The notes under the pieces: model-generated
Database searches by the model: none
What the model was told of the DNA's origin: nothing
What the model saw: the letters and a program-made list of their open reading frames with translations, nothing else
Assembly (NCBI GenBank): GCA_951801675.1
Contig: CATONX010000002.1
Location: 129,038-193,037 of the forward strand
Length of the DNA stretch: 64,000 nt
Origin: an uncultured Eubacteriales bacterium
Lineage (GTDB): Bacteria > Bacillota > Clostridia > Oscillospirales > Acutalibacteraceae
Direction: 5' to 3'
Shown: piece after piece, positions 1 through 64,000 of the stretch
Position numbering within the stretch: the first letter of the stretch is position 1
Layout of the letters: every line of letters begins with the position of its first letter
Made by a program: the position numbers and the translations under genes

Positions 1-564
1 GGTCAGGTCCGCCCGGCTGAACACCACTCCGTCTACGTTGCTGTCTTCCTCTCCCAGCGTATACACAGCGCCGCTTTTCAGGGCGTTTTCGCTCCCTTCC
101 GCCAGGGTGACGAACACCTTGTCGGCCTGTTTGACAAAGAGGGCCGCGTGGTCTTCGCAGGTGATGGACGCATCTTTGAGCACAATCTGGATTTTATCGG
201 TATCCGCCGCGTCCACCACAAGCTGTCCGTCGGTAAGAACGCCGGAAACCAGATAGGTCCCTTCGGCAAAAATAGTCACCACCCCGTCCGCGTAGAAGGC
301 TCCCGCGCCGGACAGGGAAACCTCACTGCCGTCCAGGATTATTTTCGTGGCGGCGTTCTCATCATAGCCCACGTCCAGGTCCCGGGAGGAAAATTCGATG
401 TCGATCTCTTCGGCGGAAGTGGTTTTTGCCGTGTTGGCGGCCTGGGTGGAGCTTGCCGTGTTCGCAGAAAGGGAAGAGGGACTTGGCACAGAATCAGAAA
501 GGCTACAGCCGGAGCATAGAAGCAGGAGAGCAGTGAGCAATATCGCCGCAAGCGGTCTTTTCAT
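1..564 (-). CDS. Secreted/lipoprotein-like protein, N-terminal 188 aa only (runs off the left window edge); Cthe_2159-type carbohydrate-binding/beta-helix family suspected
   Basis: Own translation from ATG at 564-562: MKRPLAAILLTALLLLCSGCSLSDS...EEIDIEFSSRDLDVGYDENAATKIILDGSEVSLSGAGAFYADGVVTIFAEGTYLVSG... The frame is open to position 1, so it is absent from the ORF track. It has a signal peptide and a lipobox-like CSGC. Its start overlaps the upstream stop by 1 nt (TGATG). Confidence 0.6.
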   Translation of the reverse strand, partial: MKRPLAAILLTALLLLCSGCSLSDSVPSPSSLSANTASSTQAANTAKTTSAEEIDIEFSSRDLDVGYDENAATKIILDGSEVSLSGAGAFYADGVVTIFAEGTYLVSGVLTDGQLVVDAADTDKIQIVLKDASITCEDHAALFVKQADKVFVTLAEGSENALKSGAVYTLGEEDSNVDGVVFSRADLT

Positions 565-1253
565 CAGAGTTCCTCCTTTCCAAAGGCGGGCTGCCCGCAG
601 AAAATTTCCAGGTTCCCGTTGCGGCAGCGCAGCGCGTCGATCAGCTCTTTTTCGCACATAGGGTCCCTGAGCACGATTTGGTAGGTGAGTTTATAAAGGC
701 TCCCCATGTTGCAGGTGCGCACCTGAACGAGCCTGCAAGAAGAGGTGTACTGCTCGAACAAGTCGTCGAATACGCCGCTGTAATCGAGGCTTTCCGGAAT
801 GGTAATGCGAAGAACCTTCATGCCCTTCGCCCCATCTCCGAAGGAAGTCAGGGAGAAAATCAGGTTGACGCACCCGAGAATCACCACGAACACCGCCGCT
901 GCCGCCAGATACCCCATCCCGGTGGCAAGCCCCACCGCCATGGCTAAAAAGATGCTGGCGATTTCCTTGGCGGACCCTGGAACCGACCGAAAGCGCACCA
1001 GGCTGAAGGCACCCATCACCGCCACGCCGGTGCCCAGGTTGCCGTTTACCAGCATGATGACCAGTTGTACGATGGCCGGAAGCAGGGCCAAGGTCACCAC
1101 GAAGCTCTTGCTGTAGGTGCTTCGAAACATGTAAAGAACGGCGATGATCATCCCCAGCACCAGAGATGCCGCCGTACAGATGAAAAAGCCTTCCACCGAA
1201 AAGCTGGAGGCGGTACCGGTGGAAAGGACGCTGGAAAACAGATCGTTAAGCAC
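564..1253 (-). CDS. DUF4956-family integral membrane protein
   Basis: 229-aa ORF with several hydrophobic helices and a soluble C-terminal domain. This is the usual partner of VTC-domain proteins. Its start overlaps the VTC gene stop by 8 nt. Confidence 0.75.
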   Translation of the reverse strand: MLNDLFSSVLSTGTASSFSVEGFFICTAASLVLGMIIAVLYMFRSTYSKSFVVTLALLPAIVQLVIMLVNGNLGTGVAVMGAFSLVRFRSVPGSAKEIASIFLAMAVGLATGMGYLAAAAVFVVILGCVNLIFSLTSFGDGAKGMKVLRITIPESLDYSGVFDDLFEQYTSSCRLVQVRTCNMGSLYKLTYQIVLRDPMCEKELIDALRCRNGNLEIFCGQPAFGKEEL

Positions 1254-1974
1254 AAAAAACCACTCCTCTTTGTTCTTGTGTGTCGTGCAAGGCCGTCAGG
1301 TACCCGCGCCCGTATTTGGAGAAGGACGAGGGACGGATTTCATACGCGTCGAGCAGATGAGAAAGCCATAAGGGCATGGCGCCCGGGATTTTGATTTCCA
1401 TCAGCCGCTGCCCTGGAGCGAGAAGGGGCCGTCCGAAGCTGCCCGAGCACAGGTCCAGGTCGCTTTCCCGCCAGAGAATCCGGCTGTCGAAGGTGATGCG
1501 CAGGTTGGGGTCCTCGATCCCATAGGTGGCGACCCGGTCGTAAGACAGATACATGGCCGGGCAAAGGCCCGGATAGAACCCCAGCACCCAGTCGATTTCC
1601 CGTTCAATCTGGGAGAGCTGCCCGCCGCGGCGTTCTCTTTTCAGAAAGCGCATGGATTCCGTAAGCGGCATGGCGACGCGCCGCTTATAGACCACGCCTT
1701 TGTACTTCTTTTTGAGCTCGACGAACACCTGGCTGTCCGGCTGGGGAACTCCATAGCTGCGCAGCCGCAGCTTTTCCTTGTAAACCGGTTTTTCCAGAGA
1801 GGTGCGGATGAGCCGGTGATCGGGGGTATCGTAATAGAGGTTGCAGATGGTGGTTTTTCCGTAGTCATCCTCTTTCATATGGCGCGTAAGCTGCGTAACG
1901 AGAGACTGGTATACCGCTCCGTCCAGCAGATATTTTTTTTCATAGCGTGCAAAAACGTCTTGGTAGCTGCTCAT
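1246..1974 (-). CDS. VTC-domain (polyphosphate polymerase domain-like) protein
   Basis: 242-aa ORF beginning MSSYQDVFARYEKKYLL...; KK/RR-rich tunnel-type motifs (ELKKKYKGVVYKRR) typical of bacterial VTC/CYTH-like proteins. AGGAG RBS lies 7 nt upstream. Confidence 0.8.
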   Translation of the reverse strand: MSSYQDVFARYEKKYLLDGAVYQSLVTQLTRHMKEDDYGKTTICNLYYDTPDHRLIRTSLEKPVYKEKLRLRSYGVPQPDSQVFVELKKKYKGVVYKRRVAMPLTESMRFLKRERRGGQLSQIEREIDWVLGFYPGLCPAMYLSYDRVATYGIEDPNLRITFDSRILWRESDLDLCSGSFGRPLLAPGQRLMEIKIPGAMPLWLSHLLDAYEIRPSSFSKYGRGYLTALHDTQEQRGVVFCA

Positions 1975-2131
1975 TGAAATGCTCCTTTCTTCTGGACAAA
2001 AGGAACGGTTTTAAAACCTCCTTTTGTCTGAAATCAGAATACCGCCTTTACTTAAAATTTACTTTAAAGATACTGTCGCTTTTCCCGCTTTCCTTTGTAA
2101 ACGTTTTGAAAACGGGGACGCAAGGAAAAAC

Positions 2132-2178
2132 AAAAAGAGCCCGGCCGCTTACACCGCAGCCGGGCTCTTTTTGTTTTT
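2132..2178. terminator. Bidirectional rho-independent terminator downstream of the histidine kinase gene
   Basis: 9-bp GC-rich stem GAGCCCGGC / GCCGGGCTC (2137-2145 / 2159-2167), flanked by an A-run and a T-run. Confidence 0.6.
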
Positions 2179-2181
2179 CTT

Positions 2182-3420
2182 TTATCCCAAGGGAAGAACC
2201 GCCTGAAAGCACACGGCTCCTTCCCCTTCTTTTCGCGCCGAAATCCGTCCCTTGTGGGCCTCTACAACCGCTTTTGCCACCGACAGGCCGATTCCATACC
2301 CGCCGGTTTCTCTCGAGCGGGAAGCGTCCGCCCGGTAAAACCGGTCAAAAAGGGAATCCAGGTCGGGCGGAACCGGATCGCACGCGTTTTTGACCTCCAG
2401 CTTTGCATACTTTCCCTGTCCGGAAAGAAAAACCGAAATTTGACTTTCCGGCGACGCGTATTTCACCGCGTTATCCAGCAAAATGGATACCACCTGCCTG
2501 ACACCGCTTTCTTCTCCCTTCATGACCAGTCCCGGCTGGATGGACACAGACAGGGCCTTTTCCTGGCTTTGGGCCAGTGCGGCAAAGGATTGGGCGGTTT
2601 CCTCCACCGCGTCGCTGAGGACAAAGTCGGTAAAAGGAAGCGTTCCCGGTTCCTCCTCCATCCGCGACAAGGTCAGAAGGCTCTGCACCAACCCGCTCAG
2701 ACGCCTGACCTGGTTTTGGATGCTCTCGGTCCATTCGCTGGGGCCGCCGGTCAGTTCCAGCACTTCGGCATTGGCTGAAATGATGGCCAGCGGGGTCTTG
2801 ATCTCATGGCTCGCGTCGGTGATAAACTGCTTTTGTTTTTCCATGCTCTCGATAACCGGGCGGATGGCCCGCCGGGAGAGGAGGGAAACGAGCAAAAACA
2901 TCACCGCCAAGGTGGCTAGGGCAATCCCGCTGGAAAGCAGCAGCAGCGAAAGAGAGGACTGCAGCTGGGTCCCCCGGTCGAGAAACAAAATCAGTGTTCC
3001 ATAGGCCTTTTCTTGGACGAAGTATTTGTATTGGTCCAGATACCCGCCGGTGCTGCCGCTTTCGAGGACCGTTTGGGCGTATTCCCTGGCCTTTGAAGAA
3101 TTTACCGCCGCGATATGCCCGGTATCGATCTGGCTGATGATCCCCTCCTGGTTTGTTTTCACGAGAAAGTACCGGGTTTCAAAAGGGGTTTCCTCGTTGA
3201 AATGAGCCGGGTTCGGTCCCATTCCTTTGGGTGGGCGTATTCCCCGGTCCAGTTCGGGGAACTTTCCCTCGTTTAGAGCCAGAAGAGTCAGGAGATTGTC
3301 CGCGTTTTGGTTCATCTGATAATAGGTCACGCCGTTTACCACCGCTAGGATCACCAGCAAAATGACAAAAAGGGACCCCATGGCAATGGCGATGAACTTG
3401 CGCTGCAGCCGCTTAATCAT
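2182..3420 (-). CDS. Sensor histidine kinase (two TM segments, HisKA + HATPase_c)
   Basis: H-box SHEIKTPL and N/G boxes (LLDNAVKY, GYGIGLSVAK). I chose the start MIKRLQRKF (ATG 3420), which overlaps the response-regulator stop as ATGATTAA. The 43 aa upstream of it in the ORF track lie inside the regulator gene. Confidence 0.85.
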   Translation of the reverse strand: MIKRLQRKFIAIAMGSLFVILLVILAVVNGVTYYQMNQNADNLLTLLALNEGKFPELDRGIRPPKGMGPNPAHFNEETPFETRYFLVKTNQEGIISQIDTGHIAAVNSSKAREYAQTVLESGSTGGYLDQYKYFVQEKAYGTLILFLDRGTQLQSSLSLLLLSSGIALATLAVMFLLVSLLSRRAIRPVIESMEKQKQFITDASHEIKTPLAIISANAEVLELTGGPSEWTESIQNQVRRLSGLVQSLLTLSRMEEEPGTLPFTDFVLSDAVEETAQSFAALAQSQEKALSVSIQPGLVMKGEESGVRQVVSILLDNAVKYASPESQISVFLSGQGKYAKLEVKNACDPVPPDLDSLFDRFYRADASRSRETGGYGIGLSVAKAVVEAHKGRISARKEGEGAVCFQAVLPLG

Positions 3421-4090
3421 TGCTTTCCTCCAACAGGTATCCCGCTCCCCGCACCGCCTTGATCTGCACGTTTGCCCCGATGCCGGACAATTTTTTGCGA
3501 AGAGAGGAAATGTATACCCATACCACGTTGATTTGGGCATCCGAGTCATAGCCCCAGATGCGCTCCATGAACTGCTCCGTGGAAACCAGCCGTCCTGGAT
3601 GGCGCAAAAGCATTTCGAGAATCTGGAATTCCTTGTTTCCCAGCCGGATGGCGCCCTCCTGCCCGGCGGCTTCGAAGGTGGCCCGGTTTAAAGTCAGGCT
3701 GCCGCAGGAAAGGGCGTCCGGGGAAAAATCCGTTCGCCGCCGCGTCATGGCCCGCACCCGGGCCAGCAGCTCGCCCATGGCGAAAGGTTTGGTCAGGTAA
3801 TCATCTGCGCCGCTGTCGAGTCCCAAAATCCGGTCGTCCACTTCCGAGCGGGCCGTCAGCATCAGCACCGGCGTGCTCACCCCGTTCTCCCGCAGCTCTC
3901 TGACCACGGTAAGCCCGTCCTTTTTTGGCATCATAATATCGAGAATGATCCCGTCGTAGTTCTCCGTCAGCCCATAGTCGCAGGCGTCCGCCCCATCGTA
4001 AACCGCATCCACGGAATAATGGTTGTGCTTTAAAATGGCGGTCAGCGCCCGGGACAGCTCCTTTTCATCCTCCGCAAGCAGCAGTCTCAT
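3413..4090 (-). CDS. OmpR/PhoB-family response regulator
   Basis: REC domain (LLAEDE...DGIILDIMMPKKDG...KPF) plus a winged-helix Trans_reg_C domain (LTNKEFQILEMLL...VWVYISSLRKKL). Confidence 0.9.
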   Translation of the reverse strand: MRLLLAEDEKELSRALTAILKHNHYSVDAVYDGADACDYGLTENYDGIILDIMMPKKDGLTVVRELRENGVSTPVLMLTARSEVDDRILGLDSGADDYLTKPFAMGELLARVRAMTRRRTDFSPDALSCGSLTLNRATFEAAGQEGAIRLGNKEFQILEMLLRHPGRLVSTEQFMERIWGYDSDAQINVVWVYISSLRKKLSGIGANVQIKAVRGAGYLLEESND

Positions 4091-4234
4091 TGGTTTTATT
4101 CTCCCTCAAATTCGTAAAAGATGGTTCTTTTCCTTCATGATAGTAGCATATTCTCTTTAAATCAAGCTTAATTTCTTTCGCCTTTCAAGCTCTTTTTTCG
4201 CATCGGTTCCATAAAATAAAAGGAGTGCAGTATT

Positions 4235-5311
4235 ATGACCACGAAGCCTATCGGCATCGCGCTTATTCCGGCCTATGAGCCATCCCGCCTCCTGCTTACA
4301 CTGCTCCAAGAGATATGCGCTGCTGGAATGACCGCCCTTGTCGTTAATGACGGCAGCAGTCCCCAAAGCCGTGTTGTCTTTCAAAAGGCCGAAGAGTACG
4401 CCACCGTCCTCACCCATGAGCAGAATCTGGGAAAGGGGCGGGCAATCAAAACCGGACTTTCCTATCTGAAAGAGCGGTTTGGGGGCCAGGAATATGTGGT
4501 GGTTACTGTGGACGCAGACGGGCAGCATCGGGTGGAGGATGCGAAACGGGTATGTCAAGCCGCTGCTCGCAGTCCAGATACTCTTATTTTGGGAAGCCGG
4601 AGATTCGAAGGTGAGGTGCCTGCCCGCAGCCGGTTTGGAAACACCGCCACCCGGCTTGCCTACCGATTGGCCACCGGAGTACCGGTTACGGATACCCAGA
4701 CGGGCCTTCGCGCCTTTCATAAAAATCTGCTTTCCCGGATGCTTTCCATTCCCGGAGAACGCTACGAGTATGAAATGAACGTCCTGCTTGTCTTGGCAAA
4801 GGAAGGGGTCCCGATCAAAGAAGTCTCCATCGCCACCGTTTACTTGGACCACAACGCTTCTTCTCATTTTGATACCCTGAAGGACTCCTGCCGGGTATAT
4901 GGTGAGATTCTGAAATTTACGGCCTCCTCGATCCTGGGCTTTCTGCTCGATTTTCTTCTTTATAACCTGCTTCTGATTTTTACCGGCGGGCTGGGAAGCG
5001 CGGTCAGCGTGCCCATATCCAATGTGCTTGCTCGTTTTTGCAGCGCCGGCGCCAACTACGCGGTCAACCGCCGGCTGGTTTTTCACAGCTCCTGCCGGGT
5101 GGGAAGGTCCCTGTTGCAGTATGCCCTTCTCGCGGGCGGCATCCTGTGCGCAAACACGTTTCTGTTGTCCCTGCTGACGGGGCTAAGCGGTATGGATCCG
5201 ATCTGGGCCAAAGTGGTCACCGAGCTGGTCTTTTTCCTTTTGAGCTGGGCGATGCAGAAATGCTTTATTTTCCGCCGGCATACGGCACGCAAGGAATTGG
5301 ACCAGCCGTGA
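4235..5311 (+). CDS. Fusion of a family-2 glycosyltransferase (polyprenyl-phosphate type) with a GtrA-like membrane domain
   Basis: N-terminal GT2 motifs (VVNDGSS, VTVDADGQH, DTQTGLRAF). The C-terminal 4-TM segment carries the GtrA signature (ARFCSAGANYAVNRRLVF). AGGAG RBS present. Confidence 0.85.
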   Translation: MTTKPIGIALIPAYEPSRLLLTLLQEICAAGMTALVVNDGSSPQSRVVFQKAEEYATVLTHEQNLGKGRAIKTGLSYLKERFGGQEYVVVTVDADGQHRVEDAKRVCQAAARSPDTLILGSRRFEGEVPARSRFGNTATRLAYRLATGVPVTDTQTGLRAFHKNLLSRMLSIPGERYEYEMNVLLVLAKEGVPIKEVSIATVYLDHNASSHFDTLKDSCRVYGEILKFTASSILGFLLDFLLYNLLLIFTGGLGSAVSVPISNVLARFCSAGANYAVNRRLVFHSSCRVGRSLLQYALLAGGILCANTFLLSLLTGLSGMDPIWAKVVTELVFFLLSWAMQKCFIFRRHTARKELDQP

Positions 5312-5614
5312 AATGTTTGTGGTTCCCTGCCTGTACCAGATAGCAAAAAAGCAGTAGCCAAAGTTAACGGGAGCAATCGCCCGCTTCTCAGAGCGGGAAG
5401 GAGAGGCCAATCGAGAGGAACCGTATAAAGAGCACCGAACGCCGCCGGTACCTCCGACAGCATCAAAGGGTTCAAAACGGTATTCGCGCTTGGGGGCGTT
5501 TTTGATGTCCGCGCCTTCGGCCTTTATCTGCCCGCGAGAAAAGAAAATGGGAAGCCATCAACAGACCGTAGTCCAAGCTGATATACACAAGAAACGGCGC
5601 GAATTTATCAAGAG

Positions 5615-5649
5615 AAACGCCGCCCGGATCATGCCGGACGGCGTTTTTT
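5615..5649. terminator. Stem-loop terminator downstream of the holin gene
   Basis: AAACGCCGCCCGG / CCGGACGGCGTTT imperfect inverted repeat followed by TTTTTT. Confidence 0.5.
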
Positions 5650-5657
5650 ATGAATGG

Positions 5658-6164
5658 TTATGCGTCGTTGCCGTTTTCCTGCGGCTGATATTCCAAGGCG
5701 ACCGGCGTCTCTTCTTCGGCTTGCACTTCGCGGTCAGTTGCCGCAGGGAGAGACGCGCCTGCGTTTGCCGTGCCGGTCGAAGGGGTTATGGTAGCTGCTG
5801 TGCTGCCTACTACTTGGGAAGTGCCCGCTTTTGCCGTCCGTGCGGCTTGCCGCTCGGTGCTGGTTTTGCCGGTCATGGCCGTCATGATAAAGTCACCGCC
5901 GTTATAGCTGGCAAAGGCGATTAACAATCCCTGTGTCAGGGAAGCGAACACTGCCATGAGCACGCTGGCCCAGTCGGTCAAAGTGACGGTAGAGAAGGTG
6001 TGTAGCGCACACAGAACCACCGAGCTGATGCCTACAATCAAAGGAATGCGGCACTCTTTTACCTTCATTTTCTGCAAGAACTTACGTACCGCATATAAGA
6101 CTGGAATGAGAATCAGCAACTCGGCCCGGACATATTGGTTGATTACATCGGAAATAAACTCCAT
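5658..6164 (-). CDS. Phage-type holin family protein (orphan)
   Basis: 168 aa: N-terminal half has 3 predicted TM helices (ELLILIPVLYAV..., IPLIVGISSVVLCAL..., VLMAVFASLTQGLLIAFA) and the C-terminal tail is hydrophilic and Ala/Thr-rich. Good RBS (GAGGGGG). The family call rests on overall resemblance only. Confidence 0.55.
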   Translation of the reverse strand: MEFISDVINQYVRAELLILIPVLYAVRKFLQKMKVKECRIPLIVGISSVVLCALHTFSTVTLTDWASVLMAVFASLTQGLLIAFASYNGGDFIMTAMTGKTSTERQAARTAKAGTSQVVGSTAATITPSTGTANAGASLPAATDREVQAEEETPVALEYQPQENGNDA

Positions 6165-6272
6165 AGAATCCCCCTCTTATTATGAGAGCAGGACAGGTAG
6201 ACTGCCTTATTTCAGCTTATGTAGGAAAGGAGGAGTCTGTCACAATTAATTGAAAATCAGGAGGAAAAGATA

Positions 6273-6301
6273 TTGACAACATCCGGCAAAATGAATATAA
6301 T
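6273..6301 (+). promoter_or_regulatory. Consensus sigma-A promoter for tRNA-Pro
   Basis: TTGACA (6273-6278), 17-nt spacer, TATAAT (6296-6301), about 18 nt upstream of the tRNA 5' end. Confidence 0.65.
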
Positions 6302-6318
6302 AAATAAGTCGCTAATCT

Positions 6319-6395
6319 CGGGGTGTAGCTCAGTTTGGTAGAGCGCTTGGTTCGGGACCAAGAGGCCATGGGTTCAAGTCCCGTCACTCCGACCA
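6319..6395 (+). tRNA. tRNA-Pro (anticodon CGG), CCA encoded
   Basis: Manual cloverleaf: acceptor stem CGGGGTG/CACTCCG, D-arm GCTC..GAGC, anticodon stem CTTGG/CCAAG with loop TTCGGGA, T-arm ATGGG-TTCAAGT-CCCGT, discriminator A, then CCA. Confidence 0.9.
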
Positions 6396-6404
6396 TTGTA
6401 GAAA

Positions 6405-6431
6405 GCCGTCGACTTTTGTCGGCGGCCTTTT
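6405..6431 (+). terminator. Terminator after tRNA-Pro
   Basis: 9-bp stem GCCGTCGAC / GTCGGCGGC with a TTTT loop, followed by CTTTT. Confidence 0.55.
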
Positions 6432-6479
6432 GCTATGTCTGTACTTATGCGGATTTAAGGGGCATTCAAAACAGTAAAG

Positions 6480-6501
6480 TCCTATAGTTACACCCGAAAG
6501 C
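6480..6501 (+). repeat. Direct repeat copy A (TCCTATAGTTACAC + degenerate tRNA-end-like CCGAAAG)
   Basis: The 14-nt sequence TCCTATAGTTACAC at 6480-6493 is identical to 7589-7602. Confidence 0.6.
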
Positions 6502-6568
6502 AAAATCGAGTGACAGGACCAAATTTTACTGATATAATTGAGTAAATAATATTTAAGAAGGTGTAGTC

Positions 6569-7513
6569 TTGATATGGATTGAGATGAGCCGGGATGATAT
6601 GCATGGCGGTGGCGAATGGGGATTTGCAAAATGTTTATGGTCTCCTGCATACAAGCAAGGAAAGCGAAACGGTTCATGGCTTTTCTGGAACAACATTTTG
6701 CGGGTTCAAAAAGAAGATGTAGTAATTCATTTGCGAGGTAAAGGGCATAAGGCTAATTTTGTTGGCTATTCAATTGCTGCAACAGATGGACACGAAACGC
6801 TAGAGCGACCGCCACAGGCTGGCATGTGGGGCTATGCAACCAGTTTTTTTCGAGTTTTACTAAAAGATTACCAAGAATTTGATGCTCCAATAAACCTACA
6901 TGACTTTTTTACTGTTCATAAAGAAGCACTGATTGCATATTTGCATAAATTTCAGACACCTCCTACCAACCGTTTTTTTGTACTTCAATCCAATCGTCTG
7001 CAATGTTTAAATGGCGCCTACCTTTCAAAATGTGACGAAGAACTGCTATCTTTGATCTTATGTAGAGAAGCTGAAAATAACTTAGCTGTTGTGTCTAGCC
7101 ATATTTCAACATCTGAAATATGGAGAAAAGTTAAACAAAGAGTAGGACAGACCCAATTTTCAGATGCAGTCAAAAAGAACTATCATTTTAAATGCTGCTT
7201 TCCTGGCTGTAAGGTTAACGATCCTAAGTTTTTAGTTGGGTCACATATTGCACGTTGGGTTGATAATCCTGATAAACGTGGTAGCATCTCAAATGGTCTT
7301 TGTCTTTGTGTACTACATGACAAAGCTTTTGAAAATGGCTATTTTTCGTTAGATGATGAGTTGCGTATAATCATCAGCCATAAAATAGAAATACAAGCTA
7401 GCAATGTTTTTATTGAGTATCTAAAACCATTCGAGTACAAAAAAATAGACTTTGCTGAAATTCTTCCAGATAAAGAATCTATAAAAGAGCATCGTTTTAG
7501 ATGTAAAGTATAA
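6569..7513 (+). CDS. Two-domain HNH_2-type endonuclease (candidate Type IV, modification-dependent restriction enzyme)
   Basis: C-terminal HNH_2 signature: CCFPGCKV...LVGSHIARW...NGLCLCVLHDKAFENGYFS. The N-terminal ~170 aa form a Trp-rich domain that I cannot assign. TTG start at 6569 (RBS GAAGGTG); alternative ATG at 6584. Confidence 0.8.
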   Translation: MIWIEMSRDDMHGGGEWGFAKCLWSPAYKQGKRNGSWLFWNNILRVQKEDVVIHLRGKGHKANFVGYSIAATDGHETLERPPQAGMWGYATSFFRVLLKDYQEFDAPINLHDFFTVHKEALIAYLHKFQTPPTNRFFVLQSNRLQCLNGAYLSKCDEELLSLILCREAENNLAVVSSHISTSEIWRKVKQRVGQTQFSDAVKKNYHFKCCFPGCKVNDPKFLVGSHIARWVDNPDKRGSISNGLCLCVLHDKAFENGYFSLDDELRIIISHKIEIQASNVFIEYLKPFEYKKIDFAEILPDKESIKEHRFRCKV

Positions 7514-7588
7514 GTTTAGTTTTTTTAATATTGTAAATACAGCTTGCCGATTGCCTCTAAACCATTGATATGACTGGGCTTCTCCAAA

Positions 7589-7610
7589 TCCTATAGTTAC
7601 ACTCCGACCA
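7589..7610 (+). repeat. Direct repeat copy B (TCCTATAGTTACAC overlapping a copy of the tRNA-Pro 3' end, CACTCCGACCA)
   Basis: Exact matches to 6480-6493 and to 6385-6395. It sits at the right-hand composition boundary. Confidence 0.6.
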
Positions 7611-7614
7611 AAAG

Positions 7615-7660
7615 AAAAAGCCCGGGAATCCGATTGAAATGCGGGTTCCCGGGCTTTTTT
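7615..7660. terminator. Bidirectional rho-independent terminator
   Basis: GCCCGGGAA / TTCCCGGGC stem (7620-7628 / 7646-7654), preceded by an A-run and followed by TTTTTT. Confidence 0.65.
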
Positions 7661-8053
7661 GATTTGCTGTGGATTTGGATGGTTTTCGCCGTTGACCCAT
7701 GCCGTGACTCATACGGGGATTTGTCGGATGCTTTGTGCGGTGGATTCCGGGAGCCTTTTGGGCTCTTCTCCCGGCTGTGGGATCAATACGGGCTGAAAAA
7801 GACCCCGTACGGGGCGTTTTGCCTTGCGGGCGGACATTCTCCACCCGGCCTTTCTTGGGTGAAAATCAGTGTGCTTTTCCGCCCGAAAAATGACTTGACA
7901 TTTCTCTCAGTCAGAGTTTACCTACAGGCCGTGGAGATTTCCCCGGCAAAAGAGTAACGCCGCTTTTGACATCGTGTTCAAATTCCACTTGTAAGTTTTA
8001 TAGACTGAATGCGTCCGTATGAAACGGATACACGCAGCCATGTCTCCGTTTTC

Positions 8054-10609
8054 TTAAATCAGCCCCAGTTCCCTGGCTTTCAAAATAGCGTCCATGGCGT
8101 TATTCACGCCCAGCTTGCGGTAGGCCACGGCGGTGTGGCTCTTAATGGTGGGCAGAGACAGACCCGTTTGCTCACAGATTTCCGCGTTTTTGTAGCCCTT
8201 TGAGAGCATGCCAAGCACCATGGCCTGCTGCTTGGAGAGCTTCACCGGCTTGTCAGAGCGCATGAGGCTGGCCGTTACACCCTTGTGTTTGCGGGAAAAG
8301 GCGTGGCTGGCAAGGGTCACTTCCAGCACAAATTCCCGTTTGAGCGGGCCTTTGTAGCCCTCCTTGTCCACTTTGGCGGTCACCCGCTTGAGAATGGACA
8401 GAACAGAAGCCCCCTCGTCCGCTACAATCCGGATAAAGCCGTAGGGCTGTAAGAGTATAAGCGCTGTTTCCAGTGTGGAAATGGCGCCTTTTTTGTCCCC
8501 CTGGGCCCATTTGAGCGCCGCACACAGCGTAAGTGCCTCCGCTTCATCCAGCGGTCGGTTGAGGTTTTTCCCGAACTCCTCGAGCAGGCCGAGAATTCGC
8601 GCCGCCTGTTTTGTCTCACCCAGTACCAGATAGGCTCTGGCCGTAGTGAAGTGCTGGAAAGAACGGAAAAACTCAATGTGGTCGGTTTGGGTTACATAAT
8701 AGCGGTCGAGCCATTGGCGCGCGGCGGCTGCGTCGCCGTCCAACAACCGTAGCTTTGTTCGGTAAGCCGTCAGGTTGGGAAGGAAATACTGGGCGTGAGC
8801 ATCCACAAACCCGCAAAGCGCCTCCATGGCTTCCGCCGCTTCCCGGGTGCGTCCAAGCTGCCACAGGATGCTGTGCTGCAACACCATGACGCAGATGCGG
8901 CCGTCCGGTTTGCTTTCTTCGTTCAACAGGCTGAAGACCTCATTGTTCTGCGTGAGTGCCGCTTCCAGATGGCTGCGCTCGTATTCGAAGCAGACCAGGA
9001 TACCCGGACGCAGGTAAACCCACTCCGGGCCTAACAGCGGCGCGAAGGTATGGTCGATCTTCGACAGAATCCCCGGGTCCAGGGCGATTTCCGAGTAATC
9101 CCGGTTGCTGCGGTGCATGTAGGGCAGGTTGTGGGTAAAGGACGCAATATTAGTCGCAAGGCCCGCCTGGGTAAAGCTTTTGAGGGCTTTTCCAAACAGA
9201 TAATAGAGTTTTACCTGGGTTTTCAGGCTTTTGCGGTAATCCACGTGAAAAGCCAGCATGGCAAACTCCACAAACTCGTTGCCCGCGGCGGCGATGCGCG
9301 GCAGGTTACGGATAATCGCGTCCATGTGTTTGGCGTACTGCTCGTGGCGGCTGGTGAGGTAATAGTACCAGGCGTAAAGAACGTGTAGCACCGGCGCTTC
9401 CCGGGAGGCACGGGCGGACAGCTCTTGGGCAAAAAAGCCCCGCAGAAAGTCGGCGTAATCGGCTACGCCGTCCTTATGGCCCCGAAACAGAAAGAGAAAC
9501 AGGAAGGTGTCTATGCCCTTGTAGTCGCCGCTTTGAAACCAGAAGCGCAGGGCGCGGGTATAGTCGCTGTGATCGCGGTAGTAGTTGGCAGCCTCCTTGT
9601 AAAGCCCGCTCAGCTTCATTTCCGCCGCCGCTTTTTCCCGCAGAAAATCCTGGAACAGGTGGTGGTAGCGGTAGGTGTCCTCCCGCAGGCGGCTCAAAAA
9701 GCTGTTGGTGCGACTCAAATCTTCCATGACCGCCCGCGCATCCTCCCGGCCGGAGAGCCGCCTGGCCAGTTCCGGGTCGAACTCGTCCACGATGGAGGTT
9801 TTCAGGCAGAAATCCCGAAGGGCTGGATCCCAGCCGTTCCACAAGTGCTGCTCAAAGTAGGCTGAAAAGATGTAATGCCCGCCGCCCAGTTCGATCTGTC
9901 CGGACTTGGCGATGGCGTTGACGCCGATAGCCCAGCCGTCGGTCGCCATGTAGGCGAACTTCGATTCCTCCGGGGTAAGAAACCGCCCGAGGCTCCCGAA
10001 ATACCGCCGGATTTCGTCCTCGGTAAAGCGCAGCTGCTCGGGTGTGATGAGCTGGACCTCTTCGTCCTTAATCAGGAGCCGAAATTCCTCCGGAATGTCC
10101 CTGCGGGACAAAATCAGCGCGGCGAAGGAGCGGGGCAGCCGCCGGAGCACCGCGGGAAGGGATTTCAATATCTCGCCGTTTTCAATCAGGTGCATGTCGT
10201 CAAGCACCAGAGCGTACCGCCCAGTCCCGGGCAACAGCTCGGAAAGCAGGCGCACCATGTGCTCCACCGGCGTGGAAGTGAAGGAGGGGCTCCGGAGGAT
10301 TTTTTTCATGTTTTCGTTTTCTGGTTGGAGGGAAAAGATGCCGGCGGCCAGCTGCTTATAGAAAACCGACGGCGAATCGTCGTATTTGTCAAGTCCCAGC
10401 CAGACCACCTTGCGGTCGCAGGAGTGGAGCCACAGCAGGGTGGATACCGTCTTGCCGCTGCCCGCCGGAGCGCCCACGTAGACAAAAGAATGCTCCGCCG
10501 CCTTGTGAAACCGGCGCAGCAACTCCTGGCGTGGGGCACATACCTCCGGAAGCTCGGCGGGGGTGAATTTTTCATTCAGAAAAAGCAGGGCGTTTTGGGT
10601 GTCAGTCAT
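8054..10609 (-). CDS. MalT/LuxR-family STAND transcriptional regulator (P-loop NTPase + helical repeats + C-terminal LuxR HTH)
   Basis: 851 aa. Walker A GAPAGSGKT; Walker B LVLDDMH; long helical/TPR-like middle region; C-terminal GerE/LuxR HTH (LSKQQAMVLGMLSKGYKNAEICEQTGLSLPTIKSHTAVAYRKLGV). Confidence 0.85.
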   Translation of the reverse strand: MTDTQNALLFLNEKFTPAELPEVCAPRQELLRRFHKAAEHSFVYVGAPAGSGKTVSTLLWLHSCDRKVVWLGLDKYDDSPSVFYKQLAAGIFSLQPENENMKKILRSPSFTSTPVEHMVRLLSELLPGTGRYALVLDDMHLIENGEILKSLPAVLRRLPRSFAALILSRRDIPEEFRLLIKDEEVQLITPEQLRFTEDEIRRYFGSLGRFLTPEESKFAYMATDGWAIGVNAIAKSGQIELGGGHYIFSAYFEQHLWNGWDPALRDFCLKTSIVDEFDPELARRLSGREDARAVMEDLSRTNSFLSRLREDTYRYHHLFQDFLREKAAAEMKLSGLYKEAANYYRDHSDYTRALRFWFQSGDYKGIDTFLFLFLFRGHKDGVADYADFLRGFFAQELSARASREAPVLHVLYAWYYYLTSRHEQYAKHMDAIIRNLPRIAAAGNEFVEFAMLAFHVDYRKSLKTQVKLYYLFGKALKSFTQAGLATNIASFTHNLPYMHRSNRDYSEIALDPGILSKIDHTFAPLLGPEWVYLRPGILVCFEYERSHLEAALTQNNEVFSLLNEESKPDGRICVMVLQHSILWQLGRTREAAEAMEALCGFVDAHAQYFLPNLTAYRTKLRLLDGDAAAARQWLDRYYVTQTDHIEFFRSFQHFTTARAYLVLGETKQAARILGLLEEFGKNLNRPLDEAEALTLCAALKWAQGDKKGAISTLETALILLQPYGFIRIVADEGASVLSILKRVTAKVDKEGYKGPLKREFVLEVTLASHAFSRKHKGVTASLMRSDKPVKLSKQQAMVLGMLSKGYKNAEICEQTGLSLPTIKSHTAVAYRKLGVNNAMDAILKARELGLI

Positions 10610-10644
10610 GGCGGGCGCCTCTCCATTTCGTGCATTTTATCATT

Positions 10645-10754
10645 CGGTATGAGGCTTTTAAGGTGCTTTGGCAGGGCTTTTCGAGAAAACCCTCATACCG
10701 TTAGAATTGGATTAGGGAGAACATGGGAAATTTCTTTTCAAAACCCTCATACCG
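10645..10754. promoter_or_regulatory. Three copies of a 15-bp motif (AAAACCCTCATACCG) upstream of the MalT-like gene; candidate operator sites
   Basis: Direct copies at 10686-10700 and 10740-10754. An inverted copy with one mismatch (CGGTATGAGGCTTTT) lies at 10645-10659. Confidence 0.4.
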
Positions 10755-11064
10755 GATGATATGATTTTAGCAAATATTACTGTAAAATACAAGTAAAGAA
10801 TCAGATAAATTAGGCAAGCGGTCAAATAAACGGTAAAAACGGATTGACCGTAAGGATGCAGATGTCGGTTCCTTGCCGCCGCTACAGGGCGGTGGAGGCT
10901 TGTTTCCTTCTTCCTTTTCCGCGGCAAAGCAGGGGAAAAGGAACCAGACTGCGGTCCGATGACAGCGAAGGAGGAATGGCTTTGAATCTGAGAAACCGGC
11001 AGCCCGGCTTTTTCGCCCGGGCGGTGATACCTAGCGCCCTTGTCCGCTCAAAAAGGTGCTGAAG

Positions 11065-11334
11065 ATGGTAATCACAGACAAGGTTTTGATCCGGTCGGGC
11101 CGGCAGCCGCCGGGGTACAAGCTGGAAACCCTTTCGTGGGTGAACGTTGAGGGCCTTTCGTCCGTCATCTATCAGGGGAAATTCCGCGTACTGTATTACG
11201 ACGTGGATTCCGGGGAGAAGGCCGTAGTCAACACGGAGATTTATGGGGTTTCTCCCCAAGGAAGGGCGGACGAACTGGCTACTGAGGAACGGGATGACCG
11301 GCTTTGCTTTTCCTCCACAGCATTTCGAAACTAA
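11065..11334 (+). CDS. Hypothetical small protein (89 aa)
   Basis: ORF followed by a strong terminator at 11368-11404; weak RBS (AAAGGTG). I recognise no family. Confidence 0.4.
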   Translation: MVITDKVLIRSGRQPPGYKLETLSWVNVEGLSSVIYQGKFRVLYYDVDSGEKAVVNTEIYGVSPQGRADELATEERDDRLCFSSTAFRN

Positions 11335-11367
11335 GATGCCATGAATGCAAATCCCGTCACGCTGGCC

Positions 11368-11404
11368 AAAGCGGATGTCCATATGGACATCCGCTTTCCT
11401 TTTT
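11368..11404 (+). terminator. Rho-independent terminator
   Basis: Perfect 12-bp palindrome GCGGATGTCCAT/ATGGACATCCGC followed by TTTCCTTTTT. Confidence 0.65.
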
Positions 11405-11766
11405 AAACTTATAATATCATTGATATAGCATCAATAAATGACTAAAAAGTAGCATGAGAGCACCTGCTATCTATTAATCAGACAATTTCTGCAAAATAAC
11501 GGGAAATTATTGAATTTTAGTAGAAATTATTCCTAATTTATGATAAAATAAAAATATAGATAAAGGTTGAAATCAGTGACAAAAGGTCATAAATATGATT
11601 TGTAAATCAGATCAAGAAGCAACAGAAAATATCGGTTGCCGCCAGAAAGAATGGAAAGAAGGATATGAGAATGGAGTGAACAAAAAATCAGAAAGAATGC
11701 CAATTCCTATGTTGGCACAATGGCTGTTGCCAAGGCTATAAAAATGAAACATTTGGAGGAATCACA

Positions 11767-12762
11767 ATGAAAAGATGGATATCCGTATTGCTGTCTGTAT
11801 TGCTTTTGTTAGGCCTCACTGGTATGACCACATTGGCAGCTGATGAAAATAAGAAAAACGGCTTGAAGACACTCGAATACCGAATTAATGAGAGCGAATG
11901 GCAGACCGTTCCCGATTTCACGGAGAACGGTACAGGGAACTCTTTTTCCGTTGAGCTTCTGCGTAGTGCACAAATACACAATGCGGTAGTAGAAATCCGG
12001 GCAACACCCATGGATCCGGAAAATAAAGTGGTCTCATATGACGGCCAAAATAAAATAACCATAGCAGATGGAGTTGTCCAGGGATCGCAGAGCCTTTCGG
12101 TTTTTGTCCGTGACAAAGACAAGGCGGACGAAATAGGGGCTGGTATCATGACGGTCGTCTCGTTCCTGGTTTCCCCCATCGATCCCGCTATCATTGAGTT
12201 TGCGGACAAGAACTTGTCCATTGTCTTTGACGGCGAGCGCTCTGGTACACAAAGCTACAACAGCCAAGGGGACATCAAGTTCATGCAGAACGAATCGGTA
12301 ATGCTGACAGTCAATAACACAGGTCATGATGATAAATCGCCCGCGGTAGGGGATGCGCGATGGAAATTCCTTGGGTTTACCATTGACGGAGAAGTTGTTA
12401 TGCCGTGGGATGCAAACTGCATGAGCTGGACTTTTCAGACCGATCATCTGAGTATTGGAAAGCACGAAATTGTAATTCGCTTTGTCCTGGAGACGTACCA
12501 AGAGGTTGTTGCAGACGAATCGGTTCCTGCAGATACACCTGCGTCATTTGCTTGGACGGAATATCTTGTGCAGGACGGCGGCTATGTGTTTACACATAAT
12601 ATTTGCGAAACCTTTACCGTTGAACAGCTGCCGGAGGAACCGGATGATACCGATAACCCGCCCACCGGTGCCGATGACGTTTTTGGGATTGTTCTTCTCT
12701 CCCTTCTTTCGGGCGCCGGAGCCTGTATGCTGCTCATCCGAAAGAGAAGATGTGTATCGTAA
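11767..12762 (+). CDS. Cell-wall-anchored surface protein with an NPPTG sorting signal
   Basis: Signal peptide MKRWISVLLSVLLLLGLTGMTTLAA. C-terminal NPPTG, then a hydrophobic stretch and an RKRR tail. GGAGG RBS. GC is lower than in the neighbouring genes. Confidence 0.75.
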   Translation: MKRWISVLLSVLLLLGLTGMTTLAADENKKNGLKTLEYRINESEWQTVPDFTENGTGNSFSVELLRSAQIHNAVVEIRATPMDPENKVVSYDGQNKITIADGVVQGSQSLSVFVRDKDKADEIGAGIMTVVSFLVSPIDPAIIEFADKNLSIVFDGERSGTQSYNSQGDIKFMQNESVMLTVNNTGHDDKSPAVGDARWKFLGFTIDGEVVMPWDANCMSWTFQTDHLSIGKHEIVIRFVLETYQEVVADESVPADTPASFAWTEYLVQDGGYVFTHNICETFTVEQLPEEPDDTDNPPTGADDVFGIVLLSLLSGAGACMLLIRKRRCVS

Positions 12763-12894
12763 AAATGCAAGAACCAGACAATAACAAAGGACTTGGCAGA
12801 TATGTGACGATTGTCCTGCTGCTGAGCATAGCGCTTGAGGCAGGCGGATGACAAGATATTGAGAGACAAGGGTAGACGTAAAGAAAAGAATGTA

Positions 12895-12930
12895 ATGGGG
12901 AGCCAACAATTGTTGGCTCCCCATTTTTAT
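12895..12930 (+). terminator. Rho-independent terminator after the surface-protein gene
   Basis: GGGGAGCCAACA / TGTTGGCTCCCC stem followed by ATTTTTAT. Confidence 0.6.
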
Positions 12931-13069
12931 ATGGATTGTATGATATACCACTATTTCTCGAAATCCGGCTTAGGAATCCGTTGTACCATTAGAGGTATGG
13001 CTGCGGCAGTAATCCGCTCGCCCAAATCAGTTATCGAAGAAAAATTCGTCTTTCAGTAGGCATTTTTGA

Positions 13070-13963
13070 CTATATTTGGTGATGAAATCCATAGCTTTTC
13101 CTTTCAGAGAGAACCTGTCTTGCAAACGCTGTTTCCTGATCCAACAAATCGACAAATCGACTGCATGCCTCATCAAAGGGCGTACAGTTGCCCTTTAAGA
13201 GCGCCGCCTTATAGAACCCGTTTTTTACCGCCAGCCAGTCCTCATAATAAGATTTTCTGAAAAACAAAGAGGCGCTTTCCACAGGAATTTTCCTTTGTTC
13301 TAAAAAATGCCGGTATAAATAGCGCCCGGTCAGCAACGCATCTGCAAACTTAGCGGGAAGCAGAGCGTTTTCCCCCGGCTCCTGAATGCAGGCGTTTGCC
13401 TGCGCGAGAAAATGACGGGAAGTTTTGGAATGGACCTTCACTACTTCCTGCGCCTGGGTGAGAAGCGCCTCGCTTTCCTCCCGATAAGGAGTAGAGATTT
13501 CCACTGTATGAATGGGAATGAGAACGAATGCGTGGACCACCAGTTCCTGGGCGGTCAGCGTTTGGTCATGAAAGCCGTAAGTAGGATCGAAGCAGAGCTG
13601 AGGATCCGCCGGCTTCTTTTGGACGATAAAATAGTGAGGACCGTGCAAAAGCTGATAGAGCGGGGTCCATGGAATTTGACAGGCATCCATGCCGGCGATT
13701 ATGTATCCACTGCTGGGGGTATTCATCCAGGCAATTTCCCGCTCCTCCTTTGTAACGCAAGGCGGCGCCAATACCATGCCCATGGATTCCAACGTTTCTG
13801 GCAGCCGCCGGGATAGAAACACCTGGCAAATCGGGTCATAGCGCAGATTGCCTTCCGCCCAAAGACGGGAAAAAGCACTGATATAGTCGAGCCCGAAAAA
13901 GTTTGCCAGCGTAATCAAACAGTCATGATAACAGTTGAGACCTTGAAAGTGGATAAGATTCAC
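13070..13963 (-). CDS. BtrH-like protein (BtrH_N papain/C39-like fold acyltransferase family)
   Basis: 297 aa, about the same length as BtrH. N-terminal Cys motif GLNCYHDCLITLANFFG. GTG start overlaps the ligase stop (GTGA). Family call is from pattern memory, not from a search. Confidence 0.65.
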   Translation of the reverse strand: MNLIHFQGLNCYHDCLITLANFFGLDYISAFSRLWAEGNLRYDPICQVFLSRRLPETLESMGMVLAPPCVTKEEREIAWMNTPSSGYIIAGMDACQIPWTPLYQLLHGPHYFIVQKKPADPQLCFDPTYGFHDQTLTAQELVVHAFVLIPIHTVEISTPYREESEALLTQAQEVVKVHSKTSRHFLAQANACIQEPGENALLPAKFADALLTGRYLYRHFLEQRKIPVESASLFFRKSYYEDWLAVKNGFYKAALLKGNCTPFDEACSRFVDLLDQETAFARQVLSERKSYGFHHQI

Positions 13964-15438
13964 AGCTGGGCATCCTCCTGCGCACGCCTGATCTTCCCCG
14001 TCGCTGTTTTTTCCAATTTCTCAACCAGCCGAATGCGGCGGGGACATTTATAATCCGCCAAATGCGTGGCACACCAGTGCTGGATGGACGCAGGCGTCAC
14101 CTCAGCAGTGGCCGCAACCACGTCGGCACCGACCCATTCGGTCCCCGGTTGATCCTCAAACCCGTACACCATACAGTCTGTTACAAGCGGACAGCTCTGC
14201 AGGCAGGTTTCCACTTCCTCTGGATAAACGTTGAACCCCCGGACGAGCAACATGTTTTTCTTTCGCCCGTAGATATAGAGATAGCCGTCGTTGTCAAAGT
14301 ATCCGATGTCCCCGGTGTGAAGCCAGCCGTCCCGTAGGATTTCCTGCGTGGCGGCTTCATCCCCATAGTAGCCCAGCATGACATTGGGACCCTGTGCTAC
14401 GATTTCGCCTGGCCGATTTGGCTCACTGGTTCGCCCCGCTTGCGTTTCCAGGCAAACCTTTACGCCGGGCAGAGGGACACCAACAGAACCCAGCTTATCG
14501 GGCGGCAGGCTTCGAAAGGGTTGCGCGATGAGGGGAGAAGCCTCGGTCATGCCGTAGCCGGACCAGAAGCGTATGCTGGGGAAAGCAGTGGACAGCCGCT
14601 CCAACGTGCCGTCCGGCACCTTGCTCCCGCCGAAGCCGAAATACCGCAGGGAGGAGATGTCGTATGGGATGGGGTGATTGCGTGTCCGGTCCATCAGAAC
14701 CGCCACAAGAGTCCCTCCGTCGTAGTGGCTGATTCCGTGCTCCTGCGCCGCACGGTAAAGAGTGTCCAACGTAAACCCCTGCGCCATCGGGAAAAGCGGA
14801 AATCCCCGCACAACACAGGAAAAGGAGACGAGCAGCCCGTAAATAGAACAAAGGGGTGTGCCAAGAGCATAGCGTACGGCAGGATCCTGGTATTTTTCGT
14901 ACCCCATATGCCTTAGGTAAGCATTGACATTGAAAGACACGTTGGCTTCAGAAAGCTGGACCAGCTTCGCGCGGCCCGTGGTTCCCGACGAAGCGAGCAA
15001 CAGCATGGGCGCGTTGGGGTCGGCCGCCTGTATGTCCGGCCAAGGCGGAGAAAGCGGAGGCAGCGTTTCCATATACCGGATCTGCGGCGTGCTTGCACTG
15101 CCTTCCACGGCCTTTTGGCAAAGCGGGCCCAGGGCTTCGCAGGTAATCACCGTTTGTACCGGCGCGCGCCCCAGCAAGTCGGACAGTTCGCCTGCGGTCA
15201 AATGGACGCTGAGAGGGAACGCGATCCATCCGGCCTGCACAATGGCAAACAGGGCGCAAAGAAAATCGCTGCCGTCGGCGAGAAGAATCGCGGCAACCGG
15301 CCGGTCTTTTTCCCGAGGTAAGACGGCTTGCAGCGCCGCAGCACGCTCTGCCAGTTGCGCGTAAGTCACCGGATGTTCCTCGCCCAGAACAGCGGGAAGG
15401 TCTTGGTTCCATCTTGCCAGCAAAGCGTCTCTAATCAT
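13960..15438 (-). CDS. ANL-superfamily adenylate-forming enzyme (acyl-AMP / acyl-carrier-protein ligase)
   Basis: Core motifs SSGTTGRAK, GYGMTE, TGD, GRKKNMLLVRGFNVYPEEVE and KTATGKIRR. ATG overlaps the ACP stop (ATGATTAG). Confidence 0.85.
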   Translation of the reverse strand: MIRDALLARWNQDLPAVLGEEHPVTYAQLAERAAALQAVLPREKDRPVAAILLADGSDFLCALFAIVQAGWIAFPLSVHLTAGELSDLLGRAPVQTVITCEALGPLCQKAVEGSASTPQIRYMETLPPLSPPWPDIQAADPNAPMLLLASSGTTGRAKLVQLSEANVSFNVNAYLRHMGYEKYQDPAVRYALGTPLCSIYGLLVSFSCVVRGFPLFPMAQGFTLDTLYRAAQEHGISHYDGGTLVAVLMDRTRNHPIPYDISSLRYFGFGGSKVPDGTLERLSTAFPSIRFWSGYGMTEASPLIAQPFRSLPPDKLGSVGVPLPGVKVCLETQAGRTSEPNRPGEIVAQGPNVMLGYYGDEAATQEILRDGWLHTGDIGYFDNDGYLYIYGRKKNMLLVRGFNVYPEEVETCLQSCPLVTDCMVYGFEDQPGTEWVGADVVAATAEVTPASIQHWCATHLADYKCPRRIRLVEKLEKTATGKIRRAQEDAQL

Positions 15439-15679
15439 GCAGCTCTCTCTCCTTTACTTTGGCTTCCACAAGGGCGATGAGCTGCCCTACCAGAAGACAG
15501 TCTTGCATCTGTGAAAGTGCAATCGTAATATGGTATCGCTCTTCGATAGCCAGAAGCATGCTTACAAACGAGAGGGAATCGAGGTGCAGGTCCTTGTACA
15601 GGTCGGTGGCTTCCGTGACCGGCACGCGCAGCACGTTTTCCTGGTCGATCAGTTGTACAATGCTATCCTTTACGGACAT
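15431..15679 (-). CDS. Acyl/peptidyl carrier protein
   Basis: 82 aa with the phosphopantetheine-attachment motif LHLDSLSFV. I chose the ATG at 15679 (GGAG 8 nt upstream) over the ORF-track GTG at 15688. Confidence 0.75.
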   Translation of the reverse strand: MSVKDSIVQLIDQENVLRVPVTEATDLYKDLHLDSLSFVSMLLAIEERYHITIALSQMQDCLLVGQLIALVEAKVKERELHD

Positions 15680-15699
15680 GACCGTCACTCCATTTCAGA

Positions 15700-15750
15700 A
15701 TAAAAAGGGGACCGCGGAATCTGGATGAAGCGAAAGCGCAGGTCCCCTTA
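15700..15750 (-). terminator. Weak or leaky stem-loop between the collagen-like gene and the ACP gene
   Basis: 7-bp stem GGGGACC/GGTCCCC (15707-15713 / 15741-15747) with a 27-nt loop, then a T-run on the minus strand. Only about 20 nt separate it from the ACP RBS. Confidence 0.4.
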
Positions 15751-15758
15751 TGCTTTCG

Positions 15759-16958
15759 TTACTCGATATAAATACCGCCGCTGATGGATGCAGGCAGGTA
15801 TTGTGACGGCTGCGAACCTTCCGCCGTGATGCCCATGATGATGGTTACCAGTGTTCCGGCCGGGAGCGGGATATTCAGACCCGTTATGCTGGCTCTGCGC
15901 AGGGTGTATTTCGGGATTTCCTCCGTACCCGTATACGGGGGAAAATACACGATGCTGTCTGCAAGTACGGTAAAGGTCAGGGTTTCGGTGGTTGCGATGG
16001 CCAGGCACATGAATGGACGTATGGTGACGTCTTCTTCCAGATACAGTGCCTGCCGGTTGGCGAATACGCCGTAGATGTTTTGCACCGTTCCATCAATAGG
16101 CATGACGAAAGAAGATGGGTACGAGCTGCTATCATCAATGGTAATGGTTCCGGACGCCCATTCGCCGGGGTCCAAAGACGTATAGTATCCATTGTCGCCG
16201 CCAAAGCCAGCGTAAGCGATTTGAGACGGTTCGCCGGTGGAATCCGTGCTAAGCGTTACGCCCGACGAACTTTGATTGGAATAGGAAAACGCGATGGTAG
16301 CGGCAACGGGGCCTTGGATTCCCTGCGGGCCAGGTATGCCCTGGATACCCTGTTCTCCCTGCGGGCCAGGCACGCCCTGGATACCTTGTTCCCCTTGCGG
16401 GCCGGGTTCGCCCTGTAGACCCTGTGGGCCCTGTACACCCTGCGGCCCTTGTGGACCCGGTTCGCCCTGTGGACCCTGCACCCCCGGTACCCCTTGAAGC
16501 CCGGTAGCGCCGGTCGCTCCGGTGGGCCCCTGCGGCCCGGCCGCACCCGTTACCCCTCTGGGAATGCGGAAATTCAGAAGACCTTGATTTGGGTCTCCTA
16601 CATCGATGACACTGGCTTCTTCCTCTGGTTCTCCTGTGGTCGTTGCGTTAATGAATAATCCACGCCCTGCTGCCCCATCCGCGCCCGCAGGCCCTTGCTC
16701 GCCCTGAGGACCCTGAGGGCCAGGAAATCCCTGCGGTCCCGCAGGCCCTTGCTCGCCCTGGGGCCCCTGCGGGCCGGGAGATCCCTGCGGCCCCGCAGGC
16801 CCTTGTTCGCCTTGGGGTCCCTGCGGCCCCGTCGGACCAGGTGTGCCGGAGCCGCACGGTGGAAAGCAGGGTGGCTGGGGTGGCCGGCACGCACACCAAT
16901 GACCAAAATCAGGCTGACAGGCGTCCCCAAAGCCTTCAGGCCAATCTCTATGAAACAT
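15759..16958 (-). CDS. Collagen-like (G-X-Y) surface/exosporium-type glycoprotein with a BclB/BclA-like C-terminal globular domain
   Basis: Two G-X-Y blocks and a Cys-rich N-terminus. The C-terminal ~180 aa resemble BclB-related domains ([16 protein letters not shown]...ISGGIYIE). Start MFHRDW at 16958 has AGGAGG 7 nt upstream. Confidence 0.85.
16308..16556 (-). repeat. Collagen G-X-Y coding repeat block 2
   Basis: Encodes [16 protein letters not shown]...[32 protein letters not shown], including a 36-bp tandem unit. Confidence 0.8.
16662..16853 (-). repeat. Collagen G-X-Y coding repeat block 1 (about three 54-bp tandem units)
   Basis: Encodes [16 protein letters not shown](S/F)P repeated about three times. 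Confidence 0.8.
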
Positions 16959-17008
16959 AAAATTACCTCCTGTTTTGGGAAGAGAGCATTTCAAATAGTA
17001 TCCCGATC

Positions 17009-17036
17009 CATCTTATGAGGTTTCCGAAGGAATCGT
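17009..17036 (-). promoter_or_regulatory. Candidate mother-cell (SigK-like) promoter for the collagen-like gene
   Basis: Minus strand reads AC, 17 nt, then CATAAGATG, compared with the B. subtilis SigK consensus AC-N16-17-CATAnnnTA. It lies about 50 nt upstream of the ATG. This is a weak, pattern-only call. Confidence 0.3.
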
Positions 17037-17123
17037 GATTGCACGAAGTGTTTGTTTTTGACATAGCGCGCCTGTTTGGCCACATATACTTGAAAGATAA
17101 AATCGGAGAAAGGGAGGAAACGT

Positions 17124-17513
17124 ATGGCTGCAAAAGGATCGCTATTGGCACACATTTTTACTTCAGATTCCAATATTCCCGTAGAAGAGGCCACGGTTAC
17201 GGTTACGCAGACCCAGCCGGACGGGCTTATCGAACTGCTCGCCGTTCGGATTACCGATGAAAGCGGCTTAACCAAGCCCCTGGAAGTTCCCACACCCGAA
17301 AAAGCCGTCAGTCAAGCACCTTCTGAGGAGCAGCCCTTCTCTTTGGTGCAGGTAACAGCGGAGCATCCGCTATACGAGCGGATTGTGGTAAAGGATGTGC
17401 AAATATTCCCCGACACCGTGTCCATACAGAATATGCAGTTGATTCCGTTAGCGGAAGCGCCGGAGGTTTTCAACCAGACCGAGGTCTTTCCCATACCGCC
17501 CCAAAACCTGTAA
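17124..17513 (+). CDS. Carboxypeptidase-regulatory-like (Ig-like beta-sandwich) domain protein
   Basis: 129 aa; GGGAGG RBS. The motif AHIFTSDSNIPVEEATVTV is typical of CarboxypepD_reg-like domains. Confidence 0.6.
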   Translation: MAAKGSLLAHIFTSDSNIPVEEATVTVTQTQPDGLIELLAVRITDESGLTKPLEVPTPEKAVSQAPSEEQPFSLVQVTAEHPLYERIVVKDVQIFPDTVSIQNMQLIPLAEAPEVFNQTEVFPIPPQNL

Positions 17514-17525
17514 GGAGGTGCCAAC

Positions 17526-18935
17526 TTGCCGATCGTCACACCGTATGTACCCCAGTCCATCGTCGTGCATTTAGGCGCGCCGGCCAGCAGCGCCGCCAAC
17601 GTTACAGTGTCCTTTGCTGACTATATCAAAAACGTTGCTTCCAGTGAAATCTATCCCACATGGAACGAGAGCGCCATGCGGGCGAATATTCTGGCGCAGG
17701 TTTCCTACGCATTAAACCGCGTCTATACGGAATTCTACCGCAGCCGGGGGTATGCGTTTGATATTACCAATTCTACGGCTTATGACCAGGCGTTTGTCAA
17801 CGGGCGGAATATTTTCGAAGACATCAGCCAGCTGGTGGACGACCTGTTCAACGATTACATTCGCCGCCAGGGCTTCGTAGAGCCCTTGTTTGCTTCCTTC
17901 TGCAACGGCACGACGGTTACCTGTGAGGGTTTGAGCCAATGGGGTTCCCAGAGCCTAGCGGAGCAAGGCTACAATTCCGTGCAGATTTTAAGGAACTATT
18001 ACGGGGACAACATCGAGCTCGTAATTGACGCGCCCATTCAAAACGTTACGACCTCTTATCCGGGCGTGCCTTTGCGGGAAGGAAACGCCGGCCCGAACGT
18101 CATCGTCATTCAAAGTTCTCTCAACCGCATCTCGCAGAATTATCCCGCGATTCCAAAGGTCTACCCGGTGGACGGCATATTCGGCCCGGGTACCGCGGCG
18201 GCGGTACGCAAATTTCAGCAAGTGTTCGGCCTTACGGTTGACGGAATCGTCGGCAAGGCCACATGGTATCGGATTGTGCAGCTATACGTGGGCATCCGGC
18301 GGCTGGCGGAGCTCAATTCGGAAGGCCAGACATTTACAGGCATCTCTTGGGCCTATCCGGATGCGATCGTGGAGGGGGACAGCGGTCAAAAAGTATCCCA
18401 TTTGCAGTATATGCTGGCGGTCCTTGCTGAATTTAACCCCCAGATCCCGCCCGTTGAGGTCACCGGTGAGTTCGACGAAGCCACCAAAAATGCGGTGGTT
18501 TCCTTTCAGCGATGGGCCGGGCTGCCTCAGAACGGAGAGGTTGGAGCGGATGCCTGGGACGCCATTTACGATGCGTATGCAGGAGTCGCCGAAACGGTTC
18601 TCAGCCGGGGCGAGCTCTTTCCCTATCAGAGCAACGTTACTCCTGCCGATTCGGTTCGAGAGCTGCAAGAACAGCTTGCCGACGTGGCCGGAGAAACGCC
18701 GGGCATGATTTGTCCGAAAATTACCGGGCGGTATGACGCCGCAACGAGGCGCGCGATATTGCAGTTCCAGAGGTATTGCAGGCTTCCGGCCAATGGACGC
18801 GTCGACACCGCCACCAAGGACGCGCTGGCAGACGATGTGGTAATTCTGCGGTATTCCCGCACGTCCCGGTTTACCCAATATCCGGGCCGAAGCCTTGCTT
18901 ACGGCATGACCGATCACACAGAGGAGGTGGGGTGA
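17526..18935 (+). CDS. Peptidoglycan-binding protein: SpoIID/LytB-like N-terminal domain plus three PG_binding_1 repeats
   Basis: TTG start with AGGAGG upstream. Three repeats of the type DGIFGPGTAAAVRKFQQVFGLTVDGIVGKATW. The N-terminal domain assignment is tentative. Confidence 0.8.
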   Translation: MPIVTPYVPQSIVVHLGAPASSAANVTVSFADYIKNVASSEIYPTWNESAMRANILAQVSYALNRVYTEFYRSRGYAFDITNSTAYDQAFVNGRNIFEDISQLVDDLFNDYIRRQGFVEPLFASFCNGTTVTCEGLSQWGSQSLAEQGYNSVQILRNYYGDNIELVIDAPIQNVTTSYPGVPLREGNAGPNVIVIQSSLNRISQNYPAIPKVYPVDGIFGPGTAAAVRKFQQVFGLTVDGIVGKATWYRIVQLYVGIRRLAELNSEGQTFTGISWAYPDAIVEGDSGQKVSHLQYMLAVLAEFNPQIPPVEVTGEFDEATKNAVVSFQRWAGLPQNGEVGADAWDAIYDAYAGVAETVLSRGELFPYQSNVTPADSVRELQEQLADVAGETPGMICPKITGRYDAATRRAILQFQRYCRLPANGRVDTATKDALADDVVILRYSRTSRFTQYPGRSLAYGMTDHTEEVG

Positions 18936-19507
18936 TGGCAATCGTCAATGAGCCGATCGGCCAGCCGATCCGAAGCCTGCAGATCATGCTCAGGGCCATC
19001 GCCCAATACGACGGGGATGTTCTCCCGGTGATCCCGGACGGGATTTATTCCAATGATACGGTGGCATCGGTTTCCTCTTTCCAGAAGCGGCATGGGCTGC
19101 CTGTTACGGGGGAAACCGATCTTCAGACCTGGTATGCGGTGGCTGCCGCGTACCGGCAGGCATTGGTGGAAATCGGTCCGGCACAGCCGGTAAATATCAT
19201 TCTGCAAAGAGGCCAAGTCATCCGAGCGGGAGAAGTAAACGAACACCTGTACATGATGCATGGAATGCTGCGCTGTATCGGCTGCTATTATCCATCCATG
19301 CCCCGGGTTTTATGCAACAATGTACACGATGAGCAGTCCGTCGCGGCCATCCGCTGGCTGCAGACCCGTGCCGGCATAGAGCCTACCGGCGAGATTACCA
19401 GGCTGACCTGGAAGCACCTGTCCCTTCTTTACCGGATTACCGTAGGAGACGGCACTGTCCCGGCCCCCGCTGCACCCAACTTGCAAAATGACGTTGTCAA
19501 AGAGTAA
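18935..19507 (+). CDS. Peptidoglycan-binding protein (two PG_binding_1 repeats)
   Basis: Start MAIVNEP at 18935 overlaps the upstream TGA (TGATG). Repeat motif: DGIYSNDTVASVSSFQKRHGLPVTGETDLQTW. The ORF-track start at 18776 lies inside the preceding gene. Confidence 0.75.
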   Translation: MAIVNEPIGQPIRSLQIMLRAIAQYDGDVLPVIPDGIYSNDTVASVSSFQKRHGLPVTGETDLQTWYAVAAAYRQALVEIGPAQPVNIILQRGQVIRAGEVNEHLYMMHGMLRCIGCYYPSMPRVLCNNVHDEQSVAAIRWLQTRAGIEPTGEITRLTWKHLSLLYRITVGDGTVPAPAAPNLQNDVVKE

Positions 19508-19533
19508 GGCGGGCGCACGGCGGCACTGTGGTC

Positions 19534-19607
19534 GCGCAAAAAGGCCGCACCGCGGCATTCCCTGCCTCTCATAGGGAAATGCCTGAATAGGTGCGGCCTT
19601 TTTGCGC
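19534..19607. terminator. Nested inverted-repeat terminator between convergent genes
   Basis: Outer 18-bp inverted repeat GCGCAAAAAGGCCGCACC / GGTGCGGCCTTTTTGCGC encloses an inner hairpin, GGCATTCCC...GGGAAATGCC. Confidence 0.55.
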
Positions 19608-19648
19608 GCCTCTGCTTACGGAAAGCTTGCTGCTGGGAAAACGGGACT

Positions 19649-20155
19649 TTATCCTGATGTGGTCAGCTTCCCTTTTTCCAGGTGATGAACCATATCACAC
19701 CCCCTTGCAATGGAATTCGAGTGGGTGACGATGATGACGCACTTTCCCTGTTCGTGGGCAATGCCGCGGAAAATACGCGGGATAGTTTCCTCTGCAGCGC
19801 CGTCCAGATTTCCAATGGGTTCATCCACGATCATTAGATTGGGATTGTGGGCGCGGGCGATGCCCATCCGCTGCGGTTCCCCGCCAGAGAGCTTTAAGAC
19901 CTTCCGGTCAGCAGTTTCCCGGTCGATCCCCACCTGTTCCAGAAATCCGTAGGCGGCCTGCCTCATTTTTTTCGCCCTTACTCTGGAGATGCGCATGGAG
20001 AGCTCCATGTTTTGTACGGCGGTAGCGTTTGTCAGCCGGTTATATCCCTGGAAAACCTCACCGATGTCGCGGGCACGGTCGCGGTCGAGCCGCTTGAGGT
20101 CCTTGCCGCACAACCGTGCACAATCCGTATAACGGGACAGCGTGGATAAAAATCA
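19649..20155 (-). pseudogene. 5'-truncated ABC transporter ATP-binding gene (no Walker A)
   Basis: Keeps a degenerate signature and Walker B (LSGGEPQRMGIARA-HNPNLMIVDEP). It aligns by eye with residues ~60-220 of the intact ATPase at 34282-34956. An in-frame stop occurs at about 20150. Confidence 0.65.
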
Positions 20156-20187
20156 GCCGTTTGGGTTTGTTTCCTCTTCCATTTTTG

Positions 20188-20205
20188 GAACATATGTTCT
20201 ATAAT
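20188..20205 (+). promoter_or_regulatory. LexA (Cheo/SOS) box GAACATATGTTC abutting a TATAAT -10 hexamer
   Basis: Perfect GAAC-N4-GTTC palindrome at 20188-20199, immediately followed by TATAAT at 20200-20205. It lies 35 nt upstream of the 50-aa ORF. Confidence 0.6.
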
Positions 20206-20240
20206 CCAAAAGGAAAACCAAAACGGAGGTTTTTATCAGC

Positions 20241-20393
20241 ATGGATATAGATCAAAAAGAGGCCCCGTCCAATGAGACGGTAGAGGAGCTTTTGTATGTG
20301 CTTGCGAGAAATTCAGAGGAGTATGCGAAACAAGTGCTTACATACGCGGTATGTTTGGAACGCAGCGCTTACGCTGGCAAAAAGAACGAATAA
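20241..20393 (+). CDS. Hypothetical 50-aa acidic helical protein (not in the ORF track); candidate SOS-controlled antirepressor
   Basis: Own translation: MDIDQKEAPSNETVEELLYVLARNSEEYAKQVLTYAVCLERSAYAGKKNE. GGAGG lies 11 nt upstream, and a terminator follows directly. Confidence 0.4.
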   Translation: MDIDQKEAPSNETVEELLYVLARNSEEYAKQVLTYAVCLERSAYAGKKNE

Positions 20394-20400
20394 GACCCAG

Positions 20401-20437
20401 AAAAGGCCGGGGAATCATTCCCCGGCCTTTTCTGTTT
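20401..20437. terminator. Bidirectional terminator shared by the small ORF and the XRE gene
   Basis: GGCCGGGGAA / TTCCCCGGCC stem flanked by AAAA and TTTT. It overlaps the last codons of the XRE gene. Confidence 0.6.
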
Positions 20438-20804
20438 GCGTTTGAAGACCGCTTATGAATTTCTGCACGGCTGCTTTTTCCTTTGCGTCCAACTGCCAAT
20501 AGGCCTGCAAAAGCCCTTTGATGAAAGAATCGTCCGACGTCTGTATTTCTGTTAGGATCTCAATGAGCTGTGCGTCTTTAGAAAGCTCTTGAAACATCTC
20601 CCCCTGGCCGGTGCGCAGCCAGAGCTCGGAAACATGAAACTCCCGGCAGATATCCGCCACCGTCCGGTCGCTGGGATTTCGCTTTCCCGATACCAGCTGG
20701 GAAACATAGGATTGGTCGATATTGAGCCGCTGCGCGAACTGGACCTTTTTGATCCCGACCGCGCCAAGCAGCAAACCGATTCTTTTACCGATGGTATTTT
20801 CCAT
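20415..20804 (-). CDS. XRE-family (cI-like) phage repressor
   Basis: N-terminal HTH_3 motif: VQFAQRLNIDQSYVSQLVSGKRNPSDRTVADICREFHVSELWL. It faces away from the structural genes. Confidence 0.85.
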   Translation of the reverse strand: MENTIGKRIGLLLGAVGIKKVQFAQRLNIDQSYVSQLVSGKRNPSDRTVADICREFHVSELWLRTGQGEMFQELSKDAQLIEILTEIQTSDDSFIKGLLQAYWQLDAKEKAAVQKFISGLQTQTEKAGE

Positions 20805-20877
20805 TGCCTCACCCTCCGTCTCTGGGTATTACGGTATCACATAAAAATGGCTGTGTCAAGTTTTTTGAAAAAAGGAG

Positions 20878-20906
20878 TTGACAAACATGGCTAGGCACTA
20901 TATAAT
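20878..20906 (+). promoter_or_regulatory. Consensus sigma-A promoter (orphan early, PR-like) bracketed by a 9-bp inverted repeat
   Basis: TTGACA (20878-20883), 17-nt spacer, TATAAT (20901-20906). Flanked by GCTGTGTCA (20850-20858) and TGACACAGC (20909-20917). Confidence 0.55.
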
Positions 20907-21050
20907 GATGACACAGCAAATATAAACCCATTGGAAACAGGGCTGAGAGAAAGGCGGCACAAGGTACTTGGTGCCGGTTTGAAGCCGTTGAACGAAAATG
21001 GACATGCTTTTTACCAAAGCGGATACAAGCAGCCGCAGACCAAAGGCCCG

Positions 21051-21083
21051 AAAAAAGAAACCCGCCTGCCACTGGCAGACGGG
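21051..21083 (-). terminator. Terminator of the TM2 gene
   Basis: Stem CCCGCCTGCC / GGCAGACGGG, followed on the minus strand by TTTCTTTTTT. Confidence 0.55.
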
Positions 21084-21092
21084 AATATAACC

Positions 21093-21470
21093 TCAAACAT
21101 AATAGGGATTCGGTTTGGTACAAAGCACCACAAAGTCCACGAGGAAGCCGATTCCAAACAAACCGGCTGTAAACAAATACAGAATTCCCATCCCGATTTT
21201 GCCCTCATAGAATTTGTGGCCGCCAAATATGCCAAGGAAAAAGCAAAGAAGCAAGGACACCCATTTGTTTTTCATGCTGGAATAGGATGGAGCAGGGGCT
21301 CCGGGATAGCCGTAGGGGCTTTCCACATTGCTTACGGTGGTGTTCTCAACGTTGTTATAGATCACGTTTTCATAGTTATTGATGATAATGGGCTGCCCGG
21401 GCTGAACTTCGGGGATCTGATTTGGAGGGGTTGCCGGCTGTGGATCAAAGTTGGTTGTCTCATTTGGCAT
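21093..21470 (-). CDS. TM2-domain membrane protein
   Basis: Pro/Asn-rich N-terminus followed by a TM2 signature: LLLCFFLGIFGGHKFYEGKIGMGILYLFT. Good RBS. Confidence 0.8.
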   Translation of the reverse strand: MPNETTNFDPQPATPPNQIPEVQPGQPIIINNYENVIYNNVENTTVSNVESPYGYPGAPAPSYSSMKNKWVSLLLCFFLGIFGGHKFYEGKIGMGILYLFTAGLFGIGFLVDFVVLCTKPNPYYV

Positions 21471-21763
21471 ACAATTCTCTCCCTTCTTCGTTTCTTTCTA
21501 ACTATAACGCAATATTTTATGAATTTCAACAGGTTATTTCATAATTTCAAGCATATACCATTGAAAAAATGGAAATAACGAGAAATTATCGGTCAAAAGG
21601 AAAGCAGAAAACAATGGCAACACAACGCTCAACCCCACCTGCTTTGCAGCCATTCGGCTGCGAAGGTTTGGTGTTTTGCACACAGGAATCTCTTTGCCCA
21701 TAAACGTGCTGGCGGCGTTAAACTGCACGGAATTGCCGACGGGCTGAAAACGGGGAGGCCGAT

Positions 21764-22396
21764 ATGGCTCAATTGAATCAGAAACGGCCGGTTTTATCGA
21801 CGAAGAACAATCACATTTTGCCCGGAAATATTCCACAGGACGGTACGGCGCAAAAAAACAACGTGCCCGTGCAGCTGATGCAAAATCAGCTCGATGAGCT
21901 GATTGGGCGCGCTTATGCAAGAGGCGTGCGCAAAGGCAAACGCGACGCGGCAGAGGCGGTTGCAGAGGAACAAAAAGAAAAGGCCTATGAGGTCCTTCGC
22001 GCAGCAACGGGGCGACTTTTGCATGCTACCGTTCGGGAGGCGGCCGCCTCCCTGGGCCTTTCCGCAAAAGGGGCACAGACGGCGCTGAGACTGATGGATT
22101 TTTCCAGATGTATCAAGGATGGGGATGTGAACGAAACAGCGGTTAAAGAGCTTGTGGCCGGATTTCTGGAAGAGTATCCGGAGTTTCATATAAGACCGCA
22201 GACCGCTGGGCGCAAAGCATCCCGCAGGAGGAGACGCGCCTTTGTCACAGGCGGCTCTGCCTGCAAGAAGCAAGCGGTACATACGACACAAAAAGGACGC
22301 AGGCCGTCCCGCGTCCGCCAAATCAGGCAGGCTGCCTTTTCTGCCGGGGACGGCGTTGCGGCAGGAAAAGAGCACAACAAGGAGCGTCACCCATGA
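21764..22396 (+). CDS. Phage scaffold-like (DUF4355-like) protein with an aberrant Arg-rich C-terminal tail
   Basis: Charged helical N-terminus, then ...LRLMDFSRCIKDGDVNETAVKELVAGFLEEYPEF, which resembles scaffold proteins. The last ~65 aa (RKASRRRRRAF...) look non-native. Confidence 0.5.
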   Translation: MAQLNQKRPVLSTKNNHILPGNIPQDGTAQKNNVPVQLMQNQLDELIGRAYARGVRKGKRDAAEAVAEEQKEKAYEVLRAATGRLLHATVREAAASLGLSAKGAQTALRLMDFSRCIKDGDVNETAVKELVAGFLEEYPEFHIRPQTAGRKASRRRRRAFVTGGSACKKQAVHTTQKGRRPSRVRQIRQAAFSAGDGVAAGKEHNKERHP

Positions 22397-22764
22397 GCTA
22401 CATCAATGTCAGCGATTACAAGGAAAACATGCGAAGCCAGCAGCCGGAAGATTTCGAAGTTTTGGCCATTTGGGCCAGCGAGCAGATCGACGCGGCGACC
22501 AACTGGCAGTTACGCGGCAGTCTGGCGAATTTGGATGAGTTTGAAGCCGGACAGGTTAAAAAAGCCGCCTGCATCCAGGTGAAGTGGCTGGAGGAGCTGG
22601 GCGGAATGAGCGCTTTGGTAACCCCCGCGTTTTCCAGCATGTCCTTAGGCAAGTTTACGATTTCCATGCCAGCAGGAGCGGAAGAGGCGGGCGCGCTTTG
22701 CCCGTTGGCAAAGCTTTGCCTGTCCCCCACAGGGCTGCTGCACACGGGGGAGGTAGCGAAGTGA
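22393..22764 (+). CDS. Phage head-tail connector/adaptor-like protein
   Basis: 123 aa; ATGA overlap with the preceding gene. Position and size fit a gp6-like connector. Call is based on context. Confidence 0.5.
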   Translation: MSYINVSDYKENMRSQQPEDFEVLAIWASEQIDAATNWQLRGSLANLDEFEAGQVKKAACIQVKWLEELGGMSALVTPAFSSMSLGKFTISMPAGAEEAGALCPLAKLCLSPTGLLHTGEVAK

Positions 22765-23093
22765 TTCCGATTCCATCCGCCCTCCTCATCCACGCAGCAA
22801 AGCTGCTGCCGACTGCCAAAGAGGATGTCTGGCAGAACAAAAATTACAGTCAGCCGGTTCTTCTCTCCGGCATCCGGGTGGAGCCGGCCGGGCAATGGAC
22901 AATGGAAGGCCAAAACCGGCGGATATCGCATACCGCCACCCTTTTTTACGATTGCCGCAACAGCAGGCCCCAGAACGTAGAGTTTCAAGCGGGCGGAAAA
23001 ATCGTATTCGAGGGCAGGGAATATACCATTGAAACGGTGGAACCGCTCTATGACGGCCGCCGGCTGCACCACATTGAGGTGGGCCTGTCGTGA
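22761..23093 (+). CDS. Phage minor-capsid/head-tail joining protein (Minor_capsid_1-like)
   Basis: GTG start overlaps the upstream TGA (GTGA). 110 aa ending ...GREYTIETVEPLYDGRRLHHIEVGL, which is typical of this family. Confidence 0.55.
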   Translation: MIPIPSALLIHAAKLLPTAKEDVWQNKNYSQPVLLSGIRVEPAGQWTMEGQNRRISHTATLFYDCRNSRPQNVEFQAGGKIVFEGREYTIETVEPLYDGRRLHHIEVGLS

Positions 23094-23356
23094 TGAAAAC
23101 AGCTGCCGGCCTCGATTGAAATCCGGTTTTTTCCCAGAAGGTTCGAAAGGATGGCAGCCTTCGCTGCACAAAAGGCCAACGCAGCCGGATGAAAAACGGC
23201 CTGCTCGAACATGCCTTGCAAAAGAGAGAACCCATCTGGGGAAAGGCTGCCGCAGAAGGCGCAAGCGAAATCCCTGAAAGAAAAGCCCGACAGCCGCGGC
23301 AAAGACCGGGTGGAGGGCACTTATCCACACATTTACAAGAACGGAGGGAATGCATC
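23094..23356 (+). pseudogene. Possible frameshifted remnant of a head-tail joining gene
   Basis: A 263-bp gap in an otherwise tightly packed module. Protein-like pieces are scattered over three frames (MKTAAGLD*, MAAFAAQKANAAG*, MKNGLLEHALQKREPIWGKAAAEGA...). Confidence 0.25.
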
Positions 23357-23731
23357 ATGCAGCCACAAACTGAGTTTTTGGAACAGGTATGCCGCACGGT
23401 AGACAGCTTTGGGCTTCCCTATGCCTGTACGGTTGGCCCCCTGCCGGAGCAAGGGGGAATCAGCGTTGAGCTGACGCAAGGAGAGACCCAGACCTATCTC
23501 AACCGGCAGGAATGCCACCGGCTTACCCTCTTGTTCCTGTGCAAACACCAAAATCAGAAAACGGCGATGGATATGGCAGCGACCATACGAAACCGTCTTT
23601 CCCGCCAGGAGCGTTATCCTGATGGGAAGACGTTTTCCTGGATCGGCCTGGAAGCCGGGGAACCGCAATTCAACGAAACCCAGGACGGCCATATCTATGC
23701 GCTTACAACCGAAGCCTTACTTTATTTTTAG
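23357..23731 (+). CDS. Phage minor-capsid/tail-completion-like protein
   Basis: Start MQPQTEF at 23357, 6 nt after GGAGGGA. 124 aa. The ORF-track extension from 23189 lacks coding character. Confidence 0.55.
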   Translation: MQPQTEFLEQVCRTVDSFGLPYACTVGPLPEQGGISVELTQGETQTYLNRQECHRLTLLFLCKHQNQKTAMDMAATIRNRLSRQERYPDGKTFSWIGLEAGEPQFNETQDGHIYALTTEALLYF

Positions 23732-23742
23732 GAGGTAATCTT

Positions 23743-24174
23743 TTGGAACTGAATTATAACATCAAGGCAGAACTTGACACGTCCAACAACGCCGCGCAGC
23801 CTGTTTGGTCCGATCTTGGCAAGACCATGACCAACCTGACCATGTCTCTCAACGAGGTGATGACCCAGTATTCCCGCCTGGCGGACAACGGCTGGGGCAG
23901 TACCGACGTGACCGGCGGCCAGTTCACCGTCACCTTCACCGGCCATAAGGTGGAAGGCGATCCGGTTTCCGACTACATCTTCAGCAACGATGTGGAGTAT
24001 AAGTTCGGCGACGCCCGCAAAACCAAGATGCGTCTGGTGTGGGGCACGAAGGCGATTGTCTGGAACGTGACCCTGGCCAACATCACCGAGGGCGGCGGCG
24101 ACGCCCAGCAGCCCAACGCCATTACCCTGACGGTTCACGGCAACGGCGCCCCCACCTTTGAAACCATTTCGTAA
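23743..24174 (+). CDS. Phage major tail (tube) protein
   Basis: TTG start with AGGAGG upstream; 143 aa; lies immediately upstream of the chaperone pair and the tape measure; a stem-loop follows the gene. Confidence 0.65.
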   Translation: MELNYNIKAELDTSNNAAQPVWSDLGKTMTNLTMSLNEVMTQYSRLADNGWGSTDVTGGQFTVTFTGHKVEGDPVSDYIFSNDVEYKFGDARKTKMRLVWGTKAIVWNVTLANITEGGGDAQQPNAITLTVHGNGAPTFETIS

Positions 24175-24180
24175 TCACTC

Positions 24181-24212
24181 GGAGGCGGGAAACATCCCGC
24201 CTCCCTCATTTT
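24181..24212 (+). terminator. Stem-loop (partial terminator) after the major tail gene
   Basis: GGAGGCGGGA / TCCCGCCTCC stem followed by CTCATTTT. Confidence 0.45.
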
Positions 24213-24226
24213 AAGGGAGATTTGTC

Positions 24227-24661
24227 ATGGCTTATTTGATTAAACGTACGTCGCATTTTACCGATGAATTGAAGTTCGCCACCGATTCCGGCGAGGTTGT
24301 GGCCTGCATTCCCGTGGACCTGGACATTGACCGGATCGCCCAGGACCTGTACAAGCGGTATTTTGACTTAATCCATGTTCAGCAGGAAACAGCGAAGCTG
24401 CGGGTACAGGAGCAAACCCCCGAGGCGCTGGCCGCCCAGATGGAAAAGCTTAATAACACGGTGGCGTCCTTGTACAATCTGCTCTTCGGCGAGGAGAACA
24501 CGTCCCGTATGCTTGCATTTTTCGATGGAAATTACACGGAGCTGCTTGCCCAGACCTATCCCTACCTGGTGGATGTGGTAATCCCCGCCATCCGGGAACG
24601 GGCAGACGCCAGGAAAAAGGAGCTCCTTGCAAAACAGCGGAAAAGCAAGTGGCGTCGGTAA
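24227..24661 (+). CDS. Phage tail assembly chaperone (gpG-like)
   Basis: 144 aa, acidic and helical, directly upstream of a -1-frame overlapping ORF and the tape measure gene. Confidence 0.55.
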   Translation: MAYLIKRTSHFTDELKFATDSGEVVACIPVDLDIDRIAQDLYKRYFDLIHVQQETAKLRVQEQTPEALAAQMEKLNNTVASLYNLLFGEENTSRMLAFFDGNYTELLAQTYPYLVDVVIPAIRERADARKKELLAKQRKSKWRR

Positions 24662-25233
24662 CGGTTCTCGGGAAACGATTCCGGCTGAATCTCGCGTACG
24701 ACGCCGTTCTTTCCTGCATCCAGGCGGGCCGGGACCCGGTGCTGGGCGATCTGGACAAGCTGGAGCTTTGCCTGGCGATCTTAGTCAAAAACAGGCGGGC
24801 ATTGCGCAGGCTGGGCCCTCAGGACAAAAGTAAGCTATACGAGGAAATCAGCTCGAAGCATCTCAATGTGATTTCCCGCAAGGCGCCCGGAAAGCAGGCT
24901 CAGCCGGTGTCCGATTTTGTGGAGGATTTCGATTTGATCTACAGCAGCTTCCGGTTCGCTTACGGTATCGATCTCAACCGGGAGCGAGGAAAGCTTTTAT
25001 GGAAGGAATTCTGCTGGCTCTTTGAAGGCCTGCCTCCCGGATGCAAAATGCGGGAGGTTATGGAAATTCGGGCCCGGAAGATTCCGTCTCCCACCAAATA
25101 CAACCAGGAAGAAATCCGGCAGCTCACCGAGCTCAAACAGTATTGGATGCTTCCTGCGTTTGGCCCGGGCAATTACCAGGAACAGTTGGAAGGTCTCTTT
25201 GAGGCGCTGTCCAGATTGGCGGTGAAAGCATGA
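24649..25233 (+). CDS. Phage Gp15-family / gpT-like tail chaperone
   Basis: 194 aa in the -1 frame relative to the preceding ORF, with a 13-nt overlap and a GTG start. The motif ...DFDLIYSSFRFAYGIDL... resembles the Gp15 family. Confidence 0.55.
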   Translation: MASVTVLGKRFRLNLAYDAVLSCIQAGRDPVLGDLDKLELCLAILVKNRRALRRLGPQDKSKLYEEISSKHLNVISRKAPGKQAQPVSDFVEDFDLIYSSFRFAYGIDLNRERGKLLWKEFCWLFEGLPPGCKMREVMEIRARKIPSPTKYNQEEIRQLTELKQYWMLPAFGPGNYQEQLEGLFEALSRLAVKA

Positions 25234-25370
25234 CGGAAATTCGCTGCCCTTACTGCGGGTGGCTGCTGCTCAAGGCGATTTGCGTCAACGGCGAGATCAA
25301 ATGCAAGCGATGTAAGCATACTGTTCGAATTATCTATCCAAAAGACAGAGTGAGCCGCACCGAAGAGTAG
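25230..25370 (+). CDS. Com-like zinc-ribbon small protein (46 aa; not in the ORF track)
   Basis: Own translation: MTEIRCPYCGWLLLKAICVNGEIKCKRCKHTVRIIYPKDRVSRTEE. It has two CxxC pairs, and its ATG overlaps the upstream TGA (ATGA). Confidence 0.5.
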   Translation: MTEIRCPYCGWLLLKAICVNGEIKCKRCKHTVRIIYPKDRVSRTEE

Positions 25371-25406
25371 CGAGCCATACCTGCAAGAGAAGGCAGGTGA
25401 AGGCAT

Positions 25407-27434
25407 TTGGCAGACAACGAAATCAAGTATCAAGCTCATATTAACGGAGAAGAAATTCTCATTCAAGTAAGAACGATCAACAAAAACATAGAACAGAGTG
25501 CAAAAGAGACCAGCCAAAAACTTGAGAACAATGCCAAGAAAACGGGGAAGACGCTGGTCGAGCAAACAAAAAAGACGGCGAAAGAAGTCAGCCAGAGCTA
25601 TCAGGACGAGGGCGCAAAGGTTGAGAAGGAAGCCGGAAAAACCAGCGGTAAGCTGGCCAAAATGGCAGTCGAAGCGAAGGATACGATTATTTCCAAAGCA
25701 AAAGAAGCAACGGGTATTACCGGAAATGTCTTTCTCGATGTGGGCAATGCAATGCTTGGCGTTGGTAAAATAGCGGTGGATATTGGCAAAAAGGCTGTGG
25801 AATCCGCTATAAATATGGATAAGGCGATGAATCAATTTCAAGCGTCCACCGGCAAGAGCGCAGAGGAGATGGACCGGTATCAGGATGTCTTGGAAAAGAT
25901 TTATGCCAACAACTACGGCAAGGATTTCGAAGAGATTGCCAACGGTATGGCACAGGTCACCAAAGGCATGGGGGATCTGCCGGACGAACAACTGCAGTCC
26001 ATTACCGAATCGGCATTTGCATTGCGCGATACCTTTCAATACGATCTGAATGATTCCATTGACGCGGCCAGTGCCATGGTCAAGCAGTTCGGCATTGACG
26101 GCGACCAGGCAATGAACCTGCTTGCGGCCGGCGCTCAAAACGGACTGGACAGTTCAGGCGAGCTGCTCGGGAACATCACCCAATACACCGAGCAGTTTGC
26201 AAAGGCGGGTTTCAGCGCCGACGACATGTTCAAAATCATGCAGGCGGGTGCGGATTCCGGCGCGTTTAGCCTGGAGACGGTGGCAGGCGCGCTTGACAAA
26301 ATGTCCGCCCGGATTGCCTCCGGTTCCGGGGAGGCGGCAGAAGGCTTTGCCGCTCTGGGCCTCAACGCGGACGATATGGCCGCCAAATTTGCCGCCGGCG
26401 GGGAGTCGGCGAAAGAAGCGTTCGACCAGACCATTGAGGCACTGGCCGGTATGGAAGACCCCCTTGCCCAGAGCCAGGCGGGGACAGCTCTCTTTGGCGA
26501 GGCATGGACGGAAATGGGTCCGGATGTGGTGGAGCAGCTGGCAAACATCCAGGCCGGCGCCTACGACACAGCCGACGCTATGGGTGTGATCAAAGAAGCA
26601 AAATCCGACGATTTGTCGTCCATGTTCGAGAAATTGCAGCGTCAGGTAGAACTGCTGCTGCTTCCTTTGGGAGAGGCACTGCTTCCTGTGCTGGAAAAGC
26701 TGCTTGGGGCTTGCCTGCCGCTGGTTGAGACCTTGGGGGATATACTGGCGCCTATTCTTGAGCAATTTGGCGAGATCATTGCCGTACTGATGATACCGCT
26801 CACCTCGCTGGTCGACATCATTGCCGATATTCTGCCTCCGATCATTGTCGCTCTGTCAGGCATTATGAAAAACGTGCTGGGCGTGGCGTTTGACTATATC
26901 GGAAATATGATCGGCAACGTGATGCAGGTGTTTCAGGGGATCATCGATTTTATTACCGGTGTTTTCACAGGAAACTGGGAACAGGCGTGGAACGGCATCA
27001 TCGACATCTTCAAGGGGATTTTTAATATCATCCCCACCATCATAGAGGCAATTTTAAACGGCGGTATTGGGATTATCAACGGTCTCATCGACGGCATCAA
27101 TTTCATCACCGGCGCGATCGGCATTCCTCCCATTCCGCACATTCCAAGCGTCCAGATTCCCCGTCTGAAAATCGGTCTCGACTATGTCCCAAGCGACTTT
27201 TTCCCGGCGTTTCTCGACGAGGGCGAGCGGGTGCTGACCAAGGAGGAAAACGTGCGCTTTAACGCTTTGGGCGGCCTGCCGGGCCTGGAAGCGGCCCTGT
27301 CCGGCTACGGAGTAGCCGGCGCGAGCCCTTCCTTCGCCATTTCCCTGGTGGGCGACGTGACCATGGACGGGCGCCGGGTAGGCAGCGTGGTGCTGCAGAA
27401 TATCGACAGCGTGGTGAGAAGCAATGGCGGTTGA
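25407..27434 (+). CDS. Phage tail tape measure protein
   Basis: 675 aa; helical Ala/Gly/Lys-rich N-terminus; a TP901-type core (NMDKAMNQFQASTGKSAEEM...); a hydrophobic Gly/Ile-rich C-terminal segment. Confidence 0.85.
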   Translation: MADNEIKYQAHINGEEILIQVRTINKNIEQSAKETSQKLENNAKKTGKTLVEQTKKTAKEVSQSYQDEGAKVEKEAGKTSGKLAKMAVEAKDTIISKAKEATGITGNVFLDVGNAMLGVGKIAVDIGKKAVESAINMDKAMNQFQASTGKSAEEMDRYQDVLEKIYANNYGKDFEEIANGMAQVTKGMGDLPDEQLQSITESAFALRDTFQYDLNDSIDAASAMVKQFGIDGDQAMNLLAAGAQNGLDSSGELLGNITQYTEQFAKAGFSADDMFKIMQAGADSGAFSLETVAGALDKMSARIASGSGEAAEGFAALGLNADDMAAKFAAGGESAKEAFDQTIEALAGMEDPLAQSQAGTALFGEAWTEMGPDVVEQLANIQAGAYDTADAMGVIKEAKSDDLSSMFEKLQRQVELLLLPLGEALLPVLEKLLGACLPLVETLGDILAPILEQFGEIIAVLMIPLTSLVDIIADILPPIIVALSGIMKNVLGVAFDYIGNMIGNVMQVFQGIIDFITGVFTGNWEQAWNGIIDIFKGIFNIIPTIIEAILNGGIGIINGLIDGINFITGAIGIPPIPHIPSVQIPRLKIGLDYVPSDFFPAFLDEGERVLTKEENVRFNALGGLPGLEAALSGYGVAGASPSFAISLVGDVTMDGRRVGSVVLQNIDSVVRSNGG

Positions 27435-28902
27435 ATGCTATATCAATAAAATACGCTATCCACTGGTGGATACGGTGGAGCTGTGCGACCATGCGGCGGC
27501 GACCTCGGAAAGCAGCATCCGGGTGGACATCCGGGGGCTGCCCGAGCCCCAGGCGCTGGATGTGGTTTACTTGTTCCGGGATGGCAGGCTTTTGTTCGGC
27601 GGGCTGTGCGGGATTCCCAGTTCCCCCGCCTGGACAAGTGCGTACACGCCCCAGCACTATGATCTGACCGTGTCCGGCATGAATAATCTGCTGACCCACC
27701 GCTATGTCAACAAGGCCTGGAGGGACAGCAGCCTCTACGACATTGTCATGGAGGTCTACGAGAGCATTCTGGCGCAGGATAACATCGCGCTGGGGGAAGT
27801 GTCCCAGGCGCTGACCGATTTGCCCCGGCAGGTCTATATCGCGCCGGATATGACGGCCTATGACGTATTAAACGAACTGGCGGGGCTGGTGGGGGCCGTG
27901 TGGGACATCAAGGCAAACCCGGATTGGACGGTATCCGATTACCTGTCCGGTTCGCAGGCCAATCCCTTCCGGTTTTCCTTCTGCTTAAAGGACGATTTTC
28001 CGGTGGTAACGGCGGATAAGCGCAACATATGCAGCCTGCAAAAAAATGTGGAAAGCTATGCGCTGCGTACGGTGCAGGTGGTAAACGGCGCCACCGGCGT
28101 GACGGATCCTCAGCAGGAAACCGTGGTCTACCATGCCGACGACGGCGTGGTTACGACGGTCTGGCCGGTCTATGACATGCCGTCCATCATCTACGGATCG
28201 CCTCCGGTTCAAGCGAAGGTCGGCGTTGCCGGGATTGACGACGAGGATGACACCGTGCAGTTCCTTTTTTCCTATAATTCCGCGGAAATCAAGGTCAACG
28301 ATGATGCAGTTGACCCGGTGCCGGACGGCGCCTTGGTAAGGATTTCGTACCGCGGGCTGTTCCAGCTGCGGGTGCGGGTGCGCAACAATCAAATGATTGA
28401 GGACATCGCCGCCCGCTCCGGGGTGTCCGGCATGCTTGAGGAAGTCGAGGTGGATGAGCGCATCACCGACGCCGCATCGCTGATCGATTATGCGACTACG
28501 GCGCTTTATAACAATTCCCAGCCGGAAACCACATTGGAAATCACCACCCGGAGCATGGAAGGAACCGAGCCCTTTACCATCTGGCGCTGCCAATTTCCGG
28601 AGTGCCGCATAAACGACGATTATGTAGTGGTGGAACGTACGGTTACCATTACGGGGGGCAGCCTGGACGTTGGGCTCAAATGCAAGGACCGGGGCTTTCT
28701 GACCGCCTACGGGAAAACCTTTTATAAACAGTATAAGGACGCGGCGGCCGGCATCCGGGAGGATGAAGTGGTCATTGCGTCCGACACCATCAGCACGGCG
28801 GTGACAGCCGCCGCGAAATTTGCGGCCAAAGCTCCGCTTGTCTGTTATGCGGGCGACGGACAGCCTTGGCTGTGGGGAGGGGATCACTACGCCCAATATT
28901 GA
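27424..28902 (+). CDS. Phage distal tail/baseplate protein (hypothetical)
   Basis: 492 aa, overlapping the tape-measure stop. Call is based on position; I recognise no specific family. Confidence 0.5.
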   Translation: MAVECYINKIRYPLVDTVELCDHAAATSESSIRVDIRGLPEPQALDVVYLFRDGRLLFGGLCGIPSSPAWTSAYTPQHYDLTVSGMNNLLTHRYVNKAWRDSSLYDIVMEVYESILAQDNIALGEVSQALTDLPRQVYIAPDMTAYDVLNELAGLVGAVWDIKANPDWTVSDYLSGSQANPFRFSFCLKDDFPVVTADKRNICSLQKNVESYALRTVQVVNGATGVTDPQQETVVYHADDGVVTTVWPVYDMPSIIYGSPPVQAKVGVAGIDDEDDTVQFLFSYNSAEIKVNDDAVDPVPDGALVRISYRGLFQLRVRVRNNQMIEDIAARSGVSGMLEEVEVDERITDAASLIDYATTALYNNSQPETTLEITTRSMEGTEPFTIWRCQFPECRINDDYVVVERTVTITGGSLDVGLKCKDRGFLTAYGKTFYKQYKDAAAGIREDEVVIASDTISTAVTAAAKFAAKAPLVCYAGDGQPWLWGGDHYAQY

Positions 28903-29308
28903 TGTACTGGCAGTAGGGCGCATCGGTGACGAGGACTATAACGGCGTCATCACGGATACCGCCATGAATGCGGTCACCGGTTTGTTTATGGGTTTACCGC
29001 CTATAGACTGTAAGCCTGCCTACATTGCCGTAGGAGATGGTACGGCTGCGGCCACCGCCACAGACACAGCACTTGCACACGAGACGGCAAGGTTCGCGGT
29101 TACACAGCTGACTCAGACAAACGGCATCACCACAGCGCTGCTCAATCTTCCAATCACGTCACAGGATCTGGAGATCAAAGAGGTAGGCGTGCTTACGAAG
29201 GACGGCGCTCTGCTCTGCCGTGCAAATGTAGAGATCGTAAAAAACCAAAACAACGTCATTAACATGATGTGGGTACTATCCATCGAAAGGGGGACGGGAA
29301 ATGCTTGA
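28847..29308 (+). CDS. Phage tail-collar fibre (DUF3751-like) protein; start uncertain
   Basis: The pattern AVGDGTAAATATDTALAHETARFAV...IKEVGVLTKDGALLCRANV matches the tail-collar fibre N-terminal domain. No good RBS; alternative start TTG at 28820. Confidence 0.5.
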   Translation: MRATDSLGCGEGITTPNIDVLAVGRIGDEDYNGVITDTAMNAVTGLFMGLPPIDCKPAYIAVGDGTAAATATDTALAHETARFAVTQLTQTNGITTALLNLPITSQDLEIKEVGVLTKDGALLCRANVEIVKNQNNVINMMWVLSIERGTGNA

Positions 29309-30224
29309 GGCATGGATTGCCACGACAAAAAAAGTGGTCGCACATGACAAGCGGTCCAACACCGATTACGAGTTTGAGAGCCGGTTCCCGGACGGGATTG
29401 ACGGAACCCCGTTTTCGGCGGCGGAGATGAACAAAATCATTGGCGCGGTCAATGCGTTGCCCAATGATAACCTGCTTCTGGACAGCCACTTTCGGCTGTG
29501 GGATGAGGGTACATCCTTTTCTGGTGCGTATACCTCCGGCGGGTACACGGCCACCCTCTGGTGGGTTAAGAACCTGTCCGGGGGAACCATCACCGTATCC
29601 AGGGCAGAGGGCGGTGGTATGAACATTCAGGGGACCGGAACCGTGCAGGTTTCCCAGCCCATTGAGGACGCGAAGCTGCTGGATGGCAAAACGGTGACGC
29701 TGTCCTGGTCGGTGGATGGTATGGAGCACGCAAAAACCTATGTCTTTGACGCATCCATATCCAACGCCGCCACTGTGGAGATTGCCTGCGGCGGCACGAT
29801 TAACTGGGTCAAGCTGGAACTTGGCGCATATGTGACGCCCTGCATGCCCCGGCCGCTCGTGCAAGAAAAGCAGTTGGCCATGCGGTATTTCTGGCAGACC
29901 TTTGAAGGAGAGTTGCCGTCGGGGCTGGGTGGTAAGATGTCCTATGTCTTTATGGCTGACGTCAACGGCGTCGCAGATGCGCTTTTTTGCGCGCCGATGC
30001 CCATGTACCGGGCTCCTACCGCGCGCCACTACACAGAGACGACCGGAGATGTGGATCAAGTATCGATCTATACGAGGGAAACAGGATATTATTCATCCGC
30101 TCCCAATATATCGCCATTTGCAAACAACCGCGTCCTTGGCCTGCGGTTAACCGGATGTACGCCAAACACCGTTGGTTTTATCGCTTGGCACGGCCGTTAT
30201 GATGCCCGTATGGAGGTGACTTGA
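29301..30224 (+). CDS. Phage tail fibre/receptor-binding-like protein (hypothetical)
   Basis: 307 aa, overlapping both neighbouring genes. Call rests on context only. Confidence 0.45.
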
Positions 30225-31174
30225 TGCGTACCATTACACTGACTATCAAAAACGATATCTTAATCCCGTCAGACACGCTTGCAGGCCAGACCGGAGAACA
30301 CCAGGACACAAAATTGAAGGTCATACTGCCATCCGGCTGGAAAGGATGCGACGCATATACCCTGTGGTTTTGCAATTCGAGCGGCATGTATCAGACAGAG
30401 CAGCTGACAGAGCCGGTCAGCTACCTGCTGCCGGGTGGATTGCTGTGTCCTGGTAAGCTGGAGACGTGGCTGGAGGCCAGGACGGAAGATACGGTTCACC
30501 GTACCGGAAAAGCCGAGCTGTATGTTGTATCCTCTCCGGACTGGGAACGTGACCTAGCTCCCATACCAGACCGGTACGAGGGACTGGTGGCGGTCCCCCT
30601 GGGCATGTTTGAGGCGGGGATGACCAAGGTGGATGAAGTTTATGACGCATATTCCAGTGGAGCACTGAAGGGGGAACAGGGACTGCCTGGCGAACAAGGT
30701 CCTATGGGTCCCCAGGGCCCGAAAGGTGACAATGGCGAGGGAATTACGATTCTGGGTTCCTATGATACGCCCGATGAACTCAAACAGAACCATCCCGTTG
30801 GAAATCCGGGCGACGCTTATTTGGTAGCGGGCAACCTGTATGTATGGGACACGGCTACAGAGGCGTGGAAAGACGTGGGCAATATTCAGGGACCCAAGGG
30901 AGAGCCCGGCCTGCAGGGTCCTGCCGGTGAGACCGGTCCTCAAGGACCCAAAGGAGACAAGGGCGACCCCGGAGAGCAAGGCCTTCCAGGCCCGAAAGGA
31001 GAACCTGGGACAACCGGCCCCCAAGGGGCGACTGGCCCTGCCGGTCCCCAGGGCGTCAAAGGGGACCCGGGTGACAGCATCCAGGTAGTCGTGCTGGCGA
31101 ACAAGGCCGCATACGACGCGTTACCTGCCTCCAGCAAACAAGATGCTACTAAGATCTATGCTTGGGGGTGTTGA
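30224..31174 (+). CDS. Phage collagen-like tail fibre protein
   Basis: TGATG overlap with the upstream gene. Two G-X-Y segments (aa 150-172 and 223-283) flank a [24 protein letters not shown] motif. Confidence 0.75.
30671..31072 (+). repeat. Collagen G-X-Y coding repeats within the phage fibre gene (two blocks: 30671-30739 and 30890-31072)
   Basis: Encodes [24 protein letters not shown] and [61 protein letters not shown]. Confidence 0.8.
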
Positions 31175-31175
31175 T

Positions 31176-31622
31176 GTGCCGACGATGATACAGAATACGG
31201 AGATCGCGGGTATGGCATATTTGGGCAAGGAAATCTGCGGTCTGGCAGCCGGAGGAAACGTTGGGTTTGCAGCTGCGCCCATCATATACAGCGCAGATCT
31301 TGCGGAAACCTCCGTCCCCGCAAACACGCCATTTCACATCACGGCCAAACTTAACCGGATTTCCTCCCGGATGGTGGCGTTTAATTCGGGAGGCGGTGCT
31401 GGCATTGCGCAAGGCAATGTTTCCATTACCGAACTGCAAGACGGCACAAAGGAATATCATTCCACCATTGCCTTTGGCACTACAGGCTTACGGTCGATTG
31501 ATTTTTATGCCCGGGACGCAAGCAACAACCAGTCTGTCAGCTGTATTACCAAGACCATCACCATTACCGCAAACGCCAATGACGGTTCGCAGGCGGATGT
31601 GGACAAACCCATCAACGTATAG
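31176..31622 (+). CDS. Phage hypothetical protein (Ig-like fibre accessory?)
   Basis: GTG at 31176, 5 nt after GGGGGTG; alternative ATG at 31185. Thr/Ser-rich and beta-type in composition. Confidence 0.45.
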   Translation: MPTMIQNTEIAGMAYLGKEICGLAAGGNVGFAAAPIIYSADLAETSVPANTPFHITAKLNRISSRMVAFNSGGGAGIAQGNVSITELQDGTKEYHSTIAFGTTGLRSIDFYARDASNNQSVSCITKTITITANANDGSQADVDKPINV

Positions 31623-31638
31623 AGCAAGAGGTGACAAT

Positions 31639-32270
31639 ATGCGTATTATTGACCTGACCATTGAGGATGACACGCTCGTCCCGTCCGACTGCTTTGCCGG
31701 GCAAACAGGAGAACACCAGGACACGGCGCTGACCGTGACTCTGCCGGAGGAGTGGGCGGGTTTTACCTGTACGTTCCGGTTTTACATTCCCAGTCAGAAT
31801 AAGCATTATCAGACCGTGCCGCTGACAGACCCGGTTTCTTTCCCGCTTCCCCAGGCACTGATGGTGGCCGGAAAGCTGCTTTGCTACCTGGACGCCCGGA
31901 AGGATAATACCATCCATCGAACCCGTGCGGCTACCCTACTGGTGGAGGAGTCCCCCGATTGGGGCAGTACGGTGGAGTCGGTTGCCAATCCCTATGAGGG
32001 GCTGGCTGAGGTGTCCTGAGAGGACGTTGCCGACGCCCTTGGATGAATGCTTCCCAAGGACCGTCAGGAACCCCGGGTGACGTATGACCACATCCCCGTA
32101 TCCCTGCGGGCTTGGCCATCAGCACGGGACAAAACTGGAGAAACGGCAATGGCTCCATATTCATGGGGCCGGACGGTGCGATCAAATGTCTGACATACAT
32201 TCTCCAGCTCTCCTGCCCGAATGGATACCGGTTTTATTTGAAGCGGCACCCATGCGAAATGCATAATCCT
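31639..32270 (+). pseudogene. Truncated, frameshifted second copy of the collagen-like tail fibre gene
   Basis: The intact part, 31639-32019, is a paralogue of the N-terminal 125 aa of the 30224 gene (shared [22 protein letters not shown]). Downstream frames carry fragments such as QGPSGTPGD and GQNWRNGNGSIFMGPDGAI. Confidence 0.55.
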
Positions 32271-32274
32271 TTAG

Positions 32275-32307
32275 GAAGGCCAAGCGCAAAACTTGCGCTT
32301 GGCCTTC
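32275..32307 (+). terminator. Terminator at the right end of the prophage remnant
   Basis: 15-bp stem GAAGGCCAAGCGCAA / TTGCGCTTGGCCTTC. Confidence 0.5.
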
Positions 32308-32665
32308 TCCCTGTTTAAGAAGAGTAGAACACAAAAGGGGGAACAGCTCAGCCGCAAAAGGAAAAACGCATCACTTCCTATCGAGGCAAAAGCGAGCTTT
32401 TGTGTTTGGCAGATTGGCCGGGGAGGGATCAGCGTCTTTGCTGCAGAGGAAGTGGGAGGTTCTGTTTGAATGAGTGGCAAAAAGAAAGGCCGGGTTATCC
32501 GAATCCGCAGCCCCGAAAAGACCGGGCGGTACGGCGAACGAGCATTTTCAGCATCTGGCTGCTTGGGACAGGGAAAGCCTAAGTTATTTTTAAGGTTCGC
32601 CTGCTATACTGCGAAAAACGGCTGGGTAAGCCAAAAACGTAACCAGGGAAAGGAAAGTTTGTGTT

Positions 32666-34267
32666 ATGTATGTGGTAAAAAATGCGCTCAAATGCATCGG
32701 GCGCTCCAAGGGGAGAAACATCCTGATCGGCATCATTGTGCTGGTCATTTCCGTTTCCGCCTGTATCGGCCTGTCCATCCGGCAGGCGGCGGAAAGTGCA
32801 AAAGAGGAAAGCCTGAGCGGTATGAGCGTGACCGCCACCATTTCGGTGGACCGCCAGTCCATGATGCAGGGAATGCGGGAAGGCGGCGGTTTTGACCCGT
32901 CCAGCTTTCAGGCGGGCATGAGCAAGTTAAACGAGCTTTCTGTAGAGGAGATGCAGGTGTATGCGGGCGCCGAGTCCGTGAGCGGCTTTACCTATACACT
33001 CACCGCCACCCTCAACGGCAGCGACGATTTTGAAGCGGTTACCACCTCCACCCAAGAGGAAGACACCGGCACAGCCAACGGGATGCCCGGGGGACCCGGC
33101 CAGGAATTCGGCGGCATGGGAGGCGGAAAGATGGGCATAGGGCCCATGGGAACCCAGGGAGACTTCACCATCGTCGGGTACAGCGGCGAAGACGCGATGA
33201 CCGACTTTTTAAACGGCACCTGCTCCCTGACCGAAGGGACCATGTTTGAAGAAGGTACAAAAGCAGCCGACTGTATCATTTCCGACGAGCTTGCCATCTA
33301 TAACGATCTGGCGGTAGGGGATACCATTGTCGTCGAAAACCCCAATCTGGAAGGGGAGACTTATACCCTGACGGTGGTGGGTATTTACCAAAACAGCGCT
33401 TCTACCGCCGTCAGCGGAGGGTTTATGCGGGGCTTTTCCACCTCCAGCGACCCGGCTAACGCCATCTATATGAGTTATCCTGCCCTCAAGGACATGGTGG
33501 ACACGTCCGCCGCCAACGCCCAGACCCAGACGGACGAAACCACCGGGATGGAAAGCTCCACGGCCGTGCGCGCTTCGGCGGCGGGAACTTATTCGTTTGC
33601 GGACGTGGAAGCGTATGAGCGGTTTGAAGAAGAAGCGCGGGCTATGGGCCTGTCCGATTCCTATACCATCACGTCCTCCGACCTGACCGCTTTTGAGAAC
33701 AGCCTGGTTCCGCTGGAAAATCTGAGCACCATGGCTGGATATTTTCTTTTGGTGGTGCTGGCCATTGGAGCGGTCATTTTGATCGTGCTCAATATTTTCA
33801 ATGTCCGGGAGCGCAAGTATGAGGTGGGCGTCCTCACCGCCATCGGCATGAAGAAACAAAAAGTGGCTATGCAGTTCTTATGTGAAATCTTTGTGGTCAC
33901 CCTTGCAGCGGTGGTGGTCGGCGCGGGAATCGGTGCGGTAAGCGCAGTCCCGGTCACCAATTCCCTGCTGCAAAACCAGATTCAGTCTCAGGAGAGCACG
34001 AAAGAGCAGAGAGAAATGAACTTTGGCCGGGGCGGCGGCTTTGACATGGAAAACTTAGGGGCGACGCCATCCATGGACGGGATGGGCCTGCCTTCGGGTA
34101 CGGGGCAAATGCAAAATTATATCAGTGAAATTAGTTCCGCCATGAACTTCACCGTTCTCTTTCAGCTGCTGGCCATCGGTGTGCTGCTTACGCTACTGGC
34201 AAGCGTGGTGTCCATGATCTTCATCATGCGGTACGAACCGCTGAAAATACTTGCCAACCGCGATTAA
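32666..34267 (+). CDS. FtsX/MacB-type ABC transporter permease with a large extracytoplasmic domain
   Basis: 533 aa. An N-terminal TM segment, a ~330-aa external domain, and a C-terminal FtsX 3-TM bundle (FNVRERKYEVGVLTAIGMKK). Confidence 0.85.
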   Translation: MYVVKNALKCIGRSKGRNILIGIIVLVISVSACIGLSIRQAAESAKEESLSGMSVTATISVDRQSMMQGMREGGGFDPSSFQAGMSKLNELSVEEMQVYAGAESVSGFTYTLTATLNGSDDFEAVTTSTQEEDTGTANGMPGGPGQEFGGMGGGKMGIGPMGTQGDFTIVGYSGEDAMTDFLNGTCSLTEGTMFEEGTKAADCIISDELAIYNDLAVGDTIVVENPNLEGETYTLTVVGIYQNSASTAVSGGFMRGFSTSSDPANAIYMSYPALKDMVDTSAANAQTQTDETTGMESSTAVRASAAGTYSFADVEAYERFEEEARAMGLSDSYTITSSDLTAFENSLVPLENLSTMAGYFLLVVLAIGAVILIVLNIFNVRERKYEVGVLTAIGMKKQKVAMQFLCEIFVVTLAAVVVGAGIGAVSAVPVTNSLLQNQIQSQESTKEQREMNFGRGGGFDMENLGATPSMDGMGLPSGTGQMQNYISEISSAMNFTVLFQLLAIGVLLTLLASVVSMIFIMRYEPLKILANRD

Positions 34268-34281
34268 AGGAGGGAATTGCC

Positions 34282-34956
34282 GTGTCTATTTTAAAGCTGG
34301 AAAACGTCTGCTTCTCCTATGGAACGAAAACCGTCCTGGAAGGGGTTTCTTATGAATTCGAAAAGGGCAAGATGTACGCGGTGGTGGGAAAATCCGGAGC
34401 GGGAAAAACCACTCTTCTCTCGGTCCTGTCAGGCCTTGCGTCCCCAAACCGCGGGACCATCACTTATAACGGCGAGGACATTCGAAAGCTGGACAAATAC
34501 CGCTTTCGCAGCAAATACATCGGCGTGATCTTCCAGAGTTTTAACCTGCTGACGAAGTTTACCGCCCTTGAAAACGTGGAGCTCTCGATGGACATCGCGG
34601 GCGTCAAGGGCAGGACGAAGGACAAAAGGGAGCAGGCCATGGCCCTTCTCTCCAGCGTAGGGCTGGAGGAGGACGAGGCCAACCGCCGGATTCTGAAACT
34701 ATCCGGCGGCCAGCAGCAGCGGGTGGCCATCGCCCGGGCTTTGTCCTATAACCCGGACGTTATCTTAGCCGACGAGCCTACCGGGAACCTGGACGGGGAG
34801 ACCCAGAAGGAAATCATGGAGATTTTCCGGGAGCTGGCTGAACAGGGAAAGTGCGTCATTCTGGTCAGCCATTCGCCGGAGGTGGCGAGGGCCTGTGACG
34901 AAATCTACGAGTTAAAACGCACGAAAAACGAAAGGTCCAGAAAGGCTGCCGTATAG
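34282..34956 (+). CDS. ABC transporter ATP-binding protein
   Basis: Walker A GKSGAGKTT, signature LSGGQQQR, Walker B ILADEP. GTG start with GGAGGG upstream. Confidence 0.9.
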   Translation: MSILKLENVCFSYGTKTVLEGVSYEFEKGKMYAVVGKSGAGKTTLLSVLSGLASPNRGTITYNGEDIRKLDKYRFRSKYIGVIFQSFNLLTKFTALENVELSMDIAGVKGRTKDKREQAMALLSSVGLEEDEANRRILKLSGGQQQRVAIARALSYNPDVILADEPTGNLDGETQKEIMEIFRELAEQGKCVILVSHSPEVARACDEIYELKRTKNERSRKAAV

Positions 34957-34966
34957 CCGGCTCAGT

Positions 34967-35020
34967 GCAATAGAAAAGAAGCCCGCGTAAACGAATTTAC
35001 GCGGGCTTCTTTTCTATTGC
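34967..35020. terminator. Strong bidirectional terminator (25-bp perfect stem)
   Basis: GCAATAGAAAAGAAGCCCGCGTAAA-CGAA-TTTACGCGGGCTTCTTTTCTATTGC. The right arm contains the stop codon of the ybaK-like gene. Confidence 0.75.
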
Positions 35021-35490
35021 ATCAGCAGGTCCCCAAAAGAACCGCCGATCAGATCTTTTAGATCCGTTGGTTTTAGTTCCACCTGAAATCCGATCTTCCC
35101 GGCGCTGACCAAAAATCGGTCCAAGGGTTCGGCGGACCCGTCGATCACCGTGGGGTACTGCTTTTTCATGCCCACCGGGCTGCATCCGCCCCGGATATAG
35201 CCGGTGACCTTGTTGATGTCCTTGACGTGGATCATCTCCACCGCCTTTTCTCCCACCGCCTTGGCCGCCTTTTTCAAGTCCAGCTCTTCGGCCACCGGGA
35301 TGACAAACACAAAGTAGCCCCCTGACTTGCCCTTGGTCACCAAGGTTTTGTAAACAAGCTCCACCGGCCAGCCGATTTTACCAGCCACGGTCACCCCATC
35401 CACCGAGTCCCCCGGCGGATAGCTGTGCATCACGTAAGGCACCTTGTTTTTTTCCAAAATGCGCATGGCGTTGGTTTTGCATTCCGCCAT
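35014..35490 (-). CDS. ybaK: Cys-tRNA(Pro)/Cys-tRNA(Cys) deacylase (YbaK/EbsC family)
   Basis: 158 aa beginning MAECKTNAMRILEKNKVPY..., with GYIRGGCSPVGMKK; typical of the YbaK family. Confidence 0.85.
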   Translation of the reverse strand: MAECKTNAMRILEKNKVPYVMHSYPPGDSVDGVTVAGKIGWPVELVYKTLVTKGKSGGYFVFVIPVAEELDLKKAAKAVGEKAVEMIHVKDINKVTGYIRGGCSPVGMKKQYPTVIDGSAEPLDRFLVSAGKIGFQVELKPTDLKDLIGGSFGDLLMQ

Positions 35491-35514
35491 GAGTCTCCCG
35501 CCTTTCTTGTTTGC

Positions 35515-37437
35515 TTATGGAATCCGGCCGAACTGCTTTTCCAGCTGCTTTTTCGTCAGCCTTACCGCCACCGGCCGGCCGTGGGGACAATGACGCACGT
35601 CTTCTTCCAGCGTGCGCTTGGCAAGGTCGTACAGCTCTTGTGGATTCGAATGGTCCCCAGCCTTGACCGCCGCCCGGCAGGCCACCGAATGGTACACCCA
35701 TTCCAGCCGCTCCGGGGTTAAATCCTTGACGTTTTTGGTGAGCTTCCCGGCAATCTCCGCCACCAGGTCCCCCGCGTCCTGCCCGTCCATCTGCAGCGGG
35801 GCGGAGCGCACCAAAACCGCACCGGCGCCGAAATCCTCGGTTTCAAATCCCAGCGAAGAAAGGGTTTCTAAGTTTTCGAGCACCGCCGCGTAGCTTTCCC
35901 GGTCCAGCGTCACCGTCACCGGGGTGAGCAGCAGCTGCGGGGTCAGCTGCGCCTGGGACTTGATGCGTTCGTAAAGAAGGCGCTCGTGGGCGGCATGCTT
36001 GTCGATCAGGAGAAGCACGTCTGCGCACTCGAGCAGGATGTACGTGGAAAAGGCCTCCCCAATCAGGCGAACCTCCCGGGCAAAGGGCGCCCCGTCGTTC
36101 GGCGCGGGCTCCTTGCTGGGCGCCAAAGGCGGATTCACCGGCTGTTTCGGCGCGGGAGGTGCCTGGGGTTCCTTCGGCTCTTCTTCCACCACAATGTCCC
36201 ACCCCGGATTCCTCGGCGCCGCGGGCGGCGCGGGGGCTTTGGGGATGGACGGGATGGAAACGATAGGAGAGGGGGCATAGGAAATGTCCGCCGGCGCCTG
36301 AAAGGCCGCCCGGTCAACGCTGCGTTTGGGCGGGGGCGCTTTGGCTGGAGCAGGAGTGGAGGAAAGGGTCAATTGCTGGGCAGTCTCCGCTTTGGGGGTC
36401 CGTACCAGCTTTGAAACCTGACTCAAATCGATTTCCTGGGCGGGCGTTTCGGCTCCCAGCGCGTTTTTGCAGGCATGATAGACCGCGTCGAAAATCGGGC
36501 GCTCGTTGACAAAGCGGACCTCGATTTTCGCGGGATGGACGTTTACATCCACCAGCGCGAGATTGAGTTCAATGTTGAGCACGCAGGCGGGGAACTTTCC
36601 CACCATAACGCTTCCCTTGCAGGCTTCCTCTAAGGCCACCGCAGCCGTGCGGGTGCGCACATACCGGCCGTTGATGAAGAAACTCTGCATGCTGCGGTTG
36701 GGACGGGAGGCGGAGGGCTTGCTGATGTAACCGGACACCTTCACCCCGCCTAAGGCATAGTCTACCGGCAAAAGGCTCTGGGCGAACTGCCGCCCGAACA
36801 CCGCGTGGATAGCGGAGAGAAGCTTGCCGTCTCCCGGCGTCATCCGTTCCTGCTTGCCGTCCCGGATGAACTTCACCGACACCTCCGGGTGAGACAGGGC
36901 AATCCGGTCCACTGCCGATGCCACGGCGTTTGCTTCCGATACGTCCTTTTTGAGAAATTTCATACGTGCCGGAGTGTTATAAAACAAATCCCGCACTAAG
37001 ATGGTGGTACCTTTGGGGCAGCCCGCGTCTTCCAGCAGGGTTTCCTCCCCGCCGTCGATGCAGTAGCGGGTGCCGATGGGTTCCTCGGAAGGGCGGGTAA
37101 TCAGCTCCACATGGGCCACCGCCGCCACCGAGGCCAGCGCCTCCCCGCGAAAGCCTAAGGTGGAGATGGCATCCAGGTCGCTTTCCTTATATACCTTGCT
37201 GGTGGCGTGGCGCAGAAAGGCGGTGGGCACGTCCTCCCGGGCGATGCCGCAGCCGTTGTCGGTGACGCGGATGTAGCGCACGCCGCCGTTTTTGATTTCC
37301 ACCGTCACGGCGGTGGCGCCTGCGTCGATGCAGTTTTCCACCAGCTCCTTGACCACCGAGCAGGGCCGTTCCACCACCTCGCCCGCGGCAATGAGCTCAG
37401 CGACCTTTTTCTCCAGTAAATGAATGCGTTTAGCCAA
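35515..37437 (-). CDS. mutL: DNA mismatch repair protein MutL
   Basis: N-terminal GHKL ATPase motifs (AAGEVVERPCSVVKELVENCIDAGA, DNGCGI, GFRGEAL); a Pro-rich linker; a C-terminal dimerisation domain. Confidence 0.95.
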   Translation of the reverse strand: MAKRIHLLEKKVAELIAAGEVVERPCSVVKELVENCIDAGATAVTVEIKNGGVRYIRVTDNGCGIAREDVPTAFLRHATSKVYKESDLDAISTLGFRGEALASVAAVAHVELITRPSEEPIGTRYCIDGGEETLLEDAGCPKGTTILVRDLFYNTPARMKFLKKDVSEANAVASAVDRIALSHPEVSVKFIRDGKQERMTPGDGKLLSAIHAVFGRQFAQSLLPVDYALGGVKVSGYISKPSASRPNRSMQSFFINGRYVRTRTAAVALEEACKGSVMVGKFPACVLNIELNLALVDVNVHPAKIEVRFVNERPIFDAVYHACKNALGAETPAQEIDLSQVSKLVRTPKAETAQQLTLSSTPAPAKAPPPKRSVDRAAFQAPADISYAPSPIVSIPSIPKAPAPPAAPRNPGWDIVVEEEPKEPQAPPAPKQPVNPPLAPSKEPAPNDGAPFAREVRLIGEAFSTYILLECADVLLLIDKHAAHERLLYERIKSQAQLTPQLLLTPVTVTLDRESYAAVLENLETLSSLGFETEDFGAGAVLVRSAPLQMDGQDAGDLVAEIAGKLTKNVKDLTPERLEWVYHSVACRAAVKAGDHSNPQELYDLAKRTLEEDVRHCPHGRPVAVRLTKKQLEKQFGRIP

Positions 37438-37449
37438 TCGAGTACCTCC

Positions 37450-38586
37450 TTATGATCGCCGGGCCAGCCGGTCCATCCCGTCCAGAACCCCTTCCACGAA
37501 GGCGTCCACGTCCTCAATCGTGTTCTCCCGGCCAAAACTTACCCGCAGCGCGCCGTCCACCCGGTCGTCCGCGAGACATTGGGCCGAGAGGACCCGGCTG
37601 TGTTTCCCCTTCGAGCAGGCCGAACCGCTGGACACGGAAACGCCTCTGGCAGCCAAGTGATGCAGCATGGTTTCCGAACGGATGCCTTCCACCGACAGGT
37701 TGACAATATAGGGAACCGCGTCGGCAGGGGAATTGAAGGAAATGCCGGGGATGCTGCGAAGTTTTTCATACAGATGGTCTTTGAGCCGGGCGGTATGCTC
37801 CAAAAACGAGCCGCCGGGGCCCAGGGCCTCCACCGCCGCGCCGAACCCCGCAATCAGGGCGGACGCCTCGGTTCCCGGGCGAAGCCCCTGCTCCTGGGAG
37901 CCGCCGAAGGTGCGCGGCTCGATGCGCACGCCCTTGCGGATGTAAAGCGCGCCGGTTCCCTTGGGACCGTGGATTTTATGGGCCGAAACCGTTACCAGGT
38001 CCGCCCCCAGAGAGGCCGGCTTGCAGGGAAGCTTTCCAAAGGCCTGGACCGCGTCGCAGTGGAGCAGGGCGGGGGCTCCGGCCCGCTTAATGGCCTTGGC
38101 CGCCGTCTCCACCGGCAGGCGCACGCCGGTTTCGTTGTTGACGAGCATCATGCTCACAAGAATGGTGTCCGCCGTCATCGCGTCGAACACCGCCTGGGCG
38201 GGGATGTTCCCCGTTTCGTCCGGTTCTAGGAACACCACCTCAAACCCCTGCTTTTGCAGCTGCAAGGCCGGCTCGTAGACCGACGGGTGCTCGATGCGGG
38301 TGGTGACGATCCGGTTTCCAAGCCGCTTTCGTGCCGCCGCCGCGCCGAACAAAGCCAGGTTGTTCGCCTCCGTCCCTCCGGAGGTGAACAAGATCTCCCG
38401 CTGGTTGCACCCCAACACCTTGGCGAGTGCCTGCCGTGCTTTGTTAAGCTCCTGCTCGGCGGCGGCTCCCATGGCGTGGAGGGAAGAGGGGTTTGCATAG
38501 GTTTCACACAAAAGCCGACGCACCGCCTCGGCTGCCTGGGGGCAGACCTTTGTGGTGGCGCTGTTGTCCAGATAAATGTCCTTCAA
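37450..38586 (-). CDS. Cysteine desulfurase (NifS/IscS class V aminotransferase)
   Basis: Start (TTG) KDIYLDNSATT, with GGAGGGG upstream. PLP site SAHKIHGPKGTGAL and active-site SSGSACS. The ORF-track start is 86 codons too far upstream. Confidence 0.9.
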   Translation of the reverse strand: MKDIYLDNSATTKVCPQAAEAVRRLLCETYANPSSLHAMGAAAEQELNKARQALAKVLGCNQREILFTSGGTEANNLALFGAAAARKRLGNRIVTTRIEHPSVYEPALQLQKQGFEVVFLEPDETGNIPAQAVFDAMTADTILVSMMLVNNETGVRLPVETAAKAIKRAGAPALLHCDAVQAFGKLPCKPASLGADLVTVSAHKIHGPKGTGALYIRKGVRIEPRTFGGSQEQGLRPGTEASALIAGFGAAVEALGPGGSFLEHTARLKDHLYEKLRSIPGISFNSPADAVPYIVNLSVEGIRSETMLHHLAARGVSVSSGSACSKGKHSRVLSAQCLADDRVDGALRVSFGRENTIEDVDAFVEGVLDGMDRLARRS

Positions 38587-38826
38587 GCAAAACCCCTCCG
38601 AAATCCGTCGAATTTTACTTATTATACTCCAAATTCCCCGTTTTCGCAACGCAGGAAAGAGCCATGCAGGCGCATGAGCGCTTTCTTTGCGAATGGACGC
38701 AATTCGACACAAACCGCTTTGCCACGGTTGACGGGACGGGCGATTCATTATAGAATAAAACCATTGAGCGCTGCGCATCCTGCGGCCGCAGCGCAACCCG
38801 GACAAATCTGCCGCAAGGAGAAATGG

Positions 38827-40116
38827 ATGGAAACGATGGCGCAAATTAAGGCATTTCGCGGGCTGCGGTTCGACACCACCAAAGCGGGAGATATTGGATC
38901 CCTCACCTGCCCGCCCTATGACATCATCAGCGAGCAGCAGCGCAAGGACTATCTAAAGGCAAATCCCCACAATGTCATCCGCCTGGAGCTGCCCCGGGAG
39001 GGGGAGGACCCCTACCAGGAGGCTGGCCGGGTGCTGGGCGAATGGAAAGAAGAAGGGATCCTCAAGCGCGACGAGAAGGAGAGCCTCTATATCTATGAGG
39101 AGGAATTCACCGTCAAAGGCGTGACCCGCAAGGTCAAAGGGGTCATCTGCTTGGTCAAGCTCACCCCCTTCTCCGAGGGCGTGGTGCTGCCCCATGAATT
39201 CACCCTGAGCAAGGCCAAGACCGACCGGTACAACCTGATGAAGTCCACCTTCTGCAATTTCAGCCAGATTTATTCGTTATATATGGACGACGGGAATACC
39301 CGCATTCTTCTGGATTCCCAGTCGGCCGGTGCCCCCGCCCAGGAGTTTACCGATGAAAGCGGCGTAACCCACCGGCTGTGGCTGGTGACCGACCCGGCGG
39401 TTTTGGCGGTGCTCAGCCGCCAGTTTGCCGACCGCAAGCTTTACATCGCCGACGGCCATCACCGATACGAGACGGCCCTCAAGTTCCGGGACGATTGCCG
39501 GGAAAAGGGGCTGAGCAAGCCCGGGGACGGGACGGACTATGTGATGATGATGCTGGTGGACATGGCCCATCCGGGTCTTGTGGTGTTCCCCACCCACCGC
39601 CTGGTGCGGGACCTGCCCAACTTTGACCCGGCCGCGGCGCTTGAGAAATGCAAAGAATACTTCGAGGTTTCGCCCCGCCCGTCTTTGGACACCTTGGACG
39701 ACGAGCTCACTGCCCTCTACGACGCGGGCAAAAAAGCCTTCGGCTTTTACGACGGCGGGGAAGGCTGGACTCTGCTAACCTTAAAGGATACCTCGGTGAT
39801 GGACCAGCTGCTCCCCGATTTAAGCCCCGCTTCCCGCACGCTGGACGTGACGGTGCTGCACACCCTGGTTCTTGAGCGGCTTTTCGGCATTGACAAGGAA
39901 AACATGCAAAATCAGAAGAACCTGACCTATGTCAAGCTGGAGGAAGAGGCTGTTGACGCCGTGCGCAAGGGGGAGGCCCAGTGCGCCTTCCTGTTAAATC
40001 CCACTCGGGTAACCGAAATCCGCGACGTGGCGGCGGCCGGCGAGAAGATGCCGCAGAAATCCACCTATTTTTACCCCAAGCTCATTACCGGGCTGGTGAT
40101 GAACGAGCTGCGGTAA
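38827..40116 (+). CDS. DUF1015-family protein
   Basis: METMAQIKAFRGLRFD...PPYDII...ADGHHRYETAL is characteristic of DUF1015. AAGGAG lies 6 nt upstream of the ATG at 38827. Confidence 0.8.
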   Translation: METMAQIKAFRGLRFDTTKAGDIGSLTCPPYDIISEQQRKDYLKANPHNVIRLELPREGEDPYQEAGRVLGEWKEEGILKRDEKESLYIYEEEFTVKGVTRKVKGVICLVKLTPFSEGVVLPHEFTLSKAKTDRYNLMKSTFCNFSQIYSLYMDDGNTRILLDSQSAGAPAQEFTDESGVTHRLWLVTDPAVLAVLSRQFADRKLYIADGHHRYETALKFRDDCREKGLSKPGDGTDYVMMMLVDMAHPGLVVFPTHRLVRDLPNFDPAAALEKCKEYFEVSPRPSLDTLDDELTALYDAGKKAFGFYDGGEGWTLLTLKDTSVMDQLLPDLSPASRTLDVTVLHTLVLERLFGIDKENMQNQKNLTYVKLEEEAVDAVRKGEAQCAFLLNPTRVTEIRDVAAAGEKMPQKSTYFYPKLITGLVMNELR

Positions 40117-40165
40117 TCGAGAGCATGGATTTCCTGCCGTGCCCTCTTGGGCGGCAGAGAAATTG

Positions 40166-40203
40166 AAAAAAGGCGGCGCGAATGTTCGCGCCGCCTTTTT
40201 GTT
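40166..40203. terminator. Bidirectional rho-independent terminator
   Basis: GGCGGCGCGAA / TTCGCGCCGCC stem flanked by AAAAAA and TTTTT. Confidence 0.7.
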
Positions 40204-40329
40204 TGCCGTAAGGGGATGGTATGCCGCTGATTTTCCCCGCAAAGGGAGAAGAAATCGATGCGTCGGTTTTTGGACGAAAGCTGAACGCCATGTATTTGAC
40301 AGCGCAGGAGAAGCCGGTACTTCTTCTGC

Positions 40330-41031
40330 TTATCTGGCGGATTCGTCCCCATCCACTTCCTGCAAAAGCTGACGGGCGCAGTCGAAAAGCAAGCGGGTCA
40401 GCGCATAGGGAGAGAGGGCGTCCCGATCCGCCTCCCAATGGAGATAGCGCTCGATGACAGCGCGGTAAAGCCCGGAAAAGCATCCGGCCAGGTCCTCTTT
40501 GCGGGGGATATATTGGCCGGACTGCAAAAACCAGAGCTCCTGCAAGGCGAAGCATGCGGTCTTATACGCGAGCTTAAGGCCCTCGTAATTCCCGTCTCCG
40601 CCTTCGAACAGATACCGGTGGCCGGCCATGTGATAAAGCCCGGAAGCGGCGATGCGGATGCTCGCGCGGATGTCCGGTTCCCCAAAGGAAGGGGCGATGC
40701 CCTCCAATGATCCAGAGAGAGTCCGGCTGCCCATGGTGAACTGGAACATTTCGTGCGCGGGCCAGGCGGCTAACGCAGCCGCGTCTCCCACAAAGCCGCA
40801 GACTTTTTCCCCGTGGGGTATTTCTTGAAGAAGAGCCCGGTAATCGTCCAGGTCGGTAAGAGCCAGCTCGTCGAGAATCAGATGAATGTCAATATCGCTT
40901 TCCCCGGTGGCTTCCCCTCTGGCATAGCTGCCCGAAAGGCCAAGGTACAAAAGCCGCGGGCCGAACAGCGCTTGGCATTTCGATGTGAGAAGCCGGGTAA
41001 ATTCGTCAATTGGGACAAGGGTTGGCTGCAT
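40330..41031 (-). CDS. Nucleotidyltransferase-domain protein (aminoglycoside/MNT-like fold)
   Basis: Start MQPTLVP at 41031. Motif GLSGSYARGEATGESDIDIHL (GS...DxD) is typical of the pol-beta-like NTase superfamily. Confidence 0.65.
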   Translation of the reverse strand: MQPTLVPIDEFTRLLTSKCQALFGPRLLYLGLSGSYARGEATGESDIDIHLILDELALTDLDDYRALLQEIPHGEKVCGFVGDAAALAAWPAHEMFQFTMGSRTLSGSLEGIAPSFGEPDIRASIRIAASGLYHMAGHRYLFEGGDGNYEGLKLAYKTACFALQELWFLQSGQYIPRKEDLAGCFSGLYRAVIERYLHWEADRDALSPYALTRLLFDCARQLLQEVDGDESAR

Positions 41032-41269
41032 ACCTACATCGCTTCCTTTCCGGTTAAACATGCGAAGACTGCCGATGCTCCCTGCAAAAGCTGAGCGCAA
41101 AACCCGGTGTCGGGAGAACGCGGCTGGGGTGCAAGCGGCGGGAAAAAGCCGTCCCTCGTAACGAGAGGGAGCGGGGATGATCTTTCCCAGCCGTTGTGAT
41201 AACGTTTGTCTGGTTTGTTGGCAGGCCATAATAGCACAGCAAAGCCGCAAAGTCAAGGATGTTTTTTTC

Positions 41270-41313
41270 AATAAAAAAACAGAATCCCGGCTGAAAAAAG
41301 TGCCGGAATTCTG
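41270..41313 (-). terminator. Terminator of the MarR gene
   Basis: CAGAATTCCGGC / GCCGGGATTCTG stem on the minus strand, followed by TTTTTTT. Confidence 0.5.
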
Positions 41314-41351
41314 CTGAATACACGGAAGATGGCATGGCCGCAGAAGCGCAT

Positions 41352-41801
41352 CTAACTGAGGCTGGTCTGAAAATATGCGCCGATGTTTTTTGCCACCTTT
41401 TGGAGCAGCTCAAAAAATATTGCCCGCTCCACCTGCGTCATGCCGTCAGTAACCGCAAGCGCCCATTCTTCCCCGATCTTTTTCAGGGCAGGGTACAGCT
41501 CTCTCGCCTTCTTGGTGGGAGAAACGTCGGTAGAACGGTTGTCCCTATCGTTGGGCTGGCGGGAAACATATCCCTCCTGCTCAAGCTTAAAGAGCGTCTT
41601 GGCCACCGTACTTTTGTCCATATCCAGATAGGCGCAGAAGCAATGCTGCGCCACCTTTCCTTGTTCACAGGTGAGCAGGATGAAAGGCGCCTGACCGCTG
41701 GTCAGCCCCAAGGGCTTGACTCGTTCGTTTAAGTACATCTGGGTCTTGCGGTAAATCTGCGAAATCGGCTTCAATATGTCCGGCGTAGATGCCTCGTCCA
41801 T
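41352..41801 (-). CDS. MarR-family transcriptional regulator
   Basis: Winged HTH: LTSGQAPFILLTCEQGKVAQHCFCAYLDMDKSTVAKTLFKLEQEGYVSRQPNDRDNR. I chose the start MDEAS at 41801 because of its RBS. Confidence 0.8.
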   Translation of the reverse strand: MDEASTPDILKPISQIYRKTQMYLNERVKPLGLTSGQAPFILLTCEQGKVAQHCFCAYLDMDKSTVAKTLFKLEQEGYVSRQPNDRDNRSTDVSPTKKARELYPALKKIGEEWALAVTDGMTQVERAIFFELLQKVAKNIGAYFQTSLS

Positions 41802-42012
41802 TTCCAGTTCCCTTCTTTTTGCATTGGTTTGCATTGCAACCATAATCATAGGCAATTTTTTTCTTTCTGTCAAGGGAATTTCCCTTGACAATAAAAATAG
41901 AAAAGCGTAGAATGACGAAACGGTGTGTTTTACTGATATATTTCGACAGGTTTGGTCGTCCGTTTGGTTGCAAAGCAAACGGTTTTGACCGCGATGAATG
42001 ACGGAGGAGACA

Positions 42013-43395
42013 ATGAGTCAAAAGGAAATCCCGGTCAGGGAAAACAAAATGGGCGTCATGTCCGAAAATAAGCTGCTCATTACCATGTCGCTGCCCATGG
42101 TGATCTCCATGCTGGTCCAGGCGCTTTATAACATTGTGGACAGCATGTTTGTGGCACAGATCAGCGAGAATGCGCTGACGGCGGTATCTCTGGCCTTCCC
42201 GGCCCAGAACCTGATGATTGCAGTCGCCACTGGTACGGGGGTCGGCATCAACGCCCTGCTTTCCAAAAGCCTGGGCGAAAAGAACTTCCCGCTGGCCAAC
42301 AAAGTGGCGGAAAACGGCGTCTTTCTTGCCGTGCTCAGTTTTCTGGGATTCGCGCTGGTAGGCGGCTTTTTTTCCGGGTTCTTCTTCCAGATGCAGACTG
42401 ACATCGGAGAGATCGTGGAGGCGGGGACCGATTATCTGATCATCTGCTGCGTATGCTCATTCGGCCTGTTTTTGCAGGTTACTTTCGAGAAGCTGCTCCA
42501 ATCCACTGGAAAGACCTTTTATACCATGATTACGCAGGGAACCGGCGCCATCATCAACATCATTTTAGACCCCATCCTGATTTTCGGTCTGGCCGGATTC
42601 CCGAAAATGGGAGTAGCCGGGGCGGCAGTGGCCACTGTGGTGGGGCAGATCGTGGCAGCGGTGATGGCCTACTTTTTTAACCGGCATAAAAATCACGAGC
42701 TGCATCTGGAAATCCGCAAGTACCGGCCTGACGGGGCGATTATCCGCAAAATATATGGGGTAGGCGTGCCTTCCATCATCATGGCGTCTCTGGGCTCTGT
42801 CATGACCTTTGGAATGAACAAGATTCTCATGTCCTTCTCCTCCACCGCCACAGCGGTCTTCGGCGTGTATTTCAAGCTGCAAAGCTTTGTGTTTATGCCG
42901 GTGTTCGGGCTCAATAACGGCATGGTCCCCATAATTGCATATAACTACGGCGCCCGAAAAAAGAGCCGGATTATAAAAACCATTCAGCTGAGCATTTGTT
43001 ATGCAGTGGGAATGATGCTGTTGGGCCTTGCCGCCTTCTGGATTTTTACTCCAGAGCTTCTTTCCATCTTCAACGCCTCCCAGACCATGCTGGAAATCGG
43101 CGTGCCCGCTCTGCGCATCATCAGCCTGAGCTTCCTGTTCGCAGGCTTTTGTATCTGTACCCTCTCCATCTGCCAGGCGCTGGGACACGGTTTTTTGAGC
43201 CTGACGGTGTCCCTCATCCGACAGCTGGTAATACTGCTGCCCACCGCGTTTGTGCTCTCAAAAATCGGCGGATTGTCTCTGGTCTGGTGGGCCTTCCCCT
43301 TTGCAGAGCTCTTCTCCGTGGCACTCTGCCTGCTCTACCTGCGCCGTATTTTCAAAAAAGAGATTCATCCCTTGGAAATGGAGTCAGCCACGTAA
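42013..43395 (+). CDS. MATE-family efflux transporter
   Basis: 12-TM protein with the typical N-terminus LLITMSLPMVISMLVQALYNIVDSMFV. GGAGGAG lies upstream of the ATG at 42013. The gene is divergent from the MarR gene. Confidence 0.9.
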   Translation: MSQKEIPVRENKMGVMSENKLLITMSLPMVISMLVQALYNIVDSMFVAQISENALTAVSLAFPAQNLMIAVATGTGVGINALLSKSLGEKNFPLANKVAENGVFLAVLSFLGFALVGGFFSGFFFQMQTDIGEIVEAGTDYLIICCVCSFGLFLQVTFEKLLQSTGKTFYTMITQGTGAIINIILDPILIFGLAGFPKMGVAGAAVATVVGQIVAAVMAYFFNRHKNHELHLEIRKYRPDGAIIRKIYGVGVPSIIMASLGSVMTFGMNKILMSFSSTATAVFGVYFKLQSFVFMPVFGLNNGMVPIIAYNYGARKKSRIIKTIQLSICYAVGMMLLGLAAFWIFTPELLSIFNASQTMLEIGVPALRIISLSFLFAGFCICTLSICQALGHGFLSLTVSLIRQLVILLPTAFVLSKIGGLSLVWWAFPFAELFSVALCLLYLRRIFKKEIHPLEMESAT

Positions 43396-43412
43396 TCTGA
43401 TTGTACAATCAA

Positions 43413-43454
43413 AGGAAGCCCCCCCGTCTATGCGCAGACGGGGGGTCTTCCTTT
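43413..43454 (+). terminator. Rho-independent terminator after the MATE gene
   Basis: AGGAAGCCCCCCCGTCT / AGACGGGGGGTCTTCCT stem followed by TTGG. Confidence 0.6.
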
Positions 43455-43775
43455 GGTGTGTTCCCGTTGAGAAAGACGCTTTTTATGGAAAGCCTCGCAG
43501 TAGAGAACAAAACGGCAAATGAAAAACAGCGGCGCGGCCGATAGTGCCCTTCGTGCCTAGGAAAATATTTGATCCAAAGGCTGTGCATCTCTTGGGAACG
43601 TGGTATACTTGGATGAGAAGATTTCCATCTTTGGAAAACTGTTTTGCATACGTATACGAAAACAGACCTGCAAACAGGGATTCTCAGAGGAAGGACTCTA
43701 GACCGGCGTGAAATGTTCATGAGCGCCGGCAGGTTCGTGTTTACCGCCGATTTTAGCAGAAGAGGAGAGTTGAAA

Positions 43776-46154
43776 ATGAAACACAACGCATTTCTCAAGC
43801 GTCTGGCGGTCTTTTGTGTGGTCGCGGCTATGACAGTTACAGCCGCCATGCCGGGCTTTGCCGCCGAATCATCCGCCCCAGCCGTGCCCCGGCAGTTCCA
43901 GGTCAGTGTGCCCGAAGTGAACACATTGCCAAACGGCGGCATCGCCCCCAACCCCATCAGCCAGTACTATTACAACTATAAAGACGGGCAGGGAAGCGGC
44001 ATGCAAAGCCGCAAGAGAGAACCGAACCTGCCCGAAAAGCTGAACCTCAACGATTACGGCCTTTCCACGACCGTCAAGGATCAGGGCAATTGGGGCACCT
44101 GCTGGGCCTTTGCGACAATGGCCTCCGTGGAGAGCAACGTGCTCATGCAGCAGCAGCGCGGGATCAGCGGCGTGTCCAAGGTTCCGGACGCCTCCGAGCT
44201 GCACCTGGCTTGGTTTTATACCCAGAATATCCGTTCCGGCTCCCAGGCGGGAGAAGGAAACGCCGTCGTGTCCGATGCGATATACGGCTTCGATCAAGGC
44301 GGCTTTTGTTCCGGCGCCGCCAACGTCCTGACCTCCTGGCAGGGTGTGATGGATGAAAAGGACGCGCCTTATCAGAACAAGGACGGCACCCTTGACCGGG
44401 AGGGGGATTGGTCGGTGCCGGAGGACCTGCGTTTTTTGTCACGCACCCGCGTGCAGAACGTGGATTATCTGCCAAGCCCCGCCGTGTATGAAGATTATGA
44501 GGAGTACACGGGCTACACCTATGATGAAAACGCCACCAATGCCATTAAAAAGTCCATCATGAAAAACGGCGCGGTGGCTATTTCCTATTACGCCGACCAG
44601 TCCAGGCCCAATCAGGAAGGGGACGGCACTTATTTCAACTATAATAACTGGGCCCAATGCTGCGATACCTACGTAGAGCCCAACCATGCCGTTACCATCA
44701 TCGGCTGGGACGACAGCTATCCCAAGGAAAATTTTGCCGCCGGCCATCGTCCGGAAGAGGACGGCGCCTGGATCGTAAAGAACAGCTGGGGGGACGCGTC
44801 AAGCGGAATTCCCTGGGGTTTCGAGGGCTCCGGCTGCTTCTACCTGTCTTATTACGACCGAACCATTATGGAAGCGACCAGCTTCCAGGTGAACCTGATT
44901 AATTCGAAGACCAAACAATTTCGGTATCAGAACAACTATCAGTATGATTTCCTCGGCCAGCAAAGTTTCATTCCCGCCACCGTCTTCAATTCTGAAGAAC
45001 GCGCCTCGGTTTCCAACGTCTTTACCGCCCAGGGGGATGAGCGGCTGGACGCGGTCTCCGTGCTGACGCTGGACCCCGGCTCCACTGTGATGATCCAGAT
45101 CTATAAGCTCAGGGACAACGCGAAGGGACTCACCGACGGCGTTTTGATGAGCATGCATTCGACCGCCGTGGAGTTCGGCGGGTATCACACCATCGACCTG
45201 GAAACGCCGGTGCTGCTGCGCGAGGGGGAGCGGTTTGCCGTGGTGGAAACCATCCACGGCGACAGCGGATACTATTCTCCTATTGAGCTGGGCAACTCCA
45301 TCGCTTACGACGGCATTGCCAAGGACGGGGAGACCGTCGTGGAGGGAGCGCGCAAGCAGACGGCGGTGGCCAATCCCGGCGAAACCTTCGTCTGGGACGC
45401 GCAAACCGGCTGGGTTGATATCACCACGATTCCCACCGACGGCGTCTTGGAAATTGGAAACGCCATGATCAAGGCGTTTACCAACGACGTGGAGCTGCCG
45501 CCGCTGGAGGAGATTACGGTTTCTCATGTGGAAAACGCCTCCTCTCTGCCGGACGAAGTCGCGGGCCTTTCCCGGGTCACCGGGAAGATCGACGCGCTGG
45601 ATCCGGGCATCTTCCTCCAGAATGTAGACCCTCAAAGCAACGCCTACGATGCGCTGATGAACGCATCGGCGGAGGGCAGCGAGATGCATGCCGTCTTCGA
45701 CCTGTCGGTTCCTTCCATGACCTATGTGGAAGGCGCCATACAGGTGACGTTGCCGGTGGGCGAGGAATTTGACGGACGTACGGCGGCGGTGGCGCACTTT
45801 TTGAACGCCGGCGAGCTCGACCAGAACGGAAAACCGGTGGGCGTGGATACGGTGGATTGGTACACGGGCCTGACGGTGGAGGACGGGACGGTAACCATAC
45901 CGGCCTACGCTCTTTCTTCCTTCTCCATTTTACTCAATAAGGTGGAGCCGAAGCCCGAACCGGAGCCTGAGCCTGAGCCGGACCCCGGACCGGCTCCTGA
46001 GGACCCGGATCGCCCAGGTGGAACGACTACTCCACAGCCTTCTTCCCCAGACACGGGTTACCACTCCGACCTTTGGCTTTTGTGCGGTCTGCTTCTTGTG
46101 TCCGCCGCCGGAGTGCTGACGCTTCTTATCGTCAAAAAGCGCAGGAGCGCGTAA
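43776..46154 (+). CDS. Secreted papain-like (C1 family) cysteine peptidase, cell-wall anchored via an SPDTG sorting signal
   Basis: Signal peptide MKHNAFLKRLAVFCVVAAM. Catalytic motifs DQGNWGTCWAF and NHAVTIIGWDD, plus WIVKNSWG. An EP-repeat linker is followed by SPDTG, a TM segment and KKRRSA. Confidence 0.85.
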   Translation: MKHNAFLKRLAVFCVVAAMTVTAAMPGFAAESSAPAVPRQFQVSVPEVNTLPNGGIAPNPISQYYYNYKDGQGSGMQSRKREPNLPEKLNLNDYGLSTTVKDQGNWGTCWAFATMASVESNVLMQQQRGISGVSKVPDASELHLAWFYTQNIRSGSQAGEGNAVVSDAIYGFDQGGFCSGAANVLTSWQGVMDEKDAPYQNKDGTLDREGDWSVPEDLRFLSRTRVQNVDYLPSPAVYEDYEEYTGYTYDENATNAIKKSIMKNGAVAISYYADQSRPNQEGDGTYFNYNNWAQCCDTYVEPNHAVTIIGWDDSYPKENFAAGHRPEEDGAWIVKNSWGDASSGIPWGFEGSGCFYLSYYDRTIMEATSFQVNLINSKTKQFRYQNNYQYDFLGQQSFIPATVFNSEERASVSNVFTAQGDERLDAVSVLTLDPGSTVMIQIYKLRDNAKGLTDGVLMSMHSTAVEFGGYHTIDLETPVLLREGERFAVVETIHGDSGYYSPIELGNSIAYDGIAKDGETVVEGARKQTAVANPGETFVWDAQTGWVDITTIPTDGVLEIGNAMIKAFTNDVELPPLEEITVSHVENASSLPDEVAGLSRVTGKIDALDPGIFLQNVDPQSNAYDALMNASAEGSEMHAVFDLSVPSMTYVEGAIQVTLPVGEEFDGRTAAVAHFLNAGELDQNGKPVGVDTVDWYTGLTVEDGTVTIPAYALSSFSILLNKVEPKPEPEPEPEPDPGPAPEDPDRPGGTTTPQPSSPDTGYHSDLWLLCGLLLVSAAGVLTLLIVKKRRSA

Positions 46155-46197
46155 CGGCCTATTATTTGTTGCTTCCTTTCTGTCTCTTTGAAAGGAC

Positions 46198-46229
46198 GGG
46201 CAGCCGAACGGCGCTGCCCGCCCTTTTTC
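46198..46229 (+). terminator. Terminator after the peptidase gene
   Basis: GGGCAGC / GCTGCCC stem followed by GCCCTTTTT. Confidence 0.5.
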
Positions 46230-46433
46230 GCCTGCTTTCCTTTGCGCAAATGGCCGTTTCCAAAGCCGGTGCGCGGTAGTGGCCATCTGTGTCCATACAA
46301 CCGGGCCTTTTAAGGCGCGGCAAACGGGGGAAAAGGTCCTTGCATAGAGATTCTTACCGGGGTTTCCGAACGCTCCGGCAGAAAACCGCATGGGAAAAGC
46401 GGAAGGCTGCGAGAAGCATTTTTGCTGTTGCAC

Positions 46434-46480
46434 AAAAAAGCCTTTTCTTCGCTCTCGGAGCGAAGAAAAGGCTTTTCCTT
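46434..46480. terminator. Bidirectional terminator downstream of mreB
   Basis: 19-bp stem AAAAGCCTTTTCTTCGCTC / GAGCGAAGAAAAGGCTTTT. Confidence 0.65.
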
Positions 46481-46492
46481 TACGGTATGAAT

Positions 46493-47518
46493 TTATTTGC
46501 GCAAATCCTCGACGGTGCGGTAATTGTATACCCCGCCCTGAAGCTGGTCAATGTAGGGGAGAGCTTCGCCCGTTCCCTTGACCACGCAGGAGATGGGATC
46601 TTCCGGGATACGAACCTGCACGCCGGTTTTTGAGGTAATCAGTTCACTCAAGCCGCCCAGCAGCGCGGAACCTCCCGTCACCACAATGCCGTCGGAGAAA
46701 ATGTCTCCGATGAGCTCGGGAGGCGTCTGTTCCAGCACGCCCTGGATGGCCGACATGAGGGTTTGCACCGGCTCCTCAATGGCCTCCATAATGTCCGTCG
46801 AGGTCACTTCCACCGCTTGGGGCAGGCCGTTCATGGCATTGCGCCCCTTTGCGATGGCCGTGCGTTCCTCGTTCAGCGGATAAACGGTGCCCGCTTCGAT
46901 TTTCAGTTTTTCGGCCATACGGTTGCCGATGTGAATGGAGTACTTGCGCCGGACATAACGAATGATGGCCTCGTCAAAATCGTTGCCCGCCACCTTGATG
47001 GATTCGGACACCGCTACCCCGTAAAGAGAGAGCACCGCGATGTCGGTGGTGCCGCCGCCAATGTCCACCACCATGCTGCCGTGGGGAGCGGAAATGTCCA
47101 CTCCTGCGCCGATGGCCGCCGCCACCGGTTCCTCTATTGGGTACACCCGGCTGGCGCCCGCTGCGAGGATGGCGTCTAACAAAGCCCGCTGCTCCACGCC
47201 GGTGACCCGGCTTGGCATACACACCACCACCTGGGGCTTAAAGAGCTTATTGCCGCACACCCGCTTGAGAAATGCGGTGAGCATCTGCTCAGCCAGATGG
47301 CAGTCGGAAATGACACCCTGATCCAGCGGATAGACCGCCGCGATCCCCTTATGGGTGCGTCCAAGCATTTTATGCGCTTCATCGCCAACCTTTAAAACCT
47401 CGTCGGTGTAAGTGTTGGTGGCCACCACCGACGGTTCGTTTAATACCACGCCCCGCCCCTGAATGTAGATCAGGGTGGTGGAAGTGCCAAGATCAATTCC
47501 AATGTCCGAGCCGAGCAT
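46493..47518 (-). CDS. mreB: Rod shape-determining protein MreB/Mbl
   Basis: Actin-fold motifs DIGIDLGTSTTLIY, VVCMPSRVTGVEQRA, MVVDIGGGTTDIAVLS and IVVTGGSALLGGL. Confidence 0.95.
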   Translation of the reverse strand: MLGSDIGIDLGTSTTLIYIQGRGVVLNEPSVVATNTYTDEVLKVGDEAHKMLGRTHKGIAAVYPLDQGVISDCHLAEQMLTAFLKRVCGNKLFKPQVVVCMPSRVTGVEQRALLDAILAAGASRVYPIEEPVAAAIGAGVDISAPHGSMVVDIGGGTTDIAVLSLYGVAVSESIKVAGNDFDEAIIRYVRRKYSIHIGNRMAEKLKIEAGTVYPLNEERTAIAKGRNAMNGLPQAVEVTSTDIMEAIEEPVQTLMSAIQGVLEQTPPELIGDIFSDGIVVTGGSALLGGLSELITSKTGVQVRIPEDPISCVVKGTGEALPYIDQLQGGVYNYRTVEDLRK

Positions 47519-47600
47519 ACGTTTTTCACCGTTTCCCCGCGCCAGATTTTCAGAAAGAAGCCGCCTGCCTTGCGCGGCAAACAGGCGAACCGAGAAGATG

Positions 47601-48461
47601 TTATTGAAGCGGCTCGGTATGGTTACCCTTGCCGACTGGCGCCATGGATTTCACGCCGGCAGGTTTCGCCGGACCTACTTGGGAGGAATAGATTCCCTTT
47701 GTTACCAAACCCACAGGACCCTTTGCATTATACGACATTTTTATGGCTTTTACAAGCGTTCTCGCACGGGTTACGGTACAAACCACGCAAAAAACTTCCC
47801 TTGCTCCGGCCTCCTTGAGTACTTTGGCGCATTCGTTGAGGGTGGCGCCGGTAGTCATGATGTCGTCCACCAAAAGAATTGTTTTTCCCGTTACCGCCTG
47901 TGTGTTTTCCACGCCGTAGGCGCCCAGCACGTTCGACCACCGGTCCCGCGCGCCCATGGAATGCTGGGGAGGGCAGTCGAGAACCTTCAAAAGGGCGTCA
48001 GCGGCAAAAGGCTTTTCCAGCAAAACGGCCAACTGCTGCCCCAGAAGCTCCGCATGGTTATAACCCCGTTTTTTGATGGTGCTTTTGCTGGCCGGCACGC
48101 AGCACACCACATCCGCTGGACTGCCGCCGTACTCTCTCACCACCGCGTCGTACATCTGGGCGCCCAGCACCGCCGCCGCTTCCGTGCGTCCGTAAAACTT
48201 CAGCCGCAGCACGGCGGACTTGGCCCGGCCCTCATAATAGAAGGGAGCGACGCACCGGCAAAATTGATAGTGCTTGCGGCACTTACAATAGGGCAAGCCC
48301 CGTCCGCAGGTTTTGCAGATGGGGGCCTCCACCCACGCCAGCTTTTTTACACAGTCGGGACAAATGGTTTCCTTCGGGGAGATCACCGCGCTGCAAAACG
48401 CGCAGCGATTTGGATAGATCCAGTGTAAAACGGTGGATTTGACGTGCTCTAAGAATCCCAA
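47601..48461 (-). CDS. comFC: ComF-family protein (ComFC-like phosphoribosyltransferase with an N-terminal zinc finger)
   Basis: Cys4 N-terminus (CAFC...CPDC, CKTC...CKC). PRT motif ILLVDDIMTTGATL. TTG start directly abuts the recD2 stop. Confidence 0.8.
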   Translation of the reverse strand: MGFLEHVKSTVLHWIYPNRCAFCSAVISPKETICPDCVKKLAWVEAPICKTCGRGLPYCKCRKHYQFCRCVAPFYYEGRAKSAVLRLKFYGRTEAAAVLGAQMYDAVVREYGGSPADVVCCVPASKSTIKKRGYNHAELLGQQLAVLLEKPFAADALLKVLDCPPQHSMGARDRWSNVLGAYGVENTQAVTGKTILLVDDIMTTGATLNECAKVLKEAGAREVFCVVCTVTRARTLVKAIKMSYNAKGPVGLVTKGIYSSQVGPAKPAGVKSMAPVGKGNHTEPLQ

Positions 48462-50675
48462 TTATGCATCCTCCTCTCTTTGACAAAGAAAGGTCTTCAG
48501 CCCGGAATATCGTTTGGTCTTACGGTTATTATGCACCATATCGGCGACGATCTGCGCCTGCCCGACTAAAATCAGCAGGGCTTTCGCCCGGGTGACCGCC
48601 GTATACAACAGGTTTCGGTAGCTCAGCAAAGGCGGCACCGAGAAAAGCGGAAGAATCACCGCCTCAAATTCACTCCCCTGACTTTTGTGTACCGTGGTGG
48701 CATAGGCAAGCTCCAGGTCAACGGCGGCCTCCGCCGTATAAAGCGCCACCCGGTCCTCAAACCGGATGGTCATGCTGGCACTGGCCCGGTCCACCTCTTC
48801 GAGGACACCGATGTCGCCGTTGAACACCCCTTCGCCCTCGGTTCCGTCGTCCCGGGTCCAGGGGATGGAATAGTTGTTTTTGACCTGCATGACCTTATCA
48901 CCCTGGCGAAACAAGGCGGCCCCCACCTTGATTTCCCGTTTTTCCGCGCTTGGCGGGTTTAGTACCTCCTGCAGCCGCAGGTTTAATTGCACCGTACCCG
49001 TTTCCCCCTTGCGCCCGGGGCATAGCACCTGAATTTGGGCAAACGGCGAATATCCGTAGGCGGCGGGCAGCCGGGTGGAGCACAGGTCGCACACCGTTTG
49101 CACCACCCGCTCGGGCGTCTGGGCGGGGAGAAAGAAAAAGTCACTGTCTTTTTTCGTGAGTTCAGGCAGCTCCCCGCGGACGATCTTATGCGCGTTCGTA
49201 ATGATGGTGCTTTCGCTTGCCTGGCGGAATACCTCCGTAAGCGCCACCACCGGCAGCAGCTTCGAGTCAATCAGGTCGCCCAGCACGTTGCCCGCACCCA
49301 CCGGCGGCAGCTGGTCGTTGTCTCCCACCAGGATCAGCCGGCAGCCCAGCCGCAGCGCCCGCAGCAGGCTTTCAAACAGCAGCACGTCCACCATGGACAG
49401 CTCGTCCACCACCACCGCGTCGCAGTCGAGGGGGTTTCTCTCGTTGCGGGAGAAGACCGGCCGGTCGTTCTGGTCCCACTCCACCTCCAAAAGCCGGTGG
49501 AGGGTCTTTGCTTCCTTGCCCGTCACCTCGGAGATACGCTTGGCCGCCCGGCCGGTGGGAGCGGCGATGACTACCTGTTCGCCGTTTTCCTCCAAGAGCC
49601 GGATGATGCCGTTTAAGGTAGTAGTCTTGCCGGTGCCCGGCCCGCCGGTCAGAATCACTAGCCCTTTGTTGAGCGCCTGGTCGATGGCGCTGCGCTGCAG
49701 AGGATCGAACGTGATCCCCATCTGCTGCTCGATCATCGAGATGCCCTCGTTGACACCGGAGCAGGGGGGCGGGGTAAACTGCAGCATCAGCTTGATGCGT
49801 CCGGCGGCGTAGGATTCCGCCCGGTGGGCGTTGGGCAAAAAGACAAACGAGCCGTTGGGAAATTCCTCTTCCTTGAGCTCCATTCCTTCGATCATCCCGC
49901 TGAGCGCTGCGAAGCACAGCTCCTCCTCCACGCCAAGCCGCCCGGCCGTCACCTCGGCCACCTTCTGCAAGGGCAGGCAGGTGTGGCCGTTGCCAAAGTT
50001 ATGCCGCAGCACATAGAGGATGCCCGCCTGGATGCGGCTTTCGTCGTCCGCCGGGTGTTCCATCGACCGGGCGATTTCATCCGCCCGGTCAAAGCTGATG
50101 CCAATGCCTTCCGTACAAAGGTTATAGGGGTTTTCCCGCACCTTATCCACCGTGGAGGAACCCCATTTTTTCCAGGCATTCATGGTTTCGTTGGGAGTCA
50201 GCCCGTACTGAGACAGGCTGACCATAGCTTCCCGGATCCCGAACTTTTGAGAATAATCCTCTCCGATAGCCTTGGCCTTGGCTAAGGAAATTCCTTTGAT
50301 TTCGCTCAAACGCTCGGGTTCGTTTTCAAGGATCTGGAGCGTTTTCTCGCCGAACTTCATGACGAGCCGCGAGGCGGTCGCCGGGCCGATTCCCTTGACC
50401 GCGCCCGAGGACAGGTACCGCAGAATCGCGGTTTCGCTCACCGGCTGGGAGCGCTCCATGTATTCGGCTTTGAACTGAGCACCGAAGTTGGGATGGGTGC
50501 CCCAATGGCCCAGGAGCTTCACTTCCTCTCCTGCGTAGACCTCCGGCAGCACCCCCACCACCGTCACCAGTTCCTCGTAGGCTTCCAGCTCCAGCACTGT
50601 CCAGCCGGAAACCTCATTGCGGAAGGTCACCGTATTGACCGTGCCTTCCAGGCGTTCCATGTCATCCCTGTCCAT
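48462..50675 (-). CDS. recD2: ATP-dependent RecD2-like SF1B DNA helicase
   Basis: Walker A GGPGTGKTT; DELSMVD; LVGDNDQLPPVGAG; C-terminal TVHKSQGSE. I chose the start MDRDDMERL at 50675 (GGAAGGGA 7 nt upstream); the ORF-track start is 50708. Confidence 0.9.
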   Translation of the reverse strand: MDRDDMERLEGTVNTVTFRNEVSGWTVLELEAYEELVTVVGVLPEVYAGEEVKLLGHWGTHPNFGAQFKAEYMERSQPVSETAILRYLSSGAVKGIGPATASRLVMKFGEKTLQILENEPERLSEIKGISLAKAKAIGEDYSQKFGIREAMVSLSQYGLTPNETMNAWKKWGSSTVDKVRENPYNLCTEGIGISFDRADEIARSMEHPADDESRIQAGILYVLRHNFGNGHTCLPLQKVAEVTAGRLGVEEELCFAALSGMIEGMELKEEEFPNGSFVFLPNAHRAESYAAGRIKLMLQFTPPPCSGVNEGISMIEQQMGITFDPLQRSAIDQALNKGLVILTGGPGTGKTTTLNGIIRLLEENGEQVVIAAPTGRAAKRISEVTGKEAKTLHRLLEVEWDQNDRPVFSRNERNPLDCDAVVVDELSMVDVLLFESLLRALRLGCRLILVGDNDQLPPVGAGNVLGDLIDSKLLPVVALTEVFRQASESTIITNAHKIVRGELPELTKKDSDFFFLPAQTPERVVQTVCDLCSTRLPAAYGYSPFAQIQVLCPGRKGETGTVQLNLRLQEVLNPPSAEKREIKVGAALFRQGDKVMQVKNNYSIPWTRDDGTEGEGVFNGDIGVLEEVDRASASMTIRFEDRVALYTAEAAVDLELAYATTVHKSQGSEFEAVILPLFSVPPLLSYRNLLYTAVTRAKALLILVGQAQIVADMVHNNRKTKRYSGLKTFLCQREEDA

Positions 50676-50744
50676 TTGCTCGTCCCTTCCGCATGTGAAA
50701 TGATACATAAATAAGTATAAGCCAAAGTGCTGCGCTTGTAAACC

Positions 50745-51092
50745 TCAGGACGCCAAGGTATCCTCCAGGATGGTGCAGAGTTCTTCCTGGGCTACCAGCT
50801 CGGCGCCAAGCTCGCTGCAGAAGAGCTGGCACAGCTCATAGGTATCGTGGTCCATCCCGCAGTCTACGACAAATACCAGCGTCTGGCGGGTGTCCGACCA
50901 CTTTGCCCGCGCCACCGCGCTGCGGATCATGTATTCCACGTCCTCCCGATGCCCGGACAACGGAACGGTGACCACCATGCGAAGCCCGCGCTTGGGCTTT
51001 AATAGGGCGAACACGATCATGCGGATAACATCCACAATTCCCAGTATGGAAAAGAGAAGAAAGATCAGGCTGGCAATGGTTTCGGCTGACAT
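50745..51092 (-). CDS. Hypothetical membrane-anchored protein
   Basis: 115 aa with one N-terminal TM helix (IASLIFLLFSILGIVDVIRMIVFALL). I recognise no family. Confidence 0.5.
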   Translation of the reverse strand: MSAETIASLIFLLFSILGIVDVIRMIVFALLKPKRGLRMVVTVPLSGHREDVEYMIRSAVARAKWSDTRQTLVFVVDCGMDHDTYELCQLFCSELGAELVAQEELCTILEDTLAS

Positions 51093-51300
51093 ATGAAAAC
51101 CTCCCGGTTGGCCGCGCTGCCTGTACGCGGCAAGATCAAAAGGGGCCCCTTCGTTCCAGTCTATGAAAAATCCGTCTGTTTGCCAGTGATTTTCTCAAAA
51201 AAGAGAGGAAAAATGGATGGTAGGTGAAAATAAACGGAACTCGTTGCAGCCGAAAAGAAATCGGTGTACAATGATGGACAAAGAAAGGATGTGTGTTTTC

Positions 51301-51648
51301 ATGGCAGGAAACCAGCAGCGAGAGGTCCAGCGGGTGGAACAGATGGCCGGAGGCAAGGGCCATGTCTTGATCGAACGCCTTCTCTCAGAGAAAGAGCTCG
51401 ACGGCAAATGCCGGATGTACGCAAAGGTGACCTTAGAGCCCGGCTGCTCCATCGGCTACCACGAGCATCATAAAGAAAGTGAAACCTATTATATCCTGTC
51501 CGGCACCGGCCGGTACCAGGACGACGACCGCTTCGAGGAAGTGACCACCGGCACAGTGACCTTTACCGGGGACGGTCATGGCCATGGCCTTGCGAACACC
51601 GGGACGGAAAACCTGGTGTTCATGGCGCTGATTATTTTGGGTGATTAA
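51301..51648 (+). CDS. Cupin-domain protein
   Basis: Cupin motifs GCSIGYHEHHKESETYYILSG and GHGHGLANTG. Start is uncertain (51271, 51289 or 51301). Confidence 0.75.
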   Translation: MAGNQQREVQRVEQMAGGKGHVLIERLLSEKELDGKCRMYAKVTLEPGCSIGYHEHHKESETYYILSGTGRYQDDDRFEEVTTGTVTFTGDGHGHGLANTGTENLVFMALIILGD

Positions 51649-51693
51649 AAAAGAAGGCCTGGGCGATTTTTTATTGCCCAGGCCTTCTTTTTT
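51647..51693 (+). terminator. Rho-independent terminator after the cupin gene
   Basis: GAAGGCCTGGGC / GCCCAGGCCTTC stem flanked by an A-run and TTTTTT. Confidence 0.7.
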
Positions 51694-51842
51694 ATGAATT
51701 TATGCTTTTCTCACTCCATTTAACACAGGAAAAGGATGAGGGATGCAAGAGTGGTCTAAATGAAAAATCCAAATAATAATTGTCTATTTTTAGCACAAAA
51801 TTAAATTAATTAATTTATATATTAAAAATATTAATTTTGATA

Positions 51843-51871
51843 TTGACATTTTTGATTCGTGTAGTTATATT
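51843..51871 (+). promoter_or_regulatory. Near-consensus sigma-A promoter for the DUF2089 operon
   Basis: TTGACA (51843-51848), 17-nt spacer, TATATT (51866-51871), within a very AT-rich stretch. Confidence 0.55.
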
Positions 51872-51896
51872 AATAGTAGCAGAAAGGAGTGATGGT

Positions 51897-52256
51897 GTGA
51901 ACCAGGTGATTAGCCGTTGCCCGGTATGCAACCGCGAGCTGACCGTGACTAGGCTCAAATGTGATTCCTGCGATACGGTGATTGAAAATAACTTTAGGCT
52001 CAGCAAATTCGATTATCTTTCGGACGAGGAGCTGTATTTCACAGAGACGTTTCTTCGCTGCCGGGGGAACATCAAAGAGGTGGAAAAGGAGCTTGGCATC
52101 TCATATCCCACCGTCCGCTCCAAGCTGGACGCGGTCATCAAAAAGCTTGGCTACGATGCCGGGAGCGACGAACGGGCGGCCCGGAAAGAAGAGATTTTAA
52201 AGGCCTTGGAAAACGGAGAGATTACGGCACAGCAGGCCATTGCACAGCTAAAATAA
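51897..52256 (+). CDS. DUF2089-family protein (zinc ribbon + HTH)
   Basis: GTG start 7 nt after AAAGGAG. Motifs CPVCNRELTVTRLKCDSCDTVIE and ELGISYPTVRSKLD. Confidence 0.75.
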   Translation: MNQVISRCPVCNRELTVTRLKCDSCDTVIENNFRLSKFDYLSDEELYFTETFLRCRGNIKEVEKELGISYPTVRSKLDAVIKKLGYDAGSDERAARKEEILKALENGEITAQQAIAQLK

Positions 52257-52283
52257 CAGCGATAAAAAGGAGGCATACAGGTT

Positions 52284-52670
52284 ATGGATGAAAAGTTGAG
52301 AGTGCTGAAAATGGTGGAAGAGGGAACCATTACGGCAGAGGAAGCGGCGGAGCTGATAGCGGCCATGCAGGCTCAGCTGCCGGAGCAGGAGACGAGGATG
52401 GTAAAAAACAGCTATGACAAAAAGCTGTTTCGCGTTCTTGTTGACAGCACCACCGGCGATAAGGTAAAGATCCAGTTCCCGGTCGGGGCTATTAAAAAAA
52501 TTCTCAAAGCCACGGGAAAGCTTCCCATCCCTGAAAAGGACCTGCAAGGTGTGGATCTTTCGAGCATGATGGACGCGGTGTCCGAATGCCTGGACGAAGA
52601 GATCGAAGGGGATTTTGTCAACGTAGAGGCGGCGGACGGGACCACGGTGCGGATCTTTGTGGATCAATAA
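52284..52670 (+). CDS. SHOCT-like / YvlB-LiaX N-terminal-domain protein
   Basis: MDEKLRVLKMVEEGTITAEEAAELI is the typical SHOCT-like opening. This is a common partner of DUF2089 genes. Confidence 0.6.
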   Translation: MDEKLRVLKMVEEGTITAEEAAELIAAMQAQLPEQETRMVKNSYDKKLFRVLVDSTTGDKVKIQFPVGAIKKILKATGKLPIPEKDLQGVDLSSMMDAVSECLDEEIEGDFVNVEAADGTTVRIFVDQ

Positions 52671-52682
52671 GAGAGTGAAGCG

Positions 52683-52946
52683 ATGAAGGTAAAAGTAAGA
52701 ACCAAGGACTTCCGCCTTTCCATGCCCGTGCCGGTCTCCCTGGCCGGATGGGCGGTGCGCTGGATTCCGGAGAAGGTTTTTGAGAAAATGAGAGAAAACA
52801 CGCCCGCGCCTTACAGCGCCCTGCTCACGAAAGAAGCGGTGTGCATGATGGTACGCGAATGCGTGGAGGTATGGAAGGAAAACAAAGGACTGGAAATGGT
52901 CCATGTGGAAGCGCAGGACGGGACCTTTGTCTCCATCAAGCTCTGA
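52683..52946 (+). CDS. Hypothetical small protein (third gene of the DUF2089 operon)
   Basis: 87-aa ORF, tightly spaced after the preceding gene and followed by a terminator. Confidence 0.5.
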   Translation: MKVKVRTKDFRLSMPVPVSLAGWAVRWIPEKVFEKMRENTPAPYSALLTKEAVCMMVRECVEVWKENKGLEMVHVEAQDGTFVSIKL

Positions 52947-52995
52947 GGGGAACGTTGGGCTGCTTTTGCGCGGCCTGCACCTATGCGCTTGAAAG

Positions 52996-53040
52996 AAAAA
53001 ACCGAGCGGCGGGTAAATACCCGCCGCTCGGTTTTCGTAT
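52996..53040. terminator. Rho-independent terminator
   Basis: AACCGAGCGGCGGG / CCCGCCGCTCGGTT stem flanked by an A-run and a T-rich tail. Confidence 0.6.
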
Positions 53041-53110
53041 TTTATGGCTGCTGTTTACCCCAAACGTACATCCTTGCGTATCCGAACTGTTTTTTCAGAA
53101 GCATTCTCCC

Positions 53111-54517
53111 TTAGGCGGTTTCTTTGGTTGCCGCCAGCCGGTCACGGATCATCCGGGTACATTTATAGATATCGCCGCCGCCCATGGTCAAAACCAGGTC
53201 GCCGGGCTTCGCGTGCTCCGCCACATAATCGGCAATGGCCTCAAAGGTGGGCAAGCATACGCTGCCCGGAATGCGCTGGGCCAGGTCCTCCGACGAAATG
53301 CCCCAGGAGTTTACCTCACGGGAACCCATAATAGGCGAGAGAATCGCATGGTCTGCCAGGCGGAGGGTCTGGGCGAATTCCTCCAGCCACATGACTGTCC
53401 GCGAGAAGGTGAAGGGCTGGAACACCGCCCAAACCTTTTGGTGATGCAGGTCCTTGGCGGCCTGGAGAGTCGCCTTGATTTCGGTGGGATGATGGGCGTA
53501 GTCATCCACCACCGTCACCCCGGCAAACTCGCCGTAGATTTCAAACCGCCGTCCCGCTCCGCGAAACTGGTCGATGTTCTGCTCAATGTCCTGCGGGGTA
53601 GCGCCGGCCTTGAGCGCGGCGGCGCAAGCGGCCAGAGCGTTTAGCACATTGTGCCGTCCGGGAACGCCCAGGCGCAGATGGGTTACCTTTTCCCCTTTGT
53701 GCATCAGGTCGAACTCGTAATAGGACCCGTCGAACCGCTCTAAGTTTTCGGGGTAATAATCGTACCGGTCGGCAAAGCCGAAGGTGAGGATTTCTTTGCC
53801 CTCGAGGCCTTCCATAGCCTTGGCTACATTTTCATCCTCGCCATTTACAATGAGGGTACGGGAAGTAATCCGGGCAAACTTATGGAAGGACTTGATGATG
53901 TTTTCCAGGGTGCCGAAATAGTCCAGATGGTCGCTGTCAATGTTGAGAATGATGGAAATGTCCGGCGAGAGCTGCAAAAAGGTATCCACATATTCGCAGG
54001 CTTCGCAGACCATCAGATCGGTTTTACCCGCGCGGCCGTTGCTTCCGATGGCCGGCAGCCGTCCGCCGATCACCAGCGTCGGGTCCAGCCCCGCCCCCAG
54101 CAGCACCTGAGAGAGCATGGAGGTAGTGGTAGTCTTCCCGTGGGTGCCCGAAACGGCCACGGCCGTTTCATACCGGCGGGATACCATTCCCAAAAGCCGG
54201 GAACGCTCCAAAATCGGGATCCCCTGGTCAATGGCTGCTTTGAGCTCCGGATTGTCGAGCTTGACGGCTGCCGTATAGACCACCAGCTGGGTCCCTTGGA
54301 TGTTTTCCGCCTTGTGCCCCATAAAGACCGGAATGTTCAGACTGCGGATGCGGGCCAGGTTGTCGCTTTCGTTGACGTCCGAGCCGGTAAGCTGATAGCC
54401 GCGGCTGTGGAGAATCTCCGCCAGCGGGCACATGCCCGATCCGCCGATTCCAACGAAATGGACCCGTTTGACTGTATTTAAAATCGCATCTGTGATGAGG
54501 GTAGACGTTTCTGTCAT
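53111..54517 (-). CDS. murC: UDP-N-acetylmuramate--L-alanine ligase MurC
   Basis: VHFVGIGGSGMCPLAEIL, GTHGKTTTTSM, and Mur ligase middle and C-terminal domains. Start MTETST at 54517, with GAGGTG 6 nt upstream. Confidence 0.95.
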   Translation of the reverse strand: MTETSTLITDAILNTVKRVHFVGIGGSGMCPLAEILHSRGYQLTGSDVNESDNLARIRSLNIPVFMGHKAENIQGTQLVVYTAAVKLDNPELKAAIDQGIPILERSRLLGMVSRRYETAVAVSGTHGKTTTTSMLSQVLLGAGLDPTLVIGGRLPAIGSNGRAGKTDLMVCEACEYVDTFLQLSPDISIILNIDSDHLDYFGTLENIIKSFHKFARITSRTLIVNGEDENVAKAMEGLEGKEILTFGFADRYDYYPENLERFDGSYYEFDLMHKGEKVTHLRLGVPGRHNVLNALAACAAALKAGATPQDIEQNIDQFRGAGRRFEIYGEFAGVTVVDDYAHHPTEIKATLQAAKDLHHQKVWAVFQPFTFSRTVMWLEEFAQTLRLADHAILSPIMGSREVNSWGISSEDLAQRIPGSVCLPTFEAIADYVAEHAKPGDLVLTMGGGDIYKCTRMIRDRLAATKETA

Positions 54518-54692
54518 GGTTGGCACCTCGGTTTTCTCAAAATTATGTACCTTCCTATTATATGACAACACGGCGTTGAAATAAACAAGTATTTTGCGTT
54601 TTTTGATTCTGGGGGGCAATTATTGCGAGAGTTTCACATTGTACCGGTGGGGAATGACTGGTATAATAAGAAAAAAGCAGGGAGGGAGACCA

Positions 54693-55919
54693 ATGTGGCT
54701 GCCGGATGCGGTGCTTGCCTGTATAAAGACGCTAAAGCAAGCGGGGTTTCAAGGATATGCAGTGGGAGGCTGCGTGCGGGACTGGCTGTGCGGCTTGAAA
54801 CCAAAGGATTACGATGTGGCCACCTCCGCCACTCCCGAGCAGGTAACCGCCCTGTTCCCGAGGGTGGTGCCCACAGGGCTAAAATACGGGACCGTCACCG
54901 TCCTCTTTGGGAAGGAACCGGTGGAGGTCACCACCTTCCGGGTGGAGGATGGGTATTCGGACGGGCGGCGGCCCGACCAGGTCCGTTTGATCGACAACCT
55001 GATCGAAGACCTAGCCCGGCGGGATCTGACCATCAACGCCATGGCCTTTTCTCCCACCACCGGGTTAATCGACCCGTTTGGCGGAGAGAGGGACATCCGC
55101 CGGGGAATCATCCGGGCGGTGGGGGACCCGGCTGTGCGCTTTGAAGAAGACCGGCTGCGGATTTTGCGGGCTTTCCGGTTCGCCGCCACTTTAGGCTACC
55201 GGCTGGACACGGATACCTTAAAAGCCGCGCTGCAACAGGCAAAGGGCATCTCCTCGGTCAGCGCGGAACGGGTGACGGGAGAGCTGATGCGCACGCTGAC
55301 CGGGGCCTTTCCCTCTCGGTTAAGGCCCCTTGTGGAAAGCGGCGCTCTGCTGCCTTGGGGGATCCGCCCGGTTTCCTCGCTGTTTGCTTTGGACTTTACC
55401 TCGCCCCAAAGGGCCGTGCGCCTTGCCGCCCTTTGTCTTTTGACCGGGTCGGATCTGGAGGACCTGGGCCTTCGCCTTCGCTTGGACCGACGCACGTACA
55501 AGGAAGCGTCTCAGTTGCTCTTTGAGCAGACGAAGCCAATCCCTACTACCGAATCTGAGGTGCGCCGCCGCCTTTGTGAAGCGGGACCGGATCTTCTTTC
55601 CCGTACCCTGCGGCTCCAAGGGGACCTTTCTTCCGCCGCCGCTCCCGCCGCCGCTTTTGCCGCGCAGATGACAGGGCGGATTCTCCGCAGAGGAGACCCT
55701 TATCAGCTTCGTATGCTTGCGGTTACGGGAGAGGACCTGATTCAGGCAGGTTTCGCGCCGGGCCCTGCAATCAAGCGCACGCTGATGAGACTGCTCGACG
55801 CGGTTTTAAAGGACCCGGGTAGTAATCAAAAGCAGATTCTGCTGCGGCTGGCGCTTATCTGGGAGAACGGCAAAGGCCCAAAAGACGACAGACAGGCCAT
55901 GCAAGGAGAACGCTTCTAG
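54693..55919 (+). CDS. cca: CCA-adding tRNA nucleotidyltransferase (PolyA polymerase family)
   Basis: GGCVRDWLCGLKPKDYDVAT, RRDLTINAM and ERIxxEL-type motifs. Start MWLPDAV at 54693, after GGAGGGAG. Confidence 0.85.
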   Translation: MWLPDAVLACIKTLKQAGFQGYAVGGCVRDWLCGLKPKDYDVATSATPEQVTALFPRVVPTGLKYGTVTVLFGKEPVEVTTFRVEDGYSDGRRPDQVRLIDNLIEDLARRDLTINAMAFSPTTGLIDPFGGERDIRRGIIRAVGDPAVRFEEDRLRILRAFRFAATLGYRLDTDTLKAALQQAKGISSVSAERVTGELMRTLTGAFPSRLRPLVESGALLPWGIRPVSSLFALDFTSPQRAVRLAALCLLTGSDLEDLGLRLRLDRRTYKEASQLLFEQTKPIPTTESEVRRRLCEAGPDLLSRTLRLQGDLSSAAAPAAAFAAQMTGRILRRGDPYQLRMLAVTGEDLIQAGFAPGPAIKRTLMRLLDAVLKDPGSNQKQILLRLALIWENGKGPKDDRQAMQGERF

Positions 55920-55952
55920 GATAGCAGGAATGCCCACATGCCTATTTTACGT

Positions 55953-55996
55953 AGAAAACCCCCGGATGGTCACGGCTGTGACGATCCGGGGGTTCG
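55953..55996. terminator. Terminator between convergent cca and PPIase genes
   Basis: 17-bp stem AACCCCCGGATGGTCAC / GTGACGATCCGGGGGTT with one mismatch. Confidence 0.6.
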
Positions 55997-56016
55997 CTGC
56001 GTTTTCAGAAGAGCTC

Positions 56017-57594
56017 TTACAGAGTGGTGGCGGTATGACCAAAGCCAAACCCATCCTGGGTAAGGGTATAGCTGCCAAGGAGGCTCTCAATATACGAAGA
56101 GTATTTGTCGTTTGCCAAATAGCTGCGCGCCTGTACCTTCCAGTAAGGATCGCCGGTGCTCACAAAGTACATAATGTGCGCGCCGTAGCCGCTGTAGACA
56201 ATGTCGGTGTCTCCCGGCTTACGGGCGGAATCAAAGCACCAATCGTTAAAGCTTGTCACCATCTGGCCGGGATACACGCCCTTGTAAAGGCCGCCCATGT
56301 AGGCGGAACCGGAATCGGTGGAATTCTCTTTGGCCAATTGCGCAAAGGAGGCTTCCGTGGCTTCCCCGCTCTTCCAAGTGTTGAGCAGGGCGGAGGCCGC
56401 CTCACCAACTTCTACGGTCTGTTCGGTAGTCAGGCCGGTGCTTTGATCAACCGTCGTACTGGGTACAAGCAGGATATGGCGCACATTGACCACATTGGTG
56501 GTGTTTCTGCCCTTGTTCACCAGATAAATGACCCGATAGCCGGAGGTGGATTCCAGAACGGTTTTGTTCCCAGCGGCGCGGGTATTGTCAAACAGCCAGG
56601 TGCTCAGGGTGGAATCGGTCACATTGGACTTGTTCTGGTCGCGAGTCAGGGAGTAGTCGGCGTTATTCTGATAGTCCGATTTGCTCGCTTGGGGCGCGTA
56701 CTCGATGCACAGCTCGTTAAAGTTGCTGCCGTCTTCCGCGACTTTGTCGAGCATTTCATCGGCCGCCGCCTTGGCCGCTTCCTTAGCCGCCTTCTTCTGC
56801 TCGTCCGTGGCGGTGGAAGAGGTCACCGATTCGGGATACTTGCTTTCGGTGGTAATCAGCAGAGAGCGGTAGGTAACCTGGTCGATGGAAGCCTTGTTGG
56901 AGATATAAGAGGCGTCCAGTTCATCATCGGAGAAGTTATAGTTCTCCACCAGATACTGCTTGTAGCTTTCTGCCAAAGTCTCCCGGTCCATCTGCGCGCG
57001 GAACACTTCCATGTTGACGCCGGGGCCGTAGTAGTCTTCCACAATTTGCTCCGCGGTCACCTTCTGGGCGGTGGCGGAGTCCTCAATGGATTTGAGGTTC
57101 ATTTCGATGTAGGACTTGTCATCCTCAGTCAGCTGATAACCCTCTTTTGTAGCGGTGTCCGCCAGAGCGTAGATGGTACGAATGGAGTTTTCCGCCGCCT
57201 GACGGAAATAGTCCTCCCAGGTGCCGCTTTCCAGCAAGGCACAGGTCTGATCCTTGAGAGGCTTGGAGGTATCCAAACCGAACGTGGAGAGGGACTGGCC
57301 GTATTGGCTGGCGAAACGGTTGAAGCTTCCGTAGTAGTAATAATTATAATCCGCGGCGGACAAGGAATAGTCCCCCACCTTCACGGCAGTGACCATCCGC
57401 GTAAAGCCGCCGCTTTGCAGAAACACTGCCGTGGCAATGCCTCCGATGAGCAGCAGACAGATCACACAGGAAATCACCGTAATGGCAATTTTTTTGCCTT
57501 TTGACAGGCCCTGATTTGCTTTCTTTTTCTTGTAGGCTTCGGGATTCTGCTCCCGTTCCAGCTTCCGGAGCTGTTTTTCTCTTGAACCGCTCAT
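56017..57594 (-). CDS. Membrane-anchored parvulin-type peptidyl-prolyl isomerase (PrsA/SurA-like)
   Basis: N-terminal TM segment, SurA_N-like chaperone region, and a C-terminal PpiC domain (VRHILL...GGLYKGVYPGQMVTSFNDWCF...GYGAHIMYF). Start is 57594, or 57621 as an alternative. Confidence 0.8.
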   Translation of the reverse strand: MSGSREKQLRKLEREQNPEAYKKKKANQGLSKGKKIAITVISCVICLLLIGGIATAVFLQSGGFTRMVTAVKVGDYSLSAADYNYYYYGSFNRFASQYGQSLSTFGLDTSKPLKDQTCALLESGTWEDYFRQAAENSIRTIYALADTATKEGYQLTEDDKSYIEMNLKSIEDSATAQKVTAEQIVEDYYGPGVNMEVFRAQMDRETLAESYKQYLVENYNFSDDELDASYISNKASIDQVTYRSLLITTESKYPESVTSSTATDEQKKAAKEAAKAAADEMLDKVAEDGSNFNELCIEYAPQASKSDYQNNADYSLTRDQNKSNVTDSTLSTWLFDNTRAAGNKTVLESTSGYRVIYLVNKGRNTTNVVNVRHILLVPSTTVDQSTGLTTEQTVEVGEAASALLNTWKSGEATEASFAQLAKENSTDSGSAYMGGLYKGVYPGQMVTSFNDWCFDSARKPGDTDIVYSGYGAHIMYFVSTGDPYWKVQARSYLANDKYSSYIESLLGSYTLTQDGFGFGHTATTL

Positions 57595-57766
57595 GTCGTA
57601 TCCGTCCTTCCGAATTTTCATGATCCCGCCGGCATGACGCTCGCTTTTGGGAACCATCCCTTCCTTCCGTCTTGCTGTTGCGGAGCCGTTTCCCATTATA
57701 TCATACATTTTGCTGATTTTGCAAACATATTGTAAAGCTTTTTGTGAATCTTCGTGTGAAATCCAC

Positions 57767-57806
57767 AAAAAAGCCTGCCGGAATGATAAGGTTCCGGCAG
57801 GCTTTG
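57767..57806 (-). terminator. Terminator downstream of gpmI
   Basis: AGCCTGCCGGAA / TTCCGGCAGGCT stem with a T-run on the minus strand. Confidence 0.6.
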
Positions 57807-57824
57807 GAACGGTATGCTTCCCGC

Positions 57825-59342
57825 TTATTCGACGATCAGGCTTTTGCCGTCCATCTCAGGAGGCTGGGGCAGGCCCATGATTTGCAGCATGGTGGGCGCA
57901 ATGTCCGCCAGCCGGCCGCCCTCTCTGAGCTTGCAGGGATAGCCCTTGACGGTCAGCGGGACCGGCCAGGTGGTATGGGCGGTGAAGGGAGAACCGTCGG
58001 GCTCCTTCATTTGGTCGGCGTTGCCGTGGTCGGCGGTCAGAATCAGAACGCCGTCCATCTCTTCGATGGCCCGGGCGGTACGGCCCACGCAGGTGTCCAC
58101 CGCTTCCACGGCTTTAATGGCCGCGTCCATGAACCCGGTGTGGCCTACCATGTCGCAGTTGGCGTAGTTGAGGATAACCACGTCGTACTTGCCCGAGCGG
58201 ATGCGCTCGCACACCGCGTCGCACACCTCATAGGCGCTCATCTCCGGCTTTAAGTCGTAAGTGGCAACCTTCGGAGAGGGGATGAGAACCCGGTCCTCGC
58301 CCTCATACTGCTTTTCCACGCCGCCGTTGAAGAAGAACGTGACATGGGCGTATTTCTCCGTCTCCGCAATGCGAAGCTGGGTTTTCTCCTGCTTGGAAAG
58401 GTATTCGCCCAGCGTGTTCGTAAGCTTCTGGGGCGCAAAGGCCACCTTTACGTTGGGCATGGTGGCGTCGTACTGGGTAAAGCACACATAGTAAAGCGGG
58501 AAAAAGCCCTTTTTGCGGGCAAAACCGGTAAACTCCGGGTCCACGAAGGTCCGGGTCAGCTCCCGGGCGCGGTCGGGGCGGAAGTTAAAGAAAACCACCG
58601 CATCGTCCGCTTCCACCTGTTTGCCGCCGGAAATGACCGTGGGAACCACGAACTCGTCGGTGACTTCCTTTTCGTAGGAATCCGCTACCGCCTTCACCGG
58701 GTCGGCTGCTTCCTCGCCCTCGCCGTATGCAATGGCGGCGTAGGCCTTTTCCACCCGCTCCCAGCGGTTGTCCCGGTCCATCCCGTAGTACCGCCCGAGG
58801 ACGGTGGAGATTTTGCCCACGCCGATTTCCCGGCACTTTTGAGAAAGCTCGGCCACAAAGTCTTTGCCGGAGGTGGGAGGCACGTCGCGCCCGTCCAGCA
58901 GGCAATGGACATATACCCGGTCAAGCCCCTTGCGCTTACAAAGCTCCAAGATAGCGTAAAGATGGGAATTGTGGCTGTGCACCCCGCCGTCGGACAAAAG
59001 GCCGATCAGGTGAAGAGCCGTGCCCTTTTGCAGGCAATGATCGATGGCGCCGGTAAGCGCCTGGTTTTCAAAGAAATCCCCGTCCGCAATGGACTTGGTA
59101 ATCCGGGTCAGCTCCTGATAGACCACCCGGCCGGCTCCCATGTTGGTATGGCCTACCTCGGAATTGCCCATCTGCCCGTTTGGCAGGCCCACGTCCATGC
59201 CGGCCGCGCCGATGGCGGTGGTGGGGTTCTCCGAAAAGATTCTGTCCAGATTGGGGGTGTTGGCCGCCTTAACGGCGTTGCCGTATTCGGAAGGATTGAG
59301 GCCGAAGCCGTCCATAATGCAAAGAACCAGAGGTTTTTTCAT
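57825..59342 (-). CDS. gpmI: 2,3-bisphosphoglycerate-independent phosphoglycerate mutase
   Basis: MKKPLVLCIMDGFG...SEVGHTNMGAGR...DGRD...ADHGNA motifs. Start at 59342 with an AGGAG RBS. Confidence 0.95.
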   Translation of the reverse strand: MKKPLVLCIMDGFGLNPSEYGNAVKAANTPNLDRIFSENPTTAIGAAGMDVGLPNGQMGNSEVGHTNMGAGRVVYQELTRITKSIADGDFFENQALTGAIDHCLQKGTALHLIGLLSDGGVHSHNSHLYAILELCKRKGLDRVYVHCLLDGRDVPPTSGKDFVAELSQKCREIGVGKISTVLGRYYGMDRDNRWERVEKAYAAIAYGEGEEAADPVKAVADSYEKEVTDEFVVPTVISGGKQVEADDAVVFFNFRPDRARELTRTFVDPEFTGFARKKGFFPLYYVCFTQYDATMPNVKVAFAPQKLTNTLGEYLSKQEKTQLRIAETEKYAHVTFFFNGGVEKQYEGEDRVLIPSPKVATYDLKPEMSAYEVCDAVCERIRSGKYDVVILNYANCDMVGHTGFMDAAIKAVEAVDTCVGRTARAIEEMDGVLILTADHGNADQMKEPDGSPFTAHTTWPVPLTVKGYPCKLREGGRLADIAPTMLQIMGLPQPPEMDGKSLIVE

Positions 59343-59379
59343 AGTACGCTCCTTACGTTTCGTAACTGCAAAACTACGC

Positions 59380-60147
59380 TTATTTGCTTGCCGCTTCCAC
59401 GATTTTCGCAAAGTCCGGCGCCTTCAAAGACGCGCCGCCGATGAGACCGCCGTCCACGTCCGGCTTCGCCAGAAGTTCGGCTGCGTTGCCCGCGTTCATG
59501 GAACCGCCGTACTGAATGGTCAGGGCGTTTGCCGCGTCGGCGCCGTAAAGAGCGGCCACCGTGGCGCGGATGGAGGCGCAGACCTCGTTTGCCTGGTCGG
59601 CGGTGGCGGTGCGGCCGGTGCCGATGGCCCAGACCGGCTCATAGGCGATGATGACCCGGGAAAGCTCGTCCTTGGATACGCCGCCCAGCGCAATCTTCGT
59701 CTGCATGGCGACCAGCTCCGCGGTGATGCCCTGCTCGCGCTGCTCCAGGTACTCGCCCACGCACAAAATGACCTGAAGACCCGCGTCCAGCGCCGCGCGT
59801 ACCCGCTTATTGACAGTCACGTCGGTGTCGCCGAAATAGGTGCGGCGTTCGCTGTGGCCGATGATGACGTATTCGACGCCCATTTCCTTGAGGGTAAAGG
59901 CGGAGATTTCACCGGTGAACGCGCCGGACTTTTCCCAGTGGCAGTTCTGCGCGCCCACGGAAATGTTGCTTCCCTTTGCAGCGTCCAGCGCCGCGCACAG
60001 GTCCACAAACGGGACGCACACGATCACGCCGCAGTCCGCGTTTGCCACCAACGGCTTCATTTCGTTGATCAGCGCCGTGGTCTCGGCGGGGGTTTTGTTC
60101 ATTTTCCAGTTGCCGGCGATAACCGCCTTGCGAAGGGTCTTATTCAT
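59380..60147 (-). CDS. tpiA: Triose-phosphate isomerase
   Basis: AGNWKMN, IIGHSERR, AYEPVWAIGTG and QYGGS motifs. Confidence 0.95.
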   Translation of the reverse strand: MNKTLRKAVIAGNWKMNKTPAETTALINEMKPLVANADCGVIVCVPFVDLCAALDAAKGSNISVGAQNCHWEKSGAFTGEISAFTLKEMGVEYVIIGHSERRTYFGDTDVTVNKRVRAALDAGLQVILCVGEYLEQREQGITAELVAMQTKIALGGVSKDELSRVIIAYEPVWAIGTGRTATADQANEVCASIRATVAALYGADAANALTIQYGGSMNAGNAAELLAKPDVDGGLIGGASLKAPDFAKIVEAASK

Positions 60148-60170
60148 GTTGTTTGCTCCTTTGCCAAAAG

Positions 60171-60494
60171 TTATTCGTGTTCCTGAAAAGGTTCGGCAGG
60201 GCCGGTCAATTCCTCCACCAGCGTTACGCTTTTGCGGTACTCGCCGTAAGGGACGAAGAACCGGTAGGTTTCCATGGCAGTCCCCACATACAAGGTGACG
60301 GCGGCGCCCAGATTGCCGAACTTTTCATAGGGAATGTGATTGTCCTTTAAAATAGATTCCACGCCGAAGGCGATCGCCGGTTCAAAAACGCCCAGCAAAA
60401 CCGGGTCGTTTGCCAGCGGTTCGCGTAAACTGCGGCTGCCGCATTGGGGGCATTCCTGCTCGCACAGGAGCTGACAGTCTCTGCAATAGAGCAT
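60171..60494 (-). CDS. Hypothetical zinc-ribbon + small alpha/beta-domain protein inserted between pgk and tpiA
   Basis: 107 aa beginning MLYCRDCQLLCEQECPQCGS (CxxC...CxxC); AGGAG RBS. The remainder resembles DUF2007-like small domains (tentative). Confidence 0.55.
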   Translation of the reverse strand: MLYCRDCQLLCEQECPQCGSRSLREPLANDPVLLGVFEPAIAFGVESILKDNHIPYEKFGNLGAAVTLYVGTAMETYRFFVPYGEYRKSVTLVEELTGPAEPFQEHE

Positions 60495-60590
60495 GACGCT
60501 TTCTCCTTTGCCGCTTCGAAAGACACACGGCGTTGCAACGGGTGAAACAGGCGGGAAAGATGCCTCTCCCGCCTGCCTTTTCTGCCAAAA

Positions 60591-61787
60591 TTAGTCCTTG
60601 TCGTTGAGGGCCGCGATACCGGGCAGCTCCTTGCCTTCCAGGAATTCCAGAGAGGCGCCGCCGCCGGTGGAAATGTGGGTCATCTTGTCGGCAAAGCCCA
60701 GCTTCTCGATGGCCGCCGCCGAATCGCCGCCGCCGATGATGGACACGGCGCCGCTTTGAGCCACTGCCGTAGCCACCGCGATGGTGCCGGAAGCGAAATT
60801 CTTCCACTCGGATACGCCCATCGGGCCGTTCCACACCACGGTGCCCGCGCCCTTGATGGCGTCGGAGAAGAGCTTCTCGGTCTTCGGGCCGATGTCAAGG
60901 CCCATCCAGCCGTCCGGAATGTCGTCGGAATCCACCGTCTTGCACTGGGCGTCCTCGGCGTACTTGTCCGCTACCCGGTTGTCCACGGGAAGCAGGAAGT
61001 TAACGCCCTTGTCCTTGGCCTTTTGCAGGGTTTCCTTGGCAAGCTCCAGCTTATCCTCTTCGCAGATGGAGGAACCGATGTTGTAGCCCTGGGCCTTGAA
61101 GAAGGTATACGCCATACCGCCGCCTACGATCAGGGTGTCCACCTTTTCGAGAAGGTTATTGATGACGCCGATCTTGTCGGACACCTTCGCGCCGCCTAAA
61201 ATGGCGACGAACGGGCGCTTCGGGTTCTCCAGCGCACCGCCCATGATGGTGATCTCCTTCTGGATCAGGTAGCCGCAGACCGCCGGCAGGTACTGGGCGA
61301 CGCCGGCCGTGGAGGCGTGGGCACGGTGAGCGGTGCCGAACGCGTCGTTTACATAGATCTCCGCCAGGGAAGCGAGCTCCTTGGCAAAAGCGAGATCGTT
61401 CTTGGTTTCTTCTTTATGGAAGCGGACGTTCTCAATGAGCATGGCCTCGCCGTCCTTGAGCTCGCTTGCGAGCTTCTTGGCGGACTCGCCCACCACGTCG
61501 GACGCGATCTTGACTTCCTGGCCCAGAACATTCGAGAGATACTTCGCTACCGGCGCCAGAGAATACTGCATGTTGAACTCGCCCTTCGGACGGCCCATGT
61601 GGGAGCAGAGGATCACCTTCGCATTGTGGGAGAGAAGGTACTTGATGGTGGGGAGGGCTTCGGTGATGCGCTTGGGATCGGCAATGTTGCCCTCGCCGTC
61701 GAACGGGACGTTAAAGTCACACCGGACCAGAACCCGCTTGCCGGCGACATCGATATCTTCGATGGTCTTTTTGTTGAGAGCTGCCAT
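60591..61787 (-). CDS. pgk: Phosphoglycerate kinase
   Basis: [23 protein letters not shown], and GGGDSAAA with STGGGASLE motifs. Start MAALNKK at 61787. Confidence 0.95.
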
Positions 61788-62118
61788 AGAAAAGAACACC
61801 CTTTCCATATTAAATTCGGTTTGTGAAAAACAAGACAAATTCTAGAGGATATTTTATCCCAAAATTTGATGCAATGCAAGGGCGGGCCGAATTTTCATGC
61901 ATTCGTGCAGAAATTTAGGGCAAAAGGCCCGCGATTTGTACGAAACCCCTTTCCATTCCCGGCGTTTCTTGCGGGCCGGGGCCAAATCTGGTATACTGGG
62001 TGCAGGAAAACGCGGAATGTACACCTTGCACCACGGCCGCCAAAGGAAGGCGGCCATGGTTTCTTTGGTTCGGGAAAAGCCATACGCACTTGGAGCAAAC
62101 AGCAAGGAGGTGCCGGGA

Positions 62119-62649
62119 ATGACACAAGCGGGAAAAAGGCATTGGCGTACCGCATGGCGGTGGATGGGAATCGGGTTCTTTTTTGCAGGATTCTTGTCCC
62201 TGGGCGCCGCCGCGGCATTTTGGATGGACTTTCGGGATTTTTACGGGTATGACCCTTATCGGACTGTGCACCAGGTTTATCTTTATCCGCGGGAATGGGT
62301 GGATGTCTTTTTATATGGCGGGCTTGCTTTGCTTTTGGCAGGGTGCGTGGCCTTTGGCTTGATGCAGCGCTTTCCCGTGCAAAAGGGGGAAGCCTCCCGG
62401 CCTTGTTACGTCCCGCCTCACATGCAGCGTGCGCAGAGTTCTCTGGATGATGACGCCGGCGCAATTTCGGCGCGCCGGACATTGGAGCAATTGCTCGAAA
62501 ATGCCGGCTTCGACGGGGAAGAGGAGCCACCTGACGCCATCACCAAGGTCATCTGTGTTCACTGCCGAAAAGAGTACGACTGGGATTATCCCAAGTGTCC
62601 CCACTGCGGCGCTAGCAACGATGTATTGCTGCGAAAAAGGAGAGAATGA
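62119..62649 (+). CDS. Hypothetical membrane protein with a C-terminal zinc ribbon
   Basis: Start MTQAGKRHW, after AAGGAGG. Two TM helices. C-terminal CVHCRKEYDWDYPKCPHCG. Confidence 0.55.
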   Translation: MTQAGKRHWRTAWRWMGIGFFFAGFLSLGAAAAFWMDFRDFYGYDPYRTVHQVYLYPREWVDVFLYGGLALLLAGCVAFGLMQRFPVQKGEASRPCYVPPHMQRAQSSLDDDAGAISARRTLEQLLENAGFDGEEEPPDAITKVICVHCRKEYDWDYPKCPHCGASNDVLLRKRRE

Positions 62650-62652
62650 CGG

Positions 62653-63738
62653 TTGCCAAAGAAAAGAGTGCTGGTAGGAATGAGCGGCGGGGTGGACAGT
62701 TCCGCCGCCGCCGCTTTGCTTTTGGAGCAGGGCTATGAGGTAGTGGGTGCGACGATGGACCTATTGCCGGACGGGCCGTCCCCCGACCTTGCGGACGCCA
62801 AGCGGGTTGCGTCGGCTTTGGGGATTGAGCACCATGTCCTCCCATTTCAGAAGGAATTTGCAAAGGAAGTTATGAATCCCTTTTGCAGCGAGTATCTGGC
62901 CGGGCGGACGCCCAACCCCTGCATTTTCTGCAACCGCGCCATCAAGTTCGGAGAGATGGTCAAGGCGGCCGACCGGCTTTGCTGTGATTTCGTTGCCACC
63001 GGGCATTACGCTAGGATTGAGTTTGACCAGAGCCGGGGCCGCTTTCTTCTCAAGCGGGCCGATACCCGCAAGGACCAAAGCTATGTGCTTTATCACTTGA
63101 GCCAGCACCAGCTTTCCCGGGTGCTGCTCCCTCTGGCGCCTTACACGAAAGACGAAATCCGCGCCATTGCCGCCCGGTATGCGCTTCCCGTGGCCCACAA
63201 GGGAGAGAGCCAGGAAATCTGCTTTGTGAAGAATAACGATTACGCGTCGTTTGTCACCGCCTTTACCGGAAAAGATACCCCGCCGGGCGACTTTGTGGAC
63301 GAGCAGGGACAGGTTATCGGCCGGCACAAGGGGATTCTCCACTATACCATCGGCCAGCGCAAGGGGCTCGGGCAAAGCTTCGGGCGGCATATGTACGTGT
63401 CTCAAATCGACCCGGCAAAGAATACGGTTTGCCTGGTGGAATCCGGCCGGGAATACTTTTCCGGTCTGACGGCGACTCATCTCAACGCCGTCGCATTCGA
63501 CCGGTTCCCCGCTTCCTTCGAAGCGCAGGCCATGATCCGCTACCAGGCGAAGCCGGCGCCCTGCCGAGTGGAGCTCATGGGGGAAGATCGGGTAAAGGTC
63601 ACCTTTCAGACGGCTCAGCGGGCGGTGACGCCGGGGCAGTCGGTGGTGTTCTATGAGGGAGACACGGTGCTGGGCGGTGGCGTCATCGATGCGGGCCTGC
63701 CGGCAAGCGAAACGCACCGGCCGCCGGAAACCGTTTGA
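62653..63738 (+). CDS. mnmA: tRNA 2-thiouridine(34) synthase MnmA
   Basis: PP-loop VLVGMSGGVDSS; ATGHYAR; DQSYVL; catalytic Cys residues. TTG start. Confidence 0.95.
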   Translation: MPKKRVLVGMSGGVDSSAAAALLLEQGYEVVGATMDLLPDGPSPDLADAKRVASALGIEHHVLPFQKEFAKEVMNPFCSEYLAGRTPNPCIFCNRAIKFGEMVKAADRLCCDFVATGHYARIEFDQSRGRFLLKRADTRKDQSYVLYHLSQHQLSRVLLPLAPYTKDEIRAIAARYALPVAHKGESQEICFVKNNDYASFVTAFTGKDTPPGDFVDEQGQVIGRHKGILHYTIGQRKGLGQSFGRHMYVSQIDPAKNTVCLVESGREYFSGLTATHLNAVAFDRFPASFEAQAMIRYQAKPAPCRVELMGEDRVKVTFQTAQRAVTPGQSVVFYEGDTVLGGGVIDAGLPASETHRPPETV

Positions 63739-64000
63739 TAAAATGCACGCTTGAAAGCGAACGGGTGTTTTACACGTTTGCAAGCAGACCCCGGCGAAAA
63801 CCAGCGAAGGTTTTCCGGACGTTTTGAAAAAAGCAGCGGCCTTGTCTGATGCCGGCTGGTTTCGGTGCGGGGAAGAATTGCCCGGATGTGTTGTGCTTCC
63901 AGCCGTTTGACCTCACAGGAAAAAGTGTGCCTCATTTTCTTTCCTTGCGGTGCCTTTTTTCTTTTGTGCGCGACGCTTGACGAAGCGGGGAAAAACCGGT

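What the first reader, a model, noticed from the sequence alone, without database searches (positions are those of the whole stretch)
6569..7513. Two-domain HNH_2 nuclease with an unassigned Trp-rich N-terminal sensor domain (candidate modification-dependent restriction enzyme)
The C-terminal third carries a clear HNH_2-type motif (GSHIARW...NGLCLCVLHDKAFENGYFS). This is the nuclease type found in ScoMcrA/TagI-like Type IV enzymes, where it is fused to a modified-base reader.

The N-terminal ~170 aa (GGGEWGFAKCLWSP...SWLFWNNILRVQKEDVVIHLRG...FVGYSIAATDG) have the feel of a small beta-barrel, PUA/EVE-like reader. I cannot assign them to a family.

The gene is a single cargo gene on a tRNA-linked islet, with no methyltransferase nearby. 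That is the expected context for a stand-alone Type IV defence nuclease, possibly with a new reader domain.
Basis: partly seen in the sequence, partly recalled or inferred. Interest (0 to 1): 0.65.

Follow-up and report, generated by a model that had tools for sequence, protein, structure and literature searches.

The report
Mobile EVE-HNH Type IV restriction cassette
The gene very probably encodes a stand-alone nuclease that cuts DNA carrying modified bases (a known kind of anti-phage enzyme, distantly related to VcaM4I), and it rides on a precise 1.2-kb single-gene cassette with no recombinase gene of its own, found inserted behind different tRNA genes in different gut bacteria.

Summary
ORF 6569-7513 (+, 314 aa, TTG start) has a C-terminal HNH_2 nuclease and a conserved Trp-rich N-terminal domain that Pfam and NCBIfam do not name.

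That domain is not a new fold. It is a divergent EVE (PUA-superfamily) domain:
- The whole protein aligns collinearly with VcaM4I, the solved 5mC/5hmC-dependent EVE-HNH enzyme (hhalign 99.1%; Foldseek top hit).
- The N-domain alone gives TM 0.6 and hhalign 95.6% against the VcaM4I EVE.
- Pocket residues Pro and Tyr and the catalytic His/Asp/acid are invariant. VcaM4I's cytosine-edge contacts are replaced by an HGGG-W loop, so the modification sensed is open.
- The same N-domain is fused to McrB-type NTPases elsewhere.
- Only 2 of 56 loci have a DNA methyltransferase within 3 kb.

The islet is a precise 1215-bp cassette (6396-7610) bounded by an 11-bp repeat of the tRNA-Pro 3' end:
- Sister strains show the exact empty site.
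- A ~98% identical cassette sits behind tRNA-Leu in another genome.
- Related cassettes form tandem arrays, one carrying a TIR defence gene.
- None encodes a recombinase.

Verdict: a new, uncharacterised member of a known kind (EVE-HNH Type IV enzyme), carried on a noteworthy mini-cassette.

The parts
6319..6395 (+). tRNA-Pro(CGG). Its last 11 nt (6385-6395, CACTCCGACCA) are the left copy of the target-site/att core. Its own promoter is TTGACA-17-TATAAT at 6273-6301.
   Evidence: ARAGORN; Rfam RF00005, 67 bits; promoter scan 12/12
6396..7610 (+). The 1215-bp mobile cassette: left module, one gene, right module. It is absent, precisely, from sister strains.
   Evidence: Empty site in L096/L098: the intergenic distance is 675 bp against 1890 bp, and the tRNA 3' end joins directly to window 7611 onward. 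The same cassette, 97.7% identical, follows tRNA-Leu in L007 with unrelated flanks.
6405..6426 (+). Cassette-borne terminator hairpin GCCGTCGAC-TTTT-GTCGGCGGC plus a T-run. It supplies a terminator for the tRNA after insertion and is conserved in related cassettes.
   Evidence: Terminator scan; conserved in L007, L008, L105, L107 and at the start of the second L012 cassette
6477..6493 (+). Inner box AAGTCCTATAGTTACAC, a degenerate copy of the right-end terminus that lies just upstream of the promoter.
   Evidence: Direct repeat D5 with 7586-7602, 94%; present in all related cassettes
6510..6538 (+). Cassette promoter GTGACA-17-TATAAT with a TG extended -10; the SD GAAGGTG follows at 6557-6563.
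   Evidence: Promoter scan 11/12 with TG; sequence
6569..7513 (+). [quoted passage not shown]
6569..7063 (+). N-terminal divergent EVE (PUA-superfamily) reader domain, aa 1-165. Signature: W3 (beta1), H12-G13-G14..W17, W24-S25-P26, D50, H54, P81-P82..W87, R95, G149-A150-Y151-L152. Putative base pocket: P26 (6644-6646), W87 (6827-6829), Y151 (7019-7021).
   Evidence: Domain model pLDDT 88, pTM 0.82. Foldseek: VcaM4I EVE prob 1.0, TM 0.58-0.60, followed by stand-alone EVE and ASCH proteins. hhalign against the VcaM4I group: 95.6%, E=1.2e-8. Signature kept in McrB fusions.
7064..7108 (+). Inter-domain linker, aa about 166-180; poorly predicted and variable.
   Evidence: pLDDT below 50 for residues 162-172 of the 309-aa model; variable columns in A1
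7109..7510 (+). HNH (beta-beta-alpha-Me) nuclease domain, aa about 181-314. The Pfam HNH_2 core is aa 209-262 (7193-7354). Catalytic residues: H226 (7244-7246), N242 (7292-7294), D251 (7319-7321), E255 (7331-7333). A Cys cluster C209/C210/C214/C245/C247 is probably a structural Zn site.
   Evidence: Pfam; PADLOC PDLC04132, E=2.7e-31; alignment to VcaM4I H224/N241/D250/D254; invariance; catalytic roles taken from PMC7897488
7534..7610 (+). Right-end module of about 77 nt, ending in a decayed tRNA-Pro 3' half (...TCCAAATCCTATAGTTACACTCCGACCA). Positions 7600-7610 are the right copy of the 11-bp core. Similarity between cassettes stops exactly at 7610.
   Evidence: Repeats D2 and D5; alignment of 10 copies from 6 genomes; boundaries
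7615..7659 (+). Host hairpin terminator, the native tRNA-Pro terminator, outside the cassette. In empty-site strains it directly follows the tRNA.
   Evidence: Inverted repeat I2, 18-nt arms, 94%; L096 sequence. The Rfam 'mir-7918' hit here (26.7 bits against a gathering score of 80) is spurious.

Best explanation

Inferred mechanism, by homology to VcaM4I:
1. The N-terminal EVE domain scans DNA, flips out a modified base and holds it in an aromatic/hydrophobic pocket (P26, W87, Y151).
2. Binding licenses the C-terminal HNH domain (H226 as general base; N242, D251 and E255 for the metal), probably acting as a dimer, to cut nearby.
3. The host needs no protecting methyltransferase because its own DNA lacks the mark, so invading DNA that carries the mark is destroyed.

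The exact modification is not determined. A 5-substituted pyrimidine such as 5mC or 5hmC is the default guess, but the residues that read the cytosine edge in VcaM4I are replaced, so it may differ.

The gene, its own promoter and a terminator form a 1215-bp cassette inserted exactly after the CCA end of tRNA-Pro. It encodes no recombinase, so it is presumably moved in trans by a tRNA-targeting integrase.

Shown here: the ORF, the domains, the homology, the conserved residues, the cassette boundaries, the empty site, multiple insertion sites and the lack of an MTase partner. Inferred: base flipping, modification dependence, the defence role and trans-mobilisation.
For: Homology to VcaM4I:
- Full-length collinear match: family profile against PDB, E=2.7e-12 over residues 23-278 versus 21-275; hhalign family against the VcaM4I group, 99.1%, E=5.8e-19, 231 columns; Foldseek top hit 6yex, E=9e-12, prob 1.0.
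- N-domain alone: Foldseek 6yex prob 1.0, TM 0.58-0.60, rmsd 3.1-3.9 over 140 columns, followed by EVE/ASCH proteins 2p5d, 2gbs, 1wmm, 5j3e; hhalign 95.6%.
- VcaM4I is experimentally a 5mC/5hmC-dependent, base-flipping EVE-HNH enzyme that restricts T4gt.

Conserved residues:
- VcaM4I W22-S23-P24 aligns with the invariant W24-S25-P26; NQAY130L aligns with NGAY151L, with the Tyr invariant.
- An invariant Trp (W87) sits in the loop that holds VcaM4I W82.
- Catalytic H224/N241/D250/D254 correspond to the invariant H226/N242/D251/E255.

Domain shuffling:
- The same N-domain, with the same signature, precedes AAA_5 McrB-type NTPases in at least 7 proteins, once alongside Mrr_N and a canonical Pfam EVE, and precedes a PF01844 HNH in another. 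EVE-HNH and EVE-McrB are established Type IV architectures.

Context:
- A DNA MTase lies within 3 kb in only 2 of 56 loci; neighbours are otherwise heterogeneous housekeeping genes.
- Gene GC is below flank GC in nearly all loci.
- A sister cassette in L012 carries a TIR defence effector.
- PADLOC HNH model, E=2.7e-31.

Cassette.

Weak sign of expression: contigs identical to parts of the gene in 4 metatranscriptome runs.
Against: - There is no biochemical or genetic test.
- Identity to VcaM4I is only 19-24%. By sequence alone the N-domain is barely assignable: PDB profile E=0.38 to 2p5d, and Pfam EVE in 1 of 28 members at E=0.02.
- The VcaM4I residues that read the cytosine Watson-Crick edge (Q10, T11, E15) lie in a segment that does not align, and the wedge Q128 is an invariant Gly here. 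The ligand could therefore differ, or in principle not be DNA.
- The position aligned to VcaM4I W82 is Y89 (314-aa numbering; Y84 in the alignment), which is not invariant. Equating W87 with W82 requires a 2-residue loop shift.
- The linker that autoinhibits VcaM4I is poorly predicted here.
- Two homologues sit next to or near C5-methyltransferases (L041, L035).
- The Pfam neighbour scans list only the top 25 families, so single weak MTase hits could be hidden.
- Metatranscriptome contigs can contain DNA.
Confidence: 0.75

Rival explanations
1. It is an EVE-HNH Type IV enzyme, but with a specificity different from VcaM4I's 5mC/5hmC, for example 6mA, 5hmU or a hypermodified phage base. This is a sub-variant of the best explanation rather than a contradiction of it.
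For: The N-terminal segment carrying VcaM4I's cytosine-edge contacts (Q10/T11/E15) does not align and is replaced by a nearly invariant H-G-G-(G)-x-W loop. Wedge Q128 becomes an invariant Gly. The PUA-superfamily enzyme ScoA3V is stimulated by 6mA, and TspA15I-group enzymes also cut 5hmU DNA. Two homologues coexist with C5-MTases nearby.
Against: The stacking residues Pro and Tyr and a loop Trp are kept, as in the 5mC/5hmC pocket. Nothing points positively to any other particular modification.
Confidence: 0.35
2. The HNH protein is a selfish homing-type endonuclease. It would cut at or near tRNA gene 3' ends and so drive the spread of its own one-gene cassette; defence would not be its function.
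For: The cassette holds one gene and no recombinase, yet it is inserted precisely after the CCA of tRNA-Pro or tRNA-Leu in at least six genomes. PUA-superfamily domains can bind tRNA (general knowledge, not tested here).
Against: Cassettes with the same end modules carry unrelated cargo (a TIR protein, and a 214-aa ORF) and no HNH, so the ends do not depend on this protein. Only 5 of 62 genome loci plus the window are tRNA-adjacent. The att-like repeats, including a 56-nt repeat in L008 and a decayed tRNA 3' half, are what site-specific recombinases leave. There is full-length homology to a proven MDRE. The N-domain is shared with McrB systems.
Confidence: 0.05
3. It is the endonuclease of a classical methyltransferase-protected (Type II-like) system and cuts unmodified DNA.
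For: The second PADLOC hit, PDLC03546, is labelled 'Type II restriction enzyme' (E=3e-20, HNH region only). L041 has an adjacent C5-MTase.
Against: The cassette holds a single gene. There is no MTase within 3 kb in 54 of 56 loci. An unprotected nuclease acting on unmodified DNA would be lethal. The reader domain is of the EVE type.
Confidence: 0.03
4. It is an RNA-directed or abortive-infection effector: the EVE domain would read a modified RNA base (for example in tRNA) and the HNH would cut RNA, or cut DNA indiscriminately once triggered.
For: EVE-like domains also read modified RNA, and some Type IV-like systems (CoCoNuTs) are predicted to target RNA (papers listed; PMC7641849).
Against: The closest homologue binds and flips bases in DNA. 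The HNH_2 domain is that of DNA MDREs. No RNA-related partner domains or genes are present.
Confidence: 0.04
5. It is a phosphorothioate-dependent ScoMcrA/SprMcrA-like enzyme.
For: NCBIfam NF045808 'PT-DNA_restrict' hit, E=9e-14.
Against: The score is 51 bits against a cutoff of 180 and covers only the HNH region (aa 189-292). The N-domain is EVE, not a sulfur-binding domain.
Confidence: 0.02

Closest known systems
VcaM4I / TspA15I / CmeDI group of EVE-HNH modification-dependent restriction endonucleases (PDB 6yex; PMC7897488, PMC6765204)
   Same: - Same size (309 vs 314 aa) and the same order: N-terminal EVE, linker, C-terminal HNH_2. The homology is collinear (hhalign 99.1%).
- The W-S-P and N-x-A-Y-L pocket motifs and the catalytic His/Asn/Asp/acid are conserved.
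- It is a solitary gene without a methyltransferase.
   Different: - Only 19-24% identity, against 46-50% among the characterised members, so this is a separate family (658 hits in the word-indexed search; 477 N-domain representatives).
- The N-terminal strand and loop that contact the cytosine edge (Q10/T11/E15) are replaced by an HGGG-W loop, and wedge Q128 is Gly.
- There are five invariant Trp residues.
- The HNH carries a CCx3C...CxC cysteine cluster that VcaM4I lacks and that resembles TagI's.
- The linker is shorter and poorly ordered in the model.
- No member has been characterised.
TagI (SRA-HNH, PDB 6ghs)
   Same: A two-domain MDRE with a PUA-superfamily reader plus HNH. The HNH has CxxC...CxC cysteines like this protein (alignment). 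Foldseek E=1e-3 over the full length.
   Different: Its reader is an SRA domain. Here the N-domain matches EVE structures, and TagI does not appear among the domain-only hits.
EVE-McrB proteins of McrBC-type Type IV systems (PMC7641849)
   Same: The very same N-domain subfamily, with the same invariant signature, is the N-terminal module of AAA_5 McrB-like NTPases.
   Different: There the effector is a GTPase motor plus a separate McrC nuclease. Here the nuclease is fused in one small protein.
Integrase-less, att-flanked elements that accrete in tandem at tRNA genes (cis-mobilisable elements, CIMEs, described in streptococci). This is recalled from my own knowledge, not checked in the literature here.
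   Same: Direct repeats of the tRNA 3' end at both borders, no recombinase, tandem arrays that share att-like sites, and a precise empty site.
   Different: The unit is very small (about 1.2 kb, one gene). Each unit has its own terminator and promoter module, which is reminiscent of integron cassettes. The cargo is of defence type. The same cassette is found at tRNA-Pro and at tRNA-Leu.

Membership tests
EVE-HNH modification-dependent restriction endonucleases (VcaM4I/TspA15I kind) | N-terminal domain with the EVE (PUA-superfamily) fold | tested here: met
   Foldseek on the domain model: VcaM4I EVE prob 1.0, TM 0.58-0.60, followed by 2p5d, 2gbs, 1wmm/2hd9, 5j3e, 2eve. hhalign 95.6%, E=1.2e-8.
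EVE-HNH modification-dependent restriction endonucleases (VcaM4I/TspA15I kind) | C-terminal HNH beta-beta-alpha-Me nuclease with the catalytic His, Asn and two acidic residues | tested here: met
   Pfam HNH_2, E=1.6e-7. H226/N242/D251/E255 align with VcaM4I H224/N241/D250/D254 and are invariant in 42 sequences.
EVE-HNH modification-dependent restriction endonucleases (VcaM4I/TspA15I kind) | Hydrophobic pocket for the flipped base: Pro and Tyr (VcaM4I P24, Y130) | tested here: met
   P26 and Y151 align to P24 and Y130 and are invariant, also in the McrB-fused copies.
EVE-HNH modification-dependent restriction endonucleases (VcaM4I/TspA15I kind) | Stacking Trp of the pocket (VcaM4I W82) | tested here: inconclusive
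   hhalign puts W82 opposite Y89 (314-aa numbering; Y84 in the alignment's 309-aa numbering), which varies (Y/H/F/S). The invariant W87 lies 2 residues upstream in the same flexible loop. No structural superposition with coordinates was possible.
EVE-HNH modification-dependent restriction endonucleases (VcaM4I/TspA15I kind) | Cytosine Watson-Crick-edge contacts (Q10, T11, E15) and wedge Q128 | tested here: not met
   The first ~22 residues do not align. The loop is H12-G13-G14-x-x-W17 instead, and Q128 corresponds to the invariant G149.
EVE-HNH modification-dependent restriction endonucleases (VcaM4I/TspA15I kind) | No cognate methyltransferase next to the gene | tested here: met
   Among 294 neighbouring ORFs in 55 loci plus the window, PF00145 occurs only in L041 (adjacent) and L035 (2.2 kb away). 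Caveat: only the top 25 families per scan are listed.
EVE-HNH modification-dependent restriction endonucleases (VcaM4I/TspA15I kind) | Cleavage stimulated by modified bases; restriction of phage with modified DNA | not testable with these tools
   Needs expression and assays.
EVE-HNH modification-dependent restriction endonucleases (VcaM4I/TspA15I kind) | Dimerisation through the HNH domains and autoinhibition by the linker helix | not tested
   Only a monomer was modelled, and the linker has pLDDT below 50.
TspA15I sequence group proper (46-50% identity among characterised members) | Close sequence similarity to TspA15I, VcaM4I or CmeDI | tested here: not met
   19-24% identity. phmmer E=1.8e-6, in the HNH region only. 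This is a separate family.
Pfam EVE (PF01878) | Match above the gathering threshold | tested here: not met
   No hit for the window protein; 1 of 28 members hits at E=0.02. VcaM4I-group proteins also carry only PF13391 in the precomputed annotation, so this test has little power.
Phosphorothioate-dependent restriction endonuclease (NCBIfam NF045808, ScoMcrA-like) | Score at or above the 180-bit cutoff, with the sulfur-binding domain | tested here: not met
   51.2 bits, aa 189-292 only.
SRA-HNH (TagI) | SRA-type reader domain | tested here: not met
   The domain-only fold search returns EVE/ASCH/YTH-type structures and no SRA structure.
tRNA-targeting integrative element | Insertion at a tRNA 3' end, flanked by direct repeats, with a demonstrable empty site | tested here: met
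   11-bp repeat at 6385-6395 and 7600-7610; 56-nt repeat in L008; empty site in L096/L098 with an exact 1215-bp difference.
tRNA-targeting integrative element | Encodes its own integrase or recombinase | tested here: not met
   The cassette contains only the HNH ORF, and the same holds in L007, L008, L105, L107 and L010. It is therefore non-autonomous.

The most novel reading that the evidence does not exclude
Two linked possibilities are not excluded.

(a) This EVE subfamily, with its HGGG-W loop in place of the cytosine-edge contacts, may read a DNA modification that no characterised EVE-HNH or McrB reader is known to sense. That would give a Type IV enzyme and McrB family with a new specificity.

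(b) The carrier may be a previously undescribed class of miniature, promoter-bearing, recombinase-less defence-gene cassettes. These share a ~77-nt pseudo-tRNA end module, hop between tRNA-Pro and tRNA-Leu 3' ends in gut Clostridia, and accrete into arrays, working as an integron-like shuttle for single defence genes.
Probability: 0.25. Interest if true: 0.65.

Novelty: new member of a known kind. Interest (0 to 1): 0.4.

Why it matters
Type IV enzymes are both phage-defence genes and laboratory tools for mapping modified bases. This family is widespread: 658 homologues were found, across Clostridia, Akkermansia, Chloroflexi, Acidobacteria, Proteobacteria, Planctomycetes, Bacteroidetes and Paenibacillus. 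No member has been characterised.

Its reader keeps the base-stacking pocket of VcaM4I but has a different base-edge loop, so it is a sensible candidate for a new or altered specificity. The same reader also serves McrB systems.

The carrier cassette is a clean natural example of how a single defence gene moves between genomes. It offers an exact empty site, two different tRNA targets and tandem arrays with other defence cargo. That makes the mobilisation mechanism directly testable.

Tried and rejected
- **Sequence-only assignment of the N-domain.** Pfam, NCBIfam and a PDB profile search gave nothing significant. A single-sequence hhalign reached only 70% over 32 columns. Assignment needed the structure model and a profile of the VcaM4I group.
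- **Phosphorothioate (ScoMcrA-like) reading.** Rejected: 51 of the 180 bits required, in the HNH region only.
- **Type II pairing.** Rejected by the neighbour census. The recurrent 'methyltransferase' hits are tRNA_U5-meth_tr/TRAM RNA enzymes, and the one NPPY-motif ORF (L014) was not followed up.
- **Empty site by exact DNA pattern in JGI metagenomes.** Two scans returned 0 hits. SNPs in the flank explain this. The empty site was found instead through the neighbouring 168-aa protein.
- **Repeat of the tRNA 3' end downstream in L007, L013, L049 and L052.** None of 9 nt or longer, so long flanking repeats are not universal.
- **Carriage on known plasmids or phages.** Only ~27% identical relatives on Bacillus megaplasmids and partial HNH hits in three phages.
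- **Rfam over the islet.** Only the tRNA, plus a spurious sub-threshold miRNA hit on the host terminator.
- **Expression.** Metatranscriptome contigs match parts of the gene, but contig data cannot exclude DNA carry-over, so this is not counted as proof.
- **Correction to my running count.** The tRNA-adjacent, same-strand, within-250-bp loci are 5 of 62 (L007, L008, L013, L049, L052). With the window that makes 6 of 63, not the 7 I stated earlier. L105 and L107 were added later.
Full report
**Numbering.** Residues are given for the 314-aa ORF that starts at the TTG at 6569. Alignments A1 and A2 and the structure models start at the ATG at 6584, so their numbers are 5 lower.

**1. The observation**

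The ORF 6569-7513 (+) exists and is 314 aa long. It has an SD (GAAGGTG, 6557-6563) and a near-consensus extended -10 promoter (GTGACA-17-TATAAT with TG, 6510-6538). Homologues conserve M[IV]W[IL]EM ahead of the first ATG, and public gene callers report the same 314-aa product on 17 contigs, so the TTG start is right.

Pfam HNH_2 matches aa 209-262 (E=1.6e-7). A PADLOC 'HNH' model matches aa 173-309 (E=2.7e-31). The N-terminal ~165 aa get no Pfam or NCBIfam name but are conserved along their whole length in 658 homologues of 311-330 aa, with invariant Trp, Pro, Asp and His positions.

tRNA-Pro(CGG) lies at 6319-6395. GC drops to 0.34-0.42 over the islet, against about 0.57 in the flanks.

**2. 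What the N-terminal domain is**

The best solved-structure match of the whole protein is 6yex. The literature identifies 6yex as VcaM4I, an EVE-HNH endonuclease that flips 5mC/5hmC into a pocket formed by P24, W82 and Y130. Its EVE domain is 1-147, its autoinhibitory linker helix 148-178 and its HNH 179-309, with catalytic H224, D250 and D254 (PMC7897488).

Whole-protein evidence:
- A profile of 42 family members aligns to 6yex in one stretch, 23-278 against 21-275 (E=2.7e-12).
- An AlphaFold model (pLDDT 84) finds 6yex first (E=9e-12, prob 1.0), then TagI, then stand-alone EVE/ASCH proteins.
- The full-length profile-profile comparison gives 99.1%, E=5.8e-19, and is collinear.

N-domain alone:
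- Sequence methods are weak. The PDB profile reaches only 2p5d at E=0.38, Pfam EVE appears in 1 of 28 members at E=0.02, and single-sequence hhalign gives 70% over 32 columns.
- A domain-only model (pLDDT 88, pTM 0.82) matches the VcaM4I EVE best (prob 1.0, TM 0.58-0.60, rmsd 3.1-3.9 Å over ~140 columns, 23-24% identity), followed by 2p5d, 2gbs, 1wmm/2hd9, 5j3e and 2eve.
- A profile-profile comparison with 34 VcaM4I-group proteins gives 95.6%, E=1.2e-8, over 122 columns.

The VcaM4I group itself carries only PF13391 in the precomputed Pfam annotation, so a missing Pfam EVE hit means little. Bell et al. noted that many defence-context EVE domains are detectable only with sensitive methods (PMC7641849). 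The domain is therefore a divergent EVE, not a new fold.

**3. Residue mapping**

- VcaM4I W22-S23-P24 corresponds to the invariant W24-S25-P26.
- N127-Q128-A129-Y130-L131 corresponds to N148-G149-A150-Y151-L152. The Tyr is invariant, and the wedge Gln is an invariant Gly here.
- VcaM4I W82 aligns to Y89 (Y84 in the alignment numbering), which varies. The invariant W87 lies two residues upstream in the same loop, which is flexible in VcaM4I. W87 is also kept in the McrB-fused copies while Y89 is not, so W87 is the likelier equivalent.
- Catalytic H224/N241/D250/D254 correspond to the invariant H226/N242/D251/E255.

Two differences stand out. The first ~22 residues, which in VcaM4I hold the cytosine-edge contacts Q10, T11 and E15, do not align; here there is a nearly invariant H12-G13-G14-x-x-W17 loop. 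The HNH also has a C209-C210-x3-C214 ... C245-x-C247 cluster that VcaM4I lacks and that resembles the Cys pattern of TagI. It is probably a structural zinc site (inference).

**4. The same reader in other effectors**

The N-domain profile finds 477 representatives at E≤1e-3 among 1.84 billion proteins. In many of them the domain lies inside longer proteins. Seven that were tested carry an AAA_5 McrB-type NTPase downstream. One of these (P0249) also has Mrr_N and a canonical Pfam EVE. Another protein (P0203) has a PF01844 HNH.

These copies keep the family signature W.E / HGG..W / C.WSP / D.V.H / G.S / PP....W / YR..L / G.YL. A module shared between single-chain HNH enzymes and McrB motors is what is expected of a Type IV specificity domain (PMC7641849).

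**5. Genomic context of the family**

The family occurs in many phyla. The gene's GC is below its flanks' in nearly all loci.

Among 294 neighbouring ORFs within 3 kb, in 55 loci plus the window, the neighbours are heterogeneous housekeeping genes. A DNA methyltransferase (PF00145) appears only in L041 (adjacent) and L035. The recurrent 'methyltransferase' is an RNA m5U enzyme. This agrees with Lutz et al., who found that PUA-type endonuclease genes are rarely near MTase genes.

**6. The islet is a discrete mobile cassette**

*Boundaries in the window.* The tRNA 3' end CACTCCGACCA (6385-6395) recurs at 7600-7610.

*Empty site.* Contigs from sister strains (L096, L098) have the same neighbours (MalT-like regulator, holin-like protein) but no HNH gene. 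The intergenic distance is 675 bp against 1890 bp, a difference of 1215 bp. The intact tRNA-Pro runs straight into the window's right flank. The cassette is thus 6396-7610.

*Other insertion sites.*
- A 97.7% identical cassette lies immediately 3' of an intact tRNA-Leu(GAG) in another MAG (L007). Both flanks are unrelated, and its right end still reads CCACTCCGACCA.
- Related cassettes follow tRNA-Leu(GAG) in a third host (L105), tRNA-Leu(CAG) (L107, L013) and tRNA-Pro (L008). In L008 a 56-nt repeat (tRNA end plus hairpin) flanks a 1207-bp unit.
- In the wider census, 5 of 62 loci plus the window have the gene 174-240 bp downstream of a same-strand tRNA, including a Rhizobium and a Bipolaricaulota genome. 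By my rough estimate, well under 1% would be expected by chance.

*Cassette anatomy.* Each cassette has a left module and a right module. The left module is a terminator hairpin (6405-6426), a box (6477-6493) and the promoter. The right module is ~77 nt (7534-7610) ending in a decayed tRNA-Pro 3' half. It is conserved in 10 copies from 6 genomes, and similarity stops exactly after GACCA.

*Arrays.*
- In L010 the right-module repeat flanks the gene on both sides.
- In L012 three copies bracket the HNH cassette and a second cassette. The second one opens with the same hairpin and box and carries a 400-aa TIR protein (Pfam PF10137, E=1.4e-24; PADLOC 'Effector TIR', E=1.4e-28) plus a small cupin.
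- L008 also has a second cassette.

No cassette encodes a recombinase. The simplest reading is a non-autonomous element mobilised in trans by a tRNA-targeting integrase, with tandem accretion (inference).

**7. Expression**

Contigs identical to parts of the gene occur in four gut metatranscriptome runs. This is weak evidence, because DNA carry-over cannot be excluded.

**8. Interpretation**

The best-supported explanation is a stand-alone EVE-HNH Type IV restriction endonuclease (confidence about 0.75). It would work like VcaM4I by base flipping into a Pro/Trp/Tyr pocket followed by HNH cleavage.

Membership in the EVE-HNH kind is supported for fold, architecture, catalytic residues and two (probably three) pocket residues. 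Membership in the TspA15I sequence group proper is not: identity is 19-24%, and the base-edge contacts are not conserved.

The sensed modification is therefore open. About one chance in three that it differs from 5mC/5hmC seems fair.

Rivals are disfavoured for the reasons given in their entries: a homing endonuclease driving its own cassette, a Type II nuclease, an RNA-directed effector, and a phosphorothioate-dependent enzyme.

**9. Novelty and score**

EVE-HNH MDREs are known and structurally solved, so the protein is a new, uncharacterised member of a known kind. The hoped-for new reader fold is not there, and interest in the protein itself is moderate.

The extra value lies in the precise one-gene cassette, which encodes no recombinase: it has a demonstrable empty site, two tRNA targets and arrays that include another defence gene. 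Overall interest is 0.4.

Noticed in passing
L012:3816-5837: A second cassette sits directly after the HNH cassette. It starts with the same terminator hairpin and box and ends with the same ~77-nt right module. It carries a 400-aa TIR-domain protein (Pfam CAP12/Pycsar-effector TIR, E=1.4e-24; PADLOC Effector TIR, E=1.4e-28) and a 135-aa cupin. The cassette type is therefore not specific to the HNH gene.
   Followed up: partly
L008:10782-11627: Another small cassette follows the HNH cassette behind tRNA-Pro. It has a 214-aa ORF (only a weak DUF4160 hit) and its own copy of the right-end module (11598-11616 plus TGACCA).
   Followed up: partly
L010:2283-2361 and 3405-3490: Here the HNH gene is flanked on both sides by ~75-nt copies of the right-end module and is not next to a tRNA. 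Upstream lies a ParB_N-domain protein. This suggests insertion into, or recombination between, existing att-like sites.
   Followed up: no
P0249 (1013 aa): This McrB-type protein has three putative reader modules in a row before the AAA_5 NTPase: Mrr_N (28-104), this EVE-like subfamily (228-382) and a canonical Pfam EVE (413-544).
   Followed up: no
L001:9256-10035 (-): In the context of the 68%-identical homologue P0021, the gene downstream of the HNH gene is a 232-260-aa protein with weak TIR / nucleoside 2-deoxyribosyltransferase-like hits (PADLOC Effector TIR, E=4e-5; Pfam PF05014, E=1e-4). It may be a second defence gene.
   Followed up: partly
L041:11028-12221 and L035:10869-12722: These are the only two homologue loci with a C5 cytosine DNA methyltransferase within 3 kb; in L041 it is adjacent. 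If the family sensed 5mC in all sequence contexts this would be a conflict, which makes these loci worth checking for the specificity question.
   Followed up: no
window 7615-7660: The Rfam 'mir-7918' hit (26.7 bits against a gathering score of 80, E=0.005) falls on the host terminator hairpin and is spurious.
   Followed up: yes
window 15759-16994 (-): A 411-aa ORF contains long collagen-like G-P-Q/G-E-Q triplet repeats followed by a globular C-terminal part, resembling BclA-type exosporium or surface proteins (read from the translation only).
   Followed up: no
window 11250-12000: A second GC trough (0.37-0.38) lies just upstream of and into ORF 11767-12762 (331 aa, with a signal-peptide-like N-terminus and a hydrophobic C-terminal tail). 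It may be another acquired segment.
   Followed up: no
window 13960-15688 (-): A 492-aa ORF resembling an AMP-dependent adenylating enzyme is followed by an 85-aa ORF resembling a carrier protein, which suggests a small non-ribosomal or lipid-tailoring module. This is judged from the translations only.
   Followed up: no
window 5658-6164 (-) and 8054-10609 (-): The cassette's immediate host neighbours are a 168-aa protein with a weak Phage_holin_5_2 hit and an 851-aa MalT-like regulator (WHD_MalT, TPR_MalT, GerE). Both are present unchanged in empty-site strains.
   Followed up: yes
Run X6, contig 9: A mouse/gut metatranscriptome contig covers 7459-7610 with 10 differences and then continues CCAGGCTGAGCC, the flank seen in L007. 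The tRNA-Leu-site version of the cassette is therefore present in that sample.
   Followed up: no
Plasmid hits H1-H12: Bacillus thuringiensis and B. cereus megaplasmids encode ~27%-identical proteins covering 84% of the query, annotated only as 'HNH endonuclease'. They are probably a further EVE-HNH-like subfamily.
   Followed up: no

Follow-up and report, generated by a model that had tools for sequence, protein, structure and literature searches.

Why should three genes for carrier-protein-dependent acyl transfer stand directly behind the gene of a collagen-like protein? The window analysed here, a stretch of 64,000 nt, carries all four ORFs on its minus strand, as a preliminary description had reported. 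The ORF list places a transferase-like gene at 13070-13963, a ligase gene at 13960-15438, an ACP gene at 15431-15688 and the collagen-like gene at 15759-16994. The features of the locus, in their order along the minus strand, are as follows.

17010-17036, minus strand: AC-N17-CATAAGAT, a sigma-K-type promoter motif by consensus match only; it starts 78 nt before the ATG of the collagen-like gene
16966-16971, minus strand: AGGAGG ribosome-binding site of the collagen-like gene; AGGAGG or GGAGG is equally spaced in homologous loci
15759-16958, minus strand: collagen-like protein, 399 aa (Collagen 1.5e-24; TIGR03721 1e-6, below cutoff)
15699-15749, minus strand: intercistronic terminator-like hairpin (by folding; MFE -24.9 kcal/mol for the 86-nt region)
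15431-15679, minus strand: stand-alone ACP, 82 aa from ATG 15679 (GTG 15688 in the ORF list; PP-binding 2e-7)
13960-15438, minus strand: ANL-superfamily adenylating ligase, 492 aa (AMP-binding 2.7e-51, AMP-binding_C 4.9e-15)
13070-13963, minus strand: predicted papain-like Cys-His-Asp transacylase of the CtaG/BtrH/AsbE/CcbD class, 297 aa (by fold and invariant triad)
12894-12925, no strand assigned: strong palindromic hairpin of 14 bp, flanked on either side by T-runs (hairpin scan)

The collagen-like gene most likely starts at ATG 16958, behind the AGGAGG at 16966-16971; the region given in the preliminary description ends at the same position. For the ACP the most likely start is ATG 15679 (GGAG-N8-ATG), so that 79 nt separate it from the collagen-like stop codon, in line with the earlier estimate of about 80 nt. 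The three enzyme genes are translationally coupled, and both overlaps described before were confirmed: the ligase start overlaps the ACP stop by 8 nt (ATGATTAG), and the ligase/transferase junction is a GTGA overlap with an AGGAGG ribosome-binding site upstream. The hairpin at 12894-12925 is probably a bidirectional terminator that closes both the operon and the convergent upstream gene.

We compared this arrangement across genomes and metagenomes. Wherever the sequence reached far enough upstream, the collagen-like gene was followed by ACP, ANL ligase and transferase in that order, at 20/20 loci from genomes and 12/12 from metagenomes, and five full loci reached from the side of the collagen C-terminal domain show the same order; a further locus reached from that side ends within the ligase. 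Host families and flanking genes vary throughout, and within ±10 kb only these four genes recur. The ACP is present in all module loci, and ACP, ligase and transferase were never separated in the loci examined. Identity of the C-terminal domain drops in parallel with that of the enzymes, from 77% to 38%, and the cassette still follows this domain in P0083, where the N-terminal part differs, and in L033, where three paralogues lie in tandem. P0080, a tier-1 relative of the C-terminal domain, has no cassette. Co-occurrence of the cassette with collagen-like genes, which the preliminary description had put forward as a check, was strongly positive: among the loci examined we found no intact cassette without a collagen-like gene, and outside the module the transferase occurs only in truncated, remnant form. 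The gene arrangement is far beyond chance, with an identical order in every informative locus examined, and the four genes are one conserved module. Hosts named in the records are nearly all endospore-forming Firmicutes; no relative was found on viral contigs.

The third protein of the cassette had been credited with a BtrH_N-like cysteine motif (NCYHDC). The cysteine held up, being invariant and a member of a Cys-His-Asp triad (Cys11/His110/Asp126) that is kept down to 28% identity (tested at 28-32%); the family comprises 55 clusters. The domain assignment did not: the 297-aa protein has no Pfam match, BtrH_N is not matched at E<=10, and only 3/23 relatives match BtrH_N, weakly (best 1.1e-4). 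The AF2 model (pLDDT 91.2, pTM 0.87) has a two-domain build, with an N-terminal alpha/beta domain and a C-terminal five-helix domain, and matches over both domains were obtained to CtaG (E 3e-8), AziU3 (3e-7, TMq 0.67) and CcbD (1e-5). CtaG of the closthioamide pathway, which belongs to the thiotemplated papain-like ligases (a class defined in PMC12865890), is the best structural match; it shares the N-terminal papain-like domain, the five C-terminal helices, the catalytic cysteine at residue 11 (triad Cys11/His128/Asp144) and the 16-residue spacing from His to Asp, although sequence identity is about 14% and CtaG is undetectable by sequence search. Because of the two-domain fold matches and the invariant Cys, His and Asp, we assign the protein, on the strength of the model, to the CtaG/BtrH/AsbE class of carrier-protein-dependent papain-like ligases. 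Structure and conserved residues thus bear out the proposal of a carrier-protein acyl-transfer cassette with a BtrH-like third protein. The N-terminal domain also resembles the C39 peptidase domains of PCAT1 and ComA (E 0.004-0.05), and hydrolysis is possible with a Cys-His-Asp triad, so the protein might instead be a C39-like protease acting on the collagen-like protein, perhaps to cut off a targeting segment at its N-terminus, with the ACP and ligase unrelated or accessory. We regard this as very unlikely, since the best matches span both domains and are to ligases rather than peptidases, since its gene is translationally coupled to, and never parted from, those of ACP and ligase, and since we saw no conserved cleavage motif in the variable N-termini of the collagen-like proteins.

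The ligase and carrier agree with their earlier description. Across 20 module ligases the full set of ANL core motifs is kept, the A10 lysine among them; the window ligase scores under every NCBIfam equivalog cutoff, and its closest PDB relatives are feruloyl- and fatty-acyl-CoA synthetases, oxalate-CoA ligase and MenE. In the 20 orthologues the A4 position is S, A or G, not Asp or His, which argues against an alpha-amino acid, and the substrate is probably another carboxylic acid. The ACP has the DSL phosphopantetheine serine and exceeds the PP-binding cutoff (31.6 bits against 20.8); it matches ACP, DltC and AsbD models weakly, and its closest PDB relatives are FAS-type ACPs. Teichoic acid D-alanylation likewise uses an ANL enzyme (DltA) to load a small acid on a dedicated carrier (DltC) for decorating a cell-surface polymer. 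There, however, the membrane proteins DltB and DltD carry out transfer across the membrane, whereas the transferase here is a soluble papain-like enzyme, and the A4 position of the ligase speaks against an alpha-amino acid as substrate.

A trio of ligase, carrier and transferase is not new, since AsbC/AsbD/AsbE of petrobactin biosynthesis in the Bacillus anthracis group share the same logic (PMC11317620): an AMP-binding enzyme, a stand-alone carrier and, to pass the acyl group on from the carrier to an amine, a papain-like Cys-His-Asp transferase. AsbE is Pfam DUF6005, which the transferase here, lacking any Pfam match, does not match; the locus here has neither the NIS synthetases AsbA/B nor the DHB synthase AsbF; the order here is ACP-ligase-transferase; and the partner is a structural collagen-like gene, not siderophore genes. 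BtrH and AsbE are named as homologues of CtaG in a class of carrier-protein-dependent amide-forming ligases that act via an acyl-enzyme, and the acceptors of both are free small-molecule amines (PMC12865890). CtaG itself joins two carrier-bound substrates, where a single carrier protein is encoded here, and its context is an antibiotic cluster rather than a spore-type operon. CcbD acylates an amino sugar, CtaG acts on a carrier-bound amine, and CcbD has been crystallised with its carrier-protein domain. In butirosin biosynthesis BtrI is loaded by an ATP-grasp enzyme, unlike the ANL ligase here, and aminoglycoside, lincosamide and sugar genes are not nearby. Even so, BtrH/BtrI and CcbD/CcbZ-PCP (celesticetin, lincosamides), as carrier-dependent amino-sugar N-acylation by cysteine-protease-like enzymes, are the direct precedent for the glycan N-acylation first suggested for this locus; the fold match to CcbD is significant over the full length.

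By these precedents the cassette might make a small-molecule amide. Its transferase would, like AsbE, BtrH and CcbD, acylate a free amine (polyamine, amino acid, or amino sugar in free or nucleotide-activated form), and the link to the fibre would be only functional or regulatory. The product could be a precursor of the fibre glycan, a ligand of the C-terminal domain or a spore-associated metabolite. Carrier-bound donor and free amine are what the characterised BtrH and AsbE use, with CcbD acting on an amino sugar (PMC12865890), and three-gene fatty-acid amide pathways of a stand-alone ligase, carrier and condensing enzyme are known from gut Clostridia (PMC13310621). A diffusing product, though, does not account for a linkage to one C-terminal-domain subfamily that is absolute and keeps its order across families, and leaves unexplained why the enzymes lie downstream of a structural gene in one transcription unit; among the loci compared, no conserved amine-supplying or export genes lie near the module, and no conserved glycosyltransferase or sugar gene adjoins it. 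We consider a small-molecule product possible but rather doubtful.

What, then, is the collagen-like protein, and does it offer an acceptor? Its N-terminus is Cys-rich, a 34-aa interruption divides its two GXY blocks, and the window protein shows neither a signal peptide nor an LPXTG motif. A C-terminal domain of about 175 aa is kept at 38-77% identity in all module loci. The label BclA/BclB type goes back to a TIGR03721 match that recurs in 17/19 family members but is below threshold, at 28.9-31.7 bits against a cutoff of 93, and the model of the domain is of low confidence (pLDDT 66) with weak fold matches. The domain is probably a distant relative of BclB. BclA/BclB exosporium glycoproteins of Bacillus and BclA1-3 of C. 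difficile share the GXY fibre, a globular all-beta C-terminal domain and the lack of a signal peptide; the Bacillus exosporium-targeting motif was not seen in the Cys-rich N-terminus here. Anthrose acylation is carried out by soluble enzymes of the ant operon, not by a carrier-protein system, and we know of no dedicated enzyme cassette downstream of bclA genes.

The preliminary description had taken the glycan or the protein itself as acceptor, which the comparison did not substantiate: besides the lack of an adjoining conserved sugar gene, we found no nucleophilic residue conserved in all cassette-linked C-terminal domains and none specific to them, and the lack of a conserved acceptor residue also speaks for a small-molecule amide. 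The sole lysine of the window protein, K350 in a conserved PKY, was rejected as acceptor, being missing from the cassette-linked C-terminal domains of P0081, P0082, P0083, P0096 and L022. At the C-terminus a conserved GG-hydrophobic strand is followed at once by a last residue that is almost always Glu or Asp (SGG, three hydrophobic residues, E/D), and the module holds exactly the steps of activation, thioester formation and transfer. With ubiquitin-like logic, the ligase might activate this carboxylate and pass it via the ACP to the transferase, which would join the fibre to a spore-surface amine. Such anchoring is extremely improbable: some proteins end in Q, T or S (cassette-linked P0082, and P0097, close to the cassette-linked L012 clade), the same strand occurs in P0119, a distant relative without the cassette, and so looks structural, and to our knowledge no ANL enzyme adenylates a protein C-terminus.

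Upstream of the collagen gene start codon, AC-N16/17-CATAnnnT lies at 67-78 nt in 10/13 loci. Against a background of 0.11 per kb, which predicts about 0.003 occurrences in a 25-nt slot, it is enriched about 300-fold at a fixed position. The sigma-K consensus has a -35 AC and a -10 element shared with sigma-E, and expression of bclA1-3 is sigma-K dependent (PMC3789822); from the predicted promoter, here a motif match only, the collagen-like gene would be expressed late in the mother cell. The stem-loop in the collagen-ACP gap, previously called weak, proved strong and terminator-like, with a perfect 9-bp GC-rich stem (AAGGGGACC/GGTCCCCTT), then TTTTTATT, and a 27-nt loop that holds further pairs; the hairpin scan, limited to loops of up to 8 nt, did not pick it up. 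Comparable hairpins of differing sequence (about -18 to -42 kcal/mol) occur in most loci, whereas L010, L020 and L022 have short or overlapping junctions without one, and no Rfam family matched. The hairpin is probably an attenuator or an mRNA-stabilising 3' structure between structural and enzyme genes, and is more likely to attenuate transcription than to be negligible. It could be a full terminator, in which case the enzyme genes would need another promoter; no promoter-like site was detected in the gap. This, with the hairpin-free junctions, makes the proposed co-transcription by read-through plausible.

On balance we lean towards the reading that the cassette acylates an amine of, or destined for, the co-encoded collagen-like protein in sporulating Clostridia, as a self-contained operon. 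The sigma-K-type promoter would drive a signal-peptide-less fibre protein with its distantly BclB-related domain, and the conserved hairpin past the stop codon would let only part of the transcripts reach the three coupled enzyme genes. The ligase would adenylate a carboxylic acid, probably one other than an alpha-amino acid, and load it as a thioester on the dedicated holo-ACP; the transacylase would take the acyl group onto Cys11, assisted by His110 and Asp126, and hand it to an amine of, or destined for, the collagen-like protein, with lysine, the N-terminus or an amino sugar of its glycan as candidates. Chemistry that needs ATP and ACP must take place inside the cell, and the whole sequence would run in the mother-cell cytoplasm, before or during fibre assembly on the spore surface. 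Against this reading, none of BtrH, AsbE, CcbD and CtaG is known to modify a protein; the lack of a conserved acceptor residue, the sub-threshold BclB match and the cassette-free P0080 also weigh against it, as would a hairpin that terminates fully.

The preliminary description knew of no system with this gene combination. The enzyme trio has its counterpart in petrobactin biosynthesis; what appears undescribed in the literature searched is that the trio is strictly coupled to the gene of a structural fibre. The collagen-like gene product is probably a spore-surface fibre, and the trio that constantly follows its gene in many gut Clostridia that form spores points to a chemical modification, so far undescribed, with a link to the spore surface.

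The unit comprises four ORFs in the window, all in the same orientation on the minus strand, and a promoter-like motif lies upstream of the first gene:

15759-16994, minus strand, collagen-like gene; most likely start ATG 16958, with an AGGAGG site in front
15431-15688, minus strand, ACP gene (82-85 aa); most likely start ATG 15679
13960-15438, minus strand, ligase ORF (492 aa)
13070-13963, minus strand, transferase ORF (297 aa)
17010-17036, minus strand, sigma-K-type motif AC-N16/17-CATAnnnT

The preliminary description had read four co-oriented genes with coupled enzyme genes here, and both overlaps are present: ATGATTAG between the ACP and ligase genes, and GTGA, with AGGAGG in front of it, between the ligase and transferase genes. 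The operon ends at a strong palindromic terminator (12894-12925). This terminator is probably bidirectional and is common to the operon and a convergent gene (11767-12762, plus strand), whose product of 331 aa has a signal-like segment at the N-terminus, a hydrophobic anchor at the C-terminus and no family match.

The 297-aa transferase matched no Pfam family (E<=10), no NCBIfam model and no PHROGs entry, and a PDB sequence-profile search returned spurious de novo helical proteins only, nothing meaningful. At 90% identity its family falls into 55 clusters, none of which bears a name or has a Pfam domain; the named sources are mostly Lachnospiraceae and their relatives. The protein had been described as BtrH-like, with a BtrH_N-like Cys motif. 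Against the BtrH_N HMM (PF14399), however, the window transferase gave nothing at E<=10 and did not reach the gathering score, and Pfam criteria do not make it a BtrH_N protein; 3 of its 23 relatives matched BtrH_N (best E 1.1e-4), and likewise 3 of the 23 matched DUF1839 (best 1.2e-4). The Cys motif stood up: Cys11 (NCYHDC) is invariant in 23 sequences, together with His110 (GPHYF) and Asp126 (CFDPTY). All three are still invariant in homologues at 28-32% identity, as are W35, E37, W99, Y111, C124, H178, R214, W243 and K252.

The AlphaFold2 model of the transferase was confident (pLDDT 91.2, pTM 0.87), with strands and helices forming an alpha/beta N-domain at residues 11-153, followed by five long helices at 166-290. 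Searching with this model, Foldseek returned full-length matches to CtaG (3e-8), AziU3 (3e-7, TMq 0.67) and CcbD (1e-5), the CcbD structures including complexes with the CcbZ carrier-protein domain; C39 peptidase domains matched the N-domain only (E 0.004-0.05). CtaG is a papain-like ligase with the triad Cys11/His128/Asp144, an N-domain of residues 1-181 and a five-helix C-domain, and it follows a ping-pong mechanism via an acyl-enzyme (PMC12865890). BtrH, AsbE and MllDE are named as its structural homologues, and for BtrH and AsbE the donors are carrier-bound and the acceptors free amines (PMC12865890). In CtaG and the window transferase alike, the His and Asp lie 16 residues apart, and the model has the bipartite design of the CtaG/BtrH/AsbE/CcbD class, a papain-like alpha/beta N-domain plus a helical C-domain. 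Because of the modelled structure and the catalytic residues, we place the 297-aa protein in this class of papain-like thiotemplated ligases. Gene context speaks for a carrier-bound acyl donor and for amide formation via an acyl-enzyme; dependence on a carrier protein is predicted because the ACP and ligase genes are translationally coupled to the transferase gene in every locus.

The ligase belongs to the ANL superfamily by domain cutoffs and core motifs. Pfam gave AMP-binding at 2.7e-51 (175 bits versus a cutoff of 29.9) and AMP-binding_C at 56.6 bits (cutoff 24.5), and the core motifs recognized at the outset (A3, A5, A7 and A8; SSGTTG..K, GYGMTE, TGD and GRKK) are conserved in 20 orthologues, together with the A10 lysine (GK). 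The acid that it uses is not assignable, because the protein falls below every NCBIfam equivalog cutoff and because its nearest PDB relatives (~1e-48) span feruloyl/fatty-acyl-CoA synthetases, oxalate-CoA ligase and MenE (OSB ligase). At the A4 position, acyl-CoA ligases have His, and amino-acid-activating A domains have an Asp that binds the alpha-amino group. The module ligases have S, A or G at this position, which argues weakly against an alpha-amino acid. The ACP carries the (D)S(L) serine first noticed by eye, in LHLDSLSF, and exceeds the PP-binding cutoff (2e-7, 31.6 bits versus 20.8); it resembles FAS-type ACPs, with weak matches to the DltC and AsbD models.

An enzyme trio of this kind is known, and the CtaG class has already been defined. 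AsbC, AsbD and AsbE are an adenylating enzyme, an aryl carrier protein and a ligase (PMC11317620), and in our module, too, an AMP-binding ligase, a PP-binding carrier and a papain-like transferase are adjacent. The AsbCDE trio differs in having a DUF6005 (PF19468) transferase and in lying in a cluster with IucA/IucC-type NIS synthetases. Neither feature applies to the module: the window transferase has no Pfam family at E<=10, DUF6005 is absent among the four families matched by the 23 relatives, and NIS synthetases of this type are not among the genes conserved within +/-10 kb. The earlier statement that no system with this gene combination had been described must accordingly be narrowed, since the trio itself has a precedent in AsbC/AsbD/AsbE. 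Full-text literature searches yielded no description in which a trio of this type is obligatorily coupled to a structural gene for a collagen-like protein, and the word 'collagen' is absent from the text of PMC12865890. The best-supported reading of the cassette chemistry is thiotemplated acyl transfer, in which the ligase would load an acid onto the ACP and the transferase would take the acyl group onto Cys11 and hand it to an amine; we place this putative reaction in the mother cell.

The collagen-like protein (Pfam Collagen, 1.5e-24) lacks a signal peptide and consists of a short, Cys-rich N-terminus (CRPPQPxCCPPCC in the close clade), Gln-rich GXY repeats and an all-beta C-terminal domain. 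In the window protein, two GXY blocks are parted by a 34-aa non-collagen interruption (~16557-16658). The label BclA/BclB-type, given to it initially, survives in part. The collagen repeats are there, but the C-terminus matches the NCBIfam model TIGR03721 ('exosporium glycoprotein BclB-related') at 28.9-31.7 bits, below the curated cutoff of 93.15; such matches recur in 17 of 19 family members (best 7e-8), each of them below the cutoff. The C-terminal domain is thus a distant BclB relative that falls outside the curated family. Its structural model was all-beta but of low confidence (pLDDT 66, pTM 0.71), and with this low-confidence model the Foldseek matches to jelly-roll domains (C1q, TNF-family, ExsF and phage knob) were no better than E 1e-3 and TM 0.37.

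The motif AC-N16/17-CATAnnnT lies 67-78 nt before the collagen-gene start codon in 10 of 13 loci and elsewhere upstream in the remaining 3. The background over ~1 Mb is 0.11 per kb, so that ~0.003 would be expected in a 25-nt slot. The sigma-K promoters of C. difficile carry AC at -35 and a CATA-type -10 element that sigma-E promoters have as well, and bclA1-3 depend on sigma-K there (PMC3789822). As a consensus match only, the motif suggests a sigma-K-type promoter, with late mother-cell expression of what would be a spore-surface protein. The gap from the collagen stop to the ACP start holds a 9-bp GC-rich stem, then TTTTTATT (15699-15749). The gap had been described as promoterless with a weak stem-loop; we likewise found no sigma-70-like promoter in it, but 'weak' does not suit a 9-bp, GC-rich stem. 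Most of the 22 loci have a hairpin in this gap (about -18 to -42 kcal/mol), with sequences that vary between clades; four loci (L010, L019, L020 and L022) have none, and in L010, L020 and L022 the junctions are short or overlapping. No Rfam family or riboswitch was found in the leader or the gap. We interpret the hairpin as attenuating transcription or stabilising the 3' end, so that much structural protein and little enzyme would be made, a ratio common where a structural gene and the genes for its modifying enzymes form one operon.

A genome scan from the transferase side, with one genome per GTDB species, gave 22 loci, 2 of them cut by a contig end. The order collagen-like gene, ACP, ligase, transferase is kept in all 20 genome loci with upstream DNA, and the C-terminal domain of the collagen-like protein is homologous throughout (38-77% identity). 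A separate metagenome scan from the transferase found the same order in 12 of 12 loci with enough upstream DNA, so the suspected co-occurrence of the cassette with collagen-like genes holds in both sets. When all ORFs within +/-10 kb of the loci were clustered, the four module genes alone recurred, the other clusters being antisense shadow ORFs of these four; neither this clustering nor a look at the neighbourhoods revealed a conserved accessory gene (glycosyltransferase, PPTase or exporter).

Two apparent metagenome exceptions were dismissed as decayed remnants. In L052 (3740-5693) the transferase gene is cut at about residue 40, with Cys11 lost, and adjoins a transposase-like ORF, and in L057 (2292-2519) a C-terminal fragment of the transferase gene is all that is left. 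Together with L025 (8768-11342), where two IS (rve) copies lie between the collagen gene and the ACP, they represent natural module decay in some lineages. The ligase appears as two ORFs in L005, L016 and L019, where frameshifts or assembly errors could be responsible. One module contig, L017 (JAWZDV010000072.1), is labelled as a Bacteroides thetaiotaomicron MAG, probably through a binning error, because Bacteroides is a non-sporulating genus and every other host belongs to the Firmicutes. Cultured carriers of the module include Faecalicatena contorta, Extibacter muris, Lentihominibacter hominis and Clostridium sp. MCC353. A phage origin of the module was discarded, as no relative was found on viral contigs.

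A prophage tail module at 24600-35000 (plus strand; e.g. 25407-27434, 29301-30224 and 30221-31174) encodes tape-measure and tail-fibre proteins and includes the second collagen-like ORF of the window, which is Lys-rich and without the BclB-related C-terminal domain; this module and a CI-like repressor at 20415-20804 are unrelated to the cassette. About 2.5 kb past the operon end lies a gene for an 851-aa MalT/LuxR-type regulator (8054-10609, minus strand; AAA_16, MalT-like TPR and GerE HTH). An ORF of equal length and similar N- and C-terminal sequence adjoins the transferase remnant in L052 (650-3205, minus strand), and no homologue was seen in the other loci. Divergent genes at 17124-19507 (plus strand) encode three proteins: one of 129 aa, one of 469 aa that is SpoIID-like, with PG_binding_1 present three times and weak SleB-type matches, and one of 243 aa with PG_binding_1. 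In L009 (11117-12469), a homologue sharing 50% identity with the 469-aa protein is encoded 8.5 kb away from the cassette.

We also approached the linkage from the collagen side. An exhaustive profile search of 1.84 billion representatives with the C-terminal domain returned 105 relatives at E<=1e-3, 28 of them at <=1e-30; for the metagenomes the alignment was too diverged for a pattern search, and members were looked up individually. The most widespread member, P0069 (681 contigs, Acutalibacteraceae), has the cassette in a wholly different neighbourhood, its collagen repeats being hidden by an assembly gap. The cassette is also present with the diverged members P0082, P0096 and P0083, evidence for it is partial with P0081 (locus cut inside the ligase) and P0093 (an ACP-like ORF comes next), and it is absent with P0080 (tier 1) and P0119 (tier 2). 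Presence of the cassette goes with the C-terminal domain, and with neither the Cys-rich N-terminus nor the length of the collagen region, because P0083 keeps it despite a different, globular N-terminal domain, and because on a JGI metagenome contig (L033, 1017-4384) a single ACP-ligase-transferase cassette comes after three collagen-like paralogues in tandem, whose C-terminal domains all belong to this one family. In P0083, P0084, P0091, P0101 and P0102 the cassette-type C-terminal domain is fused, through no more than a short collagen linker, to another kind of N-terminal domain, globular and ~140 aa long (...ISYDSTTGELTL...GRYVINWW...), which makes the protein two-headed; the same ~140-aa domain is found in tier-2 relatives, P0119 and P0125 among them.

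Because the linkage to one C-terminal-domain subfamily is strict and order-preserving, the most likely destination of the acyl group is the collagen-like protein or its glycan; the same destination is favoured by the single transcription unit, by a promoter of sporulation type and by the fact that ATP/ACP chemistry is cytoplasmic. Against these observations stands the main rival explanation, that the cassette makes a small-molecule product, which draws on the precedents of BtrH and AsbE, acting on free amines, and of CcbD, acting on an amino sugar, and on the lack of a conserved acceptor residue in the collagen-like protein. The lysine content of the collagen-like family is very low (0.2-2.5%). 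The window protein (399 residues) has a single Lys, K350, in a conserved (E/Q)(I/V)PKY motif 50 residues before the C-terminus that is kept in 16 of 17 close relatives. This lysine was rejected as a general acceptor site, because P0081, P0082, P0083, P0096 and L022 have it replaced and still carry the cassette. Relaxing the rule to a Lys in any of three positions did not separate linked from unlinked domains, P0119 having a Lys and no cassette, and no nucleophile is conserved specifically in the cassette-linked C-terminal domains. The acidic C-terminus is unlikely to be the activated group, given that cassette-less relatives have the same terminal strand and that Q, T or S is the last residue in some of the linked proteins. 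A paper on a BclA-BxpB isopeptide (PMC3104494) was set aside as it is marked retracted. Glycan acylation, the original suggestion, sits between the protein and small-molecule readings: BtrH and CcbD both acylate amino sugars, whereas the module travels without sugar or glycosyltransferase genes. That the cassette is a dedicated post-translational modification system, acylating the spore-surface collagen-like protein (at lysine or the N-terminus) or an attached glycan, is a proposal we make tentatively and regard as rather doubtful.

The spore surface influences how commensal gut Clostridia (Lachnospiraceae, Oscillospiraceae and relatives) are transmitted, adhere and are recognised by the immune system, yet in these bacteria it is almost unstudied. 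A compact, strictly conserved module that links a collagen-like fibre to carrier-protein acylation points to a specific, testable chemical decoration, and with four genes only and a soluble cysteine enzyme it is amenable to reconstitution. The reach of papain-like thiotemplated ligases, a recently defined class, would be extended from antibiotic and siderophore pathways to cell-surface biology. If protein acylation is true, this would be the first case of the CtaG/BtrH natural-product enzyme class modifying a protein, and a new, widespread chemical decoration on the gut-Clostridia spore surface.

What the first reader, a model, noticed from the sequence alone, without database searches (positions are those of the whole stretch)
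20177..20393. Perfect Cheo-type LexA box on the promoter of an unlisted 50-aa ORF next to the prophage repressor
GAACATATGTTC (20188-20199) matches the GAAC-N4-GTTC core of the Firmicute LexA/DinR operator (the ideal site is CGAACATATGTTCG). It directly abuts a perfect TATAAT at 20200-20205.

Thirty-five nt downstream starts a 50-aa acidic, helical ORF (20241-20393). It has a GGAGG RBS and its own terminator, and it is convergent with the cI-like XRE gene.

In coliphage 186 (Tum) and the Gifsy prophages, induction works through a LexA-repressed small antirepressor rather than through repressor autocleavage. The XRE protein here has no obvious S24 peptidase domain. By inference, this could be an SOS-controlled antirepressor module. 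I do not recognise the ORF's family.
Basis: partly seen in the sequence, partly recalled or inferred. Interest (0 to 1): 0.65.

Follow-up and report, generated by a model that had tools for sequence, protein, structure and literature searches.

The report
SOS-gated mini antirepressor beside phage repressor
A real, conserved 50-residue gene sits behind a DNA-damage (LexA) operator, tail-to-tail with a phage repressor that cannot cut itself; it most likely switches that repressor off after DNA damage, which is a known kind of switch built here from an unnamed small-protein family.

Summary
A GGAGG, a 50-codon ORF (20241-20393) and a bidirectional terminator follow. The ORF is convergent with a 129-aa XRE repressor that has no S24 domain.

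One such box per 64 kb is what chance gives, so the support comes from comparison:
- **Conservation.** Box and -10 are 17/18 invariant in five diverged Solibaculum-type lineages, while the flanks are about 43% invariant.
- **Real gene.** The ORF has dN/dS 0.1-0.2 at dS about 1, and it always accompanies this repressor.
- **Recurrence.** The same repressor family in gut and Clostridium phages carries a convergent 30-50-aa helical ORF. Of 16 independent lineages, 8 have a strict GAAC-N4-GTT(C/T) box in that ORF's promoter, often in the identical position abutting the -10 (p about 5e-14). They include C. perfringens phages phiSM101 and vB_CpeS-1181.

Best reading (0.6): a LexA-repressed micro-antirepressor that binds the repressor's C-terminal helical domain, as AimX does to AimC in Bacillus phages. 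That makes it a new member of a known kind.

Here it guards a head-less siphovirus tail cluster under purifying selection, not a complete prophage.

LexA binding and the protein-protein contact are inferred.

The parts
20177..20182 (+). Weak -35 hexamer TTCCAT (2/6 match), 5 nt upstream of the box
   Evidence: Read. It occupies the same position as the strong -35 hexamers (TTGACA, TTGAAA, TTGCAA) in the related phage promoters of L076, L066, L040 and L028.
20188..20199 (.). LexA-type (Cheo) operator GAACATATGTTC, a perfect palindrome filling the promoter spacer
   Evidence: It is 11/12 invariant in five lineages; the one change is in the N4 spacer. The motif equals the Clostridial/Bacillus LexA operator GAAC-N4-GTT(C/T) (PMC4234289).
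20200..20205 (+). -10 hexamer TATAAT abutting the operator
   Evidence: It is 6/6 invariant across lineages. The same box-abuts-(-10) geometry is seen in L028, L040, L066, L076 and L088.
20226..20230 (+). Ribosome-binding site GGAGG, 10 nt before the ATG
   Evidence: conserved.
20241..20393 (+). 50-aa acidic helical protein (core EELLYVLARNSEEYAxQVLTYAVCLE); candidate micro-antirepressor
   Evidence: dN/dS is 0.08-0.2 at dS 0.8-1.3. Homologues P0001-P0009 were found. AF2 predicts one long helix at residues 11-48 with pLDDT 86. Pfam, PHROG and PDB searches found no match.
20398..20434 (.). Bidirectional intrinsic terminator shared by the small ORF and the XRE gene
   Evidence: 17-bp stem, 10 GC pairs, both strands; perfect inverted repeat I11.
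20415..20804 (-). 129-aa XRE/CI-type repressor: HTH (residues 5-65), linker, three-helix C-terminal domain (76-127); no autocleavage domain
   Evidence: Pfam HTH_3 and PHROG transcriptional repressor. The PDB sequence search hits the 434 and P22 c2 repressor DNA-binding domains. AF2 pLDDT is 89. Foldseek hits include AimC (9iaq, 9sf2), SinR and DdrO. Metatranscriptome contigs of four runs lie on it.
20848..20858 (+). Putative repressor operator half TGGCTGTGTCA, left of the rightward promoter
   Evidence: It forms an inverted pair with 20909-20919, is conserved across lineages, and is unlike the LexA-type box.
20878..20906 (+). Consensus rightward promoter TTGACA-17-TATAAT (12/12) facing the tail genes; presumed target of the repressor
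   Evidence: highly conserved intergenic region.
20909..20919 (-). Putative repressor operator half TTGCTGTGTCA (inverted copy)
21764..32019 (+). Head-less siphovirus-type tail cluster: scaffold-like protein, two adaptors, minor-head-like protein, major tail, chaperones, tape measure, Dit-like protein, collagen-like fibres. Presumed regulated output of the switch.
   Evidence: PHROG hits. The same gene order without terminase, portal or capsid occurs in L001, L009, L016 and L017. dN/dS is 0.04-0.3.

Best explanation
The host SOS repressor LexA binds GAACATATGTTC, which fills the spacer and abuts the -10 of a small promoter. This keeps the 50-codon gene silent while the convergent XRE repressor is made constitutively.

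That repressor sits on the inverted TG(G/C)CTGTGTCA sites flanking the consensus promoter at 20878-20906. It thereby shuts off the adjacent phage-tail gene cluster.

DNA damage activates RecA and LexA cleaves itself. The small acidic helical protein is then made and binds the repressor's C-terminal three-helix (oligomerisation) domain. This prevents productive dimerisation or DNA binding, so the rightward promoter fires. The logic is that of AimX-AimC (and SinI-SinR).

- **Shown here:** all sequence elements; conservation of the operator; purifying selection on the ORF; strict co-occurrence of the ORF and this repressor family; recurrence of LexA-type boxes at equivalent promoters in many phages; the two-domain architecture of the repressor.
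- **Inferred:** LexA binding in this host; the protein-protein contact; the direction of the effect (derepression).
For: - **Footprint in the Solibaculum clade.** Box 11/12 and -10 6/6 columns are invariant in five lineages. The flanks are 18/44 and 8/17 invariant (sequences). The only change, A to G in the N4 spacer, leaves both half-sites intact.
- **Real protein.** dN/dS is 0.08-0.2 with 15-20 synonymous differences. Residues 15-40 are invariant.
- **Always paired.** Every homologue in the Solibaculum clade lies tail-to-tail with the 129-aa XRE.
- **Pairing in distant phages.**
  - The distant homologue P0009 sits in a true lysogeny module: integrase, Fic, RhuM, small ORF, XRE, replication genes. 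Its XRE is 38% identical, including the C-domain.
  - Viral loci L025-L028 repeat the pair.
  - Another homologue sits directly upstream of an AntA antirepressor gene.
- **Recurrence.**
  - Of 16 independent convergent micro-ORF lineages next to this repressor family, 8 have a strict GAAC-N4-GTT(C/T) box within 110 nt upstream of the start. Eleven have a box with at most 1 mismatch.
  - Background is 0.068 strict boxes per kb, giving binomial p of about 5e-14.
  - At least five lineages share the geometry -35 / 5 nt / box / -10.
- **Cultured phages whose hosts have a known LexA operator.** C. perfringens phiSM101 (GAACGTATGTTC before the 39-aa CPR_C0039) and vB_CpeS-1181 (GAACTCATGTTC). Blautia phage Montmirail has two boxes bracketing the promoter. 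The operator definition is from PMC4234289.
- **A host factor, not the phage repressor.** The motif stays the same while the repressors' HTH regions diverge to 35-49% identity. The repressor's own candidate operators here are different.
- **Repressor architecture.** HTH plus a helical C-domain. Full-length Foldseek hits include AimC (9iaq), the phi106 repressor-AimX complex (9sf2) and SinR-SinI (1b0n).
- **Expression.** Contigs from four mouse-gut metatranscriptomes cover the XRE gene and none covers the small ORF. This fits constitutive repressor and silent small gene, but is weak evidence.
- **Mechanistic precedent.** AimX (29-80 aa, helical, convergent with or overlapping aimC, LexA site in phi106) binds the AimC C-domain and blocks oligomerisation and DNA binding. 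Sar-SroF is likewise LexA-gated.
Against: - The host's LexA specificity is therefore assumed from its class, Clostridia.
- **Motif count.** One box per 64 kb is the chance expectation.
- **Weak -35.** The -35 here matches only 2/6.
- **Not universal.** The largest viral group with an analogous 37-aa ORF (L030/L034 type) has no box. Nor do phiCp-B, Arawn and phiCD6356.
- **No detectable homology.** The small protein has no detectable sequence or fold relation to AimX, Tum, AntC, SinI or gp7.
- **Monomer model uninformative.** AF2 gives a single helix for the monomer. No co-fold with the repressor could be run.
- **Mimicry test inconclusive.** Profile comparison of small ORFs with the repressor C-domain gave probabilities of only 5-22%.
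- **Expression data cannot show absence.** The metatranscriptome data are assembled contigs.
Confidence: 0.6

Rival explanations
1. The gene is LexA-regulated, but its product does something other than inactivate the neighbouring repressor. It could modulate LexA itself (like the 50-aa gp7 of phage GIL01), act on a host process such as cell division during SOS, or serve as an accessory factor for the repressor.
For: Only the LexA-type operator and the coding constraint are directly supported. Nothing shows the target. gp7 is also about 50 aa and helical (PMC4551915, listed). Several relatives occur in operons without an adjacent XRE gene on short contigs (L018, L021).
Against: The ORF is strictly tail-to-tail with one repressor family across hosts, and ORF classes track repressor C-domain classes. 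That is what a cognate protein pair predicts. There is no sequence or fold match to gp7 or any PDB chain. The protein has no transmembrane segment, unlike the SOS division inhibitors YneA and SosA (read from the sequence).
Confidence: 0.15
2. The palindrome is the operator of a different regulator (phage-encoded or host), not LexA. The small gene would then respond to a signal other than DNA damage.
For: Host LexA and its regulon could not be examined. GAAC-N4-GTTC is short and occurs by chance about once per 64 kb. Many related modules lack the box.
Against: The same half-sites recur with variable spacers and variable positions in promoters of phages whose own repressors differ. These include phages of C. 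perfringens and C. difficile, where this is the experimentally used LexA operator. The local repressor's candidate operators are different.
Confidence: 0.1
3. The promoter mainly works at the RNA level. SOS-induced convergent transcription or an antisense RNA would interfere with expression of the repressor gene, and the ORF would be incidental.
For: The arrangement is convergent, and the terminator overlaps the repressor's last codons. aimX was originally proposed to act as an antisense transcript.
Against: A strong 17-bp bidirectional terminator separates the two genes, so little read-through is expected. The ORF shows clear protein-level constraint: synonymous changes are plentiful, the core is invariant, and the RBS and start are conserved. 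The AimX work showed the peptide, not the antisense RNA, is the effector.
Confidence: 0.07
4. The module is an inert relic. The regulatory module and tail cluster would be a decaying prophage remnant with no present function, and the box would be conserved only through recent common descent.
For: Head, packaging, replication, integrase and obvious lysis genes are missing. An ABC ATPase pseudogene lies next to it. The -35 is weak. A TM2 gene is inserted between the controlled promoter and the tail genes in this lineage.
Against: Lineages differ by dS of 0.25-1.3, yet the small ORF, the XRE and the tail genes all show dN/dS of 0.04-0.3 and intact frames. The operator is far more conserved than its flanks. 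The XRE gene is transcribed in the gut.
Confidence: 0.08

Closest known systems
AimX-AimC core of 'extended arbitrium' modules of Bacillus phages (phi106, BMBtp14, Wbeta, Waukesha92; bioRxiv 10.1101/2025.11.23.689978; PDB 9iaq, 9sf2)
   Same: - Both have a short (80-140 aa) HTH repressor without an autocleavage domain and with a helical C-terminal oligomerisation domain.
- Both have a 29-80-aa mostly helical ORF convergent with its 3' end.
- A LexA site lies just upstream of that ORF in phi106.
- A strong divergent lytic promoter lies on the other side of the repressor.
- The XRE model retrieves the AimC structures among its best full-length Foldseek hits.
   Different: - There are no aimR/aimP arbitrium genes here, so the input would be LexA alone.
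- No Cro-like AimL gene follows the lytic promoter.
- There is no detectable sequence homology of the small protein. For the repressor, homology covers only the HTH (9sf2 E = 1.4e-3, residues 1-68).
- The host is a Clostridia gut anaerobe.
- The controlled genes are a head-less tail cluster.
Sar-SroF of SPbeta/phi3T phages (bioRxiv 10.1101/2025.11.27.690993)
   Same: A small antirepressor whose promoter carries a Firmicute SOS box. Its expression is sufficient for induction, and the repressor is not cleaved by RecA.
   Different: SroF is an integrase-fold monomeric repressor, and Sar mimics DNA. Here the repressor is an XRE HTH protein with a helical C-domain. The genes are not homologous.
Coliphage 186 Tum, N15 AntC, Gifsy GfoA/GfhA/GftA (PMC3121763)
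   Same: The logic is the same: a LexA-repressed antirepressor inactivates a non-cleavable repressor.
   Different: These are Gram-negative phages with CTGT-N8-ACAG boxes and larger, unrelated proteins. Their genes usually lie far from the repressor gene. No Pfam or PHROG match was found here.
SinI-SinR of Bacillus subtilis (PDB 1b0n)
   Same: An XRE HTH repressor with a helical C-terminal multimerisation domain is antagonised by a roughly 57-aa helical protein that forms a heterodimer with that domain. SinR is among the full-length fold hits.
   Different: SinI is a recognisable paralogue of the SinR C-domain and is not SOS-controlled. Here homology between the small ORF and the repressor C-domain is not demonstrable.
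GIL01 gp7 (PMC4551915)
   Same: A 50-aa phage protein linked to LexA-dependent control of lysogeny in a Firmicute.
   Different: gp7 is a LexA co-repressor in a phage that lacks a CI-type repressor. No sequence or fold similarity was found. Here a CI-type repressor is present and always adjacent.

Membership tests
LexA (Cheo/SOS box) regulated promoter of Bacillota | Operator GAAC-N4-GTT(C/T) palindrome | tested here: met
   GAACATATGTTC at 20188-20199. The motif definition is from PMC4234289.
LexA (Cheo/SOS box) regulated promoter of Bacillota | Operator overlaps core promoter elements so that binding occludes RNA polymerase | tested here: met
   The box fills the spacer and abuts TATAAT. The same geometry occurs in L028, L040, L066, L076 and L088.
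LexA (Cheo/SOS box) regulated promoter of Bacillota | Operator conserved in orthologous promoters beyond the neutral rate | tested here: met
   17/18 columns are invariant against about 43% in the flanks. Recurrence across 16 lineages gives p of about 5e-14.
LexA (Cheo/SOS box) regulated promoter of Bacillota | Host encodes LexA, and the same motif lies before recA, lexA and uvr genes | not testable with these tools
No SOS gene lies in the window.
LexA (Cheo/SOS box) regulated promoter of Bacillota | LexA binding and induction by DNA damage | not testable with these tools
   This needs EMSA and mitomycin C RNA measurements. Metatranscriptome contigs only show the XRE gene, not the small ORF.
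AimX-AimC type small-antirepressor module | Short HTH repressor without an autocleavage domain and with a helical C-terminal oligomerisation domain | tested here: met
   129 aa, HTH_3 only. AF2 gives HTH 5-65 plus helices 76-89, 93-104 and 107-127. 9iaq and 9sf2 are among the top full-length fold hits, although with high rmsd.
AimX-AimC type small-antirepressor module | Small (29-80 aa) helical ORF convergent with the repressor gene | tested here: met
   50 aa, helix at residues 11-48, convergent and sharing a terminator.
AimX-AimC type small-antirepressor module | Small ORF and repressor co-vary as a cognate pair | tested here: inconclusive
   Co-occurrence is strict. Two ORF classes go with two C-domain classes. 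No formal co-evolution test was done.
AimX-AimC type small-antirepressor module | aimR-aimP arbitrium genes upstream of the small ORF | tested here: not met
   Upstream lie an ABC ATPase pseudogene and PG-binding genes. No receptor or peptide genes are present.
AimX-AimC type small-antirepressor module | Cro-like HTH gene (aimL) as the first gene of the divergent lytic operon | tested here: not met
   After the promoter at 20878-20906 come a TM2 gene on the other strand and then a scaffold-like gene. Relatives have a 49-aa ORF and then the 205-aa gene. Neither gave a Pfam HTH hit.
AimX-AimC type small-antirepressor module | Sequence homology to AimX or AimC | tested here: not met
   The small ORF has no PDB hit. 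The repressor matches 9sf2 only over the HTH, at E = 1.4e-3.
AimX-AimC type small-antirepressor module | Direct binding that blocks repressor oligomerisation and DNA binding | not testable with these tools
   No multimer prediction was available. This needs two-hybrid, SEC-MALS or EMSA.
Tum / AntC / Gifsy antirepressors | Sequence membership in those protein families | tested here: not met
   No Pfam or PHROG family matched, and tblastn found no match in 50,697 phage records.
SinI-like decoy (paralogue of the repressor's C-domain) | Detectable homology between the small protein and the repressor's oligomerisation helices | tested here: inconclusive
   hhalign probabilities were 0.1% and 5-22% with broader profiles. 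The registers were inconsistent.
F-type (non-contractile) tailocin | Tail genes without terminase, portal or capsid genes, conserved and under purifying selection | tested here: met
   PHROG annotation. The same head-less order occurs in four other lineages. dN/dS is 0.04-0.3.
F-type (non-contractile) tailocin | Dedicated lysis cassette and production of killing particles | tested here: inconclusive
   No holin or endolysin lies inside 21764-32019. A PG_binding/SpoIID-like 469-aa gene lies upstream, and a holin_5_2 gene lies nearby in L001 only. Particle production is not testable here.

The most novel reading that the evidence does not exclude
The head-less siphovirus tail cluster would be a domesticated, SOS-inducible F-type tailocin of Solibaculum (Oscillospiraceae). 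It would have been vertically kept across species. Its firing would be gated by a LexA-controlled 50-aa decoy that heterodimerises with the repressor's C-terminal helices. That would make it the first tailocin shown to use a micro-antirepressor switch, and the first in this gut family.
Probability: 0.2. Interest if true: 0.65.

Novelty: new member of a known kind. Interest (0 to 1): 0.5.

Why it matters
Small antirepressors are hard to find by homology and are usually unannotated. Here the LexA-gated design proven in 2025 for Bacillus arbitrium phages recurs, without arbitrium, next to one repressor family. That family has at least 364 relatives in IMG/VR. It also occurs in cultured phages of C. 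perfringens, C. difficile and Blautia, where the small ORFs are annotated 'hypothetical' or not at all.

This gives a simple, testable rule for how many gut Clostridia prophages with non-cleavable repressors sense DNA damage. That is relevant to antibiotic- and inflammation-driven prophage induction in the gut.

In this genome the switch guards a conserved head-less tail cluster. The same experiment (mitomycin C on Solibaculum intestinale CLA-JM-H44) would also show whether a tailocin-like particle is made.

Tried and rejected
- **Raw motif statistics.** One match against 0.98 expected. This was not usable as evidence, so conservation and recurrence were used instead.
- **Host regulon check.** No recA, lexA or uvr gene lies in the window.
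- **Family assignment of the 50-aa protein.**
  - Pfam, PHROGs, PDB sequence search, Foldseek and tblastn against cultured phages were all negative.
  - The 5.8-billion-protein search found only 4 clusters.
  - The profile search found 5 distant relatives.
- **Box as the XRE repressor's own operator.** Rejected. The conserved inverted repeats around the repressor-controlled promoter are TG(G/C)CTGTGTCA. The GAAC/GTTC motif also persists across phages with divergent HTH domains.
- **SOS-induced membrane toxin or division inhibitor (TisB, YneA, SosA type).** Rejected. The protein is acidic and hydrophilic with no transmembrane segment.
- **Small ORF as a paralogue of the repressor C-domain (SinI-like).** hhalign was inconclusive.
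- **Expression evidence.** Four metatranscriptomes show contigs on the XRE gene only. This is suggestive, but contigs cannot prove absence.
- **ABC ATPase fragment as an inversion partner of the intact ATPase at 34282-34956.** It is only 48% identical, so it is a diverged pseudogene and not a recent rearrangement.

Full report
**Observation**

- GAACATATGTTC lies at 20188-20199 and is directly followed by TATAAT (20200-20205).
- GGAGG is at 20226-20230 and the ATG at 20241.
- The ORF is 50 codons and ends at 20393.
- A 17-bp GC-rich hairpin at 20398-20434 scores as a terminator in both directions. It overlaps the stop codon of the convergent gene 20415-20804(-).
- That gene encodes a 129-aa XRE protein with HTH_3/Phage_CI_repr matches only and no S24 peptidase.

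Two qualifications apply.
- GAAC-N4-GTTC occurs once in the window against 0.98 expected.
- The -35 (TTCCAT) is poor, so the consensus promoter scan does not list this promoter.

**Is it more than chance?**

The small protein has homologues in only four 90%-identity clusters among 5.8 billion proteins. Every encoding contig has the same pair, with the small ORF convergent on the 129-aa XRE gene.

A genome scan found the pair in Solibaculum intestinale CLA-JM-H44 and in a Clostridiales MAG. Solibaculum belongs to the Oscillospiraceae, class Clostridia. DNA runs holding the window are mouse-gut metagenomes.

Across five lineages that differ by dS 0.8-1.3, the ORF has dN/dS 0.08-0.2 and an invariant core, EELLYVLARNSEEYAxQVLTYAVCLE.

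In the upstream region:
- the box is invariant at 11/12 columns; the one change is A to G inside the N4 spacer;
- the -10 is invariant at 6/6 columns;
- the flanking 44 and 17 nt are invariant at 18 and 8 columns.

This is a phylogenetic footprint of an operator plus -10.

**Wider comparison**

A profile search found distant relatives with the motif LL.VL.RN...VLTYA.CLE.
- One of them, P0009, lies in a genuine temperate-phage lysogeny module: integrase, Fic, RhuM, small ORF, 129-aa XRE, then replication genes. Its XRE is 38% identical to the window's, including the C-terminal half.
- Another lies immediately upstream of an AntA antirepressor gene.

Scanning IMG/VR with the XRE alignment gave at least 364 relatives; 80 loci were kept.
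- The closest four carry a detectable homologue of the small ORF in the convergent position.
- Most others carry a different 30-60-aa helical ORF in exactly that position.

In many independent promoters of these ORFs a GAAC-N4-GTT(C/T) box reappears, with a different spacer sequence each time.
- L028, L040, L066, L076 and L088 have the same geometry as the window: -35, 5 nt, box, -10.
- In L026, L027, L029 and L022 the box lies elsewhere in the promoter or just downstream of the -10.

Of 16 lineages, 8 have a strict box and 11 a box with at most 1 mismatch within 110 nt of the start. Background is 0.068 strict boxes per kb in 589 kb, giving binomial p of about 5e-14. The choice of lineages was post hoc, but the effect is large.

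Cultured phages show the same pattern.
- **With a box:**
  - C. perfringens phiSM101 has GAACGTATGTTC before the 39-aa CPR_C0039.
  - vB_CpeS-1181 has GAACTCATGTTC.
  - Blautia phage Montmirail has two boxes bracketing the promoter.
  - C. difficile phiCD111 and phiCD08011 have a one-mismatch box at the -35.
- **Without a box:** phiCp-B, Arawn, phiCD6356 and the large L030/L034 viral group. LexA gating is therefore frequent, not universal.

For Clostridia the LexA operator is GAAC-N4-GTT(C/T). It was used and tested for C. difficile and derived from C. acetobutylicum and C. perfringens (PMC4234289).

**The box is not the phage repressor's own site**

The XRE-to-tail intergenic region is highly conserved. 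It carries a 12/12 promoter (20878-20906) flanked by inverted TG(G/C)CTGTGTCA sites, which are unlike the box.

The GAAC/GTTC half-sites also persist across phages whose repressor HTH regions are only 35-49% identical. That fits a conserved host factor.

**The repressor**

AF2 (22-sequence alignment, pLDDT 89) gives a five-helix HTH (residues 5-65), a linker, and a three-helix C-domain (76-127).
- By sequence the HTH resembles the 434 and P22 c2 repressors.
- By fold, the best full-length matches include AimC of BMBtp14 (9iaq), the phi106 repressor-AimX complex (9sf2), SinR-SinI (1b0n) and DdrO.
- The rmsd values are high, so this is an architectural resemblance, not proof of a shared C-domain fold.

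The C-domains of two sequence classes of this family are homologous (hhalign probability 98%). Small ORFs against C-domains gave only 5-22%.

**Mechanism**

The best-supported model is the AimX-AimC logic.
1. LexA keeps the small gene off.
2. DNA damage removes LexA.
3. The small helical protein binds the repressor's C-terminal oligomerisation domain and stops DNA binding.
4. The consensus rightward promoter then fires.

Sar-SroF of SPbeta-like phages is a second Firmicute precedent for LexA-gated small antirepressors.

Consistent with a silent small gene and a constitutive repressor, contigs from four mouse-gut metatranscriptomes lie on the XRE gene and none on the small ORF. This is weak evidence, because contigs cannot show absence.

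**Context**

The genes controlled are not a full prophage.
- From 21764 to about 32019 there are a scaffold-like gene, two adaptors, a minor-head-like gene, major tail, chaperones, tape measure, a Dit-like gene and collagen-like fibres.
- Terminase, portal, capsid, integrase and replication genes are absent from the window, and no lysis gene was recognised in the cluster.
- The same head-less order is kept in four other lineages. Major tail protein is 97% identical, and dN/dS is 0.04-0.3 at dS 0.25-0.8.

The element is therefore maintained by selection. It may be a tailocin-like element, which is unproven.

**What could not be done**

No multimer prediction was available.

**Verdict**

This is a new member of the known class of LexA-controlled small antirepressors, built from an unnamed protein family. 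Earlier notes of this scan describe similar modules in other gut phages. They are leads only, but my independent loci agree with them.

Noticed in passing
window 21764-32019: A head-less siphovirus-type tail cluster with no terminase, portal or capsid genes. It keeps the same order in L001, L009, L016 and L017, with dN/dS of 0.04-0.3 (major tail protein 97% identical). It looks maintained, and is possibly a tailocin-like element. No lysis cassette was recognised inside it.
   Followed up: partly
window 19649-20113 (-): An ABC ATPase pseudogene lacking the Walker A part. It is only 48% identical to the intact ATPase at 34282-34956. Remnants of its upstream codons seem to persist in relatives that have lost the rest.
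   Followed up: partly
window 20120-20143: A 24-nt block, ACAATCCGTATAACGGGACAGCGT, is 19/24 invariant in all lineages although its flanks are variable. It lies 44 nt upstream of the LexA-type box. Its function is unknown; it could be a regulator site, or a leftover of the ABC gene frame.
   Followed up: no
window 21093-21470 (-): A TM2-domain membrane protein gene with its own terminator (21061-21083) lies between the repressor-controlled promoter and the tail genes. It is present only in the window/L006 lineage. Other lineages go straight from the promoter to a 49-aa ORF and the scaffold-like gene.
   Followed up: no
window 63759-63770: The second strict LexA-type box in the window, GAACGGGTGTTT, lies 2 nt after a TTGAAA hexamer in an intergenic stretch near the window end. 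Any gene it might control lies beyond the window.
   Followed up: no
L030-L064 group (IMG/VR), about 140 nt after the XRE stop: The most abundant relatives carry a convergent 37-aa ORF (MNETDRQGYIDAIIKLLERADLRALRLIWIHAKGLVK type) with no LexA-type box near it. Several of them (L041, L048, L049, L060) instead have a perfect GAACGATCGTTC about 1 kb on the other side of the repressor gene.
   Followed up: partly
L027, L030, L066, L076 (far side of the small ORF): In many related phages the small ORF shares its short intergenic region with a divergent zinc-ribbon (CxxC...CxxC) gene. The LexA-type box may therefore control both directions.
   Followed up: no
L106 1880-1999, L111 1554-1691, L109 1607-1726: In cultured phages phiSM101 (CPR_C0039), vB_CpeS-1181 (phiCPE_00041) and Blautia phage Montmirail (WAK79206.1), the equivalent micro-ORFs are annotated only as hypothetical proteins. 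In phiCD111 and phiCD08011 the equivalent ORF is not annotated at all.
   Followed up: partly
window 15759-16994 (-) and 30221-31174 (+): Two collagen-repeat (GXY) proteins lie on opposite strands, one outside and one inside the tail cluster. Their repeats give the long inverted and direct repeat families seen in the repeat scan.
   Followed up: no
window 17124-19507 (+): A conserved trio lies just upstream of the module in four lineages but not in L017: a 129-aa protein, a 469-aa protein with three PG_binding_1 domains and a weak SpoIID match, and a 190-aa PG-binding protein. It could be a cell-wall lytic function linked to the element.
   Followed up: no
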